Shown here: one piece after another, positions 1-64,000 of the stretch
How the letters are laid out: each line of letters starts with the position of its first letter
Position numbering within the stretch: the first letter of the stretch is position 1
Assembly (NCBI GenBank): GCA_977862235.1
Contig: OZ374566.1
Coordinates: forward strand, 620,001-684,000
DNA length: 64,000 nucleotides
DNA from: Dudresnaya verticillata
Taxonomy: Eukaryota
Direction of reading: 5' to 3'
The notes under the pieces: generated by a model
The model's database searches: none
Seen by the model: only the letters and a program-made list of their open reading frames with translations
What the model was told of the DNA's origin: nothing
Program-made: the position numbers and the translations under genes

Positions 1-1
1 A

Positions 2-244
2 AAAGGTCGGGCCTTTTTGCGCGACGGTTACGATTTATACACAGCAAACGTGAGACGACTCATGCTTTCCAGAACGCTTTGTATTGAGGACTGGAAGCTA
101 GTAGGCAATGAAGATGCCATCGAAGACGTGGAAACGGGAAATCTGGACACTGCACATGAACGCGCCAGTGCAGAGGATCTACATTTGCTTTTCCACAGTG
201 ACATGGTTGTAGGGTGCCAGGAAAGCTTCGGACAGCAAGAGTAG
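2..244 (+). CDS. Possible 3' end of a CDS truncated by the window edge
   Basis: Frame open from base 2 to TAG at 242-244 (KGRAFLRDGYDLY...SFGQQE). No recognisable motif. Confidence 0.3.
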   Translation, partial: KGRAFLRDGYDLYTANVRRLMLSRTLCIEDWKLVGNEDAIEDVETGNLDTAHERASAEDLHLLFHSDMVVGCQESFGQQE

Positions 245-2777
245 CCGATCCTGTTCTTGTGTTCTACTCTCGCAAAGTTCTGACCAAGCATTCGCAGCGT
301 ATTTATTATCTATCCTGATTCATCCATTTGTGGGCAGAATGCGAATCAACTGGAAAAACATAGAGCTGGACAAACTGCTCGAAGAGGGCACTAGGGTGTC
401 AATCCAAGCCCCAGAGAGAACTTCTACTAGGCAGGTGTGTATGTGCAAATACAAACGGCTAGTATCGTCATCAAACGAGACTACTATTTGGAACGCTCTC
501 CACGGGCGAGGGCCTGGAAAATTGAAAAAGCCGTAATTGTCTGTAGGCGATCCATCACTTAGACGATTGTTCCTCCAAGCCCGAAGGTATTTTTTTTTTT
601 TTGTTCGAAGTCCGATTGCCTCAACCCAAGTTGCTCGTTGTTGGTACATTAAAAACATTCTCACTCCTAAAAGGGTTGTAAGAGTTGAGAAGGGATGGGT
701 TGCTAATGTGGATACGTGGCACAATCCTTGCTACCATCTATTGTAGCACCTTAAACTTCGTGGTTCTGAGATTGAGGGGGAAAAAAAGAATTAACGGAGT
801 TCCAGGATTCAAACACTACCATTTATGCGAAAGACACTTTGAACACGAATGGGAATAAGATCCTAATAATATTATCGCTTGTCTGATGTTGCTTTTTGAG
901 GGGCGAAGAGATTTTTAATGGAAAGGCGCTTGTCGGCAGGAGAAGGCGTCGAGATCTATACTATTCATGAGCTGAAAGGGTTGCTGTAGATGTAGCGCCA
1001 TGCGCAGTGTCTATGGCTAAAAACTACCATATGCAAGGAGCCTTTGGCCCGTGTAACTTGCCCTGCAAGAGGAGTCTTTGCACTTTCAAATGCCTACAAG
1101 ATAATTTGTTGTGTTGTGTTCTTTACCTTCACTTCATCTTGTGTTGAAACCGGTGAGCTAATTGTCTATTACAATTGCCAGATTGCATGATTACAAAGCA
1201 CCACAACACAGTAGACAAGCTCTATAGGGACTTCCTATGTTTCTTCCACAATGAATTGCACTGACGTGTGCAACTCGGGCACCAATATGGGAACCTTCAA
1301 AGGTTCCTTTGCCCACAACTACGCTCTATGCGAGAGGAGAGAAAAGTAAAGGCATCGTGCTACGAAGTACCAACGTCAACGCGAGGTTCCTGCAGTTTTT
1401 GTTACACCCAGAGTTGCTATAGTACGCACTTCGACCTCCACAGTTGTGACGAATTATGATTGATGTTCATGAAAGAAAGGTGATGGGCGATTGTAAAGAA
1501 AATAAATCAATTCCGTTGCTCAGACAGGACAGTCATGCAAGCGAGATGGACGTTAGAGATGGTGTTTTTTGAAAGCGAGCGCTAGTTTTGAGTTGTAAGT
1601 TTGGCACAAAATGAGATTAGAGAGGCACTGAAAGGTTCGGTACTGGATGCTACGGGATGGAGGGGTAGATTACCAAGGAATGCGACAGCATGAAAACCTT
1701 TCCTGAAGGTAAGGGGCTTCAAGAAAGAAACACGGCTTTAGAAAGATAGCAAGGTTTGTATCATCGCTTCACGCTGAAAAGAGATGGCGTCGGCGACTGA
1801 TGACGGTGGGACAAGTCGGCTGAATGAAGTGCAGTGCAAAGTTTTGTCTCAATCAACAAAGTCGTGGGGTCTCGTCGGAAGATACGTAAGCGATGCAGAG
1901 GATTACAGAGGAGCAGAGTGGGCAAGGATCAAAAACGTCGAGGTTATGTGTCCAAGCGTTGGTATAACAAGCGTATTTTTGAATCTGTGCAACGAGAAGG
2001 GAGTTTTTAGTGAGGGCTAACCAGCAGTGTCGTGGCATCGCGTTTATACAGTAACAGGTCTTTTTTCATTTCTCTTGTACTGTACTGTACGTGCAGAGCC
2101 CAGCATTTATTTTTATGCCCCATGTGCCCAGTGGGGCACTTGAAACGAGAAAACAACGAATCACCGGGAACCAACAGGGTCCGAAACTGTGTCATAATCT
2201 TAGCAGGGGACCATGCACGCCACAACTAACTTCGGCACCGCGTCAATCCAATCCACAGGCCGCGCCGCGATTGGCCGGCTGCACGCGAAGCAGAGGCGTA
2301 ATCCAAGCGAAGTGCCGCCAAGGCGCCACTCTGTGCGCGTGCTGCCCCGGTCGGCCCGTTCCAGCCGCAGCCTGGAGACTGCGCCGCGCCGCGTGCGAAA
2401 TCAACGCTTATTCCGGCCACCCGCGCACAAATGCCACATCCAATCCGACAATCCCGCGCCCGGTATTGGCTGCCGCCCCGCCCCAGCCCCTCGATCTGCG
2501 GCCCATCGCCCGCCCTGCGCGCCCCATCTACTGCAACTGCCACGGACGCCCTCCATCTCACCCGCCCTGCGCCTCCACAATGGCAATCCCGCTAACGCCT
2601 TCCGCCCCGCCTCCTTCCGCGTAACACCCCACGCCGAAGCTCCGCAACCGCCCCACTCGGTCGCCGCTGCTGCTGCTGCCGCCGCCACCGTGCCTCTCGC
2701 CGCCACCCCACGTCCCGCGTCCCGCGTCCGGCTCCTCACCCTCCGTCCCGCCCCTCCCGCCCGCCCCCGCTCCCGCC

Positions 2778-4914
2778 ATGGTTGACGCGGAGCTCGTCCA
2801 CGCCGGCCGCAACATCGCCTTCGACGCCCTCGAGGCGAACCGCTCGCTGCAGGTCGGTCAGAGCGTCACGTCGCGTGAGTCCTCGGTCCCGGTCGACCTC
2901 GTTTGGCGCGACCTCACCTTCGATGTCCCACTCCCGAAGAAGAAGAAGGGCGCTGAAGACGTCTTAGCCAACGCCCTCGACCTCCCGCCGCAGCATGAGC
3001 CCTCGGAAATCAAGCCCGGCATGAAGCGCATTTTGCATGGGCTCAGTGGCCAGGTCCGCAGCGGCCAGGTCCTCGCCATCATGGGCGCCTCCGGCTCCGG
3101 CAAAACCACCCTGCTCAACCTGCTTTCTGGCCGTATGAAGTCCAGTAGCAAGTGCATTTCGGGTGGCAAGATTTTCGTTAACGGCGCTTCGAGGAACTAT
3201 GCCTCTTTTCCTCATATTGCCAAGTTTGTTGAGCAGGATGATACCACCATGTTCCCTGAACTTACCGTGCGTGAGCAGATTCTTTATTCGGCCCGTCTCG
3301 CGCTTCCCTCCACCATTCCTGACGCTCAGAAGGCCGCGCGTGTGGAAAAGGTCATCCAGGAGCTGGGCTTGTCCAAAGCTGCGGACACCTACATTGGTTC
3401 GGAGAACGTTCGTGGTGTCAGTGGGGGAGAGCGTCGTCGCGCTGCTATTGGTGTCGAACTTGTCACTGATCCCTCTCTCATCTTCCTCGACGAGCCTACT
3501 ACAGGCCTCGATAGTTTTAACGCCTTGAATGTTATGTCCTCTCTTCGCCACCTTGCTATGAATGGTCGTACTATTGTTAGCACCATCCATCAGCCGCGAT
3601 CCAGCATCTATCATCTCTTCGATATGCTTTGCCTGATTTCCGAAGGTCGCACGGTGTATTTTGGCCCGGCGTCTGAGGTTGTCGCGCATTTCTCCAAAAT
3701 TGGGTACCGAACGCCGACCAGCTTCAACGTTGCCGACTTTGTTATCGATGTTTTATCTATTGACCCCCGTAACAAGGACAAAGAGAAGATGAGCAAGGCT
3801 CGCACACAGTACATCGCTAAGCACTTCCATCAGAACGAAGAGCCCAAACTTCTTGAGGATGCGCGCAACTATGAGAATGCGCATACCGTCGCCGAGTTTG
3901 CAAACATTGCAAAATTCTCCAACAATATTATTAAGGAGTTTTCCATTATCGCAAGCCGCACCGTGCGCCTTATGTCACGGGAGAGGCAGCTTAACCTCAC
4001 AAGACTTGCACAAACCCTCATTTTTGGCATCCTGCTCGGTTTGATATGGCTTAACACTGGACGAGGAAAGACCGAGAACGATCGAATCGCAGTACAAGGA
4101 GTTCTTTTCTTCATTGTCATCAACCAGTAAGTTCAATTTCTTTCCGAGCGCTGGGTGTTCACGTCGAAGAGCAATTGCGTATTTCCTGCATCGCCTGTAT
4201 TTGTGAAGAAACCCAATCAGCTAACCTTCAGCAATCCTGCTTTCTTTATATCTCTTTGGCGCTGTACTCTTCAGGTGCTTTGATTCTGCTTTCGGCGTCA
4301 TTTTCTCCTATCCTGCTGAGAGGGCTATTATCAATAGAGAGCGCTCGAGCGGATATTACAGAGATGTGTCGTACTTCGTTGGAAAGCAGCTTTGTGAACT
4401 GCCTCGAGCAGCGTTTTTCAACCTGCTCATGATTCTTATCGTCTACTTTATGGCTGGTCTAAACGCAAACGCGGGGGCTTTCTTCGTGCTGTTGCTGATT
4501 TGCGTATCAGTTGCATTGGCTGGAGAAGGGTTGTCTCAAGCGCTTAGCGTTTTCACTGGGGACGAACAGGCTGCGGCTGCGATCGTCCCTGTGTTTGTTA
4601 TCTTGCAAGTGCTGTTTGGTGGATTTTTCATCCAACCAGACGCGCTACCGTCGTACATTGCTTGGGGGAGATACTTGTCATTCATCTACTACGGTTATAA
4701 TGCAGCGGTACTCAACGAGTTTGTAGGCCGTGGTGAGGTTATAACGGAATCCGGTGTGGAACGGAATGTAGATGATATAATTGTGGAGTCCTTGCAGTCG
4801 CCAAGCACAAAGTGGGGCAATATTGGGATCCTGCTCGGATTTGTGCTTGCGTTCAAGGGATTGTATTTCACTGCGTTTGTGTGGAAGAGGCCCAAGTTCG
4901 ACCGTAACCTCTAA
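2778..4914 (+). CDS. ABCG: ABCG (White-family) half-transporter; exons 2778-4126 and 4275-4914
   Basis: Walker A GASGSGKTT, signature VSGGERRR and Walker B IFLDEPTTGLD precede the TM domain. Intron 4127-4274 (GTAAGT...GCTAAC...TTCAG) joins in frame to INQCFDSAFGVIFSYPAERAIINRER. Confidence 0.95.
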
Positions 4915-5107
4915 ATTTCTGTAACGCATTTGTCAGCTAGTGTTCGTAGCGGGCAATAAGAAGGATATGAACAGCAACCTTGTATGTAGGAGAAACAATT
5001 AAACGTGCATCTTTCCGCGACAGTCTTTACGCAATGTTACACTCTGCAAAGAAAGGCTGCACAGCCAGCATAAGGGCGATATGGTGGCTCGCAAGAGGGA
5101 AAATGGC

Positions 5108-5683
5108 CTAAGAGGCCTTACGGCTGTTGACGCCAATGGTTCCGAAGATCATGCAGGCAAAAAGGCCGACGTGCCACAAGAACATGAGGATCCAGAATGG
5201 GTCATCAGCGGCAGGGCCCTTGGGGAAGTTGGCGAGGTTGGCGTTCATGGAAGCGAAGAACGCCTGAGTGAGGCCTGTTCCCTCGGTAAGCGGGATGCCC
5301 GACGGAATCGAGGACGGGATAACCCAGCCGAGAAAGGCGAGGGCCAGGATGGAGATGTCTAGGTTGAACTTGACGCCTTCCGAGATTTCAAACTCCATGC
5401 GCGGGGTGTTGGAAACTGGCTTCGGGGCGACCGGACGCACGACTGCGCGCGTGCCAGTGAAAGAGGAGCGCAGAGCTGCTGCAGGGTTGGTCGCGGTGAT
5501 GGCATATGTGTGACGCAATGGTTAGATCTGGAAAGCACGGCTCTAGTGCATGGGAAGCAGACTTGCTTGTGTCTGTGCGGGTGCAGCAAGGGCGGGAGGG
5601 CGAGACATACCTGGACGAACCGAGCAGGCAGCGCGAGAGAAGCGCGGGGTGGCGAGGACCGGGGTTGCGGAGATGAAGGCCAT
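5108..5683 (-). CDS. psaO: Photosystem I subunit O with plastid transit peptide; exons 5683-5611 and 5478-5108
   Basis: MAFISATP transit peptide; core GWVIPSSIP...GLTQAFFASM...FPKGPAADDPFWILMFLWHVGLF...FGTIG matches PsaO. Intron 5479-5610 (GTATGT...CTAAC...CAG). Confidence 0.92.
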
Positions 5684-6480
5684 TTTGGATGAGGCTGGGT
5701 AGTGTGCGGGGATGCGACGGAGAGTGGTGGGCGGGTTGCGAAGACGGCGGGGCGAGGGCAGGGTCGGGTGGGCAATAGCGCAGTAGGTGGGGACGGCTCT
5801 AGAGAGGTACTGATTGCGGTGAGGGACCACGCGTGCAGGAGAGTGCGTGCGGCCTGGGGGCAGGGCAGGGAGAACAGATACGGGTGCGCACGGGCGACCT
5901 GGAGTGGCTTTCGGCTGCCTGGACCCGCCTCCGGGGGGCGGTGAGTGGCTGTGGGGGGCCGGGCGTGATCGGGATGCGGTGCGGGGTCGGGATCAGGGAG
6001 GAGATAGTTTGGCCAAGCGCCGCGGTGCGAGATAGCTCGAGGTGCGCAGCGCGACCCGGGTCCAAAAAATCTGGCGGCCGATCGCGCCGCGTGTCCACGT
6101 GTGCGAAGGGCTACGAAGGGGCATGCTCCGGTCGCGCATGCTCCGCTTGCAGGGCGGATAGCATGCAACAATTGCGCTCACCTGCCCCATTGGTTGTGGC
6201 CGATTCTCACGCTGCCAATCACCCCCCCATCGCCGCGCGAGATACACGCGGGATATGTCTGAGGAACAATAACCCTCCGCCAGCCGTTCGCATCGCCGCC
6301 GACCCGCCGGCCGGCAGGCCTACCAAGCCCTCCGCTTGCGCGTCCCGCCCGCCGCCCCCACCCGCCGGCGCCCACCTTTGCCCACCCCCTCCCCGCACCT
6401 GCGCCGCAACCGCTGCGCTCGCGTGCTGCCGCCCGTCCCCATGCGCGTCGCCGCGCTCCCCCGCCCCGCGCCGCCGCGGC

Positions 6481-7215
6481 ATGACCCCCGCCGTCCCCAG
6501 GTGGCAGTACACGCCGTGCCACGTCTGCCGTCGCCCGCTGGCACACATCCCGGGTGCCACTCTACTGCTGTGCCCGGCCTGCCACCACCTGCTCAACCTG
6601 TCGGCGCTGCCGCCGCTGGCCACGGCCGCGCAGACCCCATGCGCAAACTGTCGCCACGTCATGCTGCACCCGCTCGGCTCGCGCGTCGTCGTGTGCCCGC
6701 TGTGCGCCGCCCACACCCCGGCCCCGCTCTTGTACTACGTCTGTCCCGGCTGCGGCCTCTACCTCGTTTACTCCTCATCACTCCCCGCCGTCGTCTGCGC
6801 CGTGTGTCACAGGGTCGAACCACCGGTCGACCGCCCGGTTCCACGCCCTCTGGCACTGCTGCCTCTCACGCCGGGTGCTACTCCGCGACCTCCACCCAAG
6901 CTCCCGCCTCGCCGTATACCATGGCTCCCGAGCACCCCCGTCCGTCCGGTCTCTGGGCCCCGTCCGGCTCAGATGCCCCGCGCTCCGCCTGTTTCGGATG
7001 CTCCGTCGAGGAGGCGCGTGTCGGCCCCGCCCACACCGCCGCGATCCACAGGTGCAGGACAGCACGTTGCGGATACCAACGGCGAAGAGCCGACAGCGCA
7101 GTCCCTGCCACACGGGCAGCCCATTGTCAGGAGACAGAGCGGCCTGCCATCACCGCAGGTGGAGAATAAAGCTATGCGAGAACGCCGCAAGAAGGAGGAG
7201 GGGCAGCCTCCTTGA
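6481..7215 (+). CDS. LSD1/LOL1-type zinc-finger protein (three C4 fingers, Pro-rich tail)
   Basis: CHVCRRPLAHIPGATLLLCPAC, CANCRHVMLHPLGSRVVVCPLC and CPGCGLYLVYSSSLPAVVCAVC fit the LSD1 consensus CxxCRxxLxYxxGAxxVxCxxC. ATG at 6481. Confidence 0.75.
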   Translation: MTPAVPRWQYTPCHVCRRPLAHIPGATLLLCPACHHLLNLSALPPLATAAQTPCANCRHVMLHPLGSRVVVCPLCAAHTPAPLLYYVCPGCGLYLVYSSSLPAVVCAVCHRVEPPVDRPVPRPLALLPLTPGATPRPPPKLPPRRIPWLPSTPVRPVSGPRPAQMPRAPPVSDAPSRRRVSAPPTPPRSTGAGQHVADTNGEEPTAQSLPHGQPIVRRQSGLPSPQVENKAMRERRKKEEGQPP

Positions 7216-7636
7216 CTCAAACATGGCGTCGCGGCTCAAGGTGGTGTCCCAACTTTTTTTTGAAGAGCAAACGCTGGTCTGGAGCAAATCGTCCTAGGGT
7301 TTCCAGAGGGTTTTGGCGACAATTATGAGACCTTTGGCATTTTTAATTCCCGGATCGTCGCATTCCTTCGTTGTGCAAAGTGGCTTCCCTATCGCAGTCG
7401 TCCTCTGGTTCTTTTCAGTGATACCTTGCCTTTTTCCTGATGCGATTGATCAGCGAAGCATGCAAGCATGTCATGTATTTGATAGACTGGCAGACTTGCA
7501 CGGCTGCGAACAACCGACATGCGCAATGCCGATCACCATCCTGGTGGGAATCCGAACGTCGGTACTACCTTCCAGCAATCTACTGATTAACTCCTTGAAA
7601 CCACACATAAAACATCCTCTTCCCGAGGGACGTCCT

Positions 7637-10600
7637 TTATTGCTGTTTGTTGCTGGGTGCCAAACTTGTGTTCATGGGCACCCCATTCGTTTGAGTACCT
7701 GCTGAACCAGCCTGCGCGTCGGCCTGCGTTGGTCCTGGTTGCAGGGCAACTGGCCGAGGCTGCACAGGCACTGCCGCAGACTGCAAGCCCATTTGGTTCG
7801 CCTGGTAAGCTATGCCACTTTGTTGACGATGCACTGCCGCGTGATGTTGCATCATTGCCACATGCCTCATCGCCGCAACGTTCTGATGCACACCAAGCCC
7901 ACCTTGCTGCATGGCCACTCCTGCAGCTTGCTGCATGGCCACTCCTGTAGTTTGCTGCATGGTCGCTCCGGTAGACTGTTGCACTGGCGCGCCTGTGCCC
8001 TGTTCCATTCCGATTGCAGCTCCAGGATGCAATGGAACTGCTCCACTCTGCTGCATCGCAGCAGCACCCCGCTGTATCCCAGAACCGTCCTGCTGCATTG
8101 TCACTGCACTTTGCTGCAGAGGCAACCCTCCTTGCGAACCTGCGAAGCCACCGCGCTGTGAATGCACACCGCCATGGAGATTGGGTATTCCCTGTTGCGA
8201 AGCACTCGCGCTCTGTTGCATCGGGAGTCCACTTTGAAGCATAGGAGCTGCCCCTCTTCGAACTGGCACGTTTCCTTGCTGGACTGGAATTGAGCTGTAC
8301 TGAGACTGAACTGGACGCTGCAACCCGTGAGATGGACCATGCTGCACAGCGCCTTGCTGCATATGCAGTGCGCTCGGAACAGTAGGCGGTCTCGTTGCAT
8401 TTTGTGGTCCCGCAGCATACACCTGTTGTGCGCCTTGTGTGTGTCCACTGCTTGCTATTCCGCCCTGCGGCGGCCGGCCCACAGTCTGCACCTCGCTTCC
8501 GACACGAATGATAGAAGCATCGACACGCTCAACAAATACTTGTTGTCGATGCTTTTCCAGTCTTTCTCTTTCCCTCCGCATATGTGAATCTAAGCGATCA
8601 ATCTCCTTCAGTTTCAAGTCCACTGCCCGCATTTTCGTCTCAACCGCAACAGCAAACTCTCTCTCGATATCACGCGTCTCAGCCTCCAGCAAATGCCTAG
8701 CCCGCGCTACAGCTGCAGCAAGACCAACCGCAGCAGCAGCTTCTACAGCTACTCCATCTAGCTGTGACCCCGGTAGCGTTCCCAAGTTGCTGCCATTCGA
8801 TGGCTGTGTCGCAGGTCGTGTTCCGTTCTCCAGGGCAGGCTGGGCTTGCCTGTTGTCCTTCGTCTGCAACAGAGCCTTAGCCCGTTCTGTCTTTCCTTCG
8901 GCTGCAGCCTTCGCCTTCTGATCCGAGTCTGCCATAATCTTATTCAAAGCTGCCTGTGCTGCAGCTGCGGCAACTTCCGGGTCAACAGAAGATGCCAAGA
9001 ATGCAACTTGTGCCATTACTGGGTTAGCGCTGTCATGGAATGGAAGCAATGGACCAGCAAATCTGTGCTCACCGGAGGCATTTCCTTCTTGACGAGAGTC
9101 CTCTACGTTTTCGCCGCCTTCACCATGTTCCCAGTTGCCAATTTGGTCCTCAAGAAAGGAGTCTTCAAGAGGCATGCGAAGGAACTGGAGTACACACTGG
9201 TCCTTGCTCTTAGAGGCAACGTGGGTTTGCACTTGATTCCAGTCGTCACCATACTTTTCGAGTGCTTCCAAAAGCAGCATGACTTCTGCTTCGCTCCACA
9301 CAGTCCCATCATAAGCCTCCGAGCTGAGCACAGTAGTAAGTTGTTCAAAATCCCTGGCTGAAAACGTTGGAGGGTACTTGCCGTTTGCAAAACAAGAGGG
9401 ACAAAGCTCCATGTCTGCGTTGCCAACACAGTGATATCGCATACGAGAGCAATCCTTCCCACATGCGTCACATTCATACTTCGTAGCAGCAGCGGTCGCA
9501 TACAGCTCGCGGCGTGATAGAACCTTGTTCCTCTCCTTCATGGTCTTCTCTTTCGCAGATCTGACAGCCTTTTGCAGCGATACGGGTGCGTTCTCCCGCC
9601 TAGGTGGACGAGGATCATCAAAAAACAACAAGCGCGGCACACCATTTAACCGGTCAGGTATGATAGAATCCATTTGCAGCGGCCTTGCCCTACCATTCCG
9701 GGGTCTTATTGAGGAGCTGAGGTAGGGCTTGTTCTCTGGATCCGTCCCGTAGTTAATAAGACCCCAGTACTCAACGAAAGCATGAACCCTGAGGATAGCA
9801 CATACGTCCCCTGCAAGATGTCGACGAGCGGCTGTCGCCGTTAAATATTTTTCCGGAGCTTGTCTCCAAACATCGATCATGAAGTCACGGTACTTCTTGT
9901 AGACCATTGGAGTCTTGGACTCGCCTCGGCTATTGAAAAACTCTGGTAAAGAGCGCTTCTCAATGTCATGAATGGCATCCATCCGAAACCATCTCGCGTG
10001 TGCCGGTAGTCGAACCGTGACAGGCGGCAAGGCTTCGACGACATCAGCACCGGAAACAGGAGCATTTGAGCCACCGCCAGACAAAACTCGCTCCGAAATC
10101 GCAATCGCTCTTCCACTGCCAGGAGCGGTGTCGATATCCATGGCATTTTCGTCTCCAGCCGTAGTGGTCTTTGTCTTCTCCATGACCCTTTGGCCTTCTG
10201 TTTCCATTGTACCGTTTGCGTTCACAGCTTCTTCTTCAACTTCCGAGCTCGAGTTGCCATCTTTGTCAAGCGTAGAACCAGCCCTGTTAGTAGCCACATC
10301 TGCACCCTCGTTGGAGATGTTACGAATCCGAGGAACATCACCCTCAGGCATCGGGACAGCATCATCAACGGTGGACACGCCAGACATGCGGTTATGCTGT
10401 CGGCGCTCCTTCTTCTTGCTTCTCCGTCTGCTGAACGGCCGCTTGTGTTCTTGCCCGACATCCTCGGTAGGTACTTCCTCAATTGCAGATTGCTTCGGTG
10501 CTGACTTCGACATTGCTGCGCCTGAATCGGACTTGGCGCCGCTATCCTTTTCTGCAGGCGTGGCAGATTCCTTTCGATGCTCTGTTTGCTTCACCTTCTG

Positions 10601-12085
10601 GGATGCTGGAGCCTTGGACTTCACAGTAGAGACCTCATCGATATCAGATTCTTTGCGAGAGTCCTTGTTGGGGGCCCTCTCTCCCGTTTCCGATTCGTTC
10701 AGCTTGTCCAGTTTGACGCGAATTTTCATCCCTTTCGGGTCTGTACCTGTGTCCTTCTTGTCTGGTTTGCTGCTCTCAGATGCTCTGTGCTCCTTCGCTC
10801 TGTCTCGTGCACGGCTCTTGGACCGATCCTGAGGGGGTTTGAGGAACACACGAACCTTAACGCCCCCATTTTCGCCTCTCCCACCCCTTGACTCCTCACT
10901 CACCCGTGCCTTTTTCCTAGTGTGTCCATCGGCTGGGGCTTTGCGAGTTCGAGCAGTGGTCGAAGCATCCTTCCCCCGTCGGTCCTTATTATCGCTATGT
11001 CGCTTCGGTTTCTTAATTGTCTCTTCGTCTGAGTCATCGGTCAAACTGGCAAGGTTCACCTTGTCAGCTTGTCCAGCGAAATTGTTTCGGCTGTCCGGTG
11101 CTGCATCGGCAAGAAGTTTTGAAGACGAGGATGATGACATTCTTCTCCTCTTCTTCGATCCTTTTTCGTCTTCGGCCTTGGCTTGATTGCCCGTGGCAAC
11201 TGCAGAGGGAGCTTCCGCACGCGGTGCCGGAATGACCTTCATCCGCATTTCTTCAGGGACCTCGTAGTCGATCTCGTTCATCCATTCATTGAAGATTTCA
11301 GTGTCCTGGAGCCATCGCATTTGTACATGCCAGGGACCTTCGTCATCTTCAGGTGGGTCAGGACCTCCGTCTACATCTTCTCTTGGGATCCATGCATCAT
11401 AGGAGTCCGGATAGTACCACCAATGGACGAGGGCCAGCTTTTCTCTCACCTCAAGTGGGCGACAGTAATCCGTTCCTTCTGTCTCAGCTGCAGTAGAACC
11501 CTCTGGGTCGGGGTAGACTATGTGCGTGGCTGCAGATGCGGTCGACACTGTGACGCCACGTTTCTGAACAATCGCACGGAGGGCAGGTTGAGCGGAGGTC
11601 GGCACGGTGCGGGCGAAGAAAACTCTAACCATAGGGAGCTTCCTGGACTGCTTGAGATTCTTCTCAATCCTGAGTAGCAAGTCGAAGTAGAGCTGCCGTT
11701 TATCGAGATTTGCAAACTCGAGGCGACGAAGACCGTGTAATGCTTTGAAATTAAGGCAAGCGCACAACATGATGTCGAGGGCACCCTCCGGCGCATAATC
11801 CATGAAGAGCTTGTGTGGGAATTTGGTTATCCGCTTGTACTGCGGATCTGCATCTCGGCCAAGGGCATTCTCAACAAAGTGGCGCAAGTTGCCCGTGAGT
11901 AGTGACAACGATCGTGGCGTTACGTCAACAGAGTTGAAGCCGAGTTCCTCTTCGGGGCGAGCATGAATGGCAGCACAGATGTCCGCGAAGCGCTTGTGCA
12001 TTTGCGCCTCGTCATAATCGCGGGTGTTAACCGAGGCCGACTTGACCCGGACGGTGGGGGCGGGCTTGGCATTTGCAGAAGTCAT
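7637..12085 (-). CDS. SMARCC: SWI/SNF core subunit SWI3/SMARCC (BAF155/170-like)
   Basis: Chromo-like LVHWWYYPDSYDAWIP, SWIRM (WFRMDAIHDIEKRSLPEFF...RVHAFVEYWGLINY), ZZ finger (CDAC...YHC...LCPSCF), SANT (WSEAEVMLLLEALEKYGDDW), PF..SANPVMAQVAFLASSVDP, coiled coil, Q-rich tail. First plausible ATG at 12085. Confidence 0.95.
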   Translation of the reverse strand: MTSANAKPAPTVRVKSASVNTRDYDEAQMHKRFADICAAIHARPEEELGFNSVDVTPRSLSLLTGNLRHFVENALGRDADPQYKRITKFPHKLFMDYAPEGALDIMLCACLNFKALHGLRRLEFANLDKRQLYFDLLLRIEKNLKQSRKLPMVRVFFARTVPTSAQPALRAIVQKRGVTVSTASAATHIVYPDPEGSTAAETEGTDYCRPLEVREKLALVHWWYYPDSYDAWIPREDVDGGPDPPEDDEGPWHVQMRWLQDTEIFNEWMNEIDYEVPEEMRMKVIPAPRAEAPSAVATGNQAKAEDEKGSKKRRRMSSSSSSKLLADAAPDSRNNFAGQADKVNLASLTDDSDEETIKKPKRHSDNKDRRGKDASTTARTRKAPADGHTRKKARVSEESRGGRGENGGVKVRVFLKPPQDRSKSRARDRAKEHRASESSKPDKKDTGTDPKGMKIRVKLDKLNESETGERAPNKDSRKESDIDEVSTVKSKAPASQKVKQTEHRKESATPAEKDSGAKSDSGAAMSKSAPKQSAIEEVPTEDVGQEHKRPFSRRRSKKKERRQHNRMSGVSTVDDAVPMPEGDVPRIRNISNEGADVATNRAGSTLDKDGNSSSEVEEEAVNANGTMETEGQRVMEKTKTTTAGDENAMDIDTAPGSGRAIAISERVLSGGGSNAPVSGADVVEALPPVTVRLPAHARWFRMDAIHDIEKRSLPEFFNSRGESKTPMVYKKYRDFMIDVWRQAPEKYLTATAARRHLAGDVCAILRVHAFVEYWGLINYGTDPENKPYLSSSIRPRNGRARPLQMDSIIPDRLNGVPRLLFFDDPRPPRRENAPVSLQKAVRSAKEKTMKERNKVLSRRELYATAAATKYECDACGKDCSRMRYHCVGNADMELCPSCFANGKYPPTFSARDFEQLTTVLSSEAYDGTVWSEAEVMLLLEALEKYGDDWNQVQTHVASKSKDQCVLQFLRMPLEDSFLEDQIGNWEHGEGGENVEDSRQEGNASGEHRFAGPLLPFHDSANPVMAQVAFLASSVDPEVAAAAAQAALNKIMADSDQKAKAAAEGKTERAKALLQTKDNRQAQPALENGTRPATQPSNGSNLGTLPGSQLDGVAVEAAAAVGLAAAVARARHLLEAETRDIEREFAVAVETKMRAVDLKLKEIDRLDSHMRRERERLEKHRQQVFVERVDASIIRVGSEVQTVGRPPQGGIASSGHTQGAQQVYAAGPQNATRPPTVPSALHMQQGAVQHGPSHGLQRPVQSQYSSIPVQQGNVPVRRGAAPMLQSGLPMQQSASASQQGIPNLHGGVHSQRGGFAGSQGGLPLQQSAVTMQQDGSGIQRGAAAMQQSGAVPLHPGAAIGMEQGTGAPVQQSTGATMQQTTGVAMQQAAGVAMQQGGLGVHQNVAAMRHVAMMQHHAAVHRQQSGIAYQANQMGLQSAAVPVQPRPVALQPGPTQADAQAGSAGTQTNGVPMNTSLAPSNKQQ
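7904..7990. repeat. 24-bp coding tandem repeat (about 3.5 copies) in the SMARCC Q-rich tail
   Basis: ttgctgcatggccactcctg(c/t)ag(c/t) units encoding MQQxxGVA-like octapeptides. Confidence 0.75.
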
Positions 12086-13007
12086 GACGGGCGACAAAGT
12101 ACTGCGGGTGTACTGGCAACGAGTGCGGAGGTACACGAGGCAGCGATGCGGTGGCCGGGGTTGTGGCGGCGGGAGCTTGGCCCAGGGATAGGTGGGCGGG
12201 TCACGCGGATCAAAGCGCACAGGCAGGGCAGGGCTGGGTCGAATGCAGACCAGGCGAGCTCGAATGCTCCCGCGCAGAAGATGCAGCGGCGGCGGCGGCT
12301 CAACACAGACCGAAGCGCGGCGATGCGGGGCGTGTGGGGAGCGGCGCGGCGCGCGCAGGAGGAGCACTGTGCGCGCGTGGCGTGTTGGCGCGTTTCCTGT
12401 TCGGTTGCGAGCAGACGAGGCGAGGGCGCGCTGGGGCGCGCTGGCATGGTGGCGCGCGCTGCGTGAGACAGGTCCCGCGCAATTTGGCGTTTTGTTCCAG
12501 CGCTTTGCTGCCGTCTGCGGGCGGATTTAACTGAATTTTTATTCCGCTTGTTCCCCGCGGCCGACGACGGCACTGAGCCCGGCAGCTACCGTTTCGCGCC
12601 ATGCGCGTACCCGCTACTACACGTGTAAAGGCGGAAGGGTTGGATTCCCCGGTGAGCATAACCATCGCCACGCTTGCTTGGTGCGCCCGACGAGTTCCGG
12701 CACGTTTGACCTAGCCACCTTTGGCGATCCACGTCACTTCCTCCGCCGCAGCTTGGCACAGCGCGTGAGTACACCGGCACATCCGCTACGGACGAGTGGA
12801 GCACCACTGCGAAAGGTGTGAACGCCGTAGAACGGAATCACGGTGCAGTGTCTACCCCAACGTCGCATCCACAAATCACTGTTCATGCACCGCGTGCAAC
12901 CGCGCATCACCCGCGGACCTTACGCCTTTTCTTCGATAGCTCCAGTATCTCGGTTCCGTCGCACATCACCACTGTCCGCCTTGTCTTCTCGCCCGCTCTG
13001 CTGCAGG

Positions 13008-13757
13008 ATGACTATGGCTCCAATTACATTTGTCACCGGCAACCAGAATAAACTGCGAGAAGTCTCGCAGATACTCGCGTCTGATCCAGACGCAGAGTCC
13101 TCCATTACTGTTGTCGCAAAAAAGGTGGATCTGCTAGAGCTACAGGGGGAACCCGACGATATTGCTCTTCAAAAATGCGCTCTAGCAGTCAAAGACGTCA
13201 AAGGTCCAACGGTACGCTTTCGTAACAGAATCATTTGCATCGCATCGCGTCGTCATTGCCTCCAGAAGGCCCTGTTTTATTCATCCGTGGTTGTTTCGAC
13301 GAAATCCGCAACCTGACATTCCCCAATCCCATGATTCGCGACCTGCGTGGACCCTAATCAGCTCGTTGAGGACACTTGCTTGTGCTTCAATGCATTGGGC
13401 GGCCTCCCAGGGCCGTATATCAAATGGTTTCTGGATAAGCTTGGCCATGATGGGCTCAACAAAATGCTCGTTGGCTTCGAGGACAAGTCAGCTTATGCTC
13501 TTTGCACATTTGCGTACTCAAGTGGTGCCCCAGATGAAGAACCGGTCGTCTTTTCGGGGCGTACGCCTGGTCGCATCGTTCCGGCGCGTACTGCTGGTGA
13601 TGGTCCCGCTTTTGGTTGGGATCCAATCTTTGAGCCGGACGGATACTCACAGACATATGCTGAGATGGATAAGAAACTCAAAAACTCCATCTCTCACCGG
13701 TCAAAGGCTCTGAACCTTGTCAAGCAGCACCTCGAAACACTTGTGACCAAGCAGTAA
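13008..13757 (+). CDS. ITPA: Inosine triphosphate pyrophosphatase (Ham1); exons 13008-13211 and 13362-13757
   Basis: [52 protein letters not shown]. Intron 13212-13361 (GTACGC...CAG), phase 0. Start may be 13014. Confidence 0.95.
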
Positions 13758-13884
13758 ACACATAGCGGCCCGCTCTTCTAGAGCTCATGCTCGTGCATCG
13801 AAATTAGTCCAGGTCGTCCATGGCAGAGAGCCATTGAATGCATTACCGCTCTCGGTTCAAGCTTGACAATACGTAGGCCAGGCT

Positions 13885-14757
13885 CTACAAGAAACTGCTC
13901 CGTGCGAAGCTGATAATCGCCTCGACATCCTTCGTCGCAGCAGAGCCGGAAGCGAAGCTAACAGGCCCTGGAGCGTGGTCAAACGAAAACGACTCATTCT
14001 CATACCCGAGCTGAGCACGTTCTTCGTCCGCTTCGACTGCGCCCTGGTTCCCACTGCCGTCCGCAGCAACTCCAGCCGATCTCAATGTGGAGGTATTCGC
14101 AGCTCGCGCGCGTTCCAGTTCGGCCTCAAGCCGCGCCTGTACTGCAACCGTCTTCGCTGGGTTGGGGGCGTCGGACTTGTTGCAGAATATAAGCAGCGGG
14201 GTAGCGTGTTCGGCGACAACCGGGTCGGTGAGGACATCGTATAGCAGCTCCGCGTCCTTGCGGGCTTGCGCGGTGAAGCGCTGAGCATCAACCACCAGAA
14301 CGATGCACTTTGCCATCGAAAGGTAGGAGCGAAGGTTATGACGCAGGCGCAAGTGTCCCGGGAAGTCGATCCATCGCAACGCCGGGCTGGACTGCGAGGT
14401 GCCGTGCGGGATGAAGGTCTCGTCATTGACGGCCATAGACGGCACCGTGCCGTGCTTCGGGAGCGTCCCATCGCGAAGCATCTTGAACAGGGCAGTCTTC
14501 CCCACTGCTGGGGCATCGCTCTCGCCGGAAATGCCCAGGATTAGCACTGCATTGCGAGTGTCCCGCTTTGCGACCACAGCTGTGAGAACAAAGCCGAGGA
14601 TCGTGATTGTGAGAGTGAGCAGTGTGAAGACCAACGCGTCAGCGACTGAGGAGTGTGGCGGAGGGTCAATGCCATAGTCGCTGAGCTTTGCGGCAACAGC
14701 AGCTGCAGCTTTTGTCAGGTGCGGGCGTAACAGCCCGAGATGCTCCTCGAAGACCAT
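13885..14757 (-). CDS. SRPRB: Signal recognition particle receptor beta subunit
   Basis: N-terminal TM helix followed by an Arf/Sar-like GTPase: GKTALF, TVPSM, DFPGHLRLR, LLIFCNKSD, LEAELERAR. Confidence 0.9.
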   Translation of the reverse strand: MVFEEHLGLLRPHLTKAAAAVAAKLSDYGIDPPPHSSVADALVFTLLTLTITILGFVLTAVVAKRDTRNAVLILGISGESDAPAVGKTALFKMLRDGTLPKHGTVPSMAVNDETFIPHGTSQSSPALRWIDFPGHLRLRHNLRSYLSMAKCIVLVVDAQRFTAQARKDAELLYDVLTDPVVAEHATPLLIFCNKSDAPNPAKTVAVQARLEAELERARAANTSTLRSAGVAADGSGNQGAVEADEERAQLGYENESFSFDHAPGPVSFASGSAATKDVEAIISFARSSFL

Positions 14758-15609
14758 CCGATTGCTGAGGCGGGTGGCTTGAAGAAGCTGGCGCAAATCT
14801 TCTCCTAAGAGCCAACGGGCACTCGGGTCAACACCCTCGATTCAGATATGATATCGATGTCCTCCCACGGTAGTGCAATACTTAACAAACCCAAAAGGTA
14901 CAGCAGCTAGCGGGTGAGGTCTGATGTGTGAAGAAAAGAAGCCAGAAAGGCACAGGTGACGGAGAGTTGATTGTGTTGCACTCCAGCCAGCAAGGCTGTG
15001 AATCGCAGAAATGTCATTATGCTACCCATTAAATAACCTATGGCAGTCATCTGCGATGTTGTCGGAAGCCAATTGCTACTCCGGAGAGCGTTGATCCGGA
15101 TTATGGAACGGATCCAGATGGCATCGCAGCCATTGTCGATTTGTTATGGTCCAGAGATGTTCTCCAGAGAAGATGCGGATAAGAGGATGGATTATGCCAT
15201 TACAGTCCCTTGATGTAGCATTCCGGAAGACATATTTGATGCTGCAGATGCTGCTCTTGCTGCTCTATGCTCTTATGTAGAATACCTGATTTCATTGGAC
15301 CTCCGCACGGCGAGCTCAAGCCCCTCAAAATTTGGCCACGCAGCCCAAGGTAGGCGACCATTAATTCTGGCCGGATTGGCCGCAATGTTCAGTTACACTG
15401 GACTGTTACACCTTCCAATTTCTGATCTCCACCGCATGAGCGAGCTGCAACCACACCCAACAATCAATCGCCTGTGCTTCCTTCGCCTTCGCTTCACCCT
15501 CGTCCCTACCTTTTGACCTTCGCTTGACCCATCCCGTACTACCACCGCAACGCGACGTCCACATCCACACGCACATCCACACCCATACTCACAGATCCTG
15601 CCCCCGACC

Positions 15610-16503
15610 ATGAGTGCCTTCGTCCCACCGACCCCAGTCCGTGTCGCTGCCACGGCGCCGGCGTCCATCTCCGCCACGCGCTCCACCTTCGTGTGCGCCC
15701 CGTCACGCGCCGTCGCGCGCGCCACCATCCGTCCGCCGGCCCGCCTGGCGCGCCAGACCCGCACCACAGTCACGTCCAGCCTGGAGGCAGATGTGCGCGC
15801 AGACCTCGGAGAGCTGTACAAGACCACGCCATGCATGCCGATCATGGTGCGCCTCGCGTGGCACGACTCGGGCACGTACAATGTGAAGGACGGGTCGGGC
15901 GGTGCCAACGCCTCCATCCGTTTCATGCCTGAGAAGGGGCACGGTGCCAACAACGGCCTGCAGATCGCCATGGACTTATTGGAGCCGATCAAAGCCAAGC
16001 ATCCGGAGATCTCGTACGCAGATTTGTACCAGCTTGCATCTGTCGCTGCCATTGAATTCGCAGACGGCCCCAAGATTCCGTTCCGCCTAGGCCGTCGAGA
16101 TGCCTCCGCGGCAGATGTCACCCCAGACGGAAGGCTTCCCGACGCGGACAAGCGAATGAACCATCTTCGTGAAGTTTTCTACCGTATGGGTCTCAATGAT
16201 GCCGAAATCACCGCCCTCAGCGGGGCGCATACCCTCGGTCGCGCCCACGCGGACCGCTCCGGCTTCGACGGACCATGGACAAAGGCCCCTGTTGTATTCG
16301 ACAACTCGTACTTTGTTGAGATCCTTAAGGAAAATCCGGACCCAGACCTACTTCGCCTTGCCTCCGATATGGCGCTTCTGGATGAGCCAGAAACGAAGGC
16401 CCTGTGTGACAAATATGCCGAAGACCAGGACGCTTTCTTCTCAGACTATGCTGCTGCTCACCAAAAGCTGAGCGAGCTCGGTTGTTTTGTGCAGGTAGCG
16501 TAG
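15610..16503 (+). CDS. APX: Ascorbate peroxidase with plastid transit peptide
   Basis: CMPIMVRLAWHDSGTY distal site, ALSGAHTLGRAH proximal His, DRSGFDGPWT, FDNSYF; MSAFVPP transit peptide. Confidence 0.95.
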   Translation: MSAFVPPTPVRVAATAPASISATRSTFVCAPSRAVARATIRPPARLARQTRTTVTSSLEADVRADLGELYKTTPCMPIMVRLAWHDSGTYNVKDGSGGANASIRFMPEKGHGANNGLQIAMDLLEPIKAKHPEISYADLYQLASVAAIEFADGPKIPFRLGRRDASAADVTPDGRLPDADKRMNHLREVFYRMGLNDAEITALSGAHTLGRAHADRSGFDGPWTKAPVVFDNSYFVEILKENPDPDLLRLASDMALLDEPETKALCDKYAEDQDAFFSDYAAAHQKLSELGCFVQVA

Positions 16504-18242
16504 GTTTTCACAGCCGAAGAATCGGAGGTGTTTTTTCTTTTTTGGGTAAAGACTTCTACATAGACCCCCTCGCCGCATCTTCTTCCTCTTTTGGATTCCT
16601 TAATATGGACAATTGCTTTAAATCTACCATGCCCAAGGCAACTCTTTCAGCTGAGGAATCACCGTGTCTGCCTCGCTAGTGTAGAAGTGTTTCGCTCTGG
16701 CTGAGGAGCGCAGAAGCTTCGCGCCAGCATGTGTCCATGTGCTGTACAGGAATGACCAACTATTTCTCAACACGTAGAAGATCCGGCTGTGCGTGTGCAA
16801 TGTATACGGTTTACAATGTGGTAGGATCAGTGCAATGCTGCTTCTTCATAATCTGCTTAAAATGAATCAGTGGAAACTCCGCAGCCACATTTCTAGCTGG
16901 TTAGTGGAACTAGTTCAGAGTCCGAACACATTACAACTGCGATGAATGCGTCACTGGCAGTGGCATCACATATTTGCTCATCCCTTCCAGCCTGCTGTTC
17001 TTTGCGGGGGTTGCTGGAGCAGAATACAACATATCCCGCAGATGTTCTTGCGGGGTAAGCGGTTCGATTTCCACCTGCGTGGCAAGGGTCCATTACCTTC
17101 GTCCATTAGCTCTACACTGCGCTTTTGCAGGCAATCCCCTTTGCTCCATCCGAAACAGTAGAGATACCAGGTATTTTTGCAGTGCTGTAAAGCATAGACT
17201 ATTGAGCTCGAGAGCGGCAGGGGGTGCTTGGAGAATCCCCCCACGTTAGAGGGCTTTCAGGGCTACAAATGAAAATGCCAGGAGCTCAAACTGCTACAAA
17301 CCATTCGGGTATCATTTCAAATTAGGTAAATGACTTGCTTTTGGGCGTGGAACACAACTCAGTCGCACCTTCAGAATAGGGTTCGTCCGCCATTTTTCAG
17401 TTCTCATTCAGTGGTCTTTCTTTACCTCGCAGCATTTTCAGCTACCTTAAAGCAAAAAAGTATGACCCACATGTCAAGCTCCTTTGTATATATGCATGCA
17501 CAAATTGAAGTTGCGACTAAGATGATTGACTCCGTACAACTGCTGGCGGTCAAGTGAGTGGGCAAAGCCATTGAAGTCTCGCTTCTGCAGGCGGTTCCAC
17601 TTAGAAAACACACTGGAACCGATTTTCGCGATACCGTTGAAGACGGCAGAGGAAAAATTACACAATAGAATACAACGAGGCATCAACACAGACTTAAGCT
17701 GCGAGTTCAATTTCACATTTCATTGCTGCTTGCTTCCTCTTTTCGTTCCGGCGCATTTGTGCAATGCTCTGCTGTAGCCAATATCGTCAACGATAGCCAA
17801 CAAAACCGTAACATGCGATAGTGCATACTGTTGATACGTATGGGGATACCCTGGGTACATGAGCAGTGGCCAGCGGTGTCCATTACGGAAGTGATGTTTT
17901 TTTTTTTAATTGTGGTGTTCCTCCGAGGAGCTTCCTTCAAAAGGGGTAGTTAATCGTTGTTCGGTTGCAACACAGAGTTGTCTGCTATGCAGGGCATCTA
18001 AACAGAGAATGCGCATACTGGCGACTTATCTTTTTCCGATTGAAAGGCACGTGTAGATGTTCATGCCGTATCCCTTCGGGATACCCCAGAGCAATGTCAC
18101 TATTGTTAAAGTTTTTAGGAAAACAAACATCCCTCTGCAAGAGAGGAGAGAGTACGTGCTCGTTGGGTGATCACTTCCCTTATAATTCACATTGGCAGAA
18201 ATGGAGCTTTGAAATAGCATTCGAGCTAAAGCTATCGTTTAA

Positions 18243-18402
18243 AAATGTATTCAGGTTGGCAGCGCAACCGCGTTGCTCTTGAGAATGTATCCAGGTTGGC
18301 AGTGCAGCCGCGTTGCCCTTGAGAATATATTCAGTTTACCACTGCAGCCGCGTTGCTCTTGAGAATGTATTCAGGTTGGCATTGCAGCCGCGTTGTCTAT
18401 AG
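18243..18402. repeat. Minisatellite, 4 x 40 bp
   Basis: Units begin at 18243, 18283, 18323 and 18363; consensus gaatgtattcaggttggcagtgcagccgcgttgctcttga; no spacers. Confidence 0.9.
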
Positions 18403-19195
18403 ACGGGCACTGCGAGCAGGCTTTTGACGTCAGCGCCCTGAGAGCAGCTCCCCGAGAGCAACGCTGGGTCCTACAACTGTACAGTACCCGTACTCAAACT
18501 CTTATAAAAAAGTCTGAACATTACATACCGCGGCGCGGAATTGGTTCAACAGATCGCCTCCCGATTGGCTGTATTGGAGACAGTTCGAGACAGCTGTGGT
18601 ATGGCTAAACATTGATTGAAGTCGCAAGTTGACTGCTGGAGGTGGGAATAGGGCCAACGAGACCGAAGTGTTTGGGAAAAGTAGATTGAAGTCCTGACGG
18701 GCCTGACATTGGCTTATCGTCCAATTGGCTCGGCAGCTGGCCCCAGGTGAAAATATCTGGGATATTAAGGGCCAAAAATTGCAAAACATATCCAAATTGA
18801 AAGGTTTCCGCACGGCTCTCCACGTCGACAGTCAGTCATCATTCGCCTCCCCGCGCGACAGCAGGATCCTTACGCCGCTGACAACGCCCGTTCACGGAAT
18901 GAGGCATTAATGCAACTGGCTCGTCGAACCGCGAGTGCTTGAGACCCCCAGAATCGCCCAATTCACCCGTGTTCTCGACCCGATCCGACTGGAGCCTACG
19001 TTGTAGGATCCTGCCAGCCCCTCCACTCACTGACGTCTGGAGTGTTCGTGCTGCCATTTCTGAAAGATTCTTATAGCTGCATTCGACTCGAACGCATTTT
19101 GCCGCGGCGATCGGTCCATCTTCTCAGTCCCCCTTTTGGAGGTTCGATCTTGTACGGCTTCGATCCTTACATTTTCATCTTCACTACCCGTCGAG

Positions 19196-20659
19196 ATGAA
19201 CTCTTTTGTCTTGTTCGCTGCCTTCGCGGCGCTCTTCCTCACCGTCCGCGCCGACGATGACGTAGTGGTCGGTACTAAGGACAACTTTGAAGCACTCATT
19301 TCCAAGGATGACCTCACCCTTGTCAAATTTTTTGCCCCGTGGTGCGGCCATTGCAAGAAGATGGCTCCGGACTTCCAGGAGGCAGCTACCGAGCTGAAGG
19401 GCAGGGCCGTCCTGGTCGATCTGGATGCTACCGTGGAGAAGGAGCTAGCCCAGAAGTATGAAGTAAAGGGCTTTCCCACTCTCAAACTCTTCTCCAAGGG
19501 TGAGGTCATCTCTGACTACAAGGGTGGTCGCACGAAGGAAGCCCTCGTCAAGTACATCGAGCGTGCCCTTCTCCCCAGTGTCACCAAGTGCGCTGATGCC
19601 GATGCCGTTGCCGCCTTCGTCAAGGAGAACGCTGGCAAGACTGTTCTCTTCGGTGCTGCCCTTGACAAGTTGGCTTCAGAGTACAACAAGGCTAGCATGT
19701 CCCTTCGTGATGTCATGCCCGACTCGGTTGCATTCGGGATCGTCGACGATGTCGCCCTCGTGAAGGATTTGTCGGACAAGGAAATTACCGCCGACTCGAT
19801 ACTTCTGATCCGTGACGATGAGTCTACTGAGGTCTTCACTGGTGAGGCCGAGGGCCTTGAGGCTTGGGCCAAGATCAACGCCCTTCCGCTCTTTTCGGAG
19901 CTCAGCCGTGACAATGCACAGCTTTACACTGAGCTTGACAAGCCGGTTTTCATCCTCTTCCAGGACCCGGAAAAGAAGGACAAGCAGGTCAACGAGGACG
20001 TCTCCGAGGTCGCCAAGAACCAGCGCGCTGTCGGTGCTTTGGCCTTCGTTTGGATTAATGGTGTTGAATTGAAGAGCTTCGCTGAGCATCTTGGCGTCGG
20101 TGAGAAGGATCCGGCCATCGCACTGTATGACTTCAAGACTGATACGAAGTATGTCTACGGTGAGGAGTACAGCGTAGAGAGCCTCGGCAAATGGGTGCAG
20201 AGCTTTGTTGATGGCAAACTCGACGCGACTACCAAGTCCCAGGATATTCCAGAGAAGAACGAAGAGCCGGTCAAGGTGGTCGTTGGCAACTCGTGGGCCG
20301 ATATTGTCGAGGATGAGACGAAGGACGTCCTCATTGAGCAGTACGCTCCGTGGTGCGGACACTGTAAGAAGCTTGCACCAATTCTTGATGAGCTTGCTGC
20401 TGACCTCAAGGACGTCGAGACTCTAGTTATTGCCAAGATGGACGCTACCCAGAATGATGCACCCGCAGAGTACAAGGCACAGGGTTATCCGACACTTCAC
20501 TTCTTCCCAGCCGGTTCCAAGAAGGGGAACCCATACGATGGTGGCAGGACGAAGGAGGATTTCGTGAAGTTCTTCAAGGAAAACTGCACTCACAAGGAGG
20601 GCATTGAGATTTCAGAAAAGGACGGTGAGGACAAGGAAGACGAAAAGGAAGAGTTGTAA
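19196..20659 (+). CDS. PDI: Protein disulfide isomerase (a-b-b'-a')
   Basis: Signal peptide MNSFVLFAAF, two APWCGHCK motifs, acidic tail ending KEEL. Confidence 0.97.
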   Translation: MNSFVLFAAFAALFLTVRADDDVVVGTKDNFEALISKDDLTLVKFFAPWCGHCKKMAPDFQEAATELKGRAVLVDLDATVEKELAQKYEVKGFPTLKLFSKGEVISDYKGGRTKEALVKYIERALLPSVTKCADADAVAAFVKENAGKTVLFGAALDKLASEYNKASMSLRDVMPDSVAFGIVDDVALVKDLSDKEITADSILLIRDDESTEVFTGEAEGLEAWAKINALPLFSELSRDNAQLYTELDKPVFILFQDPEKKDKQVNEDVSEVAKNQRAVGALAFVWINGVELKSFAEHLGVGEKDPAIALYDFKTDTKYVYGEEYSVESLGKWVQSFVDGKLDATTKSQDIPEKNEEPVKVVVGNSWADIVEDETKDVLIEQYAPWCGHCKKLAPILDELAADLKDVETLVIAKMDATQNDAPAEYKAQGYPTLHFFPAGSKKGNPYDGGRTKEDFVKFFKENCTHKEGIEISEKDGEDKEDEKEEL

Positions 20660-20890
20660 GCTACGGTGAAGCAGTCATTCAGCAGTCGTAGATGATGTAA
20701 ATACCCTTCTACGTTGCTACGTCGCGAAATGTGTGCCCAGGGGAACAGTTTACAGTATATACGCTTACAAATAGGGAGCTTTGTTGCCTTGAACTCGGGG
20801 TGCCCTACGAAGCACCCTGGTAAGAACTATAGTGAAGACGCATGCAACGTCGGTTAATGGCGAGGCCTTGGTAGTATATAAGCACGCAAG

Positions 20891-21406
20891 TTAATGCTGG
20901 CGTCGTCTAGGCCTCACTTGCGTGAAGCCGTCTTCGTCTATGACTTGTTGTTGGGCTCCTTGGGGCCGAGTTTGAGAGCGTGTGACTGGACCTGTCTGCG
21001 CAGCGTATCGTCCTTCGTCATCAGAATCATTGGCGCCTTCCAGGCTGGCCTGCACTGCTTGGTTGGAAATGCCAGCCTTCTCCACGAGCTCTGTGGCAGG
21101 GGCAAAGTTGCCGGCGGCAGCAGCGTCGCGAACTCTGAGAATCTGGGTGGCAACTTCTTCCGGACTACCGTCTTCAATATCAGCGTTTACCTTCTCAAAC
21201 ATGGAATAGAAAAGATCAGTGTAGTCATCATTTGTATATCTTTTGGAAGTGCTTGTGGCCATCTCGGTAGCAGCTTGTAACAGTTGGTTGGCTTGATATG
21301 GAGCGCCGTTGAACTGATGATCGACGACAAGCTTCAATGCTGTCCAGCGTTCGAAAATGGCGCGAATCGCGATTGACACGGCCTGCGTCGCATTCTCAAA
21401 CTGCAT
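20891..21406 (-). CDS. TSR2: Pre-rRNA processing protein TSR2
   Basis: IFERWTALKLVVDH and DIEDGSPEEVA motifs, C-terminal DEDGFTQV plus basic tail. ATG at 21406. Confidence 0.85.
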   Translation of the reverse strand: MQFENATQAVSIAIRAIFERWTALKLVVDHQFNGAPYQANQLLQAATEMATSTSKRYTNDDYTDLFYSMFEKVNADIEDGSPEEVATQILRVRDAAAAGNFAPATELVEKAGISNQAVQASLEGANDSDDEGRYAAQTGPVTRSQTRPQGAQQQVIDEDGFTQVRPRRRQH

Positions 21407-21618
21407 GTTGTGGTAGTGTGGAGAGCGCCGTCCCGACTGCAGCTGGCAGAGGCACAGGGTGCCTTCGCGTCGGTTGACACGGCTTTGCAAACCACGAGTT
21501 GCGTTAATAACGTGTTGAGAGGCTGTACTGGCCTCCACGGCGAGAGGAAGCTGGGAGGCTCGACGGTTCGTAAGTACCGTAGATCAAGATTAGAAGCAGG
21601 GCCTTGAGAGCTTCAAAA

Positions 21619-22822
21619 TCATAAGGAGGGCCTGATCAGCATTGGGCTCCCGTCGGCGTGAAAGCGCATGCTGCAAAGATGCACGTCAGGTGCTCTGATT
21701 TTAAGCGTTTCTCCGGGCAGAGAATTCATCCAATAAGGGGCCGAAGGCCAATCTAGTTGACCAACTGATACGCAGCACTTGGCCAATGTTGGATGGAAGA
21801 GTGCCGCCCTAGTTTCGACCACTACTACCTTCACAGTGCTCTTCTTTCTTTTTAGTCTGGGAGCATTTCCTCTTTCTTCGAAAGCGTGCCCTTCAGATGC
21901 TGTGGAACCTCTGTTGGTATGGGTTGTAACCAGTTATGTGACCGTTATTCTAACGCAAGCATCGCCACCTTTGGTAAAAGATTGTTCTGCAACTGCAAAT
22001 GAGGTTTGTCGAAGTTGCGAACTTGAGCGGTGCGCTGCAAAAGATTGTGAGATTTGCACAGTTCATGGCATTACCAGGTACAATCTTTTTTTACCTTCAA
22101 TGTGTCATGGCGTATCTGCGACTGGAAAAAGCCGGTGTCGCGGAAAATAGTTTCCTCCAGATTCCTTTGTTGAGCCGGAAGGCCTTGCGTGGTGTCCCTT
22201 TCGCGTTAACTATGGCCTTGAAGGGGCTACAATAGAGTTACTTTCATGGCCCTCACGACTCTTTGAGTGCAGTCATTTGCATCAAGGCGACGGATATCGA
22301 GGGCAATGCCGTACAGTAGACCCTGTACAGTAGCCATCAAAGTTGCTGGTAGCAACTAAAGAAGCAACTTGCTGGTGTACAAATGTGTTCTTCTTTCGGT
22401 CTCGATATAGAGCAGGTGCGAATAGCTTACGCAAGAAGCCGAGTGTCCTGACGTGGGTATCACTGCGCGCGTGCCCCGCACTCTGAACGCGTCTCTAAGA
22501 ATATCATAGTGCAACTAGGTTGGTAGCTGTCACCAGGCTTCATTAGTCTGATAAATCTTATGGGCTGCACGTTGCTGAGGGCGCCGCCGACATTCCTTCC
22601 ATTGGCCGAGCAGATCTGTATGTGCTTGTGCTCGTCCTCCCAAGTTATGAGCTCCTCCAGTTCGGGCCATGCCTCGCCAACACCCAATTGGATTTTTTCG
22701 TTCGCGAAAGGGAGCAGAAGCCTGATCCTTGTCGAAATTCCATTGGCCCAGATAGATCTTGTTGGGACATCAAAACGACGAGTTACGCCACCCCCAATCC
22801 TCCCGTTCCTCTCGGATGTCAT
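21619..22822 (-). CDS. Possible multi-exon hypothetical gene; exon structure unresolved
   Basis: ATG at 22822 is divergent from carB. Several short open segments are flanked by GTAAGC/GTAACT/GTAAAA donors and CAG/TAG acceptors, and a terminal ORF ends at 21619. No homology recognised. Confidence 0.25.
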
Positions 22823-23042
22823 CTCCAGCGGCAGGCGAAAGGCACAAAACTATTTCCACCTTTGAGAAGCCACCCCGTCGCCAATCCATCAACCTCTCTC
22901 GCCACAGAGAGCTGAGCAAAACCCCTCCTGCTGTCCCTCTTCCATTTCGTACCGGGTGCTACGCACCGCTCCGCTCACCCAGCCGTCTCCATTGCCCAGT
23001 CACATAGCCCACCCACCCACAAACGTGTGCTCCCTCTGCATC

Positions 23043-26000
23043 ATGGCTCCCCCGCATCCGCCGATGTTCATCGCACCGTCGGCGTTGCCGGTGCGTCGTT
23101 CGACCCCGCGTCTCGCCAGCACTGCCTTCGTGCCAACGGTGTCGCGTCGGACGCAAGTGCGCCGGTCCGCCGCGCGTGTCACCATGCAGGACCCCTTACC
23201 GGAGCCGCGCACGTGGGACGACTGTACGCTAGAGGATGGCATATCGGCCACCTTGTGGTCCGGACTGTTCGAGAGGTCCACCGTAGAGCTTAAGCGTCGT
23301 GACGACATCAAGAAGATCTTGCTGATCGGGGCGGGTGCCATTGTCATCGGCCAGGGCGCTGAGTTCGACTACTCTGGTACACAAGCCTGCAAGGCGCTCC
23401 GCGCGGAGGGGTTCGAAGTTGTTCTCGTCAACTCCAATCCGGCTACCATTATGACTGATCCGGAGACTGCTGATCGTGTCTATATCGAACCACTTACGCC
23501 GGAGGTCATTGAGAAGATCATCATCGAGGAAAAGCCGGATGCTCTCCTTCCTACCATGGGCGGACAGACTGGTCTAAACCTCGCCACTCGGCTTGCAGAG
23601 GACGGGGTGCTGGAGAAGCATGGTGTTGAGCTTATCGGTGCAAAGCTTGATGCTATTCAGAAGGGGGAGGATCGATTACTGTTCCGTGACGCGATGGAAC
23701 GTATCGGTGTGTCGTGCTGTAGGAGTGGTATTGTTGAGAATATGGAAATGGCGGAGAAGGTCGCGGAAGAGATTGGCAGTTTTCCGCTAATCATCCGTCC
23801 TGCATTCACGCTCGGTGGAACAGGTGGAGGAATTGCATACAACCGACCAGAGTATCTTCATATGGCGCAGATTGGCTTAGAGGCTTCTCCGGTTTCGCAA
23901 ATTCTGGTGGAGCAATCCTTGCTTGGGTGGAAAGAATACGAACTTGAAGTCATGCGGGATGGAGCTGATAACGTTGTCGTTGTCTGCAGTATTGAAAATA
24001 TTGATCCCATGGGCGTGCATACTGGTGACAGTATCACCGTTGCGCCGACGCAAACTTTGACGGACAAGGAGTACCAGAACCTGAGAGACATGGCTGTGGA
24101 TATCATTCGAGAAATTGGTGTTGAAACGGGAGGATCGAACATCCAATTCTCGGTGAACCCTGCGAATGGCGATATCATTGTCATCGAAATGAATCCGCGT
24201 GTCTCGCGATCATCGGCTCTTGCATCGAAGGCGACTGGTTTCCCTATTGCCAAGCTTGCAGCTAAGCTCTCGGTTGGGCTCAGTCTGCCGGAGATTAAGA
24301 ATGACATTACAATGGAAACCCCGGCGTCATTTGAACCGACCTTGGATTACGTCGTGACAAAGGTCCCACGGTTTGCTTTCGAAAAGTTCAGTGGAGCTCC
24401 TGAAACGCTTTCCACTCAAATGCGGGCTGTGGGAGAGGCCATGGCGATAGGCCGAACGTTCATAGAGTCATTCCAAAAGGCACTGCGTAGTCTGGAGACT
24501 GGCCGCTTCGGGTGGGGGTTGGATGGCAAGGATAAAGTAATCAAGAGCCGCACCGCTTTGGAGGCTATGCTGCGTCGCCCCACACCGGAGAGAATCTACT
24601 ATGTCAGGCAAGCTTTTGATGCGGGTATGTCTGTCGAGGAGATCTTCGAAGTTTCCAAGTATGACCCGTGGTTTTTGTGGAAGCTTCGAGAAATTTATGA
24701 CTTGGGAGAAGAGATGAGGAAATGTGCTTCCCTTCAAGACATTCAGACGCAACAGATGTTCGTCTACAAGTCAGCTGGCTACAGCGATCGACAGATAGCT
24801 AGTGCTCTGAACGTGACAGAAGATCAAGTCCGGTTGAGAAGGAAGGAGTTGGGTGTGCGGCCTGTGTTTAAAACGGTGGATACTTGTGCGGCAGAATTCC
24901 CTGCCTTCACGCCCTATATGTACGGTTCGTATGATTCACTACTTTCCTGGGGACCTGAGCTCCAGCTAGAGTCTGAGACTCCACCGCCAACGGGAAAGCA
25001 GAAAGTTGTCATTCTTGGACAAGGACCGAATCGCATCGGACAGGGTATTGAGTTTGACTACTGCTGTGTTCATGCCTGTTTTGCTCTCCGCGATGCTGGA
25101 TTCGAAACTGTGATGATCAACTCGAACCCGGAGACCGTGTCGACCGACTATGACACTGCGGATCGTCTGTATTTCGAGCCTTTGACGTTTGAGGATGTCG
25201 TGGCGGTTCTTGAGGCGGAGAAACCTGATGGTGTTGTGGTTCAGTTTGGAGGGCAGACTCCGTTAAAGCTTGCAGTCGCGCTAGAGGCGTATTTGGCCTC
25301 CGATGAAGCGAAGGAGGCTGGCCTGGATTGTAAGATTCTTGGTACTCCGCCAGACTCCATTGATGCGGCAGAAGACCGCGACCGTTTTATGGATATTCTG
25401 CAGGAGCTTGGAATTCGCCAGCCGGCGAATGGCATTGCAAGGTCATACGAAGAGGCTGCTAATGTGGCCGATAACATTGAGTATCCAGTGGTAGTCCGAC
25501 CGAGCTATGTGTTGGGTGGACGGGGAATGGAAATTGTTTTCAATGAGGAAGAGCTAAAGAGGTACATGACTGCTGACGTAGTCGTCGAATCCGAACATCC
25601 TGTCCTTATTGACCGTTTCCTTGACAATGCGACAGAAGTTGATGTAGATGCTATAGCCGATATGCATGGAAATGTTGTTATTGGAGGTATCATGGAGCAT
25701 ATCGAAGCTGCGGGTATTCATTCAGGTGATTCCGCTTGTTCGATCCCAACTATTTCGATTCCTTACAACGCAATGGTGACAATCCGGTCTTGGACAGTGG
25801 CATTGGCAAAGCGCCTTGGGGTTATTGGTTTGATGAATGTGCAGTGGGCAGTCCAAGGCGAAAACGTGTTCATCCTGGAAGCAAATCCGAGAGCATCGAG
25901 GACAGTTCCCTTTGTCTCCAAGGCAATTGGACAGCCTCTTGCGAAAATTGCATCTCTTGTTATGATGGGGTCTAACCTACGAGAGCTTGGTCTTGACAAG

Positions 26001-26639
26001 GAGATCATTCCCCGATACACGAGCGTGAAGGAGGCTGTCCTGCCATTTAAAAAGTTTCCAGGCGCTGATATTTTGCTTTCCCCAGAGATGCGGTCGACTG
26101 GGGAAGTCATGGGTATTGACGATTCATTCGCCATGGCCTACGCCAAGGCAGAGCTTGCGTCAGGGCTAGTCATACCGACATCAGGAACCGTGTTCATGAG
26201 TCTTGGCGATCAAGACAAAGATTCAGCTGTTCCTATTGCATTTGATCTTGTGGACCTGGGTTTCCAGTTGTATGCCACTCGAGGAACGTACGTGAAGCTT
26301 ATCGCAGGAGGACTGAATCCAACAGATGTGGAAATGGTGTTGAAAGTTCACGAGGGTCGCCCTCATGTTCTTGACAGGATTAAGAACGGGGATGTCAATC
26401 TCTTCATCTGCTCCCCAAGCAGGAAGCCAGAAGACCTGGAGAGCACAAGGGCAGTGAGAAGCGCTGCTCTCTCTTCGAATGTCCCATACGTGACAACTGT
26501 GGCCGCTGCTAGGGCAATTGCTCAAGCTATTCGCGTTCTGCAGACACAAGAGATCACAGTGAAGGCCATGCAAGAATATCACAAGACCACTCCACCCGTT
26601 GCCTTGCAAGGAGCTGCAAATTTCGCTACTTCAGTATAG
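23043..26639 (+). CDS. carB: Carbamoyl-phosphate synthase large subunit, plastid-targeted
   Basis: [29 protein letters not shown], two ATP-grasp halves ([38 protein letters not shown]), MGS domain, Ser/Arg-rich transit peptide. Confidence 0.97.
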
Positions 26640-26947
26640 TCTGCCCTCTGCCTCAGAGAGAAGGCATATATGTGAGGATTTGAAACTTTGAGATGCTGTA
26701 CATTCTTCAGTAAAGGGGCTTTGTCATTTACATGCCGTGCCTGAATAGATATGGCGACGCCTGTGGGGAGGATTTTTGGTATATCTACAAAAGACGGATC
26801 AAAATCATTCACGATCAACTGCGGTCTATCACGACAATGATATCCCCATCACACGAAGAGATTGAGCCGTTGTTCCCATCTGCTTTTCAGCCTTGCCTTA
26901 AGTTCAGTATGTACATTTCTTTCGGAACCTTCTGTGAAATTGGGTCC

Positions 26948-29900
26948 TTAGACCGAGGGAGCGCTTCGTGCCTGCTCTGCAGCTTTTCGCGTACGAATGC
27001 CGTAGACATAAGGACCTCGAACGCCACCATGATTATGTCTGTCCCACTCACCAGTAACCTCAAGTTTCAGAATTTTTGAGAAGAAGGCCTTTATCCGGTA
27101 GATCTTTAGCTTATCCTTCTCGGATGTGCATTGCTTGTGGTAGTCATCCTTTAAGTTACACAGCCTGATGTAGTCCTTAGAAGTGTGCCTGTCCGTGTTT
27201 CCAGTCAACTCATACGTTACCGAAAGGTAGTGCGCAAATCCATGATACTCATGATCTTCCTTCGCAAGAATAGCTGCCAGCATTTCCTGTCTGCTCTTCA
27301 GTGAAGTTGTACATTGCTGGCTCGTCTCTGCGCCGCTCCTTCGCTGTGATGCCGAAACTCTTCCGTGTCCCCGGCTTCTTGGACTCGCTTGTGCTCTTGA
27401 TTCTCCTCGGCTACGCCCGGCGGACTGACTAGCGTTTCGACGATTACGGCCTGGACCCTTGGCCTTCGGCCCGGACCTCGTAGTTTTGCCCTGCACCGGC
27501 TTTGCACCCCGTGACCGACCGTCTGGACTATGTAGCGAGGTAGTTTGCATTGCATCGCCTTGAGCGGGCGCTGGGAACTGACGCACATTGCTTTCCCCAT
27601 CTCCCGCGACAAATTCAGCCGGCTGCACAGTCTTAAGTGCAGTGCGAGTCTGTGAGTCAGAAGCAACATTGATCTCCACCTCTCTTCCTCCGGCAGCAAC
27701 AGCCGCAGCCGCAGCCGCAGCAACAGTAACGCTGTTTGCTGGTGGAGCTGTTCGAGCACCCGGGGGGCCTATTTTCGTAGTCCCTTGTATTGCAGAGTGC
27801 TGCGGAATACCAGCAGCAGCTTGGGCATGGAGCATTTCAGAGGCCTGAGCTGCGCCGAAATACATTGGATGTGGCGGCAACCCGTATGGATTCTGAGCTC
27901 CTGCATGGGCCTGAGGTTGTGATGACATTGGTATATTGCCATAGGAACCGTTCTGTGGCAATGCATTAGACAGCACTGATGGATCAAACATTCCTGTCCC
28001 ATACATTCCGTACCCAACCGGAAGCATACCGGACATGGCAAGCTTAGCAGCATTCGGCGCTGCCGATCCAGGCGTGACTTCACCTCTTTCGCTGTTTCCT
28101 AAGGAATGTGGATTGACAACAGGCAAAACGTGATGAAAGCCGTAGAACTGACCCATTCCAAACTGGTGAGCATACATACCACTTGCTCCATCTGTGCCTT
28201 GAAAGGCTGGACTTATACTTGCATCTGCTGCACTTGACGAAGGTCCCACAACGACAGGAGGGGCTGCCACGGGAACCCCTGCGACCGTGTTCACTGCACC
28301 GTTGGTGCCATTTGCTCCAGATGCGTACATGCTGTCAATCACAGAGTGAATATGTGCATGCTGTTGTTGCTGCGGGGGCGGTGCGGGCTGTGCAGGTTGT
28401 GGTTGCTGCGGGGGTTGTGGGGGCTGTGGAGCCTGTTGGGTTGCGGGTTGCGTTTGCTGATGCTGCGGGTGTGTCGGGTGCGATGTGTGTTGGGCTTGGT
28501 GTTGCTGCTGCTGCTGCTGCTGCAGGTTGAACTGTTGCAGCTGGTGAAATTGCCGAAGCTGTTGCAGCTGCTGAAACGACTGGAACTGCTGCTGTGGTTG
28601 AGGTTGTGGATAGTGGGCATGAGAGCCTCCAATACCCAGCGGAAGGGACGACAGAGCGTGTGGCCCTAAGTATGACGGAAACTGTGTTTGTGCTTGCCCT
28701 GATGCAGGTTTTTCCTTGGCTCTAGACTGATCTGAATGCTGTTGGCCCTCTATACCTGTTGACAATGGCTCAGAAGGCAACTTCGGGGCTTCCGGTGGGT
28801 TTGTCAAGACGGTGGGTTCATACTTCATTTGATGTTCCAGCTGGTCCACACCGAGCACACCGGATTGACCGTGAAGTATCCCTTGCGCCTCACTGCTGTT
28901 CTCATTGGCAAACGATGCAACTTCAACGTCCGCACCTAAGGCTACAATATCTGTAGAAGCAGACAGCATAGCAGAAGCAGGAGTTTGCTCATGCGCTGTG
29001 ATAAGTGCATGCTCAATGGACTCGTGTTGATCTCCCATCGGCACAGCTAGCGCACCCTCCGCAAGACTGGCAGTATCCATAGCAATGAGCGGATCGCTGC
29101 CAGAGGAAGCACTAGACAAGAAAGTAGACTGCTGATCACACTGCAAGAGGGCCCATAGCGATGGCAGAAGACTCATCTTTCCCGACAACGCAGCGGTGTC
29201 ATCAACTTGCAAGACCTCGGGCTCTTCCTTTGGCCATTCTTTGATAATATCCTCATCCTTGACGTCAAGAATACCTCGCAGTACCGACATGCCTGAAAAA
29301 ATACGCTTCATGATTCTCATTGCCTTCAAGGCTCTAGTTCTCGCTTCTCCAACCTGCACAATACGGTTCGGATAAGTCTTCCCGAGCTCAACGCCTGATG
29401 ATTTGAGCAATTCTGGTGGTGCTTTCCATGGTTGGTGCACAAACTCGGTAGGCAGTTTTGCCAGTTCCGGGAGCCATCGTCGGACGTAGCTACCCGACGG
29501 GTCATGACGATACGCTACCTTCACAGGGTTTACAAGGCAGCTTACTGGGAATGCGTCGGTATTACTTCCTGCAGTCCATTGCCATCCTAATGCGTTTGAT
29601 GAGCGGTCCCCATCAATGAGGAGCTTGTAAAACTCCTTCAGACCTCTAGACCACGGAAGCAGCAAATACTTCGTCAAGAAGCATGCAACTAGGAATCGCA
29701 TGCCATTGTGGATCCAACCAGTCTCCTCTAGCTCTCGCATCGCAGCATCAACTATTGGATAGCCTGTTTTCCCGCTTCGCCAAGACTCGAAAGACCCGTT
29801 GTCTTCAGCCCACGGAAAGCTCGCAAACTCGGGAATGAGGGGCTTTGAGTTAAAATCAGGATTGTGAAACAAAACGTGGTAGGAGAAGTCCCGAAGGCAC

Positions 29901-31306
29901 AAGTTTTTCAAAAAGGCTCGTGCAGACAGCGATATGTGCGGCAAACCAGGCTTCTTATAGTTCTTCGGAGTATGTCTGCCAGGATCTCCACTCCGGTTCT
30001 TCCCCGCTTTCGATGTATTCGAACTATCCTTGCCATCGGTACCATGCCCGCGCGATTGGCCATTAGCTGCTGGCAGCTTATCATCCAGATCAACATCTGA
30101 GGGTCTATCCGGCTCCTCCTTCCGCCTCTTCTTGGTCACCATGCCGTTCTCCCCCGCCCCATTTTTAGCTAGCTTCGGCCCCTCACGCTGAAGAGAGGGA
30201 TCATGCTTCCCCTGACCTGGTCTTCTCCTTTGGTATGGGCGCTGAAAGAAGCTTGCTCTGTCCCATCGCGAAACCCGCAATCTCGTCGAGTGGTACATTC
30301 GCCGCGGGCTAAGCTCCCCAAATCGAATATGAGGACTTAATCTACTCGTTCCATCAAAGTGGCGACGACATCGTCCTTCTCCGAAAGCTGGAAAGACCTC
30401 GTGCAAAAACTTGTCAAGTTGAACTTTAGCTTGCTTGCTCCCGGGTATCCATATCTTAGACATATAATCATGCGTCTTTGTAGGAATCTCCAGTCCTAGA
30501 GAACCAATGCCTATTGACATCACTGCGCGCGTAATGGGCTGTAACCGAGAAGGACATGGAAACGGTTGCGGTGGAGGGGGAACGGTCATCCACTCTCGCA
30601 TGTACCCATGAAACGTATCAAAGCACGGCGACACGTCCGTATTCGATAGCTCCCACGGCTCCACAAGCAACTCAGCCTTGAAACTTTCAGCAGTGAGACC
30701 CTCATGCCCTAGTTCGACACGAAGATCTTCATCACGAGTCAACAGGTCTGGCTCGTAGCAACGATTCCAGAACACAGCATCAGCCCCAGTTTCCGCAAGA
30801 AAATTCCGAAGCTCGTCTGTGCTATGCCCTTCCCGCGTGTAGAGCTGTACACCAAGGCGTTTCAAGTCGTACTCTAATCGACTAAGAGACTCGCGAAGCC
30901 ACCATTGTTTCACTGGACCAAGGCCAGACCCGAAGCCGTCGGACGGGTCCCAGACAAACAATGGGACAACCGGACCACCTCGCTGAGCAGCGGCTAGCAA
31001 GGCGGGGTGGTCTTCGACGCGCAAGTCGTGGCCGCGATACCACACGACGCTCGGTTTGCGAAACCATTTGGCGGTGGCAGACGGAGGCCCAGGTGCGGTT
31101 GTGGCGGGTGGGGGATGCGGCGGCGGCGGGGACGGGCTCGGCGACGAAGACGGCGAGGGCGGCGAGGCGCCAGGCGGGGATGGAGAGGATAACGAGTATG
31201 GCGGGCTAGAGGTACGGCGGCGCTTGGCTGGAGGTGAACGGTTGCGCGATGGGCGATGCAGGGCGGTCGGCGGTTGACCCGGCGGGGACGAGTGTGCCGG
31301 TAGCAT
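26948..31306 (-). CDS. CRY: Plant-like cryptochrome (photolyase/cryptochrome family) with very long C-terminal extension
   Basis: PHR domain: VVWYRGHDLRVEDHPAL, TSRLSPHIRFGELSPR, GKTGYPIVDAAMREL, LLIDGD...NALGWQW, DPSGSYVRRWLPELAKLP...HQPWKAP. Poly-Q/Pro C-terminal extension. First in-frame ATG at 31306; frame open from 31372. Confidence 0.92.
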   Translation of the reverse strand: MLPAHSSPPGQPPTALHRPSRNRSPPAKRRRTSSPPYSLSSPSPPGASPPSPSSSPSPSPPPPHPPPATTAPGPPSATAKWFRKPSVVWYRGHDLRVEDHPALLAAAQRGGPVVPLFVWDPSDGFGSGLGPVKQWWLRESLSRLEYDLKRLGVQLYTREGHSTDELRNFLAETGADAVFWNRCYEPDLLTRDEDLRVELGHEGLTAESFKAELLVEPWELSNTDVSPCFDTFHGYMREWMTVPPPPQPFPCPSRLQPITRAVMSIGIGSLGLEIPTKTHDYMSKIWIPGSKQAKVQLDKFLHEVFPAFGEGRCRRHFDGTSRLSPHIRFGELSPRRMYHSTRLRVSRWDRASFFQRPYQRRRPGQGKHDPSLQREGPKLAKNGAGENGMVTKKRRKEEPDRPSDVDLDDKLPAANGQSRGHGTDGKDSSNTSKAGKNRSGDPGRHTPKNYKKPGLPHISLSARAFLKNLCLRDFSYHVLFHNPDFNSKPLIPEFASFPWAEDNGSFESWRSGKTGYPIVDAAMRELEETGWIHNGMRFLVACFLTKYLLLPWSRGLKEFYKLLIDGDRSSNALGWQWTAGSNTDAFPVSCLVNPVKVAYRHDPSGSYVRRWLPELAKLPTEFVHQPWKAPPELLKSSGVELGKTYPNRIVQVGEARTRALKAMRIMKRIFSGMSVLRGILDVKDEDIIKEWPKEEPEVLQVDDTAALSGKMSLLPSLWALLQCDQQSTFLSSASSGSDPLIAMDTASLAEGALAVPMGDQHESIEHALITAHEQTPASAMLSASTDIVALGADVEVASFANENSSEAQGILHGQSGVLGVDQLEHQMKYEPTVLTNPPEAPKLPSEPLSTGIEGQQHSDQSRAKEKPASGQAQTQFPSYLGPHALSSLPLGIGGSHAHYPQPQPQQQFQSFQQLQQLRQFHQLQQFNLQQQQQQQHQAQHTSHPTHPQHQQTQPATQQAPQPPQPPQQPQPAQPAPPPQQQQHAHIHSVIDSMYASGANGTNGAVNTVAGVPVAAPPVVVGPSSSAADASISPAFQGTDGASGMYAHQFGMGQFYGFHHVLPVVNPHSLGNSERGEVTPGSAAPNAAKLAMSGMLPVGYGMYGTGMFDPSVLSNALPQNGSYGNIPMSSQPQAHAGAQNPYGLPPHPMYFGAAQASEMLHAQAAAGIPQHSAIQGTTKIGPPGARTAPPANSVTVAAAAAAAVAAGGREVEINVASDSQTRTALKTVQPAEFVAGDGESNVRQFPAPAQGDAMQTTSLHSPDGRSRGAKPVQGKTTRSGPKAKGPGRNRRNASQSAGRSRGESRAQASPRSRGHGRVSASQRRSGAETSQQCTTSLKSRQEMLAAILAKEDHEYHGFAHYLSVTYELTGNTDRHTSKDYIRLCNLKDDYHKQCTSEKDKLKIYRIKAFFSKILKLEVTGEWDRHNHGGVRGPYVYGIRTRKAAEQARSAPSV

Positions 31307-32687
31307 GCGGGGCTCGGTTGGGAGTCGAACCGCAGTTCCGCGCGAGGGGGTGGTGGCCACTGTGACGAGGCGTTACGCGGGGAGGTTGGCGGGGGTCATC
31401 GACATTTGGGGCGAGGATAAGGAGAAGTTATAGGGACGGACGCGGTGGCGGTCACGTGGAGTGGATGCGGCTGTCGGTCGGCGGAGGGAGGGAGGGGGAG
31501 ACAGGTGGCACATGAGGGCAGGAGCTTTGTCGGCTTGTGGAGCATGCACGGAGGAAATTTGGTCCCGGTTTGTTACACGGTTGCGGTTCGGCTGCGGGTC
31601 GCGGGGTGAGCGCCGCAGCGAGTTTGTTGTTGCCGCATGATGCCGTGGGGCTAAATTACGGCCTTTGATTTGCGGCCCGCCGGGGCATTGGCGGAGAGGG
31701 GCAGACGTACTGTAAAGCAGCGCTTCCGGGCGGCCCTCTGCTCTCCCCACATCCGCAACCTCCTCTCTGCTCTCCGCTCCACATTGTGAACTGCGATCCG
31801 AACGGAGCGGTCGCGCCATTTCTTTTAAACGACCATGGCCAGCATGCAACAGAAAGCCAAGCGCAGCAGCATTACGCCGTCTACCCGCCATCAATTGCTC
31901 CCCACCTACACTATCAAGCTATGCAGCTCTCTGATAAAATCCTGCTAGAGCTCAAGAGCAACCCTGTTTCTAAACTCACTAGCTGCATCCAAAAAACGTA
32001 CAACGGCCATTTTGCGAGAGAACTCCTCACGCCCGCCGTCGCCCCGGCGCGGAAAGGAGTTCGTTAGTGCTTCATCAGGCGAGTGCTAGGGTTGCCTGCG
32101 GGTCCAGCTCGAGTCAAGCATTTCAGGCCAGTCATGGTGCTAGCGGCGTATGGCGATATTTCCATGGCCCAAACTGGTGTTCGAGAACGCCCGGCGCCAG
32201 ACCGCCGCTGCCCGGCGGTGACCGCTCGCTTCTGGTACGTCGTGTTGAGGAAGGTGATTTGAAGCCGCGCGAATCTCCCACTCCGCCTCCAAAATACTCG
32301 ATCGACAAATCATTGCCCGAGCTGTAGCGGCTCGAAAATATCTTGGGATTTACCCAGCAACCCCTTCGGTCTCCAGGGTCTCATGGCACGCCGGGCACAT
32401 GGTGGCCGCTCTCCCGATGGCTCACAACCAGTCGCTGCACAACATGGAGAGAAACCCGCCCAATCTAACAGAATAGTGAATTTATTTAAAGACGGGGCAC
32501 CCGCAGTGTCCTAGCAGTAATGTACCAACCCTATATCCCACTGTAAAGTGGCCACTTCAAAGTGGTAATGTGTGTGCACAAGCGGAACAGAAAACCGGAG
32601 CACCGGGAGAAAATGCTGATGGAAGGCCTTGACGATATTTCCAGGAGCGCCTTCGGTCGGGCTCTTTTTATGTCATCGAGAACGGCC

Positions 32688-32738
32688 CGGTGTCCCGGCC
32701 GGGATTCGAACCGGCGACCAGAGTTCGAACTTGCGACC
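32688..32738 (-). other. Tandem tRNA T-arm / Pol III B-box-like motifs without a complete tRNA
   Basis: Minus strand reads GGTCGCAAGTTCGAACTCT-GGTCGCCGGTTCGAATCCC-GGCCGGGACACC (two 19-bp units). No D-arm or anticodon arm found. Confidence 0.45.
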
Positions 32739-33439
32739 TGTCAGTTCTCTGCGTAAAGTTTTTTGGAGTCCACTTCTGTGAGGTATCGGTGTAATTCACG
32801 AAGCAGGTATGGGTAGCGACTTCCTTTGCCGGCAGAGATTGAAGAGACAAAGATGCATTCCACCGTTGCCCTTTGTCTGCGAAGTGGCACCGCCTTGCAG
32901 AGAGGGCGACTGGCACTGTGCTCACGAGCCTCAAGACTGGTCCTATCTTAGCTGCCTTCCAAGCGAGCTGTGCCTGTGCCATCGACAAGCTTTGTGTATG
33001 GGACATGGTTGTAACCCTCAATGCAACCCTTTGCTCAGCGTGCAACATTCACAAGCTACACTCCCACTCTGTCGCGGTCTATGAGTGTATTGATGGACAC
33101 CAATAGAATTTTTCTTCCGCATCACCCTCACCCTGACAACCGATGACAAGAACTACACCTTCAAACCAAGGCGTGCAAATTACCGAGGATGCGAAAGCGC
33201 AGGTTCTGCGCGCGGGTTAATGCTCCATAAATGTAACTTTTAAACCCGGTTCCAGCTACACCAGACGACAATCAGCGTTCATAGTCCAGGGTTGGATGCA
33301 AATCAGAAGGCTGCGAACACATAAAACATGGAGACCCCTATCCCCATGTCATCAACAAAAACTGCTTTGAAATTCTCTGTAGCGGCGGTGGGCTGCCAGT
33401 CCCATGTTGCATGTTATTAGGAAGTGTGGAGCAAATTTC

Positions 33440-33840
33440 GTTTCGCCAAGATTTAAAAGACTCGTTGCCTCCTTCCTGCCCGTGCAAAGCTCAAACTTCA
33501 AGATTGTGAAACAGTACATGGCACAAGTTCTTCAAAAAGGCTCGTGCAGACAGCGATATGTGCCGTCAACCAAGCTTTTTATGGTTCTTCTGAGTATGAC
33601 TTGGCCTGCCCTTTCGGCATGGACGCTGAAAGAAGCTTGCTCTATCCCATCGCGAAACGCGCAATGTCGTCGAGTGATACATTCGCCGCGTGCTAAGCTC
33701 CCCAAGTCGAATATGAGGACTTAATCTACTCGTTCCATCAAAGTGGCGACGACATCGTCCTTCTCCAAAAGGTGGAAAGACCTCATGTAAAAACTTGTCA
33801 AGTTGACTTTAGCTTGCTTGCTCCCGGGTATCCATATCTT
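33440..33840 (-). pseudogene. Degenerate partial copy of the cryptochrome PHR coding sequence
   Basis: About 33440-33600 matches 29775-29975 and about 33610-33840 matches 30228-30457 (e.g. shared atatgaggacttaatctactcgttccatcaaagtggcgacgacatcgtccttctcc), with indels and an internal deletion. Confidence 0.88.
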
Positions 33841-33860
33841 GTAGCATGCCTACGAGTGCT

Positions 33861-34710
33861 GGAGCTCCGCAGGATTGATGAGCATGCACAAAGAAAACTT
33901 GGACCGGTGTGGTACCCAGTTGGGGGTTGCAGTCCGGGCCGGGCCAGGGTCACCGCAGCTAGTTTGCTGTGGCCCCACGGCAGCATGATGCTACTGAGGG
34001 GCTAATTATTGCCTTTGATTTCCGGACCGCCGGGAACACCGGGGCATTGGCGTTGAGGGGCAGGCCTACAGCAATGCAGTCCTTCGAGGGCGGCTCCGCT
34101 CCCCACATGCGCGACCTCTGCTCTCCGCTCCACTTTGTCACTGCGATGCAAACGGCCGCCCCGCTCAAATTTTATACCATGGCAAGCGCAGAACATAAAG
34201 CCAAGCGCAGCAGCTTTGCGCTATCTACCCGCTATCAATTTTTTCCCAACTATACCGCTCTCCAATAAAACAATTGCAAGAGCAACCCGGTTTCCGAACG
34301 TAGTCGCTCTATCCAACAATTTAGAACGGCAATTTCGCGTGAGAACTCCTCACGCCCGCCGTCCCGCCGCTACAAAGAGTAGTTCGTTAGACCTGCAGCA
34401 AGCGAGCAAAGCATTCTGTCGCCCAACGGGGGCAATCCATCTTTTATTTCGATCTCTACTATAGATCCAATCTATGACTCGCCTTATTAACTGGATCACT
34501 CCATGAGCAAGATGCGTTCCACCAACGCAGCCGCGGAAGGCGCAGATCCGACGACCACTACGACTGTCAGTTCTCTGTGTAATTTCTTTGCGGTCTGCTT
34601 CTGTAAGGTTTGAGTGTAATTCACACGGCAGATATGACAAAACTTCCGGGGAGTTCCGGCTTCCAACGCCGCCCAGAGATCGAAGCAGCACATTCCACCG
34701 TTGCCCTTCG
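33861..34710. repeat. Diverged direct duplicate of the cryptochrome upstream region
   Basis: 33861-34390 aligns with 31521-32067 (gagaactcctcacgcccgccgtc, agccaagcgcagcagc) and 34565-34710 aligns with 32738-32875 (ctgtcagttctctg, cattccaccgttgccctt). Confidence 0.85.
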
Positions 34711-35313
34711 TTAGCACCCAGCCCCCTTTCAAAAAATACCCAAAATTCCGTGTTTCGATATGATCGCAAAGCATACCTGATCTTACAGTAAGTGTTACTT
34801 TCCCTTGCCGCCATTTCGGGTGTCATGAACCCAGTACGCATTTTCTCTCGTTTTTTTCCAAAAAATCCACTCTGCCCGTCGGCCGAGGGCAACCCGCTGA
34901 GCGGGACGCCAAATTTCGTTTCGACGTTTTTCACTTGCAGCATTTGTCCCGACTGCCTCCGACCGCCACTAGCCCAGCCAGCACCGCCTCCGCCACCCCC
35001 GCCCATACCCCCAACCTTTCGCTTGGCTACGCGCAATTAACGACACCCCTTCTTCCCCTGCTTTCCATTGCCTGTCCTTCCTTCCTATCCCTTCCCATTT
35101 CTCCTTCCCTCCGGCCCTCCTCATTATTCCCCAGCATCGCCGCGCCGCTGGTCGGCGCGTGCTTCGCTACCCGGCCCTCACCGTTGCGTTCTCTTTTTTT
35201 CCTCGCTCAACTTGCTCGACAACTTTATCTCCCGTTTCATTTTCCTATCTCGCGCTCTTGCCCTCCCGCTCATCCCGCCTCATTTTTTCCTTCAACCTCC
35301 CGCTCGGTCCGTC

Positions 35314-38300
35314 ATGGCATCCGCCCTGGACTCGCGCCCAGGCCCGTCGACTGAACATGACGCGGCCCTTGAGGTAGAGGAGGCAGAGCTCTCGTCTGAC
35401 ATAGAAATCGACCCGCCTCGTTCTAAATCTCCTGCGCGCTCACCACCGCGAGATGACGATGACTTCGTCCTTGACGACGAGGATGATGACGACGACGACC
35501 AGTCCGTCCCTCCCTCTCCATCCCCAGGTCCAAACCCTGATCCCGCAGCCCCGGGCTCCAAACAGGATCCCACGCATCACGGCTCTGCAGATCCCGAATC
35601 CGATCACCCATCTGCTGCCAGACATCTTTCTGACCCCCGGTCGAAGACGGTCGGTGACGCACCCCACCCCGGAAGCCACAGCTCCAGCAGCAACGAGAGC
35701 GGCAGCTACAGCGAGTCATACTCCTCCCCAGCCGCCTTTTCCTCGGATGACGATGATGCCAAAGATAAGGACCATCTCCCGGAGGATGATGAGGCGTCCG
35801 AAGATGACGAAGATGAAGTTCTTGGCGATGGTCAGACCCGCCTCACCTCTAAGCGCGAATCGAATGATGATGAGGATGGTCCAGCAAATGCCGGCACGGG
35901 GGATAGCGACAGTGATGACCCATCAAACGCCATCCGCCGTAAAAAGGCACGACGCCGTGCTCGCAAGCTTGTTATTCCCGACGATATGGTCGACGACAGC
36001 CAATATTTTCGCCGCTCAAGCCGGCCTCGAACGGCACCTGCCCGCCTTACTCCATCGGCGAGTGATTCCCCATCCAGTCCTAGCGGTCACTCTGGAAGTG
36101 ACTCCGACTTCAATGCTGATGGTGGTAAGTTGTGTCTTTTTGACTTCAAGCGCTAGCATCGTGTAGATGCCTGATGTTGTCATCACCTTCGTCATCTCCA
36201 CTACTGTTTAAGACTAACATTATTCCTATCTGGCCTATTCCTGTTTTCCTTTTCTTCTTTTCCGAAGGACATATGGCTGATGATGATGACGATGACGATG
36301 TTGACATGGAGGACTTAGACGACGAAGACTATTCCACTCGACCGAAGCGCCGCACTCGTGTTTCCCGAGCACGGACTACGATATCGCGGAAACGCGCACA
36401 AGAGAAAGCGGAACCCGAGGAGGAGATCCTCCAGGACGAGTTTTCGGAATCCGGGTCTGATGGAGACTGGCGCGATGAGGGAAAGAAGAAGCCATTTGGT
36501 AGAAGGCGTAGGTCAAGAGGAAAACCTAGCGCGAAGCGAAGACGGGTGTCCCCTGTCGAAGATGATGAGGTAGCTCGTACAGCGCGCATCAATAGTCGAA
36601 CGGGTGATTCCGTCAACTATTTCGAGGGTGACGACGATTCTCTCCTAGACTCTGACGAGCAGAACAGGCCCGGTGGTCGTATGCAAGAGGAGGTGGATGA
36701 AAGCGTCCCTCGAATAGATCGAGTCCTTGATTACCGGCCTACTTCGGATGCACAGCCCGAAGCAGAAGGGACAGCACCACCTCCATTCCAAGATTTCCAT
36801 CGAGAATCCGTTGAGTTCAGGATCAAGTGGGTAAACAAGTGCTTCCGAAGGAGCACCTGGGAGACCTGGGCGACTTTGCAGAATGTCAAGGGGCATAAGC
36901 GCGTCAGAAACTACATCCAGAAGGTGGAGGAAAGACAGGCTTTTTTTCGCAATCCTGCTCGGTTTAAACCTGAAGATGTCGAGGAAACACGTTTGATAAG
37001 GGAAGAACACCGCGCAGTCCTCAGGGAACACGAAGTAATCGCCCGTATTATGGCTCAACGAGAATCCGCTGACGAACCCTCACAGACTGAGTACCTCGTA
37101 GTTTGGAAAAGTCTGGAGTATGCAGACAGTACATGGGAACCCAGATCATCATTGACCTCTGAAGCAGATCTTAAGGCCATTGATGAGTACAGGGATCGGG
37201 AGCAGGGAGCGTTGGGGAATGCAAGCAAGAAGCGGTACAATCCCTTCAACGTCAAGGATGAAAGGCCCCGCTTTAAGAGATTGTTCGAGCAACCCGGGTA
37301 CTTACATGGCGAAGGGCGTACGCTGCGCGACTATCAGCTGGCGGGATTGAACTTCCTAGCGTTTTCGTGGACTAAACGAAACAATGTCATCCTTGCTGAT
37401 GAAATGGGCCTCGGCAAGACTTTGCAAACGATATCTTTCCTAGGATGGCTGATGTACTCCAGAAATGTACTCGGCCCTTTTCTCGTGGTCGTCCCTCTAA
37501 GTACGATTGATGCCTGGATTCGAGAATTTGCGCGATGGTTACCTGATATGAACGTGGTCCGGTACAGCGGCACTGCCGCATCAAGAGTACTTATCCGAGA
37601 ACATGAGTTCCGCGTCACAAATGGAACCTCAGAAAAGTTCCACGTGCTACTCACTACACCTGAGATGGTTATGCTGGATGAGAGCTATCTCGCCGAAATT
37701 CGATGGGCAATGATAGCTGTTGACGAGGCTCACCGGCTGAAGAACGAAACAAGCGCTCTGCACGTTACCCTAGCCAGCCTTCGTTCGGCTAACAGACTGT
37801 TAGTTACTGGGACCCCGTTGCAGAATTCTGTTCGGGAGCTTTGGGCGCTCTTGCACTTCCTAAACCCCGAGGTTTTCCAGAATGCGGACCTTTTCGAAGA
37901 TCAATTTTCTTTCTTGGCTCTTCGTGACCCAGAACGTGTCAGCTCCCTTCACAAGACCTTGCGGCCATATATCATTCGGAGGCAGAAGACTGATGTGGAG
38001 AAGTCACTCCCGAAGAAGACGTATGCGGTGTTACGAGTAGGGATGACTTCGCCGCAACAACAGTACTACCGCTGGCTCTTGACGAAGAATTTTGCAAAGC
38101 TGAATGCGGGAAGCAAAAGCCGAGGACTGGGAACTACCGCCACGTTGCGTAACTTGGTCATGGAACTGAAAAAGTGCTGCAACCATCCGTTCTTGTTCCC
38201 AAACTATGAGGACACGTCCACGCCAACCAGTGTGAGTGAGCTCATTAGAGCCTCCGGTAAGATGATCCTGCTTGACAAACTGTTGCTCCGTTTGAGGGAA

Positions 38301-40562
38301 AAAGGACACCGAGTGTTGATATTTTCCCAAATGGTGCGAATGTTGGATATTCTGCAAGACTACTGTCGGATGCGACAATTCCCATACCAACGTCTCGATG
38401 GACAGGTCACAAATGTTCAAAGACAAAGGGCAGTTGACCACTTCAACGCCCCCGAATCGAATGACTTTTTGTTTTTACTGTCCACGAGAGCGGGCGGCTT
38501 GGGAATCAACTTGGCCACCGCGGATACGGTTATCATCTTTGATTCGGACTGGAACCCTCAAAACGATCTGCAGGCAGAAAGTCGTGCGCATCGAATTGGT
38601 CAGACGAAGGACGTGAAAGTCTTCCGCCTACTGAGCCGCGAAACAGTCGAAGAAGACATTCTCGAGCGCGCAAAGCGAAAGCGTGTGTTGGAGCACTTGG
38701 TCATTCATGGTGTTGAGGGTGGTGGGCCAACAGAAGGAAAGGAGGCACAGGTGGCCTTCAAGAAGGAAGAGCTAAGTGCGATTTTGAGGTTTGGTGCAGA
38801 GAAACTCTTCGAGAAGGACAGTGCGCACGCAGACGCCAATGCGGTGAAGGGGACGATTGGCAATGATGTGAAGGAGAACGGGGTTGCTTCAAATGCACCA
38901 ACAGCCCAGGATGTGGGCGTGCATGAGAAAGACGAGAAGGCTGAAGAACGAAGGGTACTTGAAGTTGATGATATTGACGAACTTCTAGCGCGGGCACCAA
39001 CCGATGAGGCGTCCCAAGTTGGCGAGGCCCAGCCCAGTGTTGGGGATTCTCTTCTCAACGCTTTCAAATGGGCCGACTTCAAGACTGTCGAGGAGGAGGA
39101 AGAAGATAGTAATGAAACCGGGGACAATGAGGAAAGGGCCAAGAATGCTTCCAATCGCCTCATTGCTATTGATAGACAGACCTTGCAAGCGAAGAAAGTT
39201 GAAGAAAAGGAGGTATTGAAGTATTCTAAGGAGGGCGACGCTGAGTTTTGGGACCGGGTGATTCCAGGAGACCTGAAGGAGCAGGCTTTGGTACAGGACG
39301 TTGTACTGGGTACCCGCCGAAGAAAGCGAACGAGGACTTTCAATGCAGACTCCCCGCGAGACGGAAAGCGCAGGAGGATGACACGGACCAGTCGAAATGT
39401 CGTTGGGAAGGTCGCAGATGGGGATGAACTCTCGGCAAAGGAGCAAAGAAGTATCTTGCGTTCCTTGCGAAAGTTTGGGGATCCAAGATTGTCGGGTGTT
39501 ATTATCAAGGATGCGGGTCTGCAAGAGCGTGTCGACGAAGACTTGGTTGGTGCAATGTTGGTGGAGTGCCTTGATACTGCAAAAGTTGTTCTACACGACT
39601 TTGGAAAGGGAAAGCGCAGTTCTCGAAGGAAAAGTGCGGATGCAGACGATGATCCAGAATATGATTCCAGAGAGGAAAGCCGTGCAAACGGAAAGGGAAA
39701 GGCCAGCAGGCCGCTGTTCGATGTGCTTGGTGAGAAGGGGGTTGATGCTGCCGATCTGCTAAAGCGATGCAATGACTTGCAGATGCTTCGAAAACACGTG
39801 CAGTCGTTCGAGCCAGACACACAGTTTCGCTTGCGTCGCGTAATCAAGGCGCCTTCATACAATGTTCGATGGAAGGGTCAGAATGATGCCATGCTCCTGG
39901 TCGGCGTGTGTAGGCATGGTTTTGGCAACTGGTTGCAAATAGCTCAGGACAAGCAACTAAGCCTGAGCGACAAGATGAACGTTGCCGGTAACACGTCTTG
40001 TAAACCTGGTGCGCCGGATACAACCAAGCTGACCCGAAGAGTACAGTCTCTACTGAGGGAGGTCGAGAAGGAGCTGCGTCCTGCCTCTTCGACAAAGAAG
40101 AATCGTGCTCAATCTAAAACAGAGGGAAAGGCGGTTAAGAAAACAAAGGCTCCTGGACCGCAGAAGAAGATTTCGAAGAGTAGACAGAAAGGCGCCTCAA
40201 GGTCTCGAATCGAGCAGGCTAAAGGCTCGTCTAAGAAAGATGGACGTGAGCTAGCCCAGCGGCAGGCGCTAAAGGCGGGGCACTACGAGACGATGAAGGA
40301 ACTTCGCAAGCTATCAAGGGAGGGTGGGGCTATGAACAATCAAATGCGAATTGAATTGACGAAGAATTGCTTGCTACTGCTTGGTGGTGGCATTGGTGAG
40401 CTGGCAAAGAAGAAGTCAAAGCTGGAACGCTCGCTATGGAAGTATGTCCAAGAAGCTTGTGAGACTAATCTAAACGGAGAACGGCTTCGAGATATTTATG
40501 AGAGAATACATGCGCACGAATCCAAGGATGACAAGGAAAACAAAGAGCAGGTTCCAAGCTAA
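35314..40562 (+). CDS. CHD1: CHD1-type chromodomain SNF2 helicase; exons 35314-36124 and 36268-40562
   Basis: Double chromodomain (IKW..TWE; YLVVWKSLEYADSTWEP), ILADEMGLGKT, DEAHRLKN, LKKCCNHPFLF, SDWNPQNDLQAESRAHRIGQ, SANT/SLIDE (DAMLLVGVCRHGFGNW). Intron 36125-36267 (GTAAGT...ACTAAC...AAG). Confidence 0.95.
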
Positions 40563-40819
40563 ATCTACTCTGAATTCGTCGCGAAGGCAAAAGCTATTGA
40601 GCTTCGTAGATTACATGGCGTAGCGATATTTATCAGTCACTCTCAACAAAGATAACAAGACATGCTTACTGTGTTCAATCCGTGAAAAGTCCCAGAGGTG
40701 AAACGGCAGAGCGCCCCACCGATCCTAGTCCATCCCGAGTTAGTTCCGCGCCGCAGCAGAGACTACGCATTTCTTTTTTTCTGCCGCAGTTCATAAGTGT
40801 AAAGCATATCTAGTTCCCC

Positions 40820-41482
40820 CTACCTAGAACGAGGCGAAGTGCCCTTCCGCGAGAAAATGGACACAGTGGCATCAAACATAGCGTAGCCTAGAGTACGGAT
40901 ATTCATGAAAATAGAATAAGAGAACGCAACCTGCACCCATTAGCAACATTTCACCGAAAGCTCAGACTAGAACTGACACCAAGCAGATCCATTCAAATCT
41001 GAAGCAAAAACGCACCTATCGACATGCCGAATGCAGCAGCGGCACCAACAACGAGCGGCTGAAGCACGTATGTCTTCACATTCTTCGACCTATGGCACAG
41101 AAGAAAAAGAGCAAACAAGTTGTCAGAGAATCTCAAGATGTACGGTTGCTCTTCTGCACGGCACAGGCAGTAGTGCGATGACGTACAATGCAGCCACCAT
41201 TTCCGCATAATCCCATTCCTCGTAGTCATCAAACCCATCATCCCCATCAAAAGTCTCCCCATCGGTCTCACTTGCCGCGACGGTGGTGTAGAAGCCACCT
41301 GCAGCGGAACCAGCCGAGCTGCCACCACCCACCATGTCTGTTGAGCGCGATGAAGCAAAAGGTCGGTTTGGAGGCGAAAGCGGGATAGTGCGAGAGGTGC
41401 TCGCAGCTGCGTACGGTGTAGTGCGCGTTCCTTGCGGTGATGCTGAAGTTGGTACGGCCCTCCCAACGCTGGCTGTGGCCAT
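40820..41482 (-). CDS. Small single-TM protein, Mim1-like; exons 41482-41187, 41089-41016, 40887-40820 (145 aa)
   Basis: Phase-consistent introns 41090-41186 (GTACGT..CTGAC..TAG) and 40888-41015 (GTGCGT..CTAAT..TAG) give ...DDYEEWDYAEMVAALSKNVKTYVLQPLVVGAAAAFGMSIGYAMFDATVSIFSRKGTSPRSR*. The gene model is firmer than the functional call. Confidence 0.65.
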
Positions 41483-41864
41483 GGGCAAATAAACGAAGCC
41501 CTGAAACAATCGCCCCAGTGGCAAAAGTCTTCTTTCTCTCTGATCGTGGGAGTTTGCGTTTTTCGCGCCGTTTCTGCTGCACACGCATGGGACATTCGCA
41601 AGCGCCGTGGTCCCACACGAGTGCCTTATCTGTAGTTCAAAAAAAGGTGCCTTATTTGAGTGGCTACTGTTACATATAGATGCTTCCCTTCTCAGAAAAG
41701 AAGAAAAAAAAAAGATCAAAAAGAGGTCTGAAAGACCGAACCCGTTCTAGCTAACTTGCGTGAGACTAGCAACTAGAGCACCTCCTATCTCTCTTCCTCA
41801 CCGTGCTTACGCTTCGTCCGACACTTGCGCCGTCCCTGGAGCCGCCTCTCCTTCAAGCACAAAC

Positions 41865-42336
41865 ATGACGAGCATGGACAAGGTTGAATCATCAGGCAAT
41901 GCACTTGCTGCGAAAATCAACTCCCAGTTCAAGATGTCTGCCCAAGGTAAGTTCTAGATGTACGCGCTTGCACCCGGACGGATGCAGAATAAGTCCAATC
42001 TGTTAGCCCAGAGTCTAATCATGTGGAACCAGCACCGACCCATGCGTGCGGCGGTTTTATTGTAACAACCCCAACCTCTCAATACTAGTTGCCGCAATTG
42101 ACCTCCGGACGGTAGCAGGTATGAATGCATCTGCCAAAACCTTTTATGCGGGCATGCACGAACGAATTGGCTCGCTTGTTCGTGCTGCAGGGCAGGTCGA
42201 GGCCCATGCCACAGATGCAGAGCGTTTCTCTGCCGATATGGCAGTACTTTTGGAGAAAGCGCTTCGGCTCGAAGCCCTTGTTGACAGATTGGACGAGTAC
42301 ACATCTCGGCAAGAAGCAGCTCTGTCAAAGAAGTGA
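41865..42336 (+). CDS. BLOC1S2: BLOC-1 subunit 2 (BLOS2)-like coiled-coil protein; exons 41865-41946 and 42089-42336
   Basis: Intron 41947-42088 (GTAAGT...TAG) is in frame. DLRTVAGMNASAKTFYAGM...LEALVDRLDEYTSRQEA fits the BLOS2 pattern (DxxLLExMN...Y..M...LE...LDxYxxxLE). Confidence 0.65.
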
Positions 42337-42526
42337 TTGCATCTCTGAAAACCGACATGGAGATTATGTACATAGTATTTGCGCTTTAGGCTTTCTACCT
42401 CCGATGTCGGAATTGTTCATTTGTCAGCTTCGCAATGCTACGCTTTCTATCATGCAGTCTCGGCTGATGCAACCACGCGGCGAAAGCTCGATATTAGGGC
42501 ACCGACGACACCGAACCAAAGAAGGG

Positions 42527-45500
42527 CTAAGTTTGCTCTTCTGCCAAACAAGCCTCTAATGTGTTGCGCAACGAATCAATATCCAGGTCTCTTCCAATAA
42601 TGACGAGCTGGTTGCCCGGAGCAACTCCATCAGGCCAATCGTCCTCCTCGAATTGGTACCGCCGACCCGAAAGTTGGAAAACATACCTTCCTCCGAAGCC
42701 GTAAAACCGCAGAAGCCCCTTTGCCCGGAACACACCCTCCGGTAGTTGCTGCAGAAACTTGTCCATAAACAACTCCGGGTCTAATGCAGCATCCGATTTG
42801 AAACTTGTTGTGACAAATCCATCTGCCTCCAGGTGATTGCTATGGTCGTGGGAATGCGATTCGTCCGCGCAGCCTGTGCCGCATTCATGGTTGTGAGAGT
42901 GAGCGTGCTCACTACTGTGATCGTGGTCATGGGCACTGTGGTCCTGATGGTGATCATGATCATGTCCACAATCGTGGCCATGTTCAGACTCGTTGGTGTC
43001 GATCGCATGCGTCTTCTTCACAGGGTTAAGATGAGCGGGAGAGTCAGATACTCTCACGCCAACATCCAGAACCATGCTGATCGGAACCCGACCACGCTGC
43101 GATCTCAATATCCTTGCAGCAGGCCGAATAGATTTGATATACTCGATTGTTCCTTGCACCTTCTGGGGGTCCGCGATGTCTGTCTTCGATAACAAGATGG
43201 TATCTGCTGCCATAATCTGCGAGAGAGCAGCCTCTGAATTCATGTTCGTCTCTGAGTTAAAGTTTTCCGCATCGACAAGAGTCAGAATACCATCAACACG
43301 CACTTTCCCTGCAATGTCCGAAACCATAAGCGAGTTAATCACCGGTACTGGATCTGCAACCCCAGTCGTTTCTACGACAAGATAATCGATTGTATCCCGC
43401 CGCTCAAGAATCGTCGATACCGCATTCACGAACGAATCGTTGATGCTGCAACAGATGCACCCGTTCGCGAGCTCAATCACTTCGTCACCACTATTCCAGT
43501 CACCCTTTTCAACCAGCTGGTTGTCAATGTCTATTTCACCATACTCATTCACCAATACCGCTATCCTGAGCCCATGGTTTGCACTCAGAATGTAATTCAG
43601 CAAAGTAGTCTTCCCGCTCCCCAAGAACCCAGTAACAACTGTGACAGGGAGCCCTGATTTCGGCATTTGCGTTAGGATACCATCGGCAACGTCCCCTTCC
43701 CAAGACGCAATCACTACATCATCCTCATCATACGCTCCATCATCCGCAGGCTGAGGCATTAGTGCTGAATTCGAAGCCGGCTCGTCGTCGTCCACAGGGA
43801 AACCTCGTTCAAATATTTCCAGAGCGCTGATCTTCTCATACTCTTCATCCGGCAATTCCATTGGATCTATCTGCCCTCCGTTCTCTTCCAAAGCACCACG
43901 AGGATCTTCGCTTGTCTCACCTTCACCTGAGGTACTTTCCTCAGACAATAGCTCCTCTGCTGTCCCAGCTTCTCCCTCGAGGACATCCTCAGTCGATGGG
44001 TTAGTAGAGTTCAGTTGCGCCTCAGCTGCAGCTTCAACATCATGTTCGTGAGACGCCTCATCTTCTTCGTCAATAAGGGGAACCCACTCGACAAAGGGGT
44101 CTTCGAAGTTTTCCCACATATTGGTGAACACCATCTCCTCGTCCTGGAGCAAGCAGCCATCCAGAAGCCCCTGTAACCGTTCCTTATCGATTCCCATTCC
44201 GACAAATACAATCTCTGTCTCTCGATCCCCGTACTGAGTGTCCCAGTTCTCCATAATCTTCTCCCGCTCCTCGTCTTGGGGCCAATCCGCCTCCGGTACC
44301 GCAGCCCAGAAGAGCTTACCTAAACTCAGAGTTGCAGCTACACCGGCCTGGTTCCACACGAGAGGAGCGAGCATTCGAGTAGCCAGCCAGATTCGACCCG
44401 TACTCCGAATGACTCCTTGAAACGTTGCCACTGCCTTGATATGTTCGTACAGTCGAGTTGGGTGGAATGGACGACGCGCTCGGAACACAAAAGTAGAGTC
44501 TTTCACAGACTTCGGCAACACTGGCCGTGTTAAACCTTTTCCCGCATTCCTTGATGCAATGAGAACCTTTTTCCAGGTCGCACCTTGCATAACGGATTCG
44601 TGATCGTACGCATTTGTATTAACAAGTTGGTCAACCGGAACAATATCATCTGTAGCCGGAAGAATGCTCGCACTTCCGTTCAGCACAGATAACAAGTTCT
44701 GAACCATCGATAAGCTTTCCGGTTGTACGTCATCTGCACTGCTCGAAACTACGATCACGTTTGCATTCTCCACAAGACTTATAACCGCCATGGGCCGAGT
44801 ATCGGTACTGTCATGCATCGCAGCTGTATCAGCGGTGTCAACCGGAATCTCGGGTGCGTCCATGACATCCTGTTCTGACGAGCTCAGAGGGGCGTTCGCG
44901 GAGAGATCATGCAAGACGGTATCACCATCAAGCACGGACACTAAAGAATCGACACGCAGGGACGCCCCCCCTCTCGAATGCAGCAGGCGGGCCAGGTCCT
45001 GTGGCTCCATGCTGCTACCAGTTGAACCTTCCGCAACGATGTAATCGCAATCCCGCCCAGCCGCGAGCTTGGCGACAACCTCTGCCATCTCCTCCGGTGA
45101 CGAGCAAGAAATCCACCCCTCCAGGTTTTCCACTGGTGTCGGCGCTGCATCGGACACCTCCTGTGGGACCGGGGTAGCAACACCATTCAGCTCTTCGGGC
45201 TTCGGCTCCGGAGCATTCGCATCCTCTCCCAAAACAGTTTCTTCCATCACGACACGACCATCCGGCTCATCAGTCGAAACAATTCCACCGGTGGTAACTA
45301 CGACAACGCGACCAGCATCAGAACGGGCGGCGATCTTCTCGATGACATTGCGACGGAGCCGCGCGTCGCACCCCGAGACGATAGTAACGCCTACGGAGTA
45401 GCTCTTTTGCGGAGCGTCACGGACTTCTCCATCGCTATCCCCAGAGACTGGGCGGGTCTGCACGGCGAGGACGATGACACGCGCCGGGCGGGGCTGAGCC

Positions 45501-45625
45501 GGTAGCCGGAATCGGCAAAGCGGGCGGCCGGAGAAGGCCGTGGCGGCAAGCGGGCGGTAGCGGGCGCGCCGGGCGGGGGGCGGCGGTGTTGCAAAAAGCG
45601 GGGGGGTTGTGCCGCGGGGTGGCAT
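42527..45625 (-). CDS. Plastid-targeted tandem COG0523/CobW (G3E GTPase) metallochaperone
   Basis: C-terminal module has GFLGSGKTT, NGCICC, VETTG, SKTD, a His-rich loop and CobW_C (RAKG...NQLVIIG). N-terminal module is a degenerate G domain plus CobW_C (RARRPFHP...GDRETEIVFVG). Pro/Arg/Ala transit peptide. Confidence 0.9.
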   Translation of the reverse strand: MPPRGTTPPLFATPPPPARRARYRPLAATAFSGRPLCRFRLPAQPRPARVIVLAVQTRPVSGDSDGEVRDAPQKSYSVGVTIVSGCDARLRRNVIEKIAARSDAGRVVVVTTGGIVSTDEPDGRVVMEETVLGEDANAPEPKPEELNGVATPVPQEVSDAAPTPVENLEGWISCSSPEEMAEVVAKLAAGRDCDYIVAEGSTGSSMEPQDLARLLHSRGGASLRVDSLVSVLDGDTVLHDLSANAPLSSSEQDVMDAPEIPVDTADTAAMHDSTDTRPMAVISLVENANVIVVSSSADDVQPESLSMVQNLLSVLNGSASILPATDDIVPVDQLVNTNAYDHESVMQGATWKKVLIASRNAGKGLTRPVLPKSVKDSTFVFRARRPFHPTRLYEHIKAVATFQGVIRSTGRIWLATRMLAPLVWNQAGVAATLSLGKLFWAAVPEADWPQDEEREKIMENWDTQYGDRETEIVFVGMGIDKERLQGLLDGCLLQDEEMVFTNMWENFEDPFVEWVPLIDEEDEASHEHDVEAAAEAQLNSTNPSTEDVLEGEAGTAEELLSEESTSGEGETSEDPRGALEENGGQIDPMELPDEEYEKISALEIFERGFPVDDDEPASNSALMPQPADDGAYDEDDVVIASWEGDVADGILTQMPKSGLPVTVVTGFLGSGKTTLLNYILSANHGLRIAVLVNEYGEIDIDNQLVEKGDWNSGDEVIELANGCICCSINDSFVNAVSTILERRDTIDYLVVETTGVADPVPVINSLMVSDIAGKVRVDGILTLVDAENFNSETNMNSEAALSQIMAADTILLSKTDIADPQKVQGTIEYIKSIRPAARILRSQRGRVPISMVLDVGVRVSDSPAHLNPVKKTHAIDTNESEHGHDCGHDHDHHQDHSAHDHDHSSEHAHSHNHECGTGCADESHSHDHSNHLEADGFVTTSFKSDAALDPELFMDKFLQQLPEGVFRAKGLLRFYGFGGRYVFQLSGRRYQFEEDDWPDGVAPGNQLVIIGRDLDIDSLRNTLEACLAEEQT

Positions 45626-46032
45626 TGCGCTGCAGATGAAGTTGCGAGGCGGGCACAACCGGACGGTGATGCGGATGGCGGCAAGGTGTGTGTCGAGATT
45701 GTCAAGGGTGGGGTCCCGCCGCGGGTATGCCGCTGCGCTGGGATCGCACGCTCCGACGAAATCTCGGCACGGGCTGTAAGAGCTGTGTAAGCCTCGGATT
45801 TTCTACAGCCTGTCTTGTGATATGGCGTCGTTGATTGGCCTGTTGGGATGATGCGCTGTTGATGTCAAATGATAGCAGCCTGAGATTTTTTGTTCGACCA
45901 ACGTTGGCCGTTGGGCCGTGCTCTGTGACTCTATTGGCTGGTGTGCATTTCTGTAGCCAATTGCCATACATGAGCGATCATTGGTTTCAATTGATTTACT
46001 CACTTTCACATCTAACTTTTGTCGACCCTTGA

Positions 46033-46090
46033 ACTCAATTTGTACATCACCCAACTCTTTTAACTCAGTTTGCACATCACCCAATCCTCT
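46033..46090. repeat. 30-bp tandem duplication (2 copies)
   Basis: aactcaatttgtacatcacccaactctttt followed by aactcagtttgcacatcacccaatcctct. Confidence 0.65.
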
Positions 46091-47795
46091 CCCTCCACTT
46101 GGCCCTTCTACTGGCGCTCCCGCCAAAACCAAGACATGGCACCGACTGGGATTCTGTTCGCACCAACATGTTAACGGCAAAGTGGACTGGGAATCTGCGC
46201 CTCACATTTCAGCTTTCTACAAGAGAAGCTACACGTAACCCTACCTTCACGCGCCACAGTTGAACAACAATTGGAGCATGTCCGGGCTAAGGCGTGGCAG
46301 TGGTGCTGTTGGGGCAAGGTACATACAACAAGCCTTGTATGATACAAGGCTTGTCCGCAGTTTCCTCAGCTACAGAAGGAAACCGTTTGTCGCCTTCGGC
46401 AAGAAGTTACAAACCGCTGTGAGAGTGCGATTGAGGTCACAAATCGATTTCGAAAAATCCCATAGTGCTTGCAATTGTTCCCATGGCATCGCCATGACTG
46501 ACGTTTGAGATTTCTATCGACTTCTGCCCCTTCTCTACAGCAACTATCAAGTATTTCTTCTCTGAGTACCCTTAAGACTAGCTCCTTCCTTCCGAATCTC
46601 GTTTACCTGAATTGATGATGACAACTGGTTCGCCACTACACAACACATGCTCTTGAACAAGGCTCTATTGTATATGCTGAATTGACTAACTTTCTCAGCT
46701 TGGATGTACTCTGTAATGGTTCCAACAGCTAGAATAGAACCCATATCACTCATTGTGATGTTTGTTGTTGGGCTTACAATCGCCCTCGCTTCGTGCTACA
46801 TTACTAAACTTTGATATAGTACCCTATTCTAATGTCCGATATCAAACTCATAAGAAAGCACATGTACTGAAAAGGGTACAATCTGCCAGTATTACTTCAA
46901 TACTTCAAGCGCAGAACAAATGAACAGTGTGACGCGTCACAGCAGCTACTGAGAAGAAGTATTCACAGTGCATCATATCCCAACGTCCTTAGTCGATCTC
47001 TGGAACCGACTGAGAACGCTGGCGAAGCCAATCGACTCACTGTCCGTAACACGCCATGCGTTGCTCATGGCTACATTAGCATGTCGCAGAACTGCTACAG
47101 CGAATAAATGCAGCGTTCTTCAAAAGCTCTTTTTTGCCATCTCGGTACTGTGGCAGTACAGAGTCTCTAGAAAGCCCCACCAGGAGCAGTAGCGATGACT
47201 TTTTGAATTGATGTGAAAAATACCATTAAACTAGCGTTGTCTCCTTCGACATCAATTAAACAATTGTGCGGTTCTGGGGAACACTACTATTGTATTCACC
47301 ACTTGTTTTCCACAAATACAGGTCATCCCGTCACTTGTCATTAAATACATATACTCTACACTATTGTTTCTATACGGCAAGCTCATGATGTCTCTCTTTG
47401 TTCCTCTGAGAGATTTTTCTCCTTTCTTATGGAGAATGCCATAGGCTTGTCATCTATCTGTACTCTACCAGAATCGACGGCTTCCGCAAGAATTGTCAGT
47501 AGGACACAATACTACGACAGCATATCCTGCACACGCAATCGATTGCATTCGCCCAGTACGCCACATTCAGGCTGGGCCTGTCTCAGATTGCACTAGGATT
47601 GCTTGTCTTCAAGGAGAGAATTCCTAAAGCCAAGTGCAATCTGGGACGATATGACGAGGGGGCCAAAGCCAGCGTATTTAAAGCCTGGCTTTCTCTCGTT
47701 TCTCTCCGTTTGCCTCCCCACCAAGCTGCATGACCACTTCTGGGTTCTTGGTGCTACCACTACAAACTAGGCAACTGGTTTAAGTCTGTGTCGCG

Positions 47796-49250
47796 ATGAG
47801 TTCTGTATATCCCTATCCAGGGCATAGGAGAATGGGGATTCCTACAAGTGCTTCCTCTCCCGGTCTACCGAAAAACTCCTCCATGTTTAAAAACAACGGT
47901 ATCGTAAACAAGGATATCACTGAATTCGGTTTGTTTGACATTACTGACAACGAAGGTAACGTCAAACTAGATCAACCCACCCGCTGTATTAGGTTTGCTT
48001 CCGCCGCAGCCCATTTGGATTCTGTTTTAAGTCCACGGAGAGCTCCGGCATCTTCTACGTTAGTGAAGCGCCCATCTACGGGCCTTGACAACTCGAGCAA
48101 TATATCTTCTACATCCCAGAACAACTCGACCGACATACCGGATCCAATGGTTGAAAGATCGCCCTTTCTAGAGACTGAGCCCGTAACCCCAAGCACAACA
48201 AAAAAGTCTTCTGTTTTTTCAGCCGGGCCGTCCGTTAAGGAACTCGTTAAGCTGTTCGAAGCTGCCGATTGTGCAGATCCCAAAGAGGAGGGTTCTTTTT
48301 CTGGCAACTTCCGTCAGAAGTCTGGCAAGGGCAAACAGGTAGTCCCACATACTGCAACAAAAACCAGCTCTGTGACTGCCAAACAAGCTGTGGACACGCA
48401 AGAAAAGCAGATAAAGCTCAGAAGTGCTGGCGACTTTTTGAACAAACATGTTTCAAATGGCCCTGTGATAGAAGCGACCAAGAAGCTGAAAAACTTGGCG
48501 TCACCCGTGACCCCGGTAAGGGCTTCATTCCAGGAGCTAGTGAATCAGGAAGGCGATGAGTGCGCTGAGATTACTCGGAAGCATTCGGTAAAGCGAGAGA
48601 GCCCGTACAGGAGACACAGTCGTCTTGACCTGCAGACTTTAATCCGAACGATTGCATCTGAACCACAGACACAAGAAACTACCAACCCAAAAGCTGCCAA
48701 AGCTAACTCTATGCCAGCTCCTACTGAGAAGGATACGAACACCTATATGAGAGGTACAGCCACGGCACGAAATCTGAGGCGCTTTAAGAGCAAGCTGAAT
48801 TTCAAAGATCGGCCTTTCTTCAAGAGTGCGAGAGACCAAGCCCAGGAAGGGCAAGGAGGACAGCAGGATAGAAACACCAACCCCGCCCAGTCCCCTGGCA
48901 GTCGAGAGGCCACAGGCAGGAGAGTCCCAGGTCGTGAAAACAGCCCCCAGCGAGATGCAAATGTCTTTCAGAATTTTATCCGCCTTCTCAGTCCACGCCA
49001 AAACCACCCAAGGCAGCGCCACGAGACCCAGGCCCAGGCTCAGACCCAGACCCAGGCCCAGATCCAGGCACAAGACGGGGCTCAGACCAAGCAGGCCCAG
49101 ACCCTGAACCAGCCCCAGCCCCACGACGGGTTGGAATCGGATCAGTCCGGCACGACTTCTGCCAATACCCCGACTGGAGTAATGGGATTTACGCAGGGTG
49201 CGCTGCAGGCTTTTCGTCGGAAGGGAACGCGAAGGCAAGGCTCTCCTTAG
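47796..49250 (+). CDS. Hypothetical low-complexity, basic protein (484 aa)
   Basis: Long ATG-initiated ORF, Ser/Thr/Lys/Gln-rich with QA/QT dipeptide repeats; TATA-like tatttaaa about 120 bp upstream. No domain recognised. Confidence 0.65.
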   Translation: MSSVYPYPGHRRMGIPTSASSPGLPKNSSMFKNNGIVNKDITEFGLFDITDNEGNVKLDQPTRCIRFASAAAHLDSVLSPRRAPASSTLVKRPSTGLDNSSNISSTSQNNSTDIPDPMVERSPFLETEPVTPSTTKKSSVFSAGPSVKELVKLFEAADCADPKEEGSFSGNFRQKSGKGKQVVPHTATKTSSVTAKQAVDTQEKQIKLRSAGDFLNKHVSNGPVIEATKKLKNLASPVTPVRASFQELVNQEGDECAEITRKHSVKRESPYRRHSRLDLQTLIRTIASEPQTQETTNPKAAKANSMPAPTEKDTNTYMRGTATARNLRRFKSKLNFKDRPFFKSARDQAQEGQGGQQDRNTNPAQSPGSREATGRRVPGRENSPQRDANVFQNFIRLLSPRQNHPRQRHETQAQAQTQTQAQIQAQDGAQTKQAQTLNQPQPHDGLESDQSGTTSANTPTGVMGFTQGALQAFRRKGTRRQGSP

Positions 49251-49392
49251 AGGCGGCCGTAGATGCGGGCGGCTTTTGGAATGTGTTCTACCATTGCGGT
49301 GGAAAGTACCGTCGCTTTCTAGTCGAAGGAGATGCTGCCCTGACAATATAGTGTATTTGCCACGCTAAGTTGCGTAGGGAGGCAAGAGTAAC

Positions 49393-49394
<2 letters not shown>

Positions 49395-49428
<34 letters not shown>
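49395..49428. repeat. Poly-C/poly-G tract (34 bp)
   Basis: Uninterrupted C run between the orphan gene and TERT. Confidence 0.9.
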
Positions 49429-49883
49429 ACCCACTCTCTAGTCACCCCACAACCCCCCAGCAACGTAGGTGCGCAAATACATAGTAACACAGGATAGTAG
49501 CTCCGTTAGAGCGGCAGCAGTAGTCCTACCCTAGGGTACCGCATGCTTCGTTCTGAAACGAGCTGCTGTACGGAACTATTCCAAGGCTGGAATTGGGAAT
49601 TTCACGTGTGTGATGCTTCCGAGTTTCCCAAGTCCGCTCGCTGTCTTCGTAAAGATAATAGCGTACTGTAATTGGACTTCGCGGGAAAATGCTGTAGATA
49701 TAGCGGAGCAGTCCGGCCCGCATTGGGAATTTCAACTCAATGCGGCGCTCGTGGTGGCTAACCATTTCGTTTCGGGCGTTGGGGTTCAGAAGCCGAACGG
49801 TGCTTTTCGGGCAGGATGAACGCCAGATCGCCTGAGCATCACCGCATTCCCGTCGCTCGTGCGCTGCAGTGCTTATTCGCGGA

Positions 49884-52800
49884 ATGACAGGGTCCATGTC
49901 CACCCACTCAAGTGAGAGGTTTCTGCGCACAGCTCGCCGCGTGTTTCCGAACACTGTTCCTTTTCAGCAATACTGCGACGAGTTGCCATCCAACTGCATC
50001 TCTTTGCAATTGGAGAAACCTGACTGCGACAAGACTCTGAGGCGTCTCGTTGAGCGTCTATACGTGGCATGGCCGTCAACCAAGTCGTACCCCAAAATTG
50101 TTGAGGTTGGGCGTCAGAACGGGTCAATTTCTTTGGATCAGATTCTGCATGATGTCATTTTGGCGTGCCTACGACGATACCCATGTGCCTACCTGGCACA
50201 AAACCGCAACGTGTTGTGCAATGGTTTCTTGGAGGGCTCTCAACACGGGAAAGGGTCTGTCTTCGCGGGATTGGATGTGCGTTCCACTTCTGCACAGATA
50301 CAAGCCTTGCGTTCACCGGTGTGGAAGCTACTTTTGCGATGCATCGGGCCCGCCTTGCTGAGGCATTTGTTGGCTAACAATGTTCTGCTTCTCTCAATCG
50401 AAGGCTCCCAAAGTGCAGCAGCTCCCAACCGGCAAACCAATGGCACGATGAAGGACACAGCCTCCTTGGTGTTTTTGCAACTTTGCGGTCCCCCACCACG
50501 AGAATGTGAGGCGAAGAAATCTGCAGCTCGATTTCGAAATGCGTCTGACATTGTCGTGAAACAAGATCTTCTGTACCACACTCCGACACACCGGGAGAAT
50601 GCTTTTACGCGTTCCCTTCGAAACACCCTGGGGAGAGACGACGCCGGACGTAAGACTCACGTCTCGTATAACGACGGTCTCCCGAAGTCTCATCACTTAC
50701 AGGGCCTTTTGGGTGACCACGCCTCTGCTAAGAAGCTAGCAATGCTCATGTTTCCAACGCTGCCGCCTGGAGATGCAGACGGAAGCAAAGCGAACTCCTC
50801 GGCTGGAGAGAAAGCAGCCAACGCTCGGAATCGCAATTTAGAAGCGCTTCCAAGCTATGATCGGCTTTCCATTGGCCTCGACCGGAATCAGAGAAGGAAT
50901 AAGAGAGGAAGCGGGTGGCTTCAAGCGAGAAAGTCGTCTTTTGGGAGACTAAGCCGTGTCGTCCCTTTGCTGCAAAAGGTTATCAAAAGAACACACAAGT
51001 TTTCTTTTCGAAGGGTGTTGGGGAAGACTTGCCCCCTACCTACTTCTGTTCATGACAAAATAAGCCAGGGATCTGCATCGAGCGAGAGCTTGATACGGAC
51101 GCATTGCGACCCAAGGGAAGTAGCGAAGTTCTTGATTGCTTGTGTGCGCCAAATGATACCGACGGAACTACTTGGGTCTAAGGAGAATCGCACAGTACTA
51201 GAAAACCACATCCAGCATTTCGTGTGTAGGAGACTTAAACGAGAAAGCCTGAGTATTCAGCGCTTTTCCACCCAAGCAGGACTGCGCCTCTCGGACGTGA
51301 GTTGGCTATATGGGCAGGGCCCGAATGGCAAGAGGGTTTCCAATCCAACAGAGCTGAGATTCCGACGAGGGCGGATAACACAGTTTTATTGCTGGCTGTT
51401 TCGTGGCGTTCTCCTCCCCCTGCTGCATCAGAACTTTTACATTACTGATGGGGACTTGCATCGAAACAGAGTCTTTTTCTTCCGACGAGAAGTTTGGTCC
51501 GAACTGGCGGATGTCGGCCATAGCCAGATCTTGCTTGCGGAGGAAAGGTTCTCAATTCTCTCGCAGGAGAAACTACTTGCCTGCGTTTCGAAGCGGTTTG
51601 ATACAATGCATTCATTGGGTTTGCGGATTTGTCCGTATCCAGTTCTCATGTATCACCAACTGCGGTTCGTCCCAAAACGTTCTTCCTTGAGAGCGATTCA
51701 AAGGCCCAAAGGGAAACTGCTGCATGGCTTTGCGGGGTGGAAGGATATGCACATGTCTGGACGCACTTTCGGTATATCGAAGATGGACGGCATGCGCACT
51801 GTTACCAAGGCAAAAGGCGTCATGAAAAAGGTGTTTCGACATATACTCAAAGTGCTTTCCAGTGAGGCATGCTCAGAGGTCGCTCTCGGCGCTTCAGTCT
51901 TCTCTCTCGATGATATCTACAAGAAGATGTTGACCCTGAAATCTCAATGGAGATCTAATCGCTGCCCGAAAATGTACTTATGCTGTGTTGACATCAAGAA
52001 CAGCTTTGACACAATTCCCCTGCAAACACTCTTTTCCGATGTGGTTCCTTCGTTGCTGTCAAGGGAACGGTACGCATGCCTGCGTTATGCAGTAGCAAAA
52101 GGATGTGCAGCCCCTGGTAGAGTTTTACAACGCCACATGGTGCATGTCTGTGCTGAACCTGGTGAGGAAGCTTCTTTCATGAGGGTAACTCGAGAGAAGC
52201 TTTCGCGTTTTCATTCCGGGGGCGTCTTCGTAGACATGGTTCAAACAATGTCACTGAGCCGCGAAGAGATATTGAAGTGCCTTCGAGAGTTCTTGATGGG
52301 CAACATTATAGCTATTCCAAGGCGAAATCGAAAGCGCTCCCAAAAAGGATTTGCTGTTCAGCGCTGTGGATTACCGCAAGGTCATCCACTTTCGTCTCTC
52401 CTGACATCTTTGTTTTATGCTCACGTTGAAAATCAAGACTTGTCTGAGTTTGTAGCGGGTAGCACATGTGCCGAGCACAATCAGAACGGCACCCTGGCAT
52501 TGAAGACAACGGCTACTGCGCCATCACCTAATCTGCTAATGAGGGTTGTTGATGACACCTTGTACTTAACATCGGACAAAGGCAAGGCACAGGGCTTCTT
52601 GAACCGAATGGAAACGGGATGGAAGACCACACATGGAGTTAGCGTCAATGTCGGTAAAACTCGATGCAGCTTCTCATCAGATAGGGATTCCCCCGAAAAT
52701 GCCGAGCCCATGCCGTGGTGCGGCCTACTGATACATCCCAAATCGCTAGAAGTGACGGTTGATTTCGCGCGCTACGGACAGAATGACGGTAGCCGTTTAC

Positions 52801-53348
52801 GAGACACATTGTCCATTGAGCACGACTACGAAGTAGGAAGAGTTTTCGCGCAACATGCTCAGACATGCTTCAAACCAAAAATGCACCCCATGTTGCTTGA
52901 TGCGCAGATGAATTCCCGGTCGACGGTAGCTTTGAATCTGTATCAGGCTGCGCTGCTCTCCTGTCTGAAGCTATCTGCTTATGCAAGAGAAATTTTGCCA
53001 ACGGACAGCCACCTGATGCATGTGATGACGGATATGCTCTCAAATTTCCAAGCGCTTGTATATCGTTCAGTGGCCTCTAGAGCTGGATTAAGTGTGTCTT
53101 GTACGCTTCCGTTGTCCCCTGTCGAGGTTCGATATTTGATTACTCATGCTTTCCAACGTTGTGTTAAGCAGAGACTTGCGCAGTGTAGGGGAATGCAGAC
53201 ACGGGTACTTCTGTGCCAGGATATGCTTGAGCAAAAACTAGCTGACGCAACCAAGGCAATCCTTGATCAAAAAGGCTCCAGAGTACAAGACCTTGCAGAG
53301 AGAATATCAGAAAGGTCCTGTGATGTTTTGTGGAATCTGAAGCTGTAG
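49884..53348 (+). CDS. TERT: Telomerase reverse transcriptase, single exon
   Basis: TEN (NVLCNGF...WKLLLRCIG), CP (KTCP), QFP (LGSKEN), T motif (FYITD...VFFFRREVW), motif 1/2 (LRFVPK..LRAI), A (VDIKNSFDTI), B' (GLPQGHPLSSLL), C (LMRVVDD), E (WCGLLI), CTE. Confidence 0.95.
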   Translation: MTGSMSTHSSERFLRTARRVFPNTVPFQQYCDELPSNCISLQLEKPDCDKTLRRLVERLYVAWPSTKSYPKIVEVGRQNGSISLDQILHDVILACLRRYPCAYLAQNRNVLCNGFLEGSQHGKGSVFAGLDVRSTSAQIQALRSPVWKLLLRCIGPALLRHLLANNVLLLSIEGSQSAAAPNRQTNGTMKDTASLVFLQLCGPPPRECEAKKSAARFRNASDIVVKQDLLYHTPTHRENAFTRSLRNTLGRDDAGRKTHVSYNDGLPKSHHLQGLLGDHASAKKLAMLMFPTLPPGDADGSKANSSAGEKAANARNRNLEALPSYDRLSIGLDRNQRRNKRGSGWLQARKSSFGRLSRVVPLLQKVIKRTHKFSFRRVLGKTCPLPTSVHDKISQGSASSESLIRTHCDPREVAKFLIACVRQMIPTELLGSKENRTVLENHIQHFVCRRLKRESLSIQRFSTQAGLRLSDVSWLYGQGPNGKRVSNPTELRFRRGRITQFYCWLFRGVLLPLLHQNFYITDGDLHRNRVFFFRREVWSELADVGHSQILLAEERFSILSQEKLLACVSKRFDTMHSLGLRICPYPVLMYHQLRFVPKRSSLRAIQRPKGKLLHGFAGWKDMHMSGRTFGISKMDGMRTVTKAKGVMKKVFRHILKVLSSEACSEVALGASVFSLDDIYKKMLTLKSQWRSNRCPKMYLCCVDIKNSFDTIPLQTLFSDVVPSLLSRERYACLRYAVAKGCAAPGRVLQRHMVHVCAEPGEEASFMRVTREKLSRFHSGGVFVDMVQTMSLSREEILKCLREFLMGNIIAIPRRNRKRSQKGFAVQRCGLPQGHPLSSLLTSLFYAHVENQDLSEFVAGSTCAEHNQNGTLALKTTATAPSPNLLMRVVDDTLYLTSDKGKAQGFLNRMETGWKTTHGVSVNVGKTRCSFSSDRDSPENAEPMPWCGLLIHPKSLEVTVDFARYGQNDGSRLRDTLSIEHDYEVGRVFAQHAQTCFKPKMHPMLLDAQMNSRSTVALNLYQAALLSCLKLSAYAREILPTDSHLMHVMTDMLSNFQALVYRSVASRAGLSVSCTLPLSPVEVRYLITHAFQRCVKQRLAQCRGMQTRVLLCQDMLEQKLADATKAILDQKGSRVQDLAERISERSCDVLWNLKL

Positions 53349-53783
53349 TGATGGCTTTGTGCAACACTGTTTTTTCATGCATGTGCCGTCCCCGTGCAAT
53401 TACGCATTCGGTTGCAGGTCGTGTAAATTAATGTGAGGGAACACCACACACAAATACCTTGTTACGGCATGATTTATTAGACCCATTTCGTAGTCGCGGC
53501 CATCTGTTTGCAGCTCCCGACGTCTTGCACCGAATGTGGTTGATCAAACCCACGCTTTTCTCCTCGCAAATACATGGTATTGCCCGCCAGTGAACAACCT
53601 TCTGAATTGGCTTTCGTGCCTTACCACCATCAGACCTCCAAGCCTCTCCTAAAACCATACAAATACTTCGTGGGATCTTGTAACGCTGTGTTTCTTCAAC
53701 GTATTCTGCCATTTCCAGAAAGCACCAGCACGTACGGCAGGTATCGATCGAAAGAGGAAAACATCGGACATGATGGGCAAATG

Positions 53784-56153
53784 CTACACCCATTCCTCAC
53801 ACGCAGCTTCAAAGTCCCCAGTCTCTGCTATGATCTCGTATGCACGCATCATCTCCTGCCGAATAACTGTCACAGCACCCTTTTCCATCCCTCGTGATAA
53901 GTCGTGGTCGATATCAAATGGGTCTTCAATGCAGAACAAGTGCTTCGACTCCAGGCGTGGTCGTTTGGGGAACTGTATGCGCTCCCGCTTCACTGGACTG
54001 GAAGCGGCCATGATCTTGGCGGCACCATCTCCGCTTACTGCTGCGGACGCCTGCGCTTCATCTCGCAATCTCCGATCCTCCGCATCCGCCTTTTTCCGAG
54101 CCTGTAACGCAGCCTTGGCGGCTTCAAAAGCTACTTTGTACTGGCTTTGCTTGGATTCCCATTCCCTGTACACAGTCTGCTCATCCCAATTGCGAATTGC
54201 GCGAGAGGCCTTTGCTCCCAGTCGTATCGACGCAAGGTCTGTGCGGTAGCGAAACGTGTAAGCATAGTACCGAAAGAATCCAACCAAAAGCTCATGCACC
54301 GGGGTGTGGTTTGCTGACTGGAATGTTTCAGATGTCACAGTTCTGTCATAGTAAGTGTTGTACAGTTTTTGGTTGCCGTTATCAGTCATTTCCTTTGGTA
54401 GCTTGACGCCGTTCTTCACACGTTTTCCGTTGACTATTTGCTGTAAACAGGGCAGGACGGGAGGTTGCAATGTCTGCAAATAATGAATGACGAGAAGAGT
54501 ATATGCATATGAACTCAACGTACCATGGTAGGCGTCATTGAGGTCTCGTCGTTTTGCCCATTTCTTGACCAAGATGCATACGTACCGAAATCTTTCATCA
54601 AGGTCAACGTAAGCCTTCAGTAGCTCTGTATTCCTGACAGCAAGTGTATTGTTAACACATACATCCACCTGCAACTTGGAAACCGGGTCCAGCATCTTAA
54701 TGACCGGCACTCGAGCCTCGAGGACCTTTTGCAGAACAACCATCTTCTTTTCCTCCATGATAGCAGCCAAGCGCGCCAAGATGATCTTTGGTGGATCTGG
54801 CTTGCCCTTCTCCCTCCCATGGGCGGCGGCAACCTCGTCTGGCATATATAAAGACATATCTACATCAGCTGAACGCAAACCCAGACCGTTCCCCGCTGAG
54901 CCGTACACATCAATGCCCGCACCCTTCCACTCGGCTGAAATGATCTCTCTTAAGCGGGCAAGCAGACCATTCTTGACGTCCGCGTAGTCTTTTGGTGGCG
55001 TCATGAGCGGAAAGTTCTGCTCGATTTGGAGAACAAGCATGGCCTTGGCACGGTCGGAAAGCTCCTTGCACGCCGGGTTAGACGGCATGCGAATGTCCAT
55101 AACTCGTGACACGACGCGACGCCTCCCCGCGCGACGACGCTCTGGGGTATATACTGGGGTCGTCTGGCCGGCAACCTGGTTGTGATGCGAATGGTGGCGC
55201 CTGCCATGATTAGGGGGGAGACGCTTCAGTGGAGCGGGGCGTGAGCCATTGGCCGGGGTGCCGTCGGGGCCCTCCGAGAGGCGCTCAGAGTCACTATCAC
55301 TGGGATCAATGCGAGCTGCGTCCGCAAAGCGCCTGGCCAGAGAGTCATCAACGGCGACAGTTGAAGCAGATTCTGACGCCGGCGCAGATGGATCTGTACG
55401 ATCCGGGTGGGTAGCAGTGCCGTTGAGAAAGATATCCGGCGGGAACGGGGCATCTGTAGAGCCGTTCGGTGGGGGATGTGCGAGGTCGCGGTGCTTGGAC
55501 GGGTCGAAAAGGGCAGGCATGGGTGGAGTGAGAAAGGCGACGGGCGGGCCGTGCAGTGGCGGGAGGCGCTGCAGCTGGGGCAGAGCAAGGTCTGGCGACG
55601 GAGATATAGGGAGCGGCGGGAGCGGCGGGAGCGCGGACGGAGACTGTGGGGCAGGGTCCGACGTGGTGGGCGGGGAAAGGGCGGAGATGCGGTCTGCCAT
55701 GCCGAAGCGGGCGCTGTTGAGGTTGATCAGGACCGGATGAGCCGGGTCGGTGTCCGGGTGGAAAGTGAGCCCAGCATCAAAGACGGACTGGCGGAACTGA
55801 GCATTGACCACGAAGAAGTGGAAAAAGTGGCATGGGTGGGCCATGAAGGACGAGATGTGCTGCGTCCAAAGGCGGTAGATGGCGACGATGCGCGGATCGT
55901 CCCACATGGATTGGGGGTTCTGCGGTGCGGGGTTGTGTCGGTGGTTCTGGGCGGGATGCTTGCGGGGGCCGAAGCGCGGGGACCTGTCCGCGGGCTTGTT
56001 GGAGCGTTTGGGGCGGCGTGCGGGGGGCTGTTGTTGCTGGTGCTGCTCCTGGTTCTGTTGCGGCTGTTTTTGCTGTTGCTGTTGCTGCTGTTTCTGTTTC
56101 TGTTGCTGCTGCTGTTGCTGCTGTTGCTGCTGTTGCTGCTGTTGTTGCTGCCG

Positions 56154-56185
<32 letters not shown>

Positions 56186-56417
56186 GCGGTTGTGGTTGTG
56201 GTTGTTGATGTTGGTATTGATGATGTTGTTGTTGTTTTTGTTCGTTCTGTTGGTGTTCCTGTTTCTGGTGCAGCAACGGTGGCGGCGGAGACGGCGGTGG
56301 CGGGGACGGAGGCGCAGGGGCCGGGGCCGGAGCTGGGGCCGGGGGGGACGGCGGGCGGGCGGGCGGCCCCGTGGTGGCCGCGCCGGCCTTTCCGCTCACG
56401 ACAGCAGCCCACGACAT
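53784..56417 (-). CDS. Terminal uridylyltransferase (Cid1/URT1/TUT7-like) with Pro/Gln-rich N-terminus
   Basis: YGS...ADVDM, ARVPVIK, DVCVNN...RNTELL, GTLSSYAY, and IEDPFDIDHDL carrying the UTP-selecting His of Cid1-type enzymes. ATG at 56417. Confidence 0.9.
56030..56240 (-). repeat. CAA/CAG trinucleotide repeat encoding poly-Q in the TUTase
   Basis: Long tgt/tgc arrays on the plus strand. Confidence 0.9.
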
Positions 56418-57438
56418 GGCGCGCAGGCGTGGAGGCGAGGCGAGAAGCGCGGCGAGTCGGCTGGGCGCGGCGACGAAGCGGCGGGGCGGGGCGCTTCGGG
56501 ACGCCGGGGCGCGGCAGGACGCGACTGAAGCGACGGGCTGCGGGCGGAGCGACGCGCGATGCGAAGCGCTCGTGGCAACTACCGAATTACAGGCTGTAAG
56601 GACAGCGGCATCTTGACTGCGCGCGCGTGCGCTCCGTTGCGCGGCCGGGCGCTCGCTGTCCTGCCGTGCCGCATGCGAAAGCCACGGCGCAAAGTGTATC
56701 CACGGAGGGCGCTCGTCTCCGCACCTCAGCGCCGCCATCTCCGCGCCTTTTTTTTTGCACACACCAAATCGGCGCGCCGCGTCACCCGCGCCCCCGATAA
56801 TAAGATACGCCCCTGCGGCGGGCGGAGGCCGCCCTGTCGCCAACGGCTTCGCCTTCCTCACTGCCTACCCGTCCCCCCCTCCCTCGCGCGCGTCTCTGCC
56901 CCATCACTACGCAAAACGCGCCTGGTGCCGCCCTCTTTGTCTCTTCCATCTTCCTCCACCGCCGCGGAGACGCCCCGCTGGAACCGGCGCTCCGCGCGCG
57001 TGGCATCTGTCTGGCGGCCAGCGCGACGCAGAGCCGCGCCGCGACTGCACAGCCTGTCACAGAGCTGCCGGCAGCAAGCGCGCGCCCTGGCCGCGCGTCG
57101 CGCGTGCCGCCTCGCGCTGCTTGCCGCCCGATTGTCCGCCCGCCCGTGTCACACACGGCTGCATTGCTGCGCACGCATCCCGCCGCCATCAACCATCTGA
57201 GAACTCCCCTGGTGGACATCTCAGCAAAACCATCATCCCCCTGCGCCGCCCCCGGATGCCCGCCGCGGCTGCTGCGCTCCGCCAGCGGCTTGCGAGCGGA
57301 GCTCCACGCCCCCGAACGCATGACGTTTGCTCTTCAGGCTTTCACTCTGACAAGGTTTGCATTTGATGGCCGCCTGTCAGCCATGCATTACAGCAAGTAT
57401 CTTGGGCCTGGCCGAGCGCGCTGGGGCTCAGCCGGGGT

Positions 57439-57590
57439 CAGCCGGGGTTACAGAGGCGACCAGGGCGGATACCATGGGGTATACTCAGGCAAAGTACACT
57501 GCCGGACAAAACTATTCGGTACCCCGCTTTAGCAGCCGGGGTTACGGAGGCGACCAGGTAGGAGTCCCTGAGGTGTACAAAGGCAAGCGA
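57439..57590. repeat. Diverged ~94-bp direct duplication, intergenic
   Basis: cagccggggttacagaggcgaccagg at about 57439 and cagccggggttacggaggcgaccagg at about 57533, with weaker similarity downstream. Confidence 0.6.
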
Positions 57591-58068
57591 CTGTTCTTAA
57601 CTGTACTGTTATCACGACGCCTGTGTCAGAAAGGGGGACGAGGACACGCAACACACGGGAAATCAAGTTGGGACCATTCTTTCACACCCGTCCCATCCCC
57701 TGCTCACAACCCACCTAGCCTCCTCTTGTTCCCACCGCGATCCCACCGCTGTTCTTGCGACCTTGCCGATTATACTCGCCGCCATAATGCATTAATGTCC
57801 GAGCGCCTCTCGTCTTCCCGTACACCGCTACCGCGCAGTTTGCAGCGTGCACCCTAGCAAGTCTTGCATGCGTACACAACTCTGGGCAGTGTGATACTGC
57901 TGCAGGTATCGCTACTTAACGTTTACGCTACACAAAACTATTGTCAAGCCGGGCTTTAACACGGGCTCGGCAAAAACACGGCGTGTTCATACATCACATG
58001 CCATTACCACCGCACTATGCGCAGCGCTATCACCATGTGTCTCACGTCCTGCCTTCGTCATATACATT

Positions 58069-59431
58069 TCAGGCGTGGCCGATGCTGCGAATGTACGCCT
58101 CACTCCAGTCTCCTACATCTCCTGCCCCAGTCGCACAGATAATATTGTTTTCAACCACCCCGCAGACAGGTGTTTGAATTCCAGTCACATATTGCCCAAC
58201 CTCTCTCCAAGAGTCATCGAGCATGTCGTAGAACAGCACCTGCTTAGATTTGACTCGGTCGTCTTTCACCCCACCCACCACGAGAAACCCGCCAGTCCAC
58301 GCCGGAGTGCTCGCGCTCACATGCCCCACCCCAAACGGCATATCCTTCCTTCGGTACCACTTGTCCTCCTGCGCAACGTACTCGTCTAGGTTGGCCTGGT
58401 TCCCTGTTTCCTCATTCGCGCCGTGCTGCCCGCCGATGAAGAAGTACCTCCCGTTCACTTCGACGGCAGACATGTGGTTCCGCGGGTTGTCAAACTCGGC
58501 CCGCTGCTCCCACCCCTTCCATTGCTGATTCAGTCGCAGAAGGTATGTGTCTGCATGATCCACACCCTGCTCCTCCCCAGCCTCTCGGTCGGCGCCACCA
58601 GCGAAGAACAAAGCGTCCATTTTCCGGATGTACACGATAGCGCCCCCGGCGCGTCGGTGCGGTAGCGGTGGCAGGCTGCGCCATTCATCGGCTGCGAGGT
58701 CATACACAAAGCACTCCTGCACACTCGGACCAGGATGATTTCCTTCGAATCCACCGCACGTGAACAGCTTGTGGCCAACCGCCACCTGCGCCATATGTGT
58801 CAGTATCATGGGCATGTCTGCGCGTCGCTCCCACTCTGTCCCGTCTTTACCATCGTTCAACTCGAACGTGTACGTGACGTTGGTCACTTCGTAGTTAGTC
58901 TTGTAAAGATATCCTCCAGCTACCAGAAGGAACTTGCGCCCATCATGCGTAAGAATAGCTCCTTGAGCTTCGCTTACGCCGATAGGATAGTTTCTTATCG
59001 GCTTCCATTCATCCCCGAGCAGCTATTCGAGAACGCATAAAAAGGAAAACGTTGTTTGCAATTGTTCAGTTCATGATGTCCGAAACGATACGCCATGCTT
59101 GCACCGCCATCCTAACCCATAAATCGCAAAAACTCACCTTCGGAACCACTTCATCAGCCTCTTCTTTAGAGGCAGACGGGGTCGGACCATTCTCCTCGAC
59201 TACAGGTGCATGATTTTCCGGCCCCTCCGAATCTTCATGAGAATGTTCGTCTTCGCCCTCCTCCTGTCTCGAAGAGACGGAGCCACGAAAAAGGTTGGAG
59301 CCGTCCTTGCCATGGAGTGTTTTACCTTGGATTTTTCTTCTTCCCAAAAGAGGGGGGCAGGCGTCACTTTCGACAACTGCAGATACAAGGAGCAGCCCTA
59401 GGATTAGGAGCACAACGTTGGTTCTCACCAT
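58069..59431 (-). CDS. Secreted Kelch beta-propeller protein; exons 59431-59138 and 59022-58069 (415 aa)
   Basis: Signal peptide MVRTNVVLLILGLLLVSAVVES. Intron 59023-59137 (GTGAGT...TAG), phase 0. Six GG-Y/F...W Kelch-type blades. Confidence 0.85.
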
Positions 59432-61195
59432 GTTGCACCTTCGAGTGGGCAGCTCGGCAGTTTACCCTGCGGGACGAGAAGGAGTGCAGTCTCCCGACAC
59501 ACAGGAGGAACAGGACGGAATCCGGTGGGTCCTCCTGCGCTGAAACCAATATGTTTTGTGAGAATTGTTTCTTCTCCAAAATGGCCTGTACACGAAAACA
59601 TACCGAGAGGCTATCCTACTTCAGTTGGATAATGTATCGGCCCGACTACCAACCTCACTTGCTCAGCCACGGCTGAATTGCCGTTTTTGCCTTGGCCAGC
59701 CTTAAGTAACGGACTTGATGGGGGCATATTCTCTTTAAAGCTCGGATTGTCCAATTGACGTCTGGTCAAGGCCAGGCTTTTTCTCCGATATTGGGGATTA
59801 GTATATATCATGTACGAAAGCGCAAGATACGCTGTCCGGGATTTCTCATGAAGTTTTTGAAGCCTTTTAAGAGTCTTAAGGTTTTGCACTTGTCTTATTA
59901 TCACATATACTGCACAGCTGCTGAGTTCCCACCAAACACTCAACACTAATGAACAATTGTAGCGGTGATTGCAACGAGAAAATTTTTGCAGGCCGCTGAG
60001 CTGTTGGTTTAGTTTGGGAAAGAAGAACATTTCGCCAAAGATTCGGGGTTAATTGCTACATTTAGCTTGACTGTTTGTTGTTGGTTTCGCGGCAAGCAGG
60101 GTTTGACATCTAGTATCCAAAGAAGTGTACAGCTATTGATTGTTACCAATCTCTCAAACAACGTACCCATGTGGCAGCTCAAAGCATCGGTAAGAGCTAT
60201 AAATCAGGATAATGCTCTGATGCGGGGTTGGGAATCTGGGGCCGTCTCGGCCGACAGGACCAGAATAGCACTTGCAGGGATATTGTTGATAAGATCCGAG
60301 GATATCGGTCTCGTCCCTATTGCAAAAGCAAGCCAAAATTTGAAACCTTATCCGAACAATGCGCATGGTATGGATGAAGTAATTTGCAACTAGAAATGCC
60401 ACGGAGAAAGCTGCAAGCAGCTTCTGCAGCAGCTTCTGCGTCTTTACGATCGGTTTTGACTCCTCCCAAGCAAACTGCTCGGTATCCAGTCGAACAGAGC
60501 AGGCAAGTCGAAACTAGACCTGGCCAGCATTAGATTTTGACAAACAGATTCTGTGCAAGACCACATCAGTGGGTCACATCAGTCGCCTAAAGGCTGATGT
60601 GGCGCCACAGGTCATACAGCACTCATTTCGCTAAAAGCAGCATTTTCTCGTTCTCGATGCACACGCACTTTCTTTCTTCTACGGCCAACGTCGATGGGCA
60701 TGGGCCGTGCTGCATGGGCCACTCCTCAACAACAGACCACCGGTTGGGCCGTTGGGCCCTTCCGCTACGTGATTTGAGCGCGACGCCCCCACCTTCTGCC
60801 CCGAGTTTTCACATCGACGATCAACGAGTGCTGACCAACCCTTGTTTTCGGGCTCGAAGCGCGCTACGGTGGCCATGTCCAGCGCAGTGGCTAAGGTTGC
60901 CCTTTTTTTGTGCTGAGCAGTTGGTTGCTCACCTCCCACTCCTTGCGTGAGGCAGGCATCAAGTCATCCGCACGTCGACTACTAAGTGAAGGTGAGGTGA
61001 AGCGTCGGCAGCATCGGAAGTTTCTCGCCCTTCACGGAGACCTGCTCTTTTCTGTTCCACTCCTAGCTGACCTTGGCCTCTGTCCATCCCAGTGGGAGCG
61101 GAAGAGTCGCTGCCCTCTCGCCGCATGTGTGAATCCGCCAAGAGGAGTTAGCCGATGTGTCTGGTCTGAGATGCTGCGAACTTCAGCGCATTACG

Positions 61196-63700
61196 ATGGC
61201 AGAACAAGAAGCTGCTACAGCGACGATCGACAAGGGCCTGGTGGGCCTGGTGTGGTTGTTGGGCTTGGGCGCTATCGTAGTGAGCGTCTCACTGGTAGTA
61301 TTTGATTTTCTGCGAACAAGAATCCCGGACGTATACGACCGTCGGCGACGTGTTCTTCCACAGCGCGTCATGGGTATTGCAATGGATGACAGGCGCCACG
61401 AAGTGCCCCCGGCGCCATCGTTTAAGCCGTTTGCATGGATTCGTCATTGTCTGACGATAAGGGATGAATCCATAGTGGTTACGCACGGCTTGGACACTGT
61501 GATGCTCCTGCGCTTTTATCGTGAGATGGCTCAACTCACCGGCGCTCTTTCATTGTTTGTAGGGGTACTACTCCTGCCAACATACGCCACAGCTTCCAAT
61601 AAGGATCTGCCGGACTCGGACCCTCTTCGTGTCATTGGCATCCGGATCTTGTCGCTCTCGAATGTACCGGCCAAGAACTGGCGGCTATACATTGTGCTCG
61701 TCGCCGACGTGATCATCACTGTTTTTGTGCTGTGGAGGATTGCCAAGGAAGTGGCGTACCTTGCTGCCGTGCGCCGTGATTACAGAGCGAGTGAACATCC
61801 ATCAAATTACACTCTTATCGTCCAAGACATTCCGGCGACTGTTGCCACGAACGGCCAGCTGCACCAGTTCTGGCATTCGTTGTTTCCTTCCTCTCTCGAT
61901 TCTGTCAAGTTCATCCCTCATGGCACCAAGCTGGAACACTGTCGTCAGGAGTACTGGAAGGCTGTGAAGAATAGGCAGCGGGCGGAGGCATTGGTCAAGA
62001 ACCCTACTCTGCGACATCGCTTGATCAGTCAGGTCCGCCAACCGTTTCGCTCGAGAACGGCAACGCAGGCAAGCAACGAGTCCCAACTGAAGGAGCCGAA
62101 ACTTGTTATTGCTTCGTCAAGGACAATCTTGACTAGCCCCGTCAATGCTAGTTCTGGCGAGAAGCAGATTCAGACCCAGCCGCCAACCCAGCTTCTGCCC
62201 ATAGCACAACCATCTCTAGGTGAAGGTGGGAAGAAAAGCTCGGGGATCAGTAGCATTTTAGCATCCCAGTACTTGCGCCCTGCACAGCTGCGCAATGTTG
62301 CAAACAAGGTTAATCCTATTGACCCATTCCAAAACTGGATCAGCCCAGAAAATTCTGTCAAGTATTGGGAGGGCAAAGAAAGAGAAGCCTTTAACCGAGT
62401 TGACTCCTTCATCAGCAGATCTGACTCGATTGAGATAGAGAAAGCAACGAGGGCAGCGATTGTGGTTATGCGAAGTAAGCAAGAAGCCACCATGGTTGCT
62501 CAGACCAATTTTTCAACCTCTCAAATGGAATGGGTAGTCAGCCATGCACCTGACCCTGACGCGATTAACTGGAACATGTTTGGCATTGGTGCTCGCATGG
62601 TTCTGCCGCGGAGACTGATTGCCCTCTGGCTTACTACAGCTCTTATCCTATTTTGGGTTATCCCGACAGCACTCATCCAGTCACTAGCGAATGTCCAAGA
62701 GCTGAGTAAGGTTTCGGCATTCTCATGGTTGGGATTTGTGAACAATTTGGGGCCAGAGCTGTCTGGGTTTGTGGAAGGGTTGCTGCCAGCTATGGTACTG
62801 GAAGCTGTGATGATAATCGTCCCGAAGTTCATTCGCCGATTTGTCTTGTTGCAGCGCATTCCATCAAAGGTTGATGTGGAAAGGGATATCTTGAAGAAGA
62901 TGATTGCATTCCTGTACTTTTCTCATCTTATTTATGTTGTTCTATCTGGTTCGATCCTTGAGTACTCAGACGAGTTCATTCAGAACCCTTCAAACATAGT
63001 CAAAATCTTGTCAACCTCTATTCCAGAGCAGGGTACGTTTATGATGAATGTTGTGCTTCTTGCCGCTTTAGTACAGACTCCAATCTCTTTGCTACAGCCG
63101 ATACGGCTTTGTAAGAGATGGTTTGGGATGAGGAGAGCGTTGACGAAACGCGATCGAGAAGTGGTGAACAATGGCGATTCTACAAAGGATCATTTTGAAG
63201 AGTATGCCTTTGGGACGATATTCACCGTTCTTGGAGTGGTGTACTCAACCTTGTCACCTATTCTCCTGTTCATGGTAAGTGTGTTCTTCATTATCAGTTA
63301 CACTGTGCAGCGTTTTGCTCTCATATACACACACACGAAAGAGTGGGAGGGTTTCGCAGCGCTCCACGATATCGCCTTACAAGGAATCATGATAGGCTTG
63401 GTTCTCAAGCACACTACAATGGTGGGGCTAATGGGTCTTAATGGAACAGGTGTCCTGGCAGGTTTAGAATTCGCATGCGCAGGCGTGGTTGTTGCCCTTA
63501 TGGTCACGTACAAATCGCGAATGGCACCGGTTTTGGAACATGGCGCGCTTACTGATCTAGCCCAGTTGGATGAGTTCGATACGCTTCACCGGGGTATATC
63601 TGGGGCTGGGTCCGCTCTAAGTGAGGAGCGCAGTCTTGAGATTGCACAAGAAGCATATCGTCATCCTGGGCTGGCACCACTAGAAAGTTTTGAGGAATAG
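61196..63700 (+). CDS. OSCA/TMEM63/ERD4 (CSC1-like) mechanosensitive channel
   Basis: N-terminal TM, GLDTVMLLRF, YTLIVQDIP, APDPDAINWN, LILFWVIPT and many C-terminal TM helices. Confidence 0.92.
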   Translation: MAEQEAATATIDKGLVGLVWLLGLGAIVVSVSLVVFDFLRTRIPDVYDRRRRVLPQRVMGIAMDDRRHEVPPAPSFKPFAWIRHCLTIRDESIVVTHGLDTVMLLRFYREMAQLTGALSLFVGVLLLPTYATASNKDLPDSDPLRVIGIRILSLSNVPAKNWRLYIVLVADVIITVFVLWRIAKEVAYLAAVRRDYRASEHPSNYTLIVQDIPATVATNGQLHQFWHSLFPSSLDSVKFIPHGTKLEHCRQEYWKAVKNRQRAEALVKNPTLRHRLISQVRQPFRSRTATQASNESQLKEPKLVIASSRTILTSPVNASSGEKQIQTQPPTQLLPIAQPSLGEGGKKSSGISSILASQYLRPAQLRNVANKVNPIDPFQNWISPENSVKYWEGKEREAFNRVDSFISRSDSIEIEKATRAAIVVMRSKQEATMVAQTNFSTSQMEWVVSHAPDPDAINWNMFGIGARMVLPRRLIALWLTTALILFWVIPTALIQSLANVQELSKVSAFSWLGFVNNLGPELSGFVEGLLPAMVLEAVMIIVPKFIRRFVLLQRIPSKVDVERDILKKMIAFLYFSHLIYVVLSGSILEYSDEFIQNPSNIVKILSTSIPEQGTFMMNVVLLAALVQTPISLLQPIRLCKRWFGMRRALTKRDREVVNNGDSTKDHFEEYAFGTIFTVLGVVYSTLSPILLFMVSVFFIISYTVQRFALIYTHTKEWEGFAALHDIALQGIMIGLVLKHTTMVGLMGLNGTGVLAGLEFACAGVVVALMVTYKSRMAPVLEHGALTDLAQLDEFDTLHRGISGAGSALSEERSLEIAQEAYRHPGLAPLESFEE

Positions 63701-64000
63701 GGTTAGGTTTTGTTTGGGAGACGGGGAAGGGCAAGCAAACACAAACCCTATTTTGCATGGAACTGCCTCCTTAGAGCAGTCTATGAGCACTTGATGCATT
63801 CCCAGACCGGTTTCCAAGATTCACTGTTGAAATCTGTACATGGCAGCAGGCGGCACAAGGGGTCACCATTCTGACAACTATACATGGCTGACACCAAAAG
63901 CTGTGATTTTGGAATGCTCTGTTTGAGCTAGAAAAACAAGCCCCGACTTCAGATCTCCCGTCGCATGTATTCGTGCATGGCCAGAAGTTGCTGTCTTGAT

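What the first reader, a model, noticed from the sequence alone, without database searches (positions are those of the whole stretch)
26985..27250. Cryptochrome ending in an RFX/D5-like winged-helix domain: candidate one-component blue-light transcription factor
Seen: after several hundred residues of low-complexity extension, the ORF ends in a compact, normal-composition segment, YLSVTYELTG...DYIRLCNLKDDYHKQC...IKAFFSKILKLEVTGEWDRHNHGGVRGPYVYGIRTRK, with no stop or intron between it and the PHR domain. Established: RFX DNA-binding domains follow WLxxNYE...LYxxYxxxC...YxYYG[IL]R, and D5/primase C-terminal winged helices end similarly. Characterised plant and animal cryptochromes have no DNA-binding domain of their own. 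Inference: a flavin photosensor linked to a poly-Q activation-like region and a winged helix, analogous to aureochromes or fungal WC-1. Caveat: the RFX TRRLGTRG wing is not conserved, so any DNA specificity would differ.
Basis: partly seen in the sequence, partly recalled or inferred. Interest (0 to 1): 0.9.

Follow-up and report, generated by a model that had tools for sequence, protein, structure and literature searches.

The report
Red-algal cryptochrome with RFX-like winged helix
A red-seaweed gene encodes a plant-type cryptochrome (a likely blue-light sensor) joined in one reading frame to a conserved, unannotated end domain that is predicted to fold like the DNA-binding part of RFX transcription factors, so these proteins would likely switch genes directly instead of through the partner proteins that land-plant cryptochromes need.

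Summary
Observation confirmed. One uninterrupted ORF (26948-31306, minus strand, 1452 aa) joins a photolyase-homology region to a compact C-terminal domain of about 109 aa that has no Pfam name. The domain is conserved from Cyanidiophyceae to Florideophyceae in two paralog groups (Gc-pCRY1/CmPHR3 and Gc-pCRY2). 75 of 75 carriers of 560 aa or more that passed the coverage filter have the FAD domain; one kinase fusion fell outside it. Models of both paralogs rank the RFX1 and RFX5 DNA-binding domains first in the PDB (Z 7.6 and 6.4, middling). D5/primase winged helices lead the viral and Atlas searches. The predicted wing is the best-conserved part. It is not an RFX family member (14-20% identity; no sequence-level hit). 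The poly-Q is not conserved (7 of 72). The FAD pocket keeps the tryptophan triad, has lost three CPD-repair residues and has Asn where plant cryptochromes have Asp396. A published paralog is nuclear and was amplified as full-length cDNA. DNA binding and light control are untested: about 0.55 for a one-component light-regulated transcription factor. Nine paper searches found no description. This scan reported the same domain earlier on C. merolae PHR7 (e1-558018).

The parts
26948..31306 (-). Single ORF, 1452 aa: plant-type cryptochrome with C-terminal winged-helix domain (same clade as Gracilariopsis chorda Gc-pCRY1, PXF43553.1)
31067..31306 (-). Pro/Ser-rich N-terminal extension (residues 1-80) with a basic cluster at 28-31; poorly conserved
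30554..31051 (-). DNA_photolyase alpha/beta domain, residues 86-251
   Evidence: E 2.8e-39
29942..30259 (-). Unconserved basic, low-complexity insertion of about 105 aa inside the photolyase-homology region (residues 350-455), with a basic cluster at 392-396
29315..29914 (-). FAD-binding domain, residues 465-664: Trp499/552/575 triad and Arg537-Asp565 kept; Asn571 at the AtCRY1 Asp396 position; Asn468, Leu471, Phe538 replace photolyase Glu/Gln, Trp, Met
27311..29251 (-). Low-complexity linker of about 650 aa (acidic, Gln/Pro-rich, Ala-rich, then Lys/Arg-rich); Gln-rich part at about 28352-28609 is not conserved across the family
26984..27310 (-). Conserved C-terminal domain, residues 1333-1441, predicted RFX/D5-type winged helix with one extra N-terminal helix
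26999..27058 (-). Predicted wing (residues 1417-1436), the most conserved stretch: 18 of its 20 positions are at least 85% invariant in 102 sequences, including Arg1423 and Arg1430

Best explanation
The gene encodes a red-algal plant-type cryptochrome fused in frame to a conserved domain that is predicted to be an RFX/D5-type winged helix, and the protein likely works as a one-component light-regulated transcription factor in the nucleus. Shown here: the continuous ORF, the conservation of the fusion across red algae, the intact tryptophan triad and the loss of three CPD-repair residues. Predicted: the fold. Inferred: blue light photoreduces FAD through the triad; the photolyase-homology region then changes shape or oligomerises as plant cryptochromes do (recalled); this brings two winged helices together or frees them; they read DNA with the conserved basic wing, as RFX does (recalled), but at a different sequence; the disordered linker recruits co-regulators. 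Asn at the Asp396 position suggests a photocycle closer to photolyases than to Arabidopsis CRY1/2.
For: Fold: AlphaFold2 pLDDT 82.9 and, for a paralog-group domain 41% identical, 78.0. In both, RFX1 (1dp7, solved on DNA) and RFX5 (8zjr) rank 1-2 in Foldseek. Among 48,161 chains, Z 7.6 (rmsd 3.4, 81 aligned) and 6.4 (rmsd 3.0, 74 aligned), next 5.3. Viral library: the named top rows are mostly primase/D5 proteins. Atlas: Pox_D5 clusters at 0.96. Conservation is highest in the wing, with Arg1381 102/102, Lys1406 100/102, Arg1423 and Arg1430 97/102; median net charge +4. Fusion: 75 of 75 long carriers have the FAD domain. Photochemistry residues: Trp499 64/73, Trp552 70/73, Trp575 68/73. Repair residues lost: the Trp kept in 113 of 113 bacterial-type relatives is Leu in 65 of 73. 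Literature: Gc-pCRY2 (PXF48820.1, has the domain) is nuclear in Arabidopsis protoplasts, and most plant CRY partners are absent in red algae (PMC10853006).
Against: No DNA-binding or light-response data exist for this group in anything I read. Fold scores are middling: Foldseek E 0.025-0.08, Z under 8, which the tool says may reflect only a common arrangement. Winged helices that bind proteins or RNA (Cdt1, cullins, ESCRT-II, Roquin) follow in the same lists. No RFX or D5 hit by sequence. With Pox_D5 skipped, the Atlas gave no RFX cluster. The wing also holds conserved acidic residues (Glu1420, Asp1422), and only its second strand is assigned as strand in both models. Several paralogs have a degenerate FAD pocket yet keep the domain (P0039, P0086, P0087, P0090), and C. 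merolae PHR3 has Cys at the distal triad position, so the domain's job need not depend on light. Linker length varies from 104 to 1052 aa and its Gln content is not conserved.
Confidence: 0.55

Rival explanations
1. The winged helix tethers the cryptochrome to DNA or nucleosomes all the time, with little sequence preference; light changes only which co-regulators (for example COP1) the photolyase region and linker hold.
For: The nearest sequence-feature neighbours are D5/primase C-terminal winged helices rather than RFX. The best structural match is nucleosome-bound RFX5. A long, variable linker makes direct allostery between the two ends unlikely. COP1 is retained in red algae (PMC10853006).
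Against: The wing is nearly invariant across both paralog groups and all red-algal classes sampled, which fits one specific partner better than general affinity. A rough COP1-type VP motif occurs in only 5 of 71 extensions (motif recalled).
Confidence: 0.2
2. The domain is a winged helix used for protein (or RNA) binding: it docks on the photolyase region in the dark or binds a conserved partner, like the signalling tail of plant cryptochromes.
For: Many winged helices in the hit lists bind proteins or RNA. The wing has acidic and aromatic invariant residues as well as basic ones. One Logan protein (P0089) links the domain to a protein kinase.
Against: The two best matches in both models are RFX DNA-binding domains. 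The domain is net basic with four near-invariant basic residues.
Confidence: 0.18
3. The protein is a DNA photolyase, and the winged helix anchors it on DNA to raise repair efficiency.
For: The closest non-red-algal relatives listed are bacterial-type photolyases at 48-56% identity; AtCRY1 and Agrobacterium photolyase 4u63 score alike. Asn571, Asn534 and Trp577 are photolyase-like. Some orthologs are annotated as photolyases.
Against: Three lesion-pocket residues kept in bacterial-type relatives (Glu/Gln 113/113, Trp 113/113, Met 108/113) are Asn, Leu and Phe in 64-65 of 73 red-algal proteins; their role in repair is recalled. Lee et al. class these genes as plant-like cryptochromes.
Confidence: 0.05
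4. The fusion is an artefact of assembly or gene calling, or the domain is not translated with the photolyase region.
For: No RNA run was available for this window. 27 of 102 domain carriers are short and lack the FAD domain; in locus L002 the two parts lie in different frames.
Against: Open frame over 1452 codons; one open frame in L003, L006, L007; complete ORFs from Gracilaria changii, Eucheuma denticulatum and MMETSP transcriptomes; full-length cDNA of Gc-pCRY2 amplified.
Confidence: 0.02

Closest known systems
Red-algal plant-like cryptochromes Gc-pCRY1 (PXF43553.1), Gc-pCRY2 (PXF48820.1), CmPHR3 (BAM80957)
   Same: The window gene groups with Gc-pCRY1 (quick tree); all three carry the C-terminal domain. 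The genes are already annotated as cryptochromes.
   Different: No paper passage or Pfam entry I saw describes the C-terminal domain. PMC10853006 has no occurrence of 'C-terminal' in its main text and none of 'winged' or 'RFX' in its supplement text.
Plant cryptochromes CRY1/CRY2 (PDB 1u3c, 6k8i, 6lz3)
   Same: Best PDB sequence match for the FAD region (E 1.2e-62); tryptophan triad kept; repair-pocket Trp replaced by Leu; long C-terminal extension.
   Different: Asn instead of Asp396, Trp instead of Tyr402; an insertion of about 105 aa in the photolyase region; the extension ends in a conserved folded domain, whereas reviews describe cryptochrome tails as poorly conserved and of undefined structure (PMC8591175).
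RFX transcription factor DNA-binding domain (RFX1 1dp7, RFX5 8zjr)
   Same: Top structural match in both models, covering 74 of 76 and 81 of 82 residues of the RFX chains.
   Different: 14-20% identity; different and longer wing; extra N-terminal helix; no PF02257 hit; fused to a photolyase region.
D5/P4-alpha primase-helicase C-terminal winged helix (PF03288 Pox_D5; PDB 1ka8, 8iqi)
   Same: Top Atlas clusters (0.96), top viral structure matches, Z 4.7-5.7 in the PDB.
   Different: No helicase or primase domain; profile comparison with a 12-sequence phage alignment was not significant.
Aureochromes (LOV-bZIP) and other LOV transcription factors; fungal WC-1 (recalled)
   Same: A flavin sensor and a predicted DNA-binding domain in one chain.
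   Different: Sensor is a cryptochrome, not LOV; output is a winged helix, not bZIP, HSF or homeobox. PMC8017926 describes such coupling in algae as restricted to secondary-endosymbiosis lineages and finds no LOV transcripts in Rhodophyta.

Membership tests
Cryptochrome/photolyase family | DNA_photolyase plus FAD_binding_7 domains above Pfam cut-offs | tested here: met
   135 and 246 bits against cut-offs of 27
Plant-type cryptochrome | FAD region closest to plant CRY1/2; repair-pocket Trp lost; tryptophan triad kept | tested here: met
   class III photolyase 4u63 scores almost equally (E 1e-61 against 1.2e-62)
Plant-type cryptochrome | Asp at the AtCRY1 396 position (role recalled) | tested here: not met
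   Asn in 68 of 73
Plant-type cryptochrome | Groups with Viridiplantae plant CRYs in a tree | not tested
   No plant sequences were in my tree. Lee et al. call the orthologs plant-like; I saw their tree only as a list of labels.
Plant-type cryptochrome | FAD binding, blue-light photocycle, no repair activity | not testable with these tools
   needs purified protein
CPD photolyase (class I/III) | Lesion-pocket Glu/Gln, Trp and Met as in bacterial relatives | tested here: not met
   Asn468, Leu471, Phe538
Winged-helix fold, RFX/D5 type | Three-helix bundle with short strands and a C-terminal wing, best matching RFX/D5 chains | tested here: met
   Predicted models only; Z 7.6 and 6.4, Foldseek probability 0.98-1.00 with E 0.025-0.08
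RFX transcription factors | At least 40% identity to known RFX DNA-binding domains (PMC2873420) | tested here: not met
   14-20% in structural alignments; no PF02257 hit in 31 of 31 members at E up to 10
RFX transcription factors | Nine conserved DNA-contact residues (PMC2873420) | not testable with these tools
   The residues are marked only in a figure that is not held, and the fold tools print no residue alignment
Pox_D5 (PF03288) domain | Sequence or profile match to D5 C-terminal domains | tested here: inconclusive
   Atlas 0.96 with 181 shared features, but no Pfam or PHROG hit and hhalign probability 0.2 on a small alignment
One-component light-regulated transcription factor | Sensor and output domain in one polypeptide | tested here: met
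One-component light-regulated transcription factor | Light-dependent, sequence-specific DNA binding and transcriptional output | not testable with these tools
   needs EMSA, DAP-seq or ChIP and mutants

The most novel reading that the evidence does not exclude
Red algae, which lack phytochromes and most plant cryptochrome partners, have since their last common ancestor used cryptochromes that are themselves sequence-specific transcription factors: a photolyase-type sensor fused to a winged helix taken from a D5/RFX-like source, with the two paralogs binding one conserved DNA element as light-induced homo- or hetero-oligomers. This would be the first cryptochrome with its own DNA-binding domain and the master blue-light regulator of the phylum.
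Probability: 0.4. Interest if true: 0.9.

Novelty: new variant of a known kind. Interest (0 to 1): 0.76.

Why it matters
How red algae turn light into gene expression is open. They have no phytochrome, cryptochrome is the only plant-type photoreceptor noted in C. merolae (PMC8504449), and most plant cryptochrome partners are missing (PMC10853006). A built-in DNA-binding domain would supply the missing link and can be tested now: the domain is about 110 aa, and C. merolae has CRISPR editing (bioRxiv 2021.05.23.445365) and carries the gene as PHR3. It would add a new sensor-output pairing to the known light-regulated transcription factors, extend RFX/D5-type winged helices to Archaeplastida, and offer a possible single-chain optogenetic regulator.

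Tried and rejected
Sequence-level assignment of the domain failed: Pfam on the single domain and on 31 members (only a weak DUF4948 match at E 0.03 in 2 of 31), PHROGs, phmmer and hmmsearch against PDB sequences, and hhalign to 12 phage D5/P4-type C-termini (small, poorly aligned set, so weak as a negative). The 80 viral loci kept for P4 alpha were 91-100% identical and were not used. A viral copy of the domain: 1 locus from 20 pattern matches, a chance overlap with an unrelated phage ORF, rejected. P0133 (E 2e-4) is a repeat protein and was rejected. DNA for the divergent PHR-less P0132 was not found. No whole genome is held. No RNA holder was listed for the window, which is no evidence either way. 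The VIA search of the second model could not be run. My first site table had three positions mis-registered; one search corrects it. The tree is the quick fallback, unrooted, without plant sequences, with long branches for degenerate paralogs; it left out P0028, P0085, P0086 and 20 near-duplicate cluster members. A conserved poly-Q activation region was considered and rejected (7 of 72). Two papers were not held (PMC5547612, PMC1176014).

Full report
Observation. The window is gene-dense eukaryotic DNA. The finding lies at the 3' end of a minus-strand ORF, 26948-31306, of 1452 aa with no internal stop. Pfam finds DNA_photolyase at residues 86-251 and FAD_binding_7 at 465-664 and nothing significant in the last 130 aa. 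The window holds one copy of the domain. Its neighbours are housekeeping genes unrelated to it: carbamoyl-phosphate synthase large chain, a thioredoxin-fold protein, TSR2, a SWIRM/Myb protein, CHD1 and telomerase. All named relatives of the ORF are red algal, and it groups with florideophyte sequences.

Conservation and architecture. The last 128 residues matched 55 of 158 candidates of 798-2541 aa; all 55 carry FAD_binding_7 and 51 also DNA_photolyase. A 31-sequence domain profile found 90 proteins among 7,996 scored: 71 with the FAD domain, 18 without a Pfam domain and one kinase. Against 1.84 billion representatives it found 62 at E up to 0.001 and 59 up to 1e-10, with no distant family beyond them. 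Named carriers include Cyanidioschyzon, Cyanidium, Cyanidiococcus, Galdieria, Porphyridium, Rhodosorus, Hildenbrandia, Palmaria, Chondrus, Eucheuma, Gracilaria and Gracilariopsis; unnamed records cannot be placed. Of 102 non-identical domains that passed a coverage filter, 75 lie in proteins of 560 aa or more and all 75 have the FAD domain. The other 27 are short; 11 of them resemble the linker of a full-length cryptochrome and are probably pieces. The filter dropped the kinase fusion P0089. A quick tree of 72 FAD domains shows two florideophyte clades, 30 rows with the window gene and Gc-pCRY1 (support 87) and 26 rows with Chondrus XP_005715026 (support 100). Along the protein, identity is 0.35-0.69 in the photolyase region outside an unconserved insertion at 350-455, 0.06-0.24 in the linker windows from 751 to 1350, and 0.55-0.63 in the terminal domain. 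Codon comparison with two metagenome loci shows an excess of synonymous change.

One transcript. No RNA run was listed for the window itself. Complete ORFs with both parts come from transcriptome assemblies of Gracilaria changii, Eucheuma denticulatum and MMETSP. Three of four loci that contain both parts have them in one open frame; in L002 they are in different frames. Lee et al. amplified full-length cDNA for seven G. chorda cryptochromes, including Gc-pCRY2; they could not build the Gc-pCRY1 fusion.

Fold. AlphaFold2 on the last 130 aa with 44 sequences gave mean pLDDT 82.9 and pTM 0.72, with helices at 14-26, 33-42, 60-70 and 80-90 and short strands at 43-45, 57-59 and 111-117. Foldseek against the PDB ranked RFX1-DBD (1dp7; E 0.029, probability 1.00) and RFX5 (8zjr; E 0.081) first, with the next row at E 0.69. 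A full search of 48,161 chains gave the same two on top: Z 7.6 (rmsd 3.4, 81 aligned) and Z 6.4 (rmsd 3.0, 74 aligned), then 5.3. The re-alignment of 265 Foldseek chains put a viral PrimPol C-terminus third at 5.7. The named top rows of the viral library are mostly primase/D5 proteins (best E 0.0095). The Atlas gave Pox_D5 clusters at 0.96 with about 180 shared features; with that family skipped, most hits were DUF3874 and none of the rows shown was RFX. A second model, of a paralog-group domain 41% identical (74 sequences, pLDDT 78.0), again ranked RFX5 and RFX1 first (E 0.025 and 0.028, next 0.17); the two alignments share rows, so this is a partial replicate. No hit reached E 0.001 or Z 8, and no sequence method linked the domain to RFX or D5. 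The agreement of several methods on one subfamily is the evidence, not any single score. By the published criterion of 40% identity (PMC2873420) this is not an RFX protein.

What is conserved. Thirty-two positions are at least 85% invariant in 102 sequences, and 18 of them lie in residues 1417-1436, the predicted wing. Near-invariant basic residues are Arg1339, Arg1381, Lys1386, Lys1406, Arg1423 and Arg1430; median net charge is +4. That RFX reads DNA mainly with its wing is recalled; I could not map the RFX contacts. The wing also has conserved Glu1420 and Asp1422.

The sensor. The FAD region matches AtCRY1 (E 1.2e-62) and the Agrobacterium photolyase 4u63 (E 1e-61) about equally. The closest non-red-algal proteins listed under 798 aa are bacterial-type photolyases, and none of the 118 new proteins from that search has the domain. 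With AtCRY1 numbering, the triad Trp324/377/400 is kept in 64, 70 and 68 of 73, and the Arg362-Asp390 pair in 70 and 71. Asp396 is Asn in 68. The positions that are Glu/Gln, Trp and Met in 113, 113 and 108 of 113 bacterial-type proteins are Asn, Leu and Phe in 64, 65 and 65 of 73. The roles of these residues are recalled. I infer a flavin-binding, photoreducible protein without CPD repair, whose photocycle may differ from that of Arabidopsis CRY1/2. A few paralogs (P0039, P0086, P0087, P0090) have decayed pockets but keep the domain.

The linker. It is 104-1052 aa long (median 563). Runs of five or more Gln occur in 7 of 72 proteins and a 40-residue window of 30% Gln in 14 of 72; a basic patch before the domain occurs in 23 of 72. 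A rough COP1-type VP motif (recalled) occurs in 5 of 71. The poly-Q is therefore local to this lineage.

Literature. P0011 is Gc-pCRY1 and P0267 is Gc-pCRY2; C. merolae BAM80957 is PHR3; all three carry the domain. PMC10853006 (sections 6 and 7 read whole, other passages, a supplement search, and part 1 of 82 of the supplement) reports Gc-pCRY2 as rhythmic and nuclear in Arabidopsis protoplasts, Gc-pCRY1 as non-rhythmic, and most plant CRY partners as absent except COP1. From passages only: PMC8591175 and PMC12558739 (cryptochrome tails), PMC8017926 (sensor-DNA-binding fusions in algae), PMC8504449, PMC13436692, PMC2873420 and bioRxiv 2021.05.23.445365, whose knockout concerns the animal-like PHR1, not this gene. 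Asimgil and Kavakli 2012 I saw only as a reference. Nine searches found no description of the domain; subscription papers, figures and bioRxiv supplements are not covered. I had stated my reading before seeing it; I confirmed the domain in the Cyanidiococcus protein KAF6003995.1, listed next to a second C. merolae protein in the published tree, but did not retrieve PHR7 itself.

Verdict. The fusion is real, ancient within red algae and, as far as searched, undescribed. The winged-helix fold is likely (about 0.9). Direct DNA binding of some kind is about 0.75, and the full one-component, light-regulated transcription factor reading about 0.55. The genes are known cryptochromes and light-sensing transcription factors are a known kind, so I file it as a new variant; a cryptochrome with its own DNA-binding domain would surprise specialists and makes red-algal light signalling directly testable.

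Noticed in passing
protein P0132 (and P0136), JGI contigs of 9-14 kb: A 420-aa Gln/Pro-rich protein ending in a divergent copy of the domain (E 4e-8) with an altered wing and no photolyase region or Pfam hit: possibly a sensor-less transcription factor of the same family. Its DNA could not be retrieved.
   Followed up: partly
protein P0089, Logan contig of 2,856 bases: A protein kinase domain fused to the winged-helix domain, which is interrupted by a low-complexity insertion. One record only; may be a real fusion or an assembly artefact.
   Followed up: partly
proteins P0039, P0086, P0087, P0090: Paralogs in Rhodosorus, Galdieria and a metagenome with decayed FAD-pocket and triad residues that still keep the domain: candidate light-blind partners.
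   Followed up: partly
proteins P0067-P0069, P0143, P0266 (Gracilaria domingensis): Several partial copies of the pCRY1-type gene on different long contigs, some with only the tail and one with only the FAD region; the published tree lists ten such entries. Looks like a lineage-specific amplification of gene fragments.
   Followed up: no
window 29942-30259 (-): A basic, unconserved insertion of about 105 aa inside the photolyase region, with a nuclear-localisation-like cluster at residues 392-396.
   Followed up: partly
L002 20-3762: A metagenome ortholog in which the photolyase region and the terminal domain lie in different frames: an intron, a frameshift or an assembly error.
   Followed up: no
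proteins P0125, P0131: Short copies with a degraded or missing wing, probably decaying duplicates.
   Followed up: no
window 23043-26639 (+), 19196-20659 (+), 20891-21406 (-), 7637-12085 (-), 36174-40562 (+), 42527-45625 (-), 49884-53348 (+), 53784-56738 (-), 61196-63700 (+): Long uninterrupted housekeeping ORFs: carbamoyl-phosphate synthase large chain, thioredoxin-fold (PDI-like) protein, TSR2, SWIRM/ZZ/Myb protein, CHD1, CobW, telomerase reverse transcriptase, Cid1-type polymerase, RSN1-type channel.
   Followed up: partly
window 5974-7215 (+), 34350-35006 (-), 47796-49250 (+), 31373-31891 (-): ORFs of 413, 218, 484 and 172 aa with no Pfam match; the last lies directly upstream of the cryptochrome and may be non-coding.
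   Followed up: no
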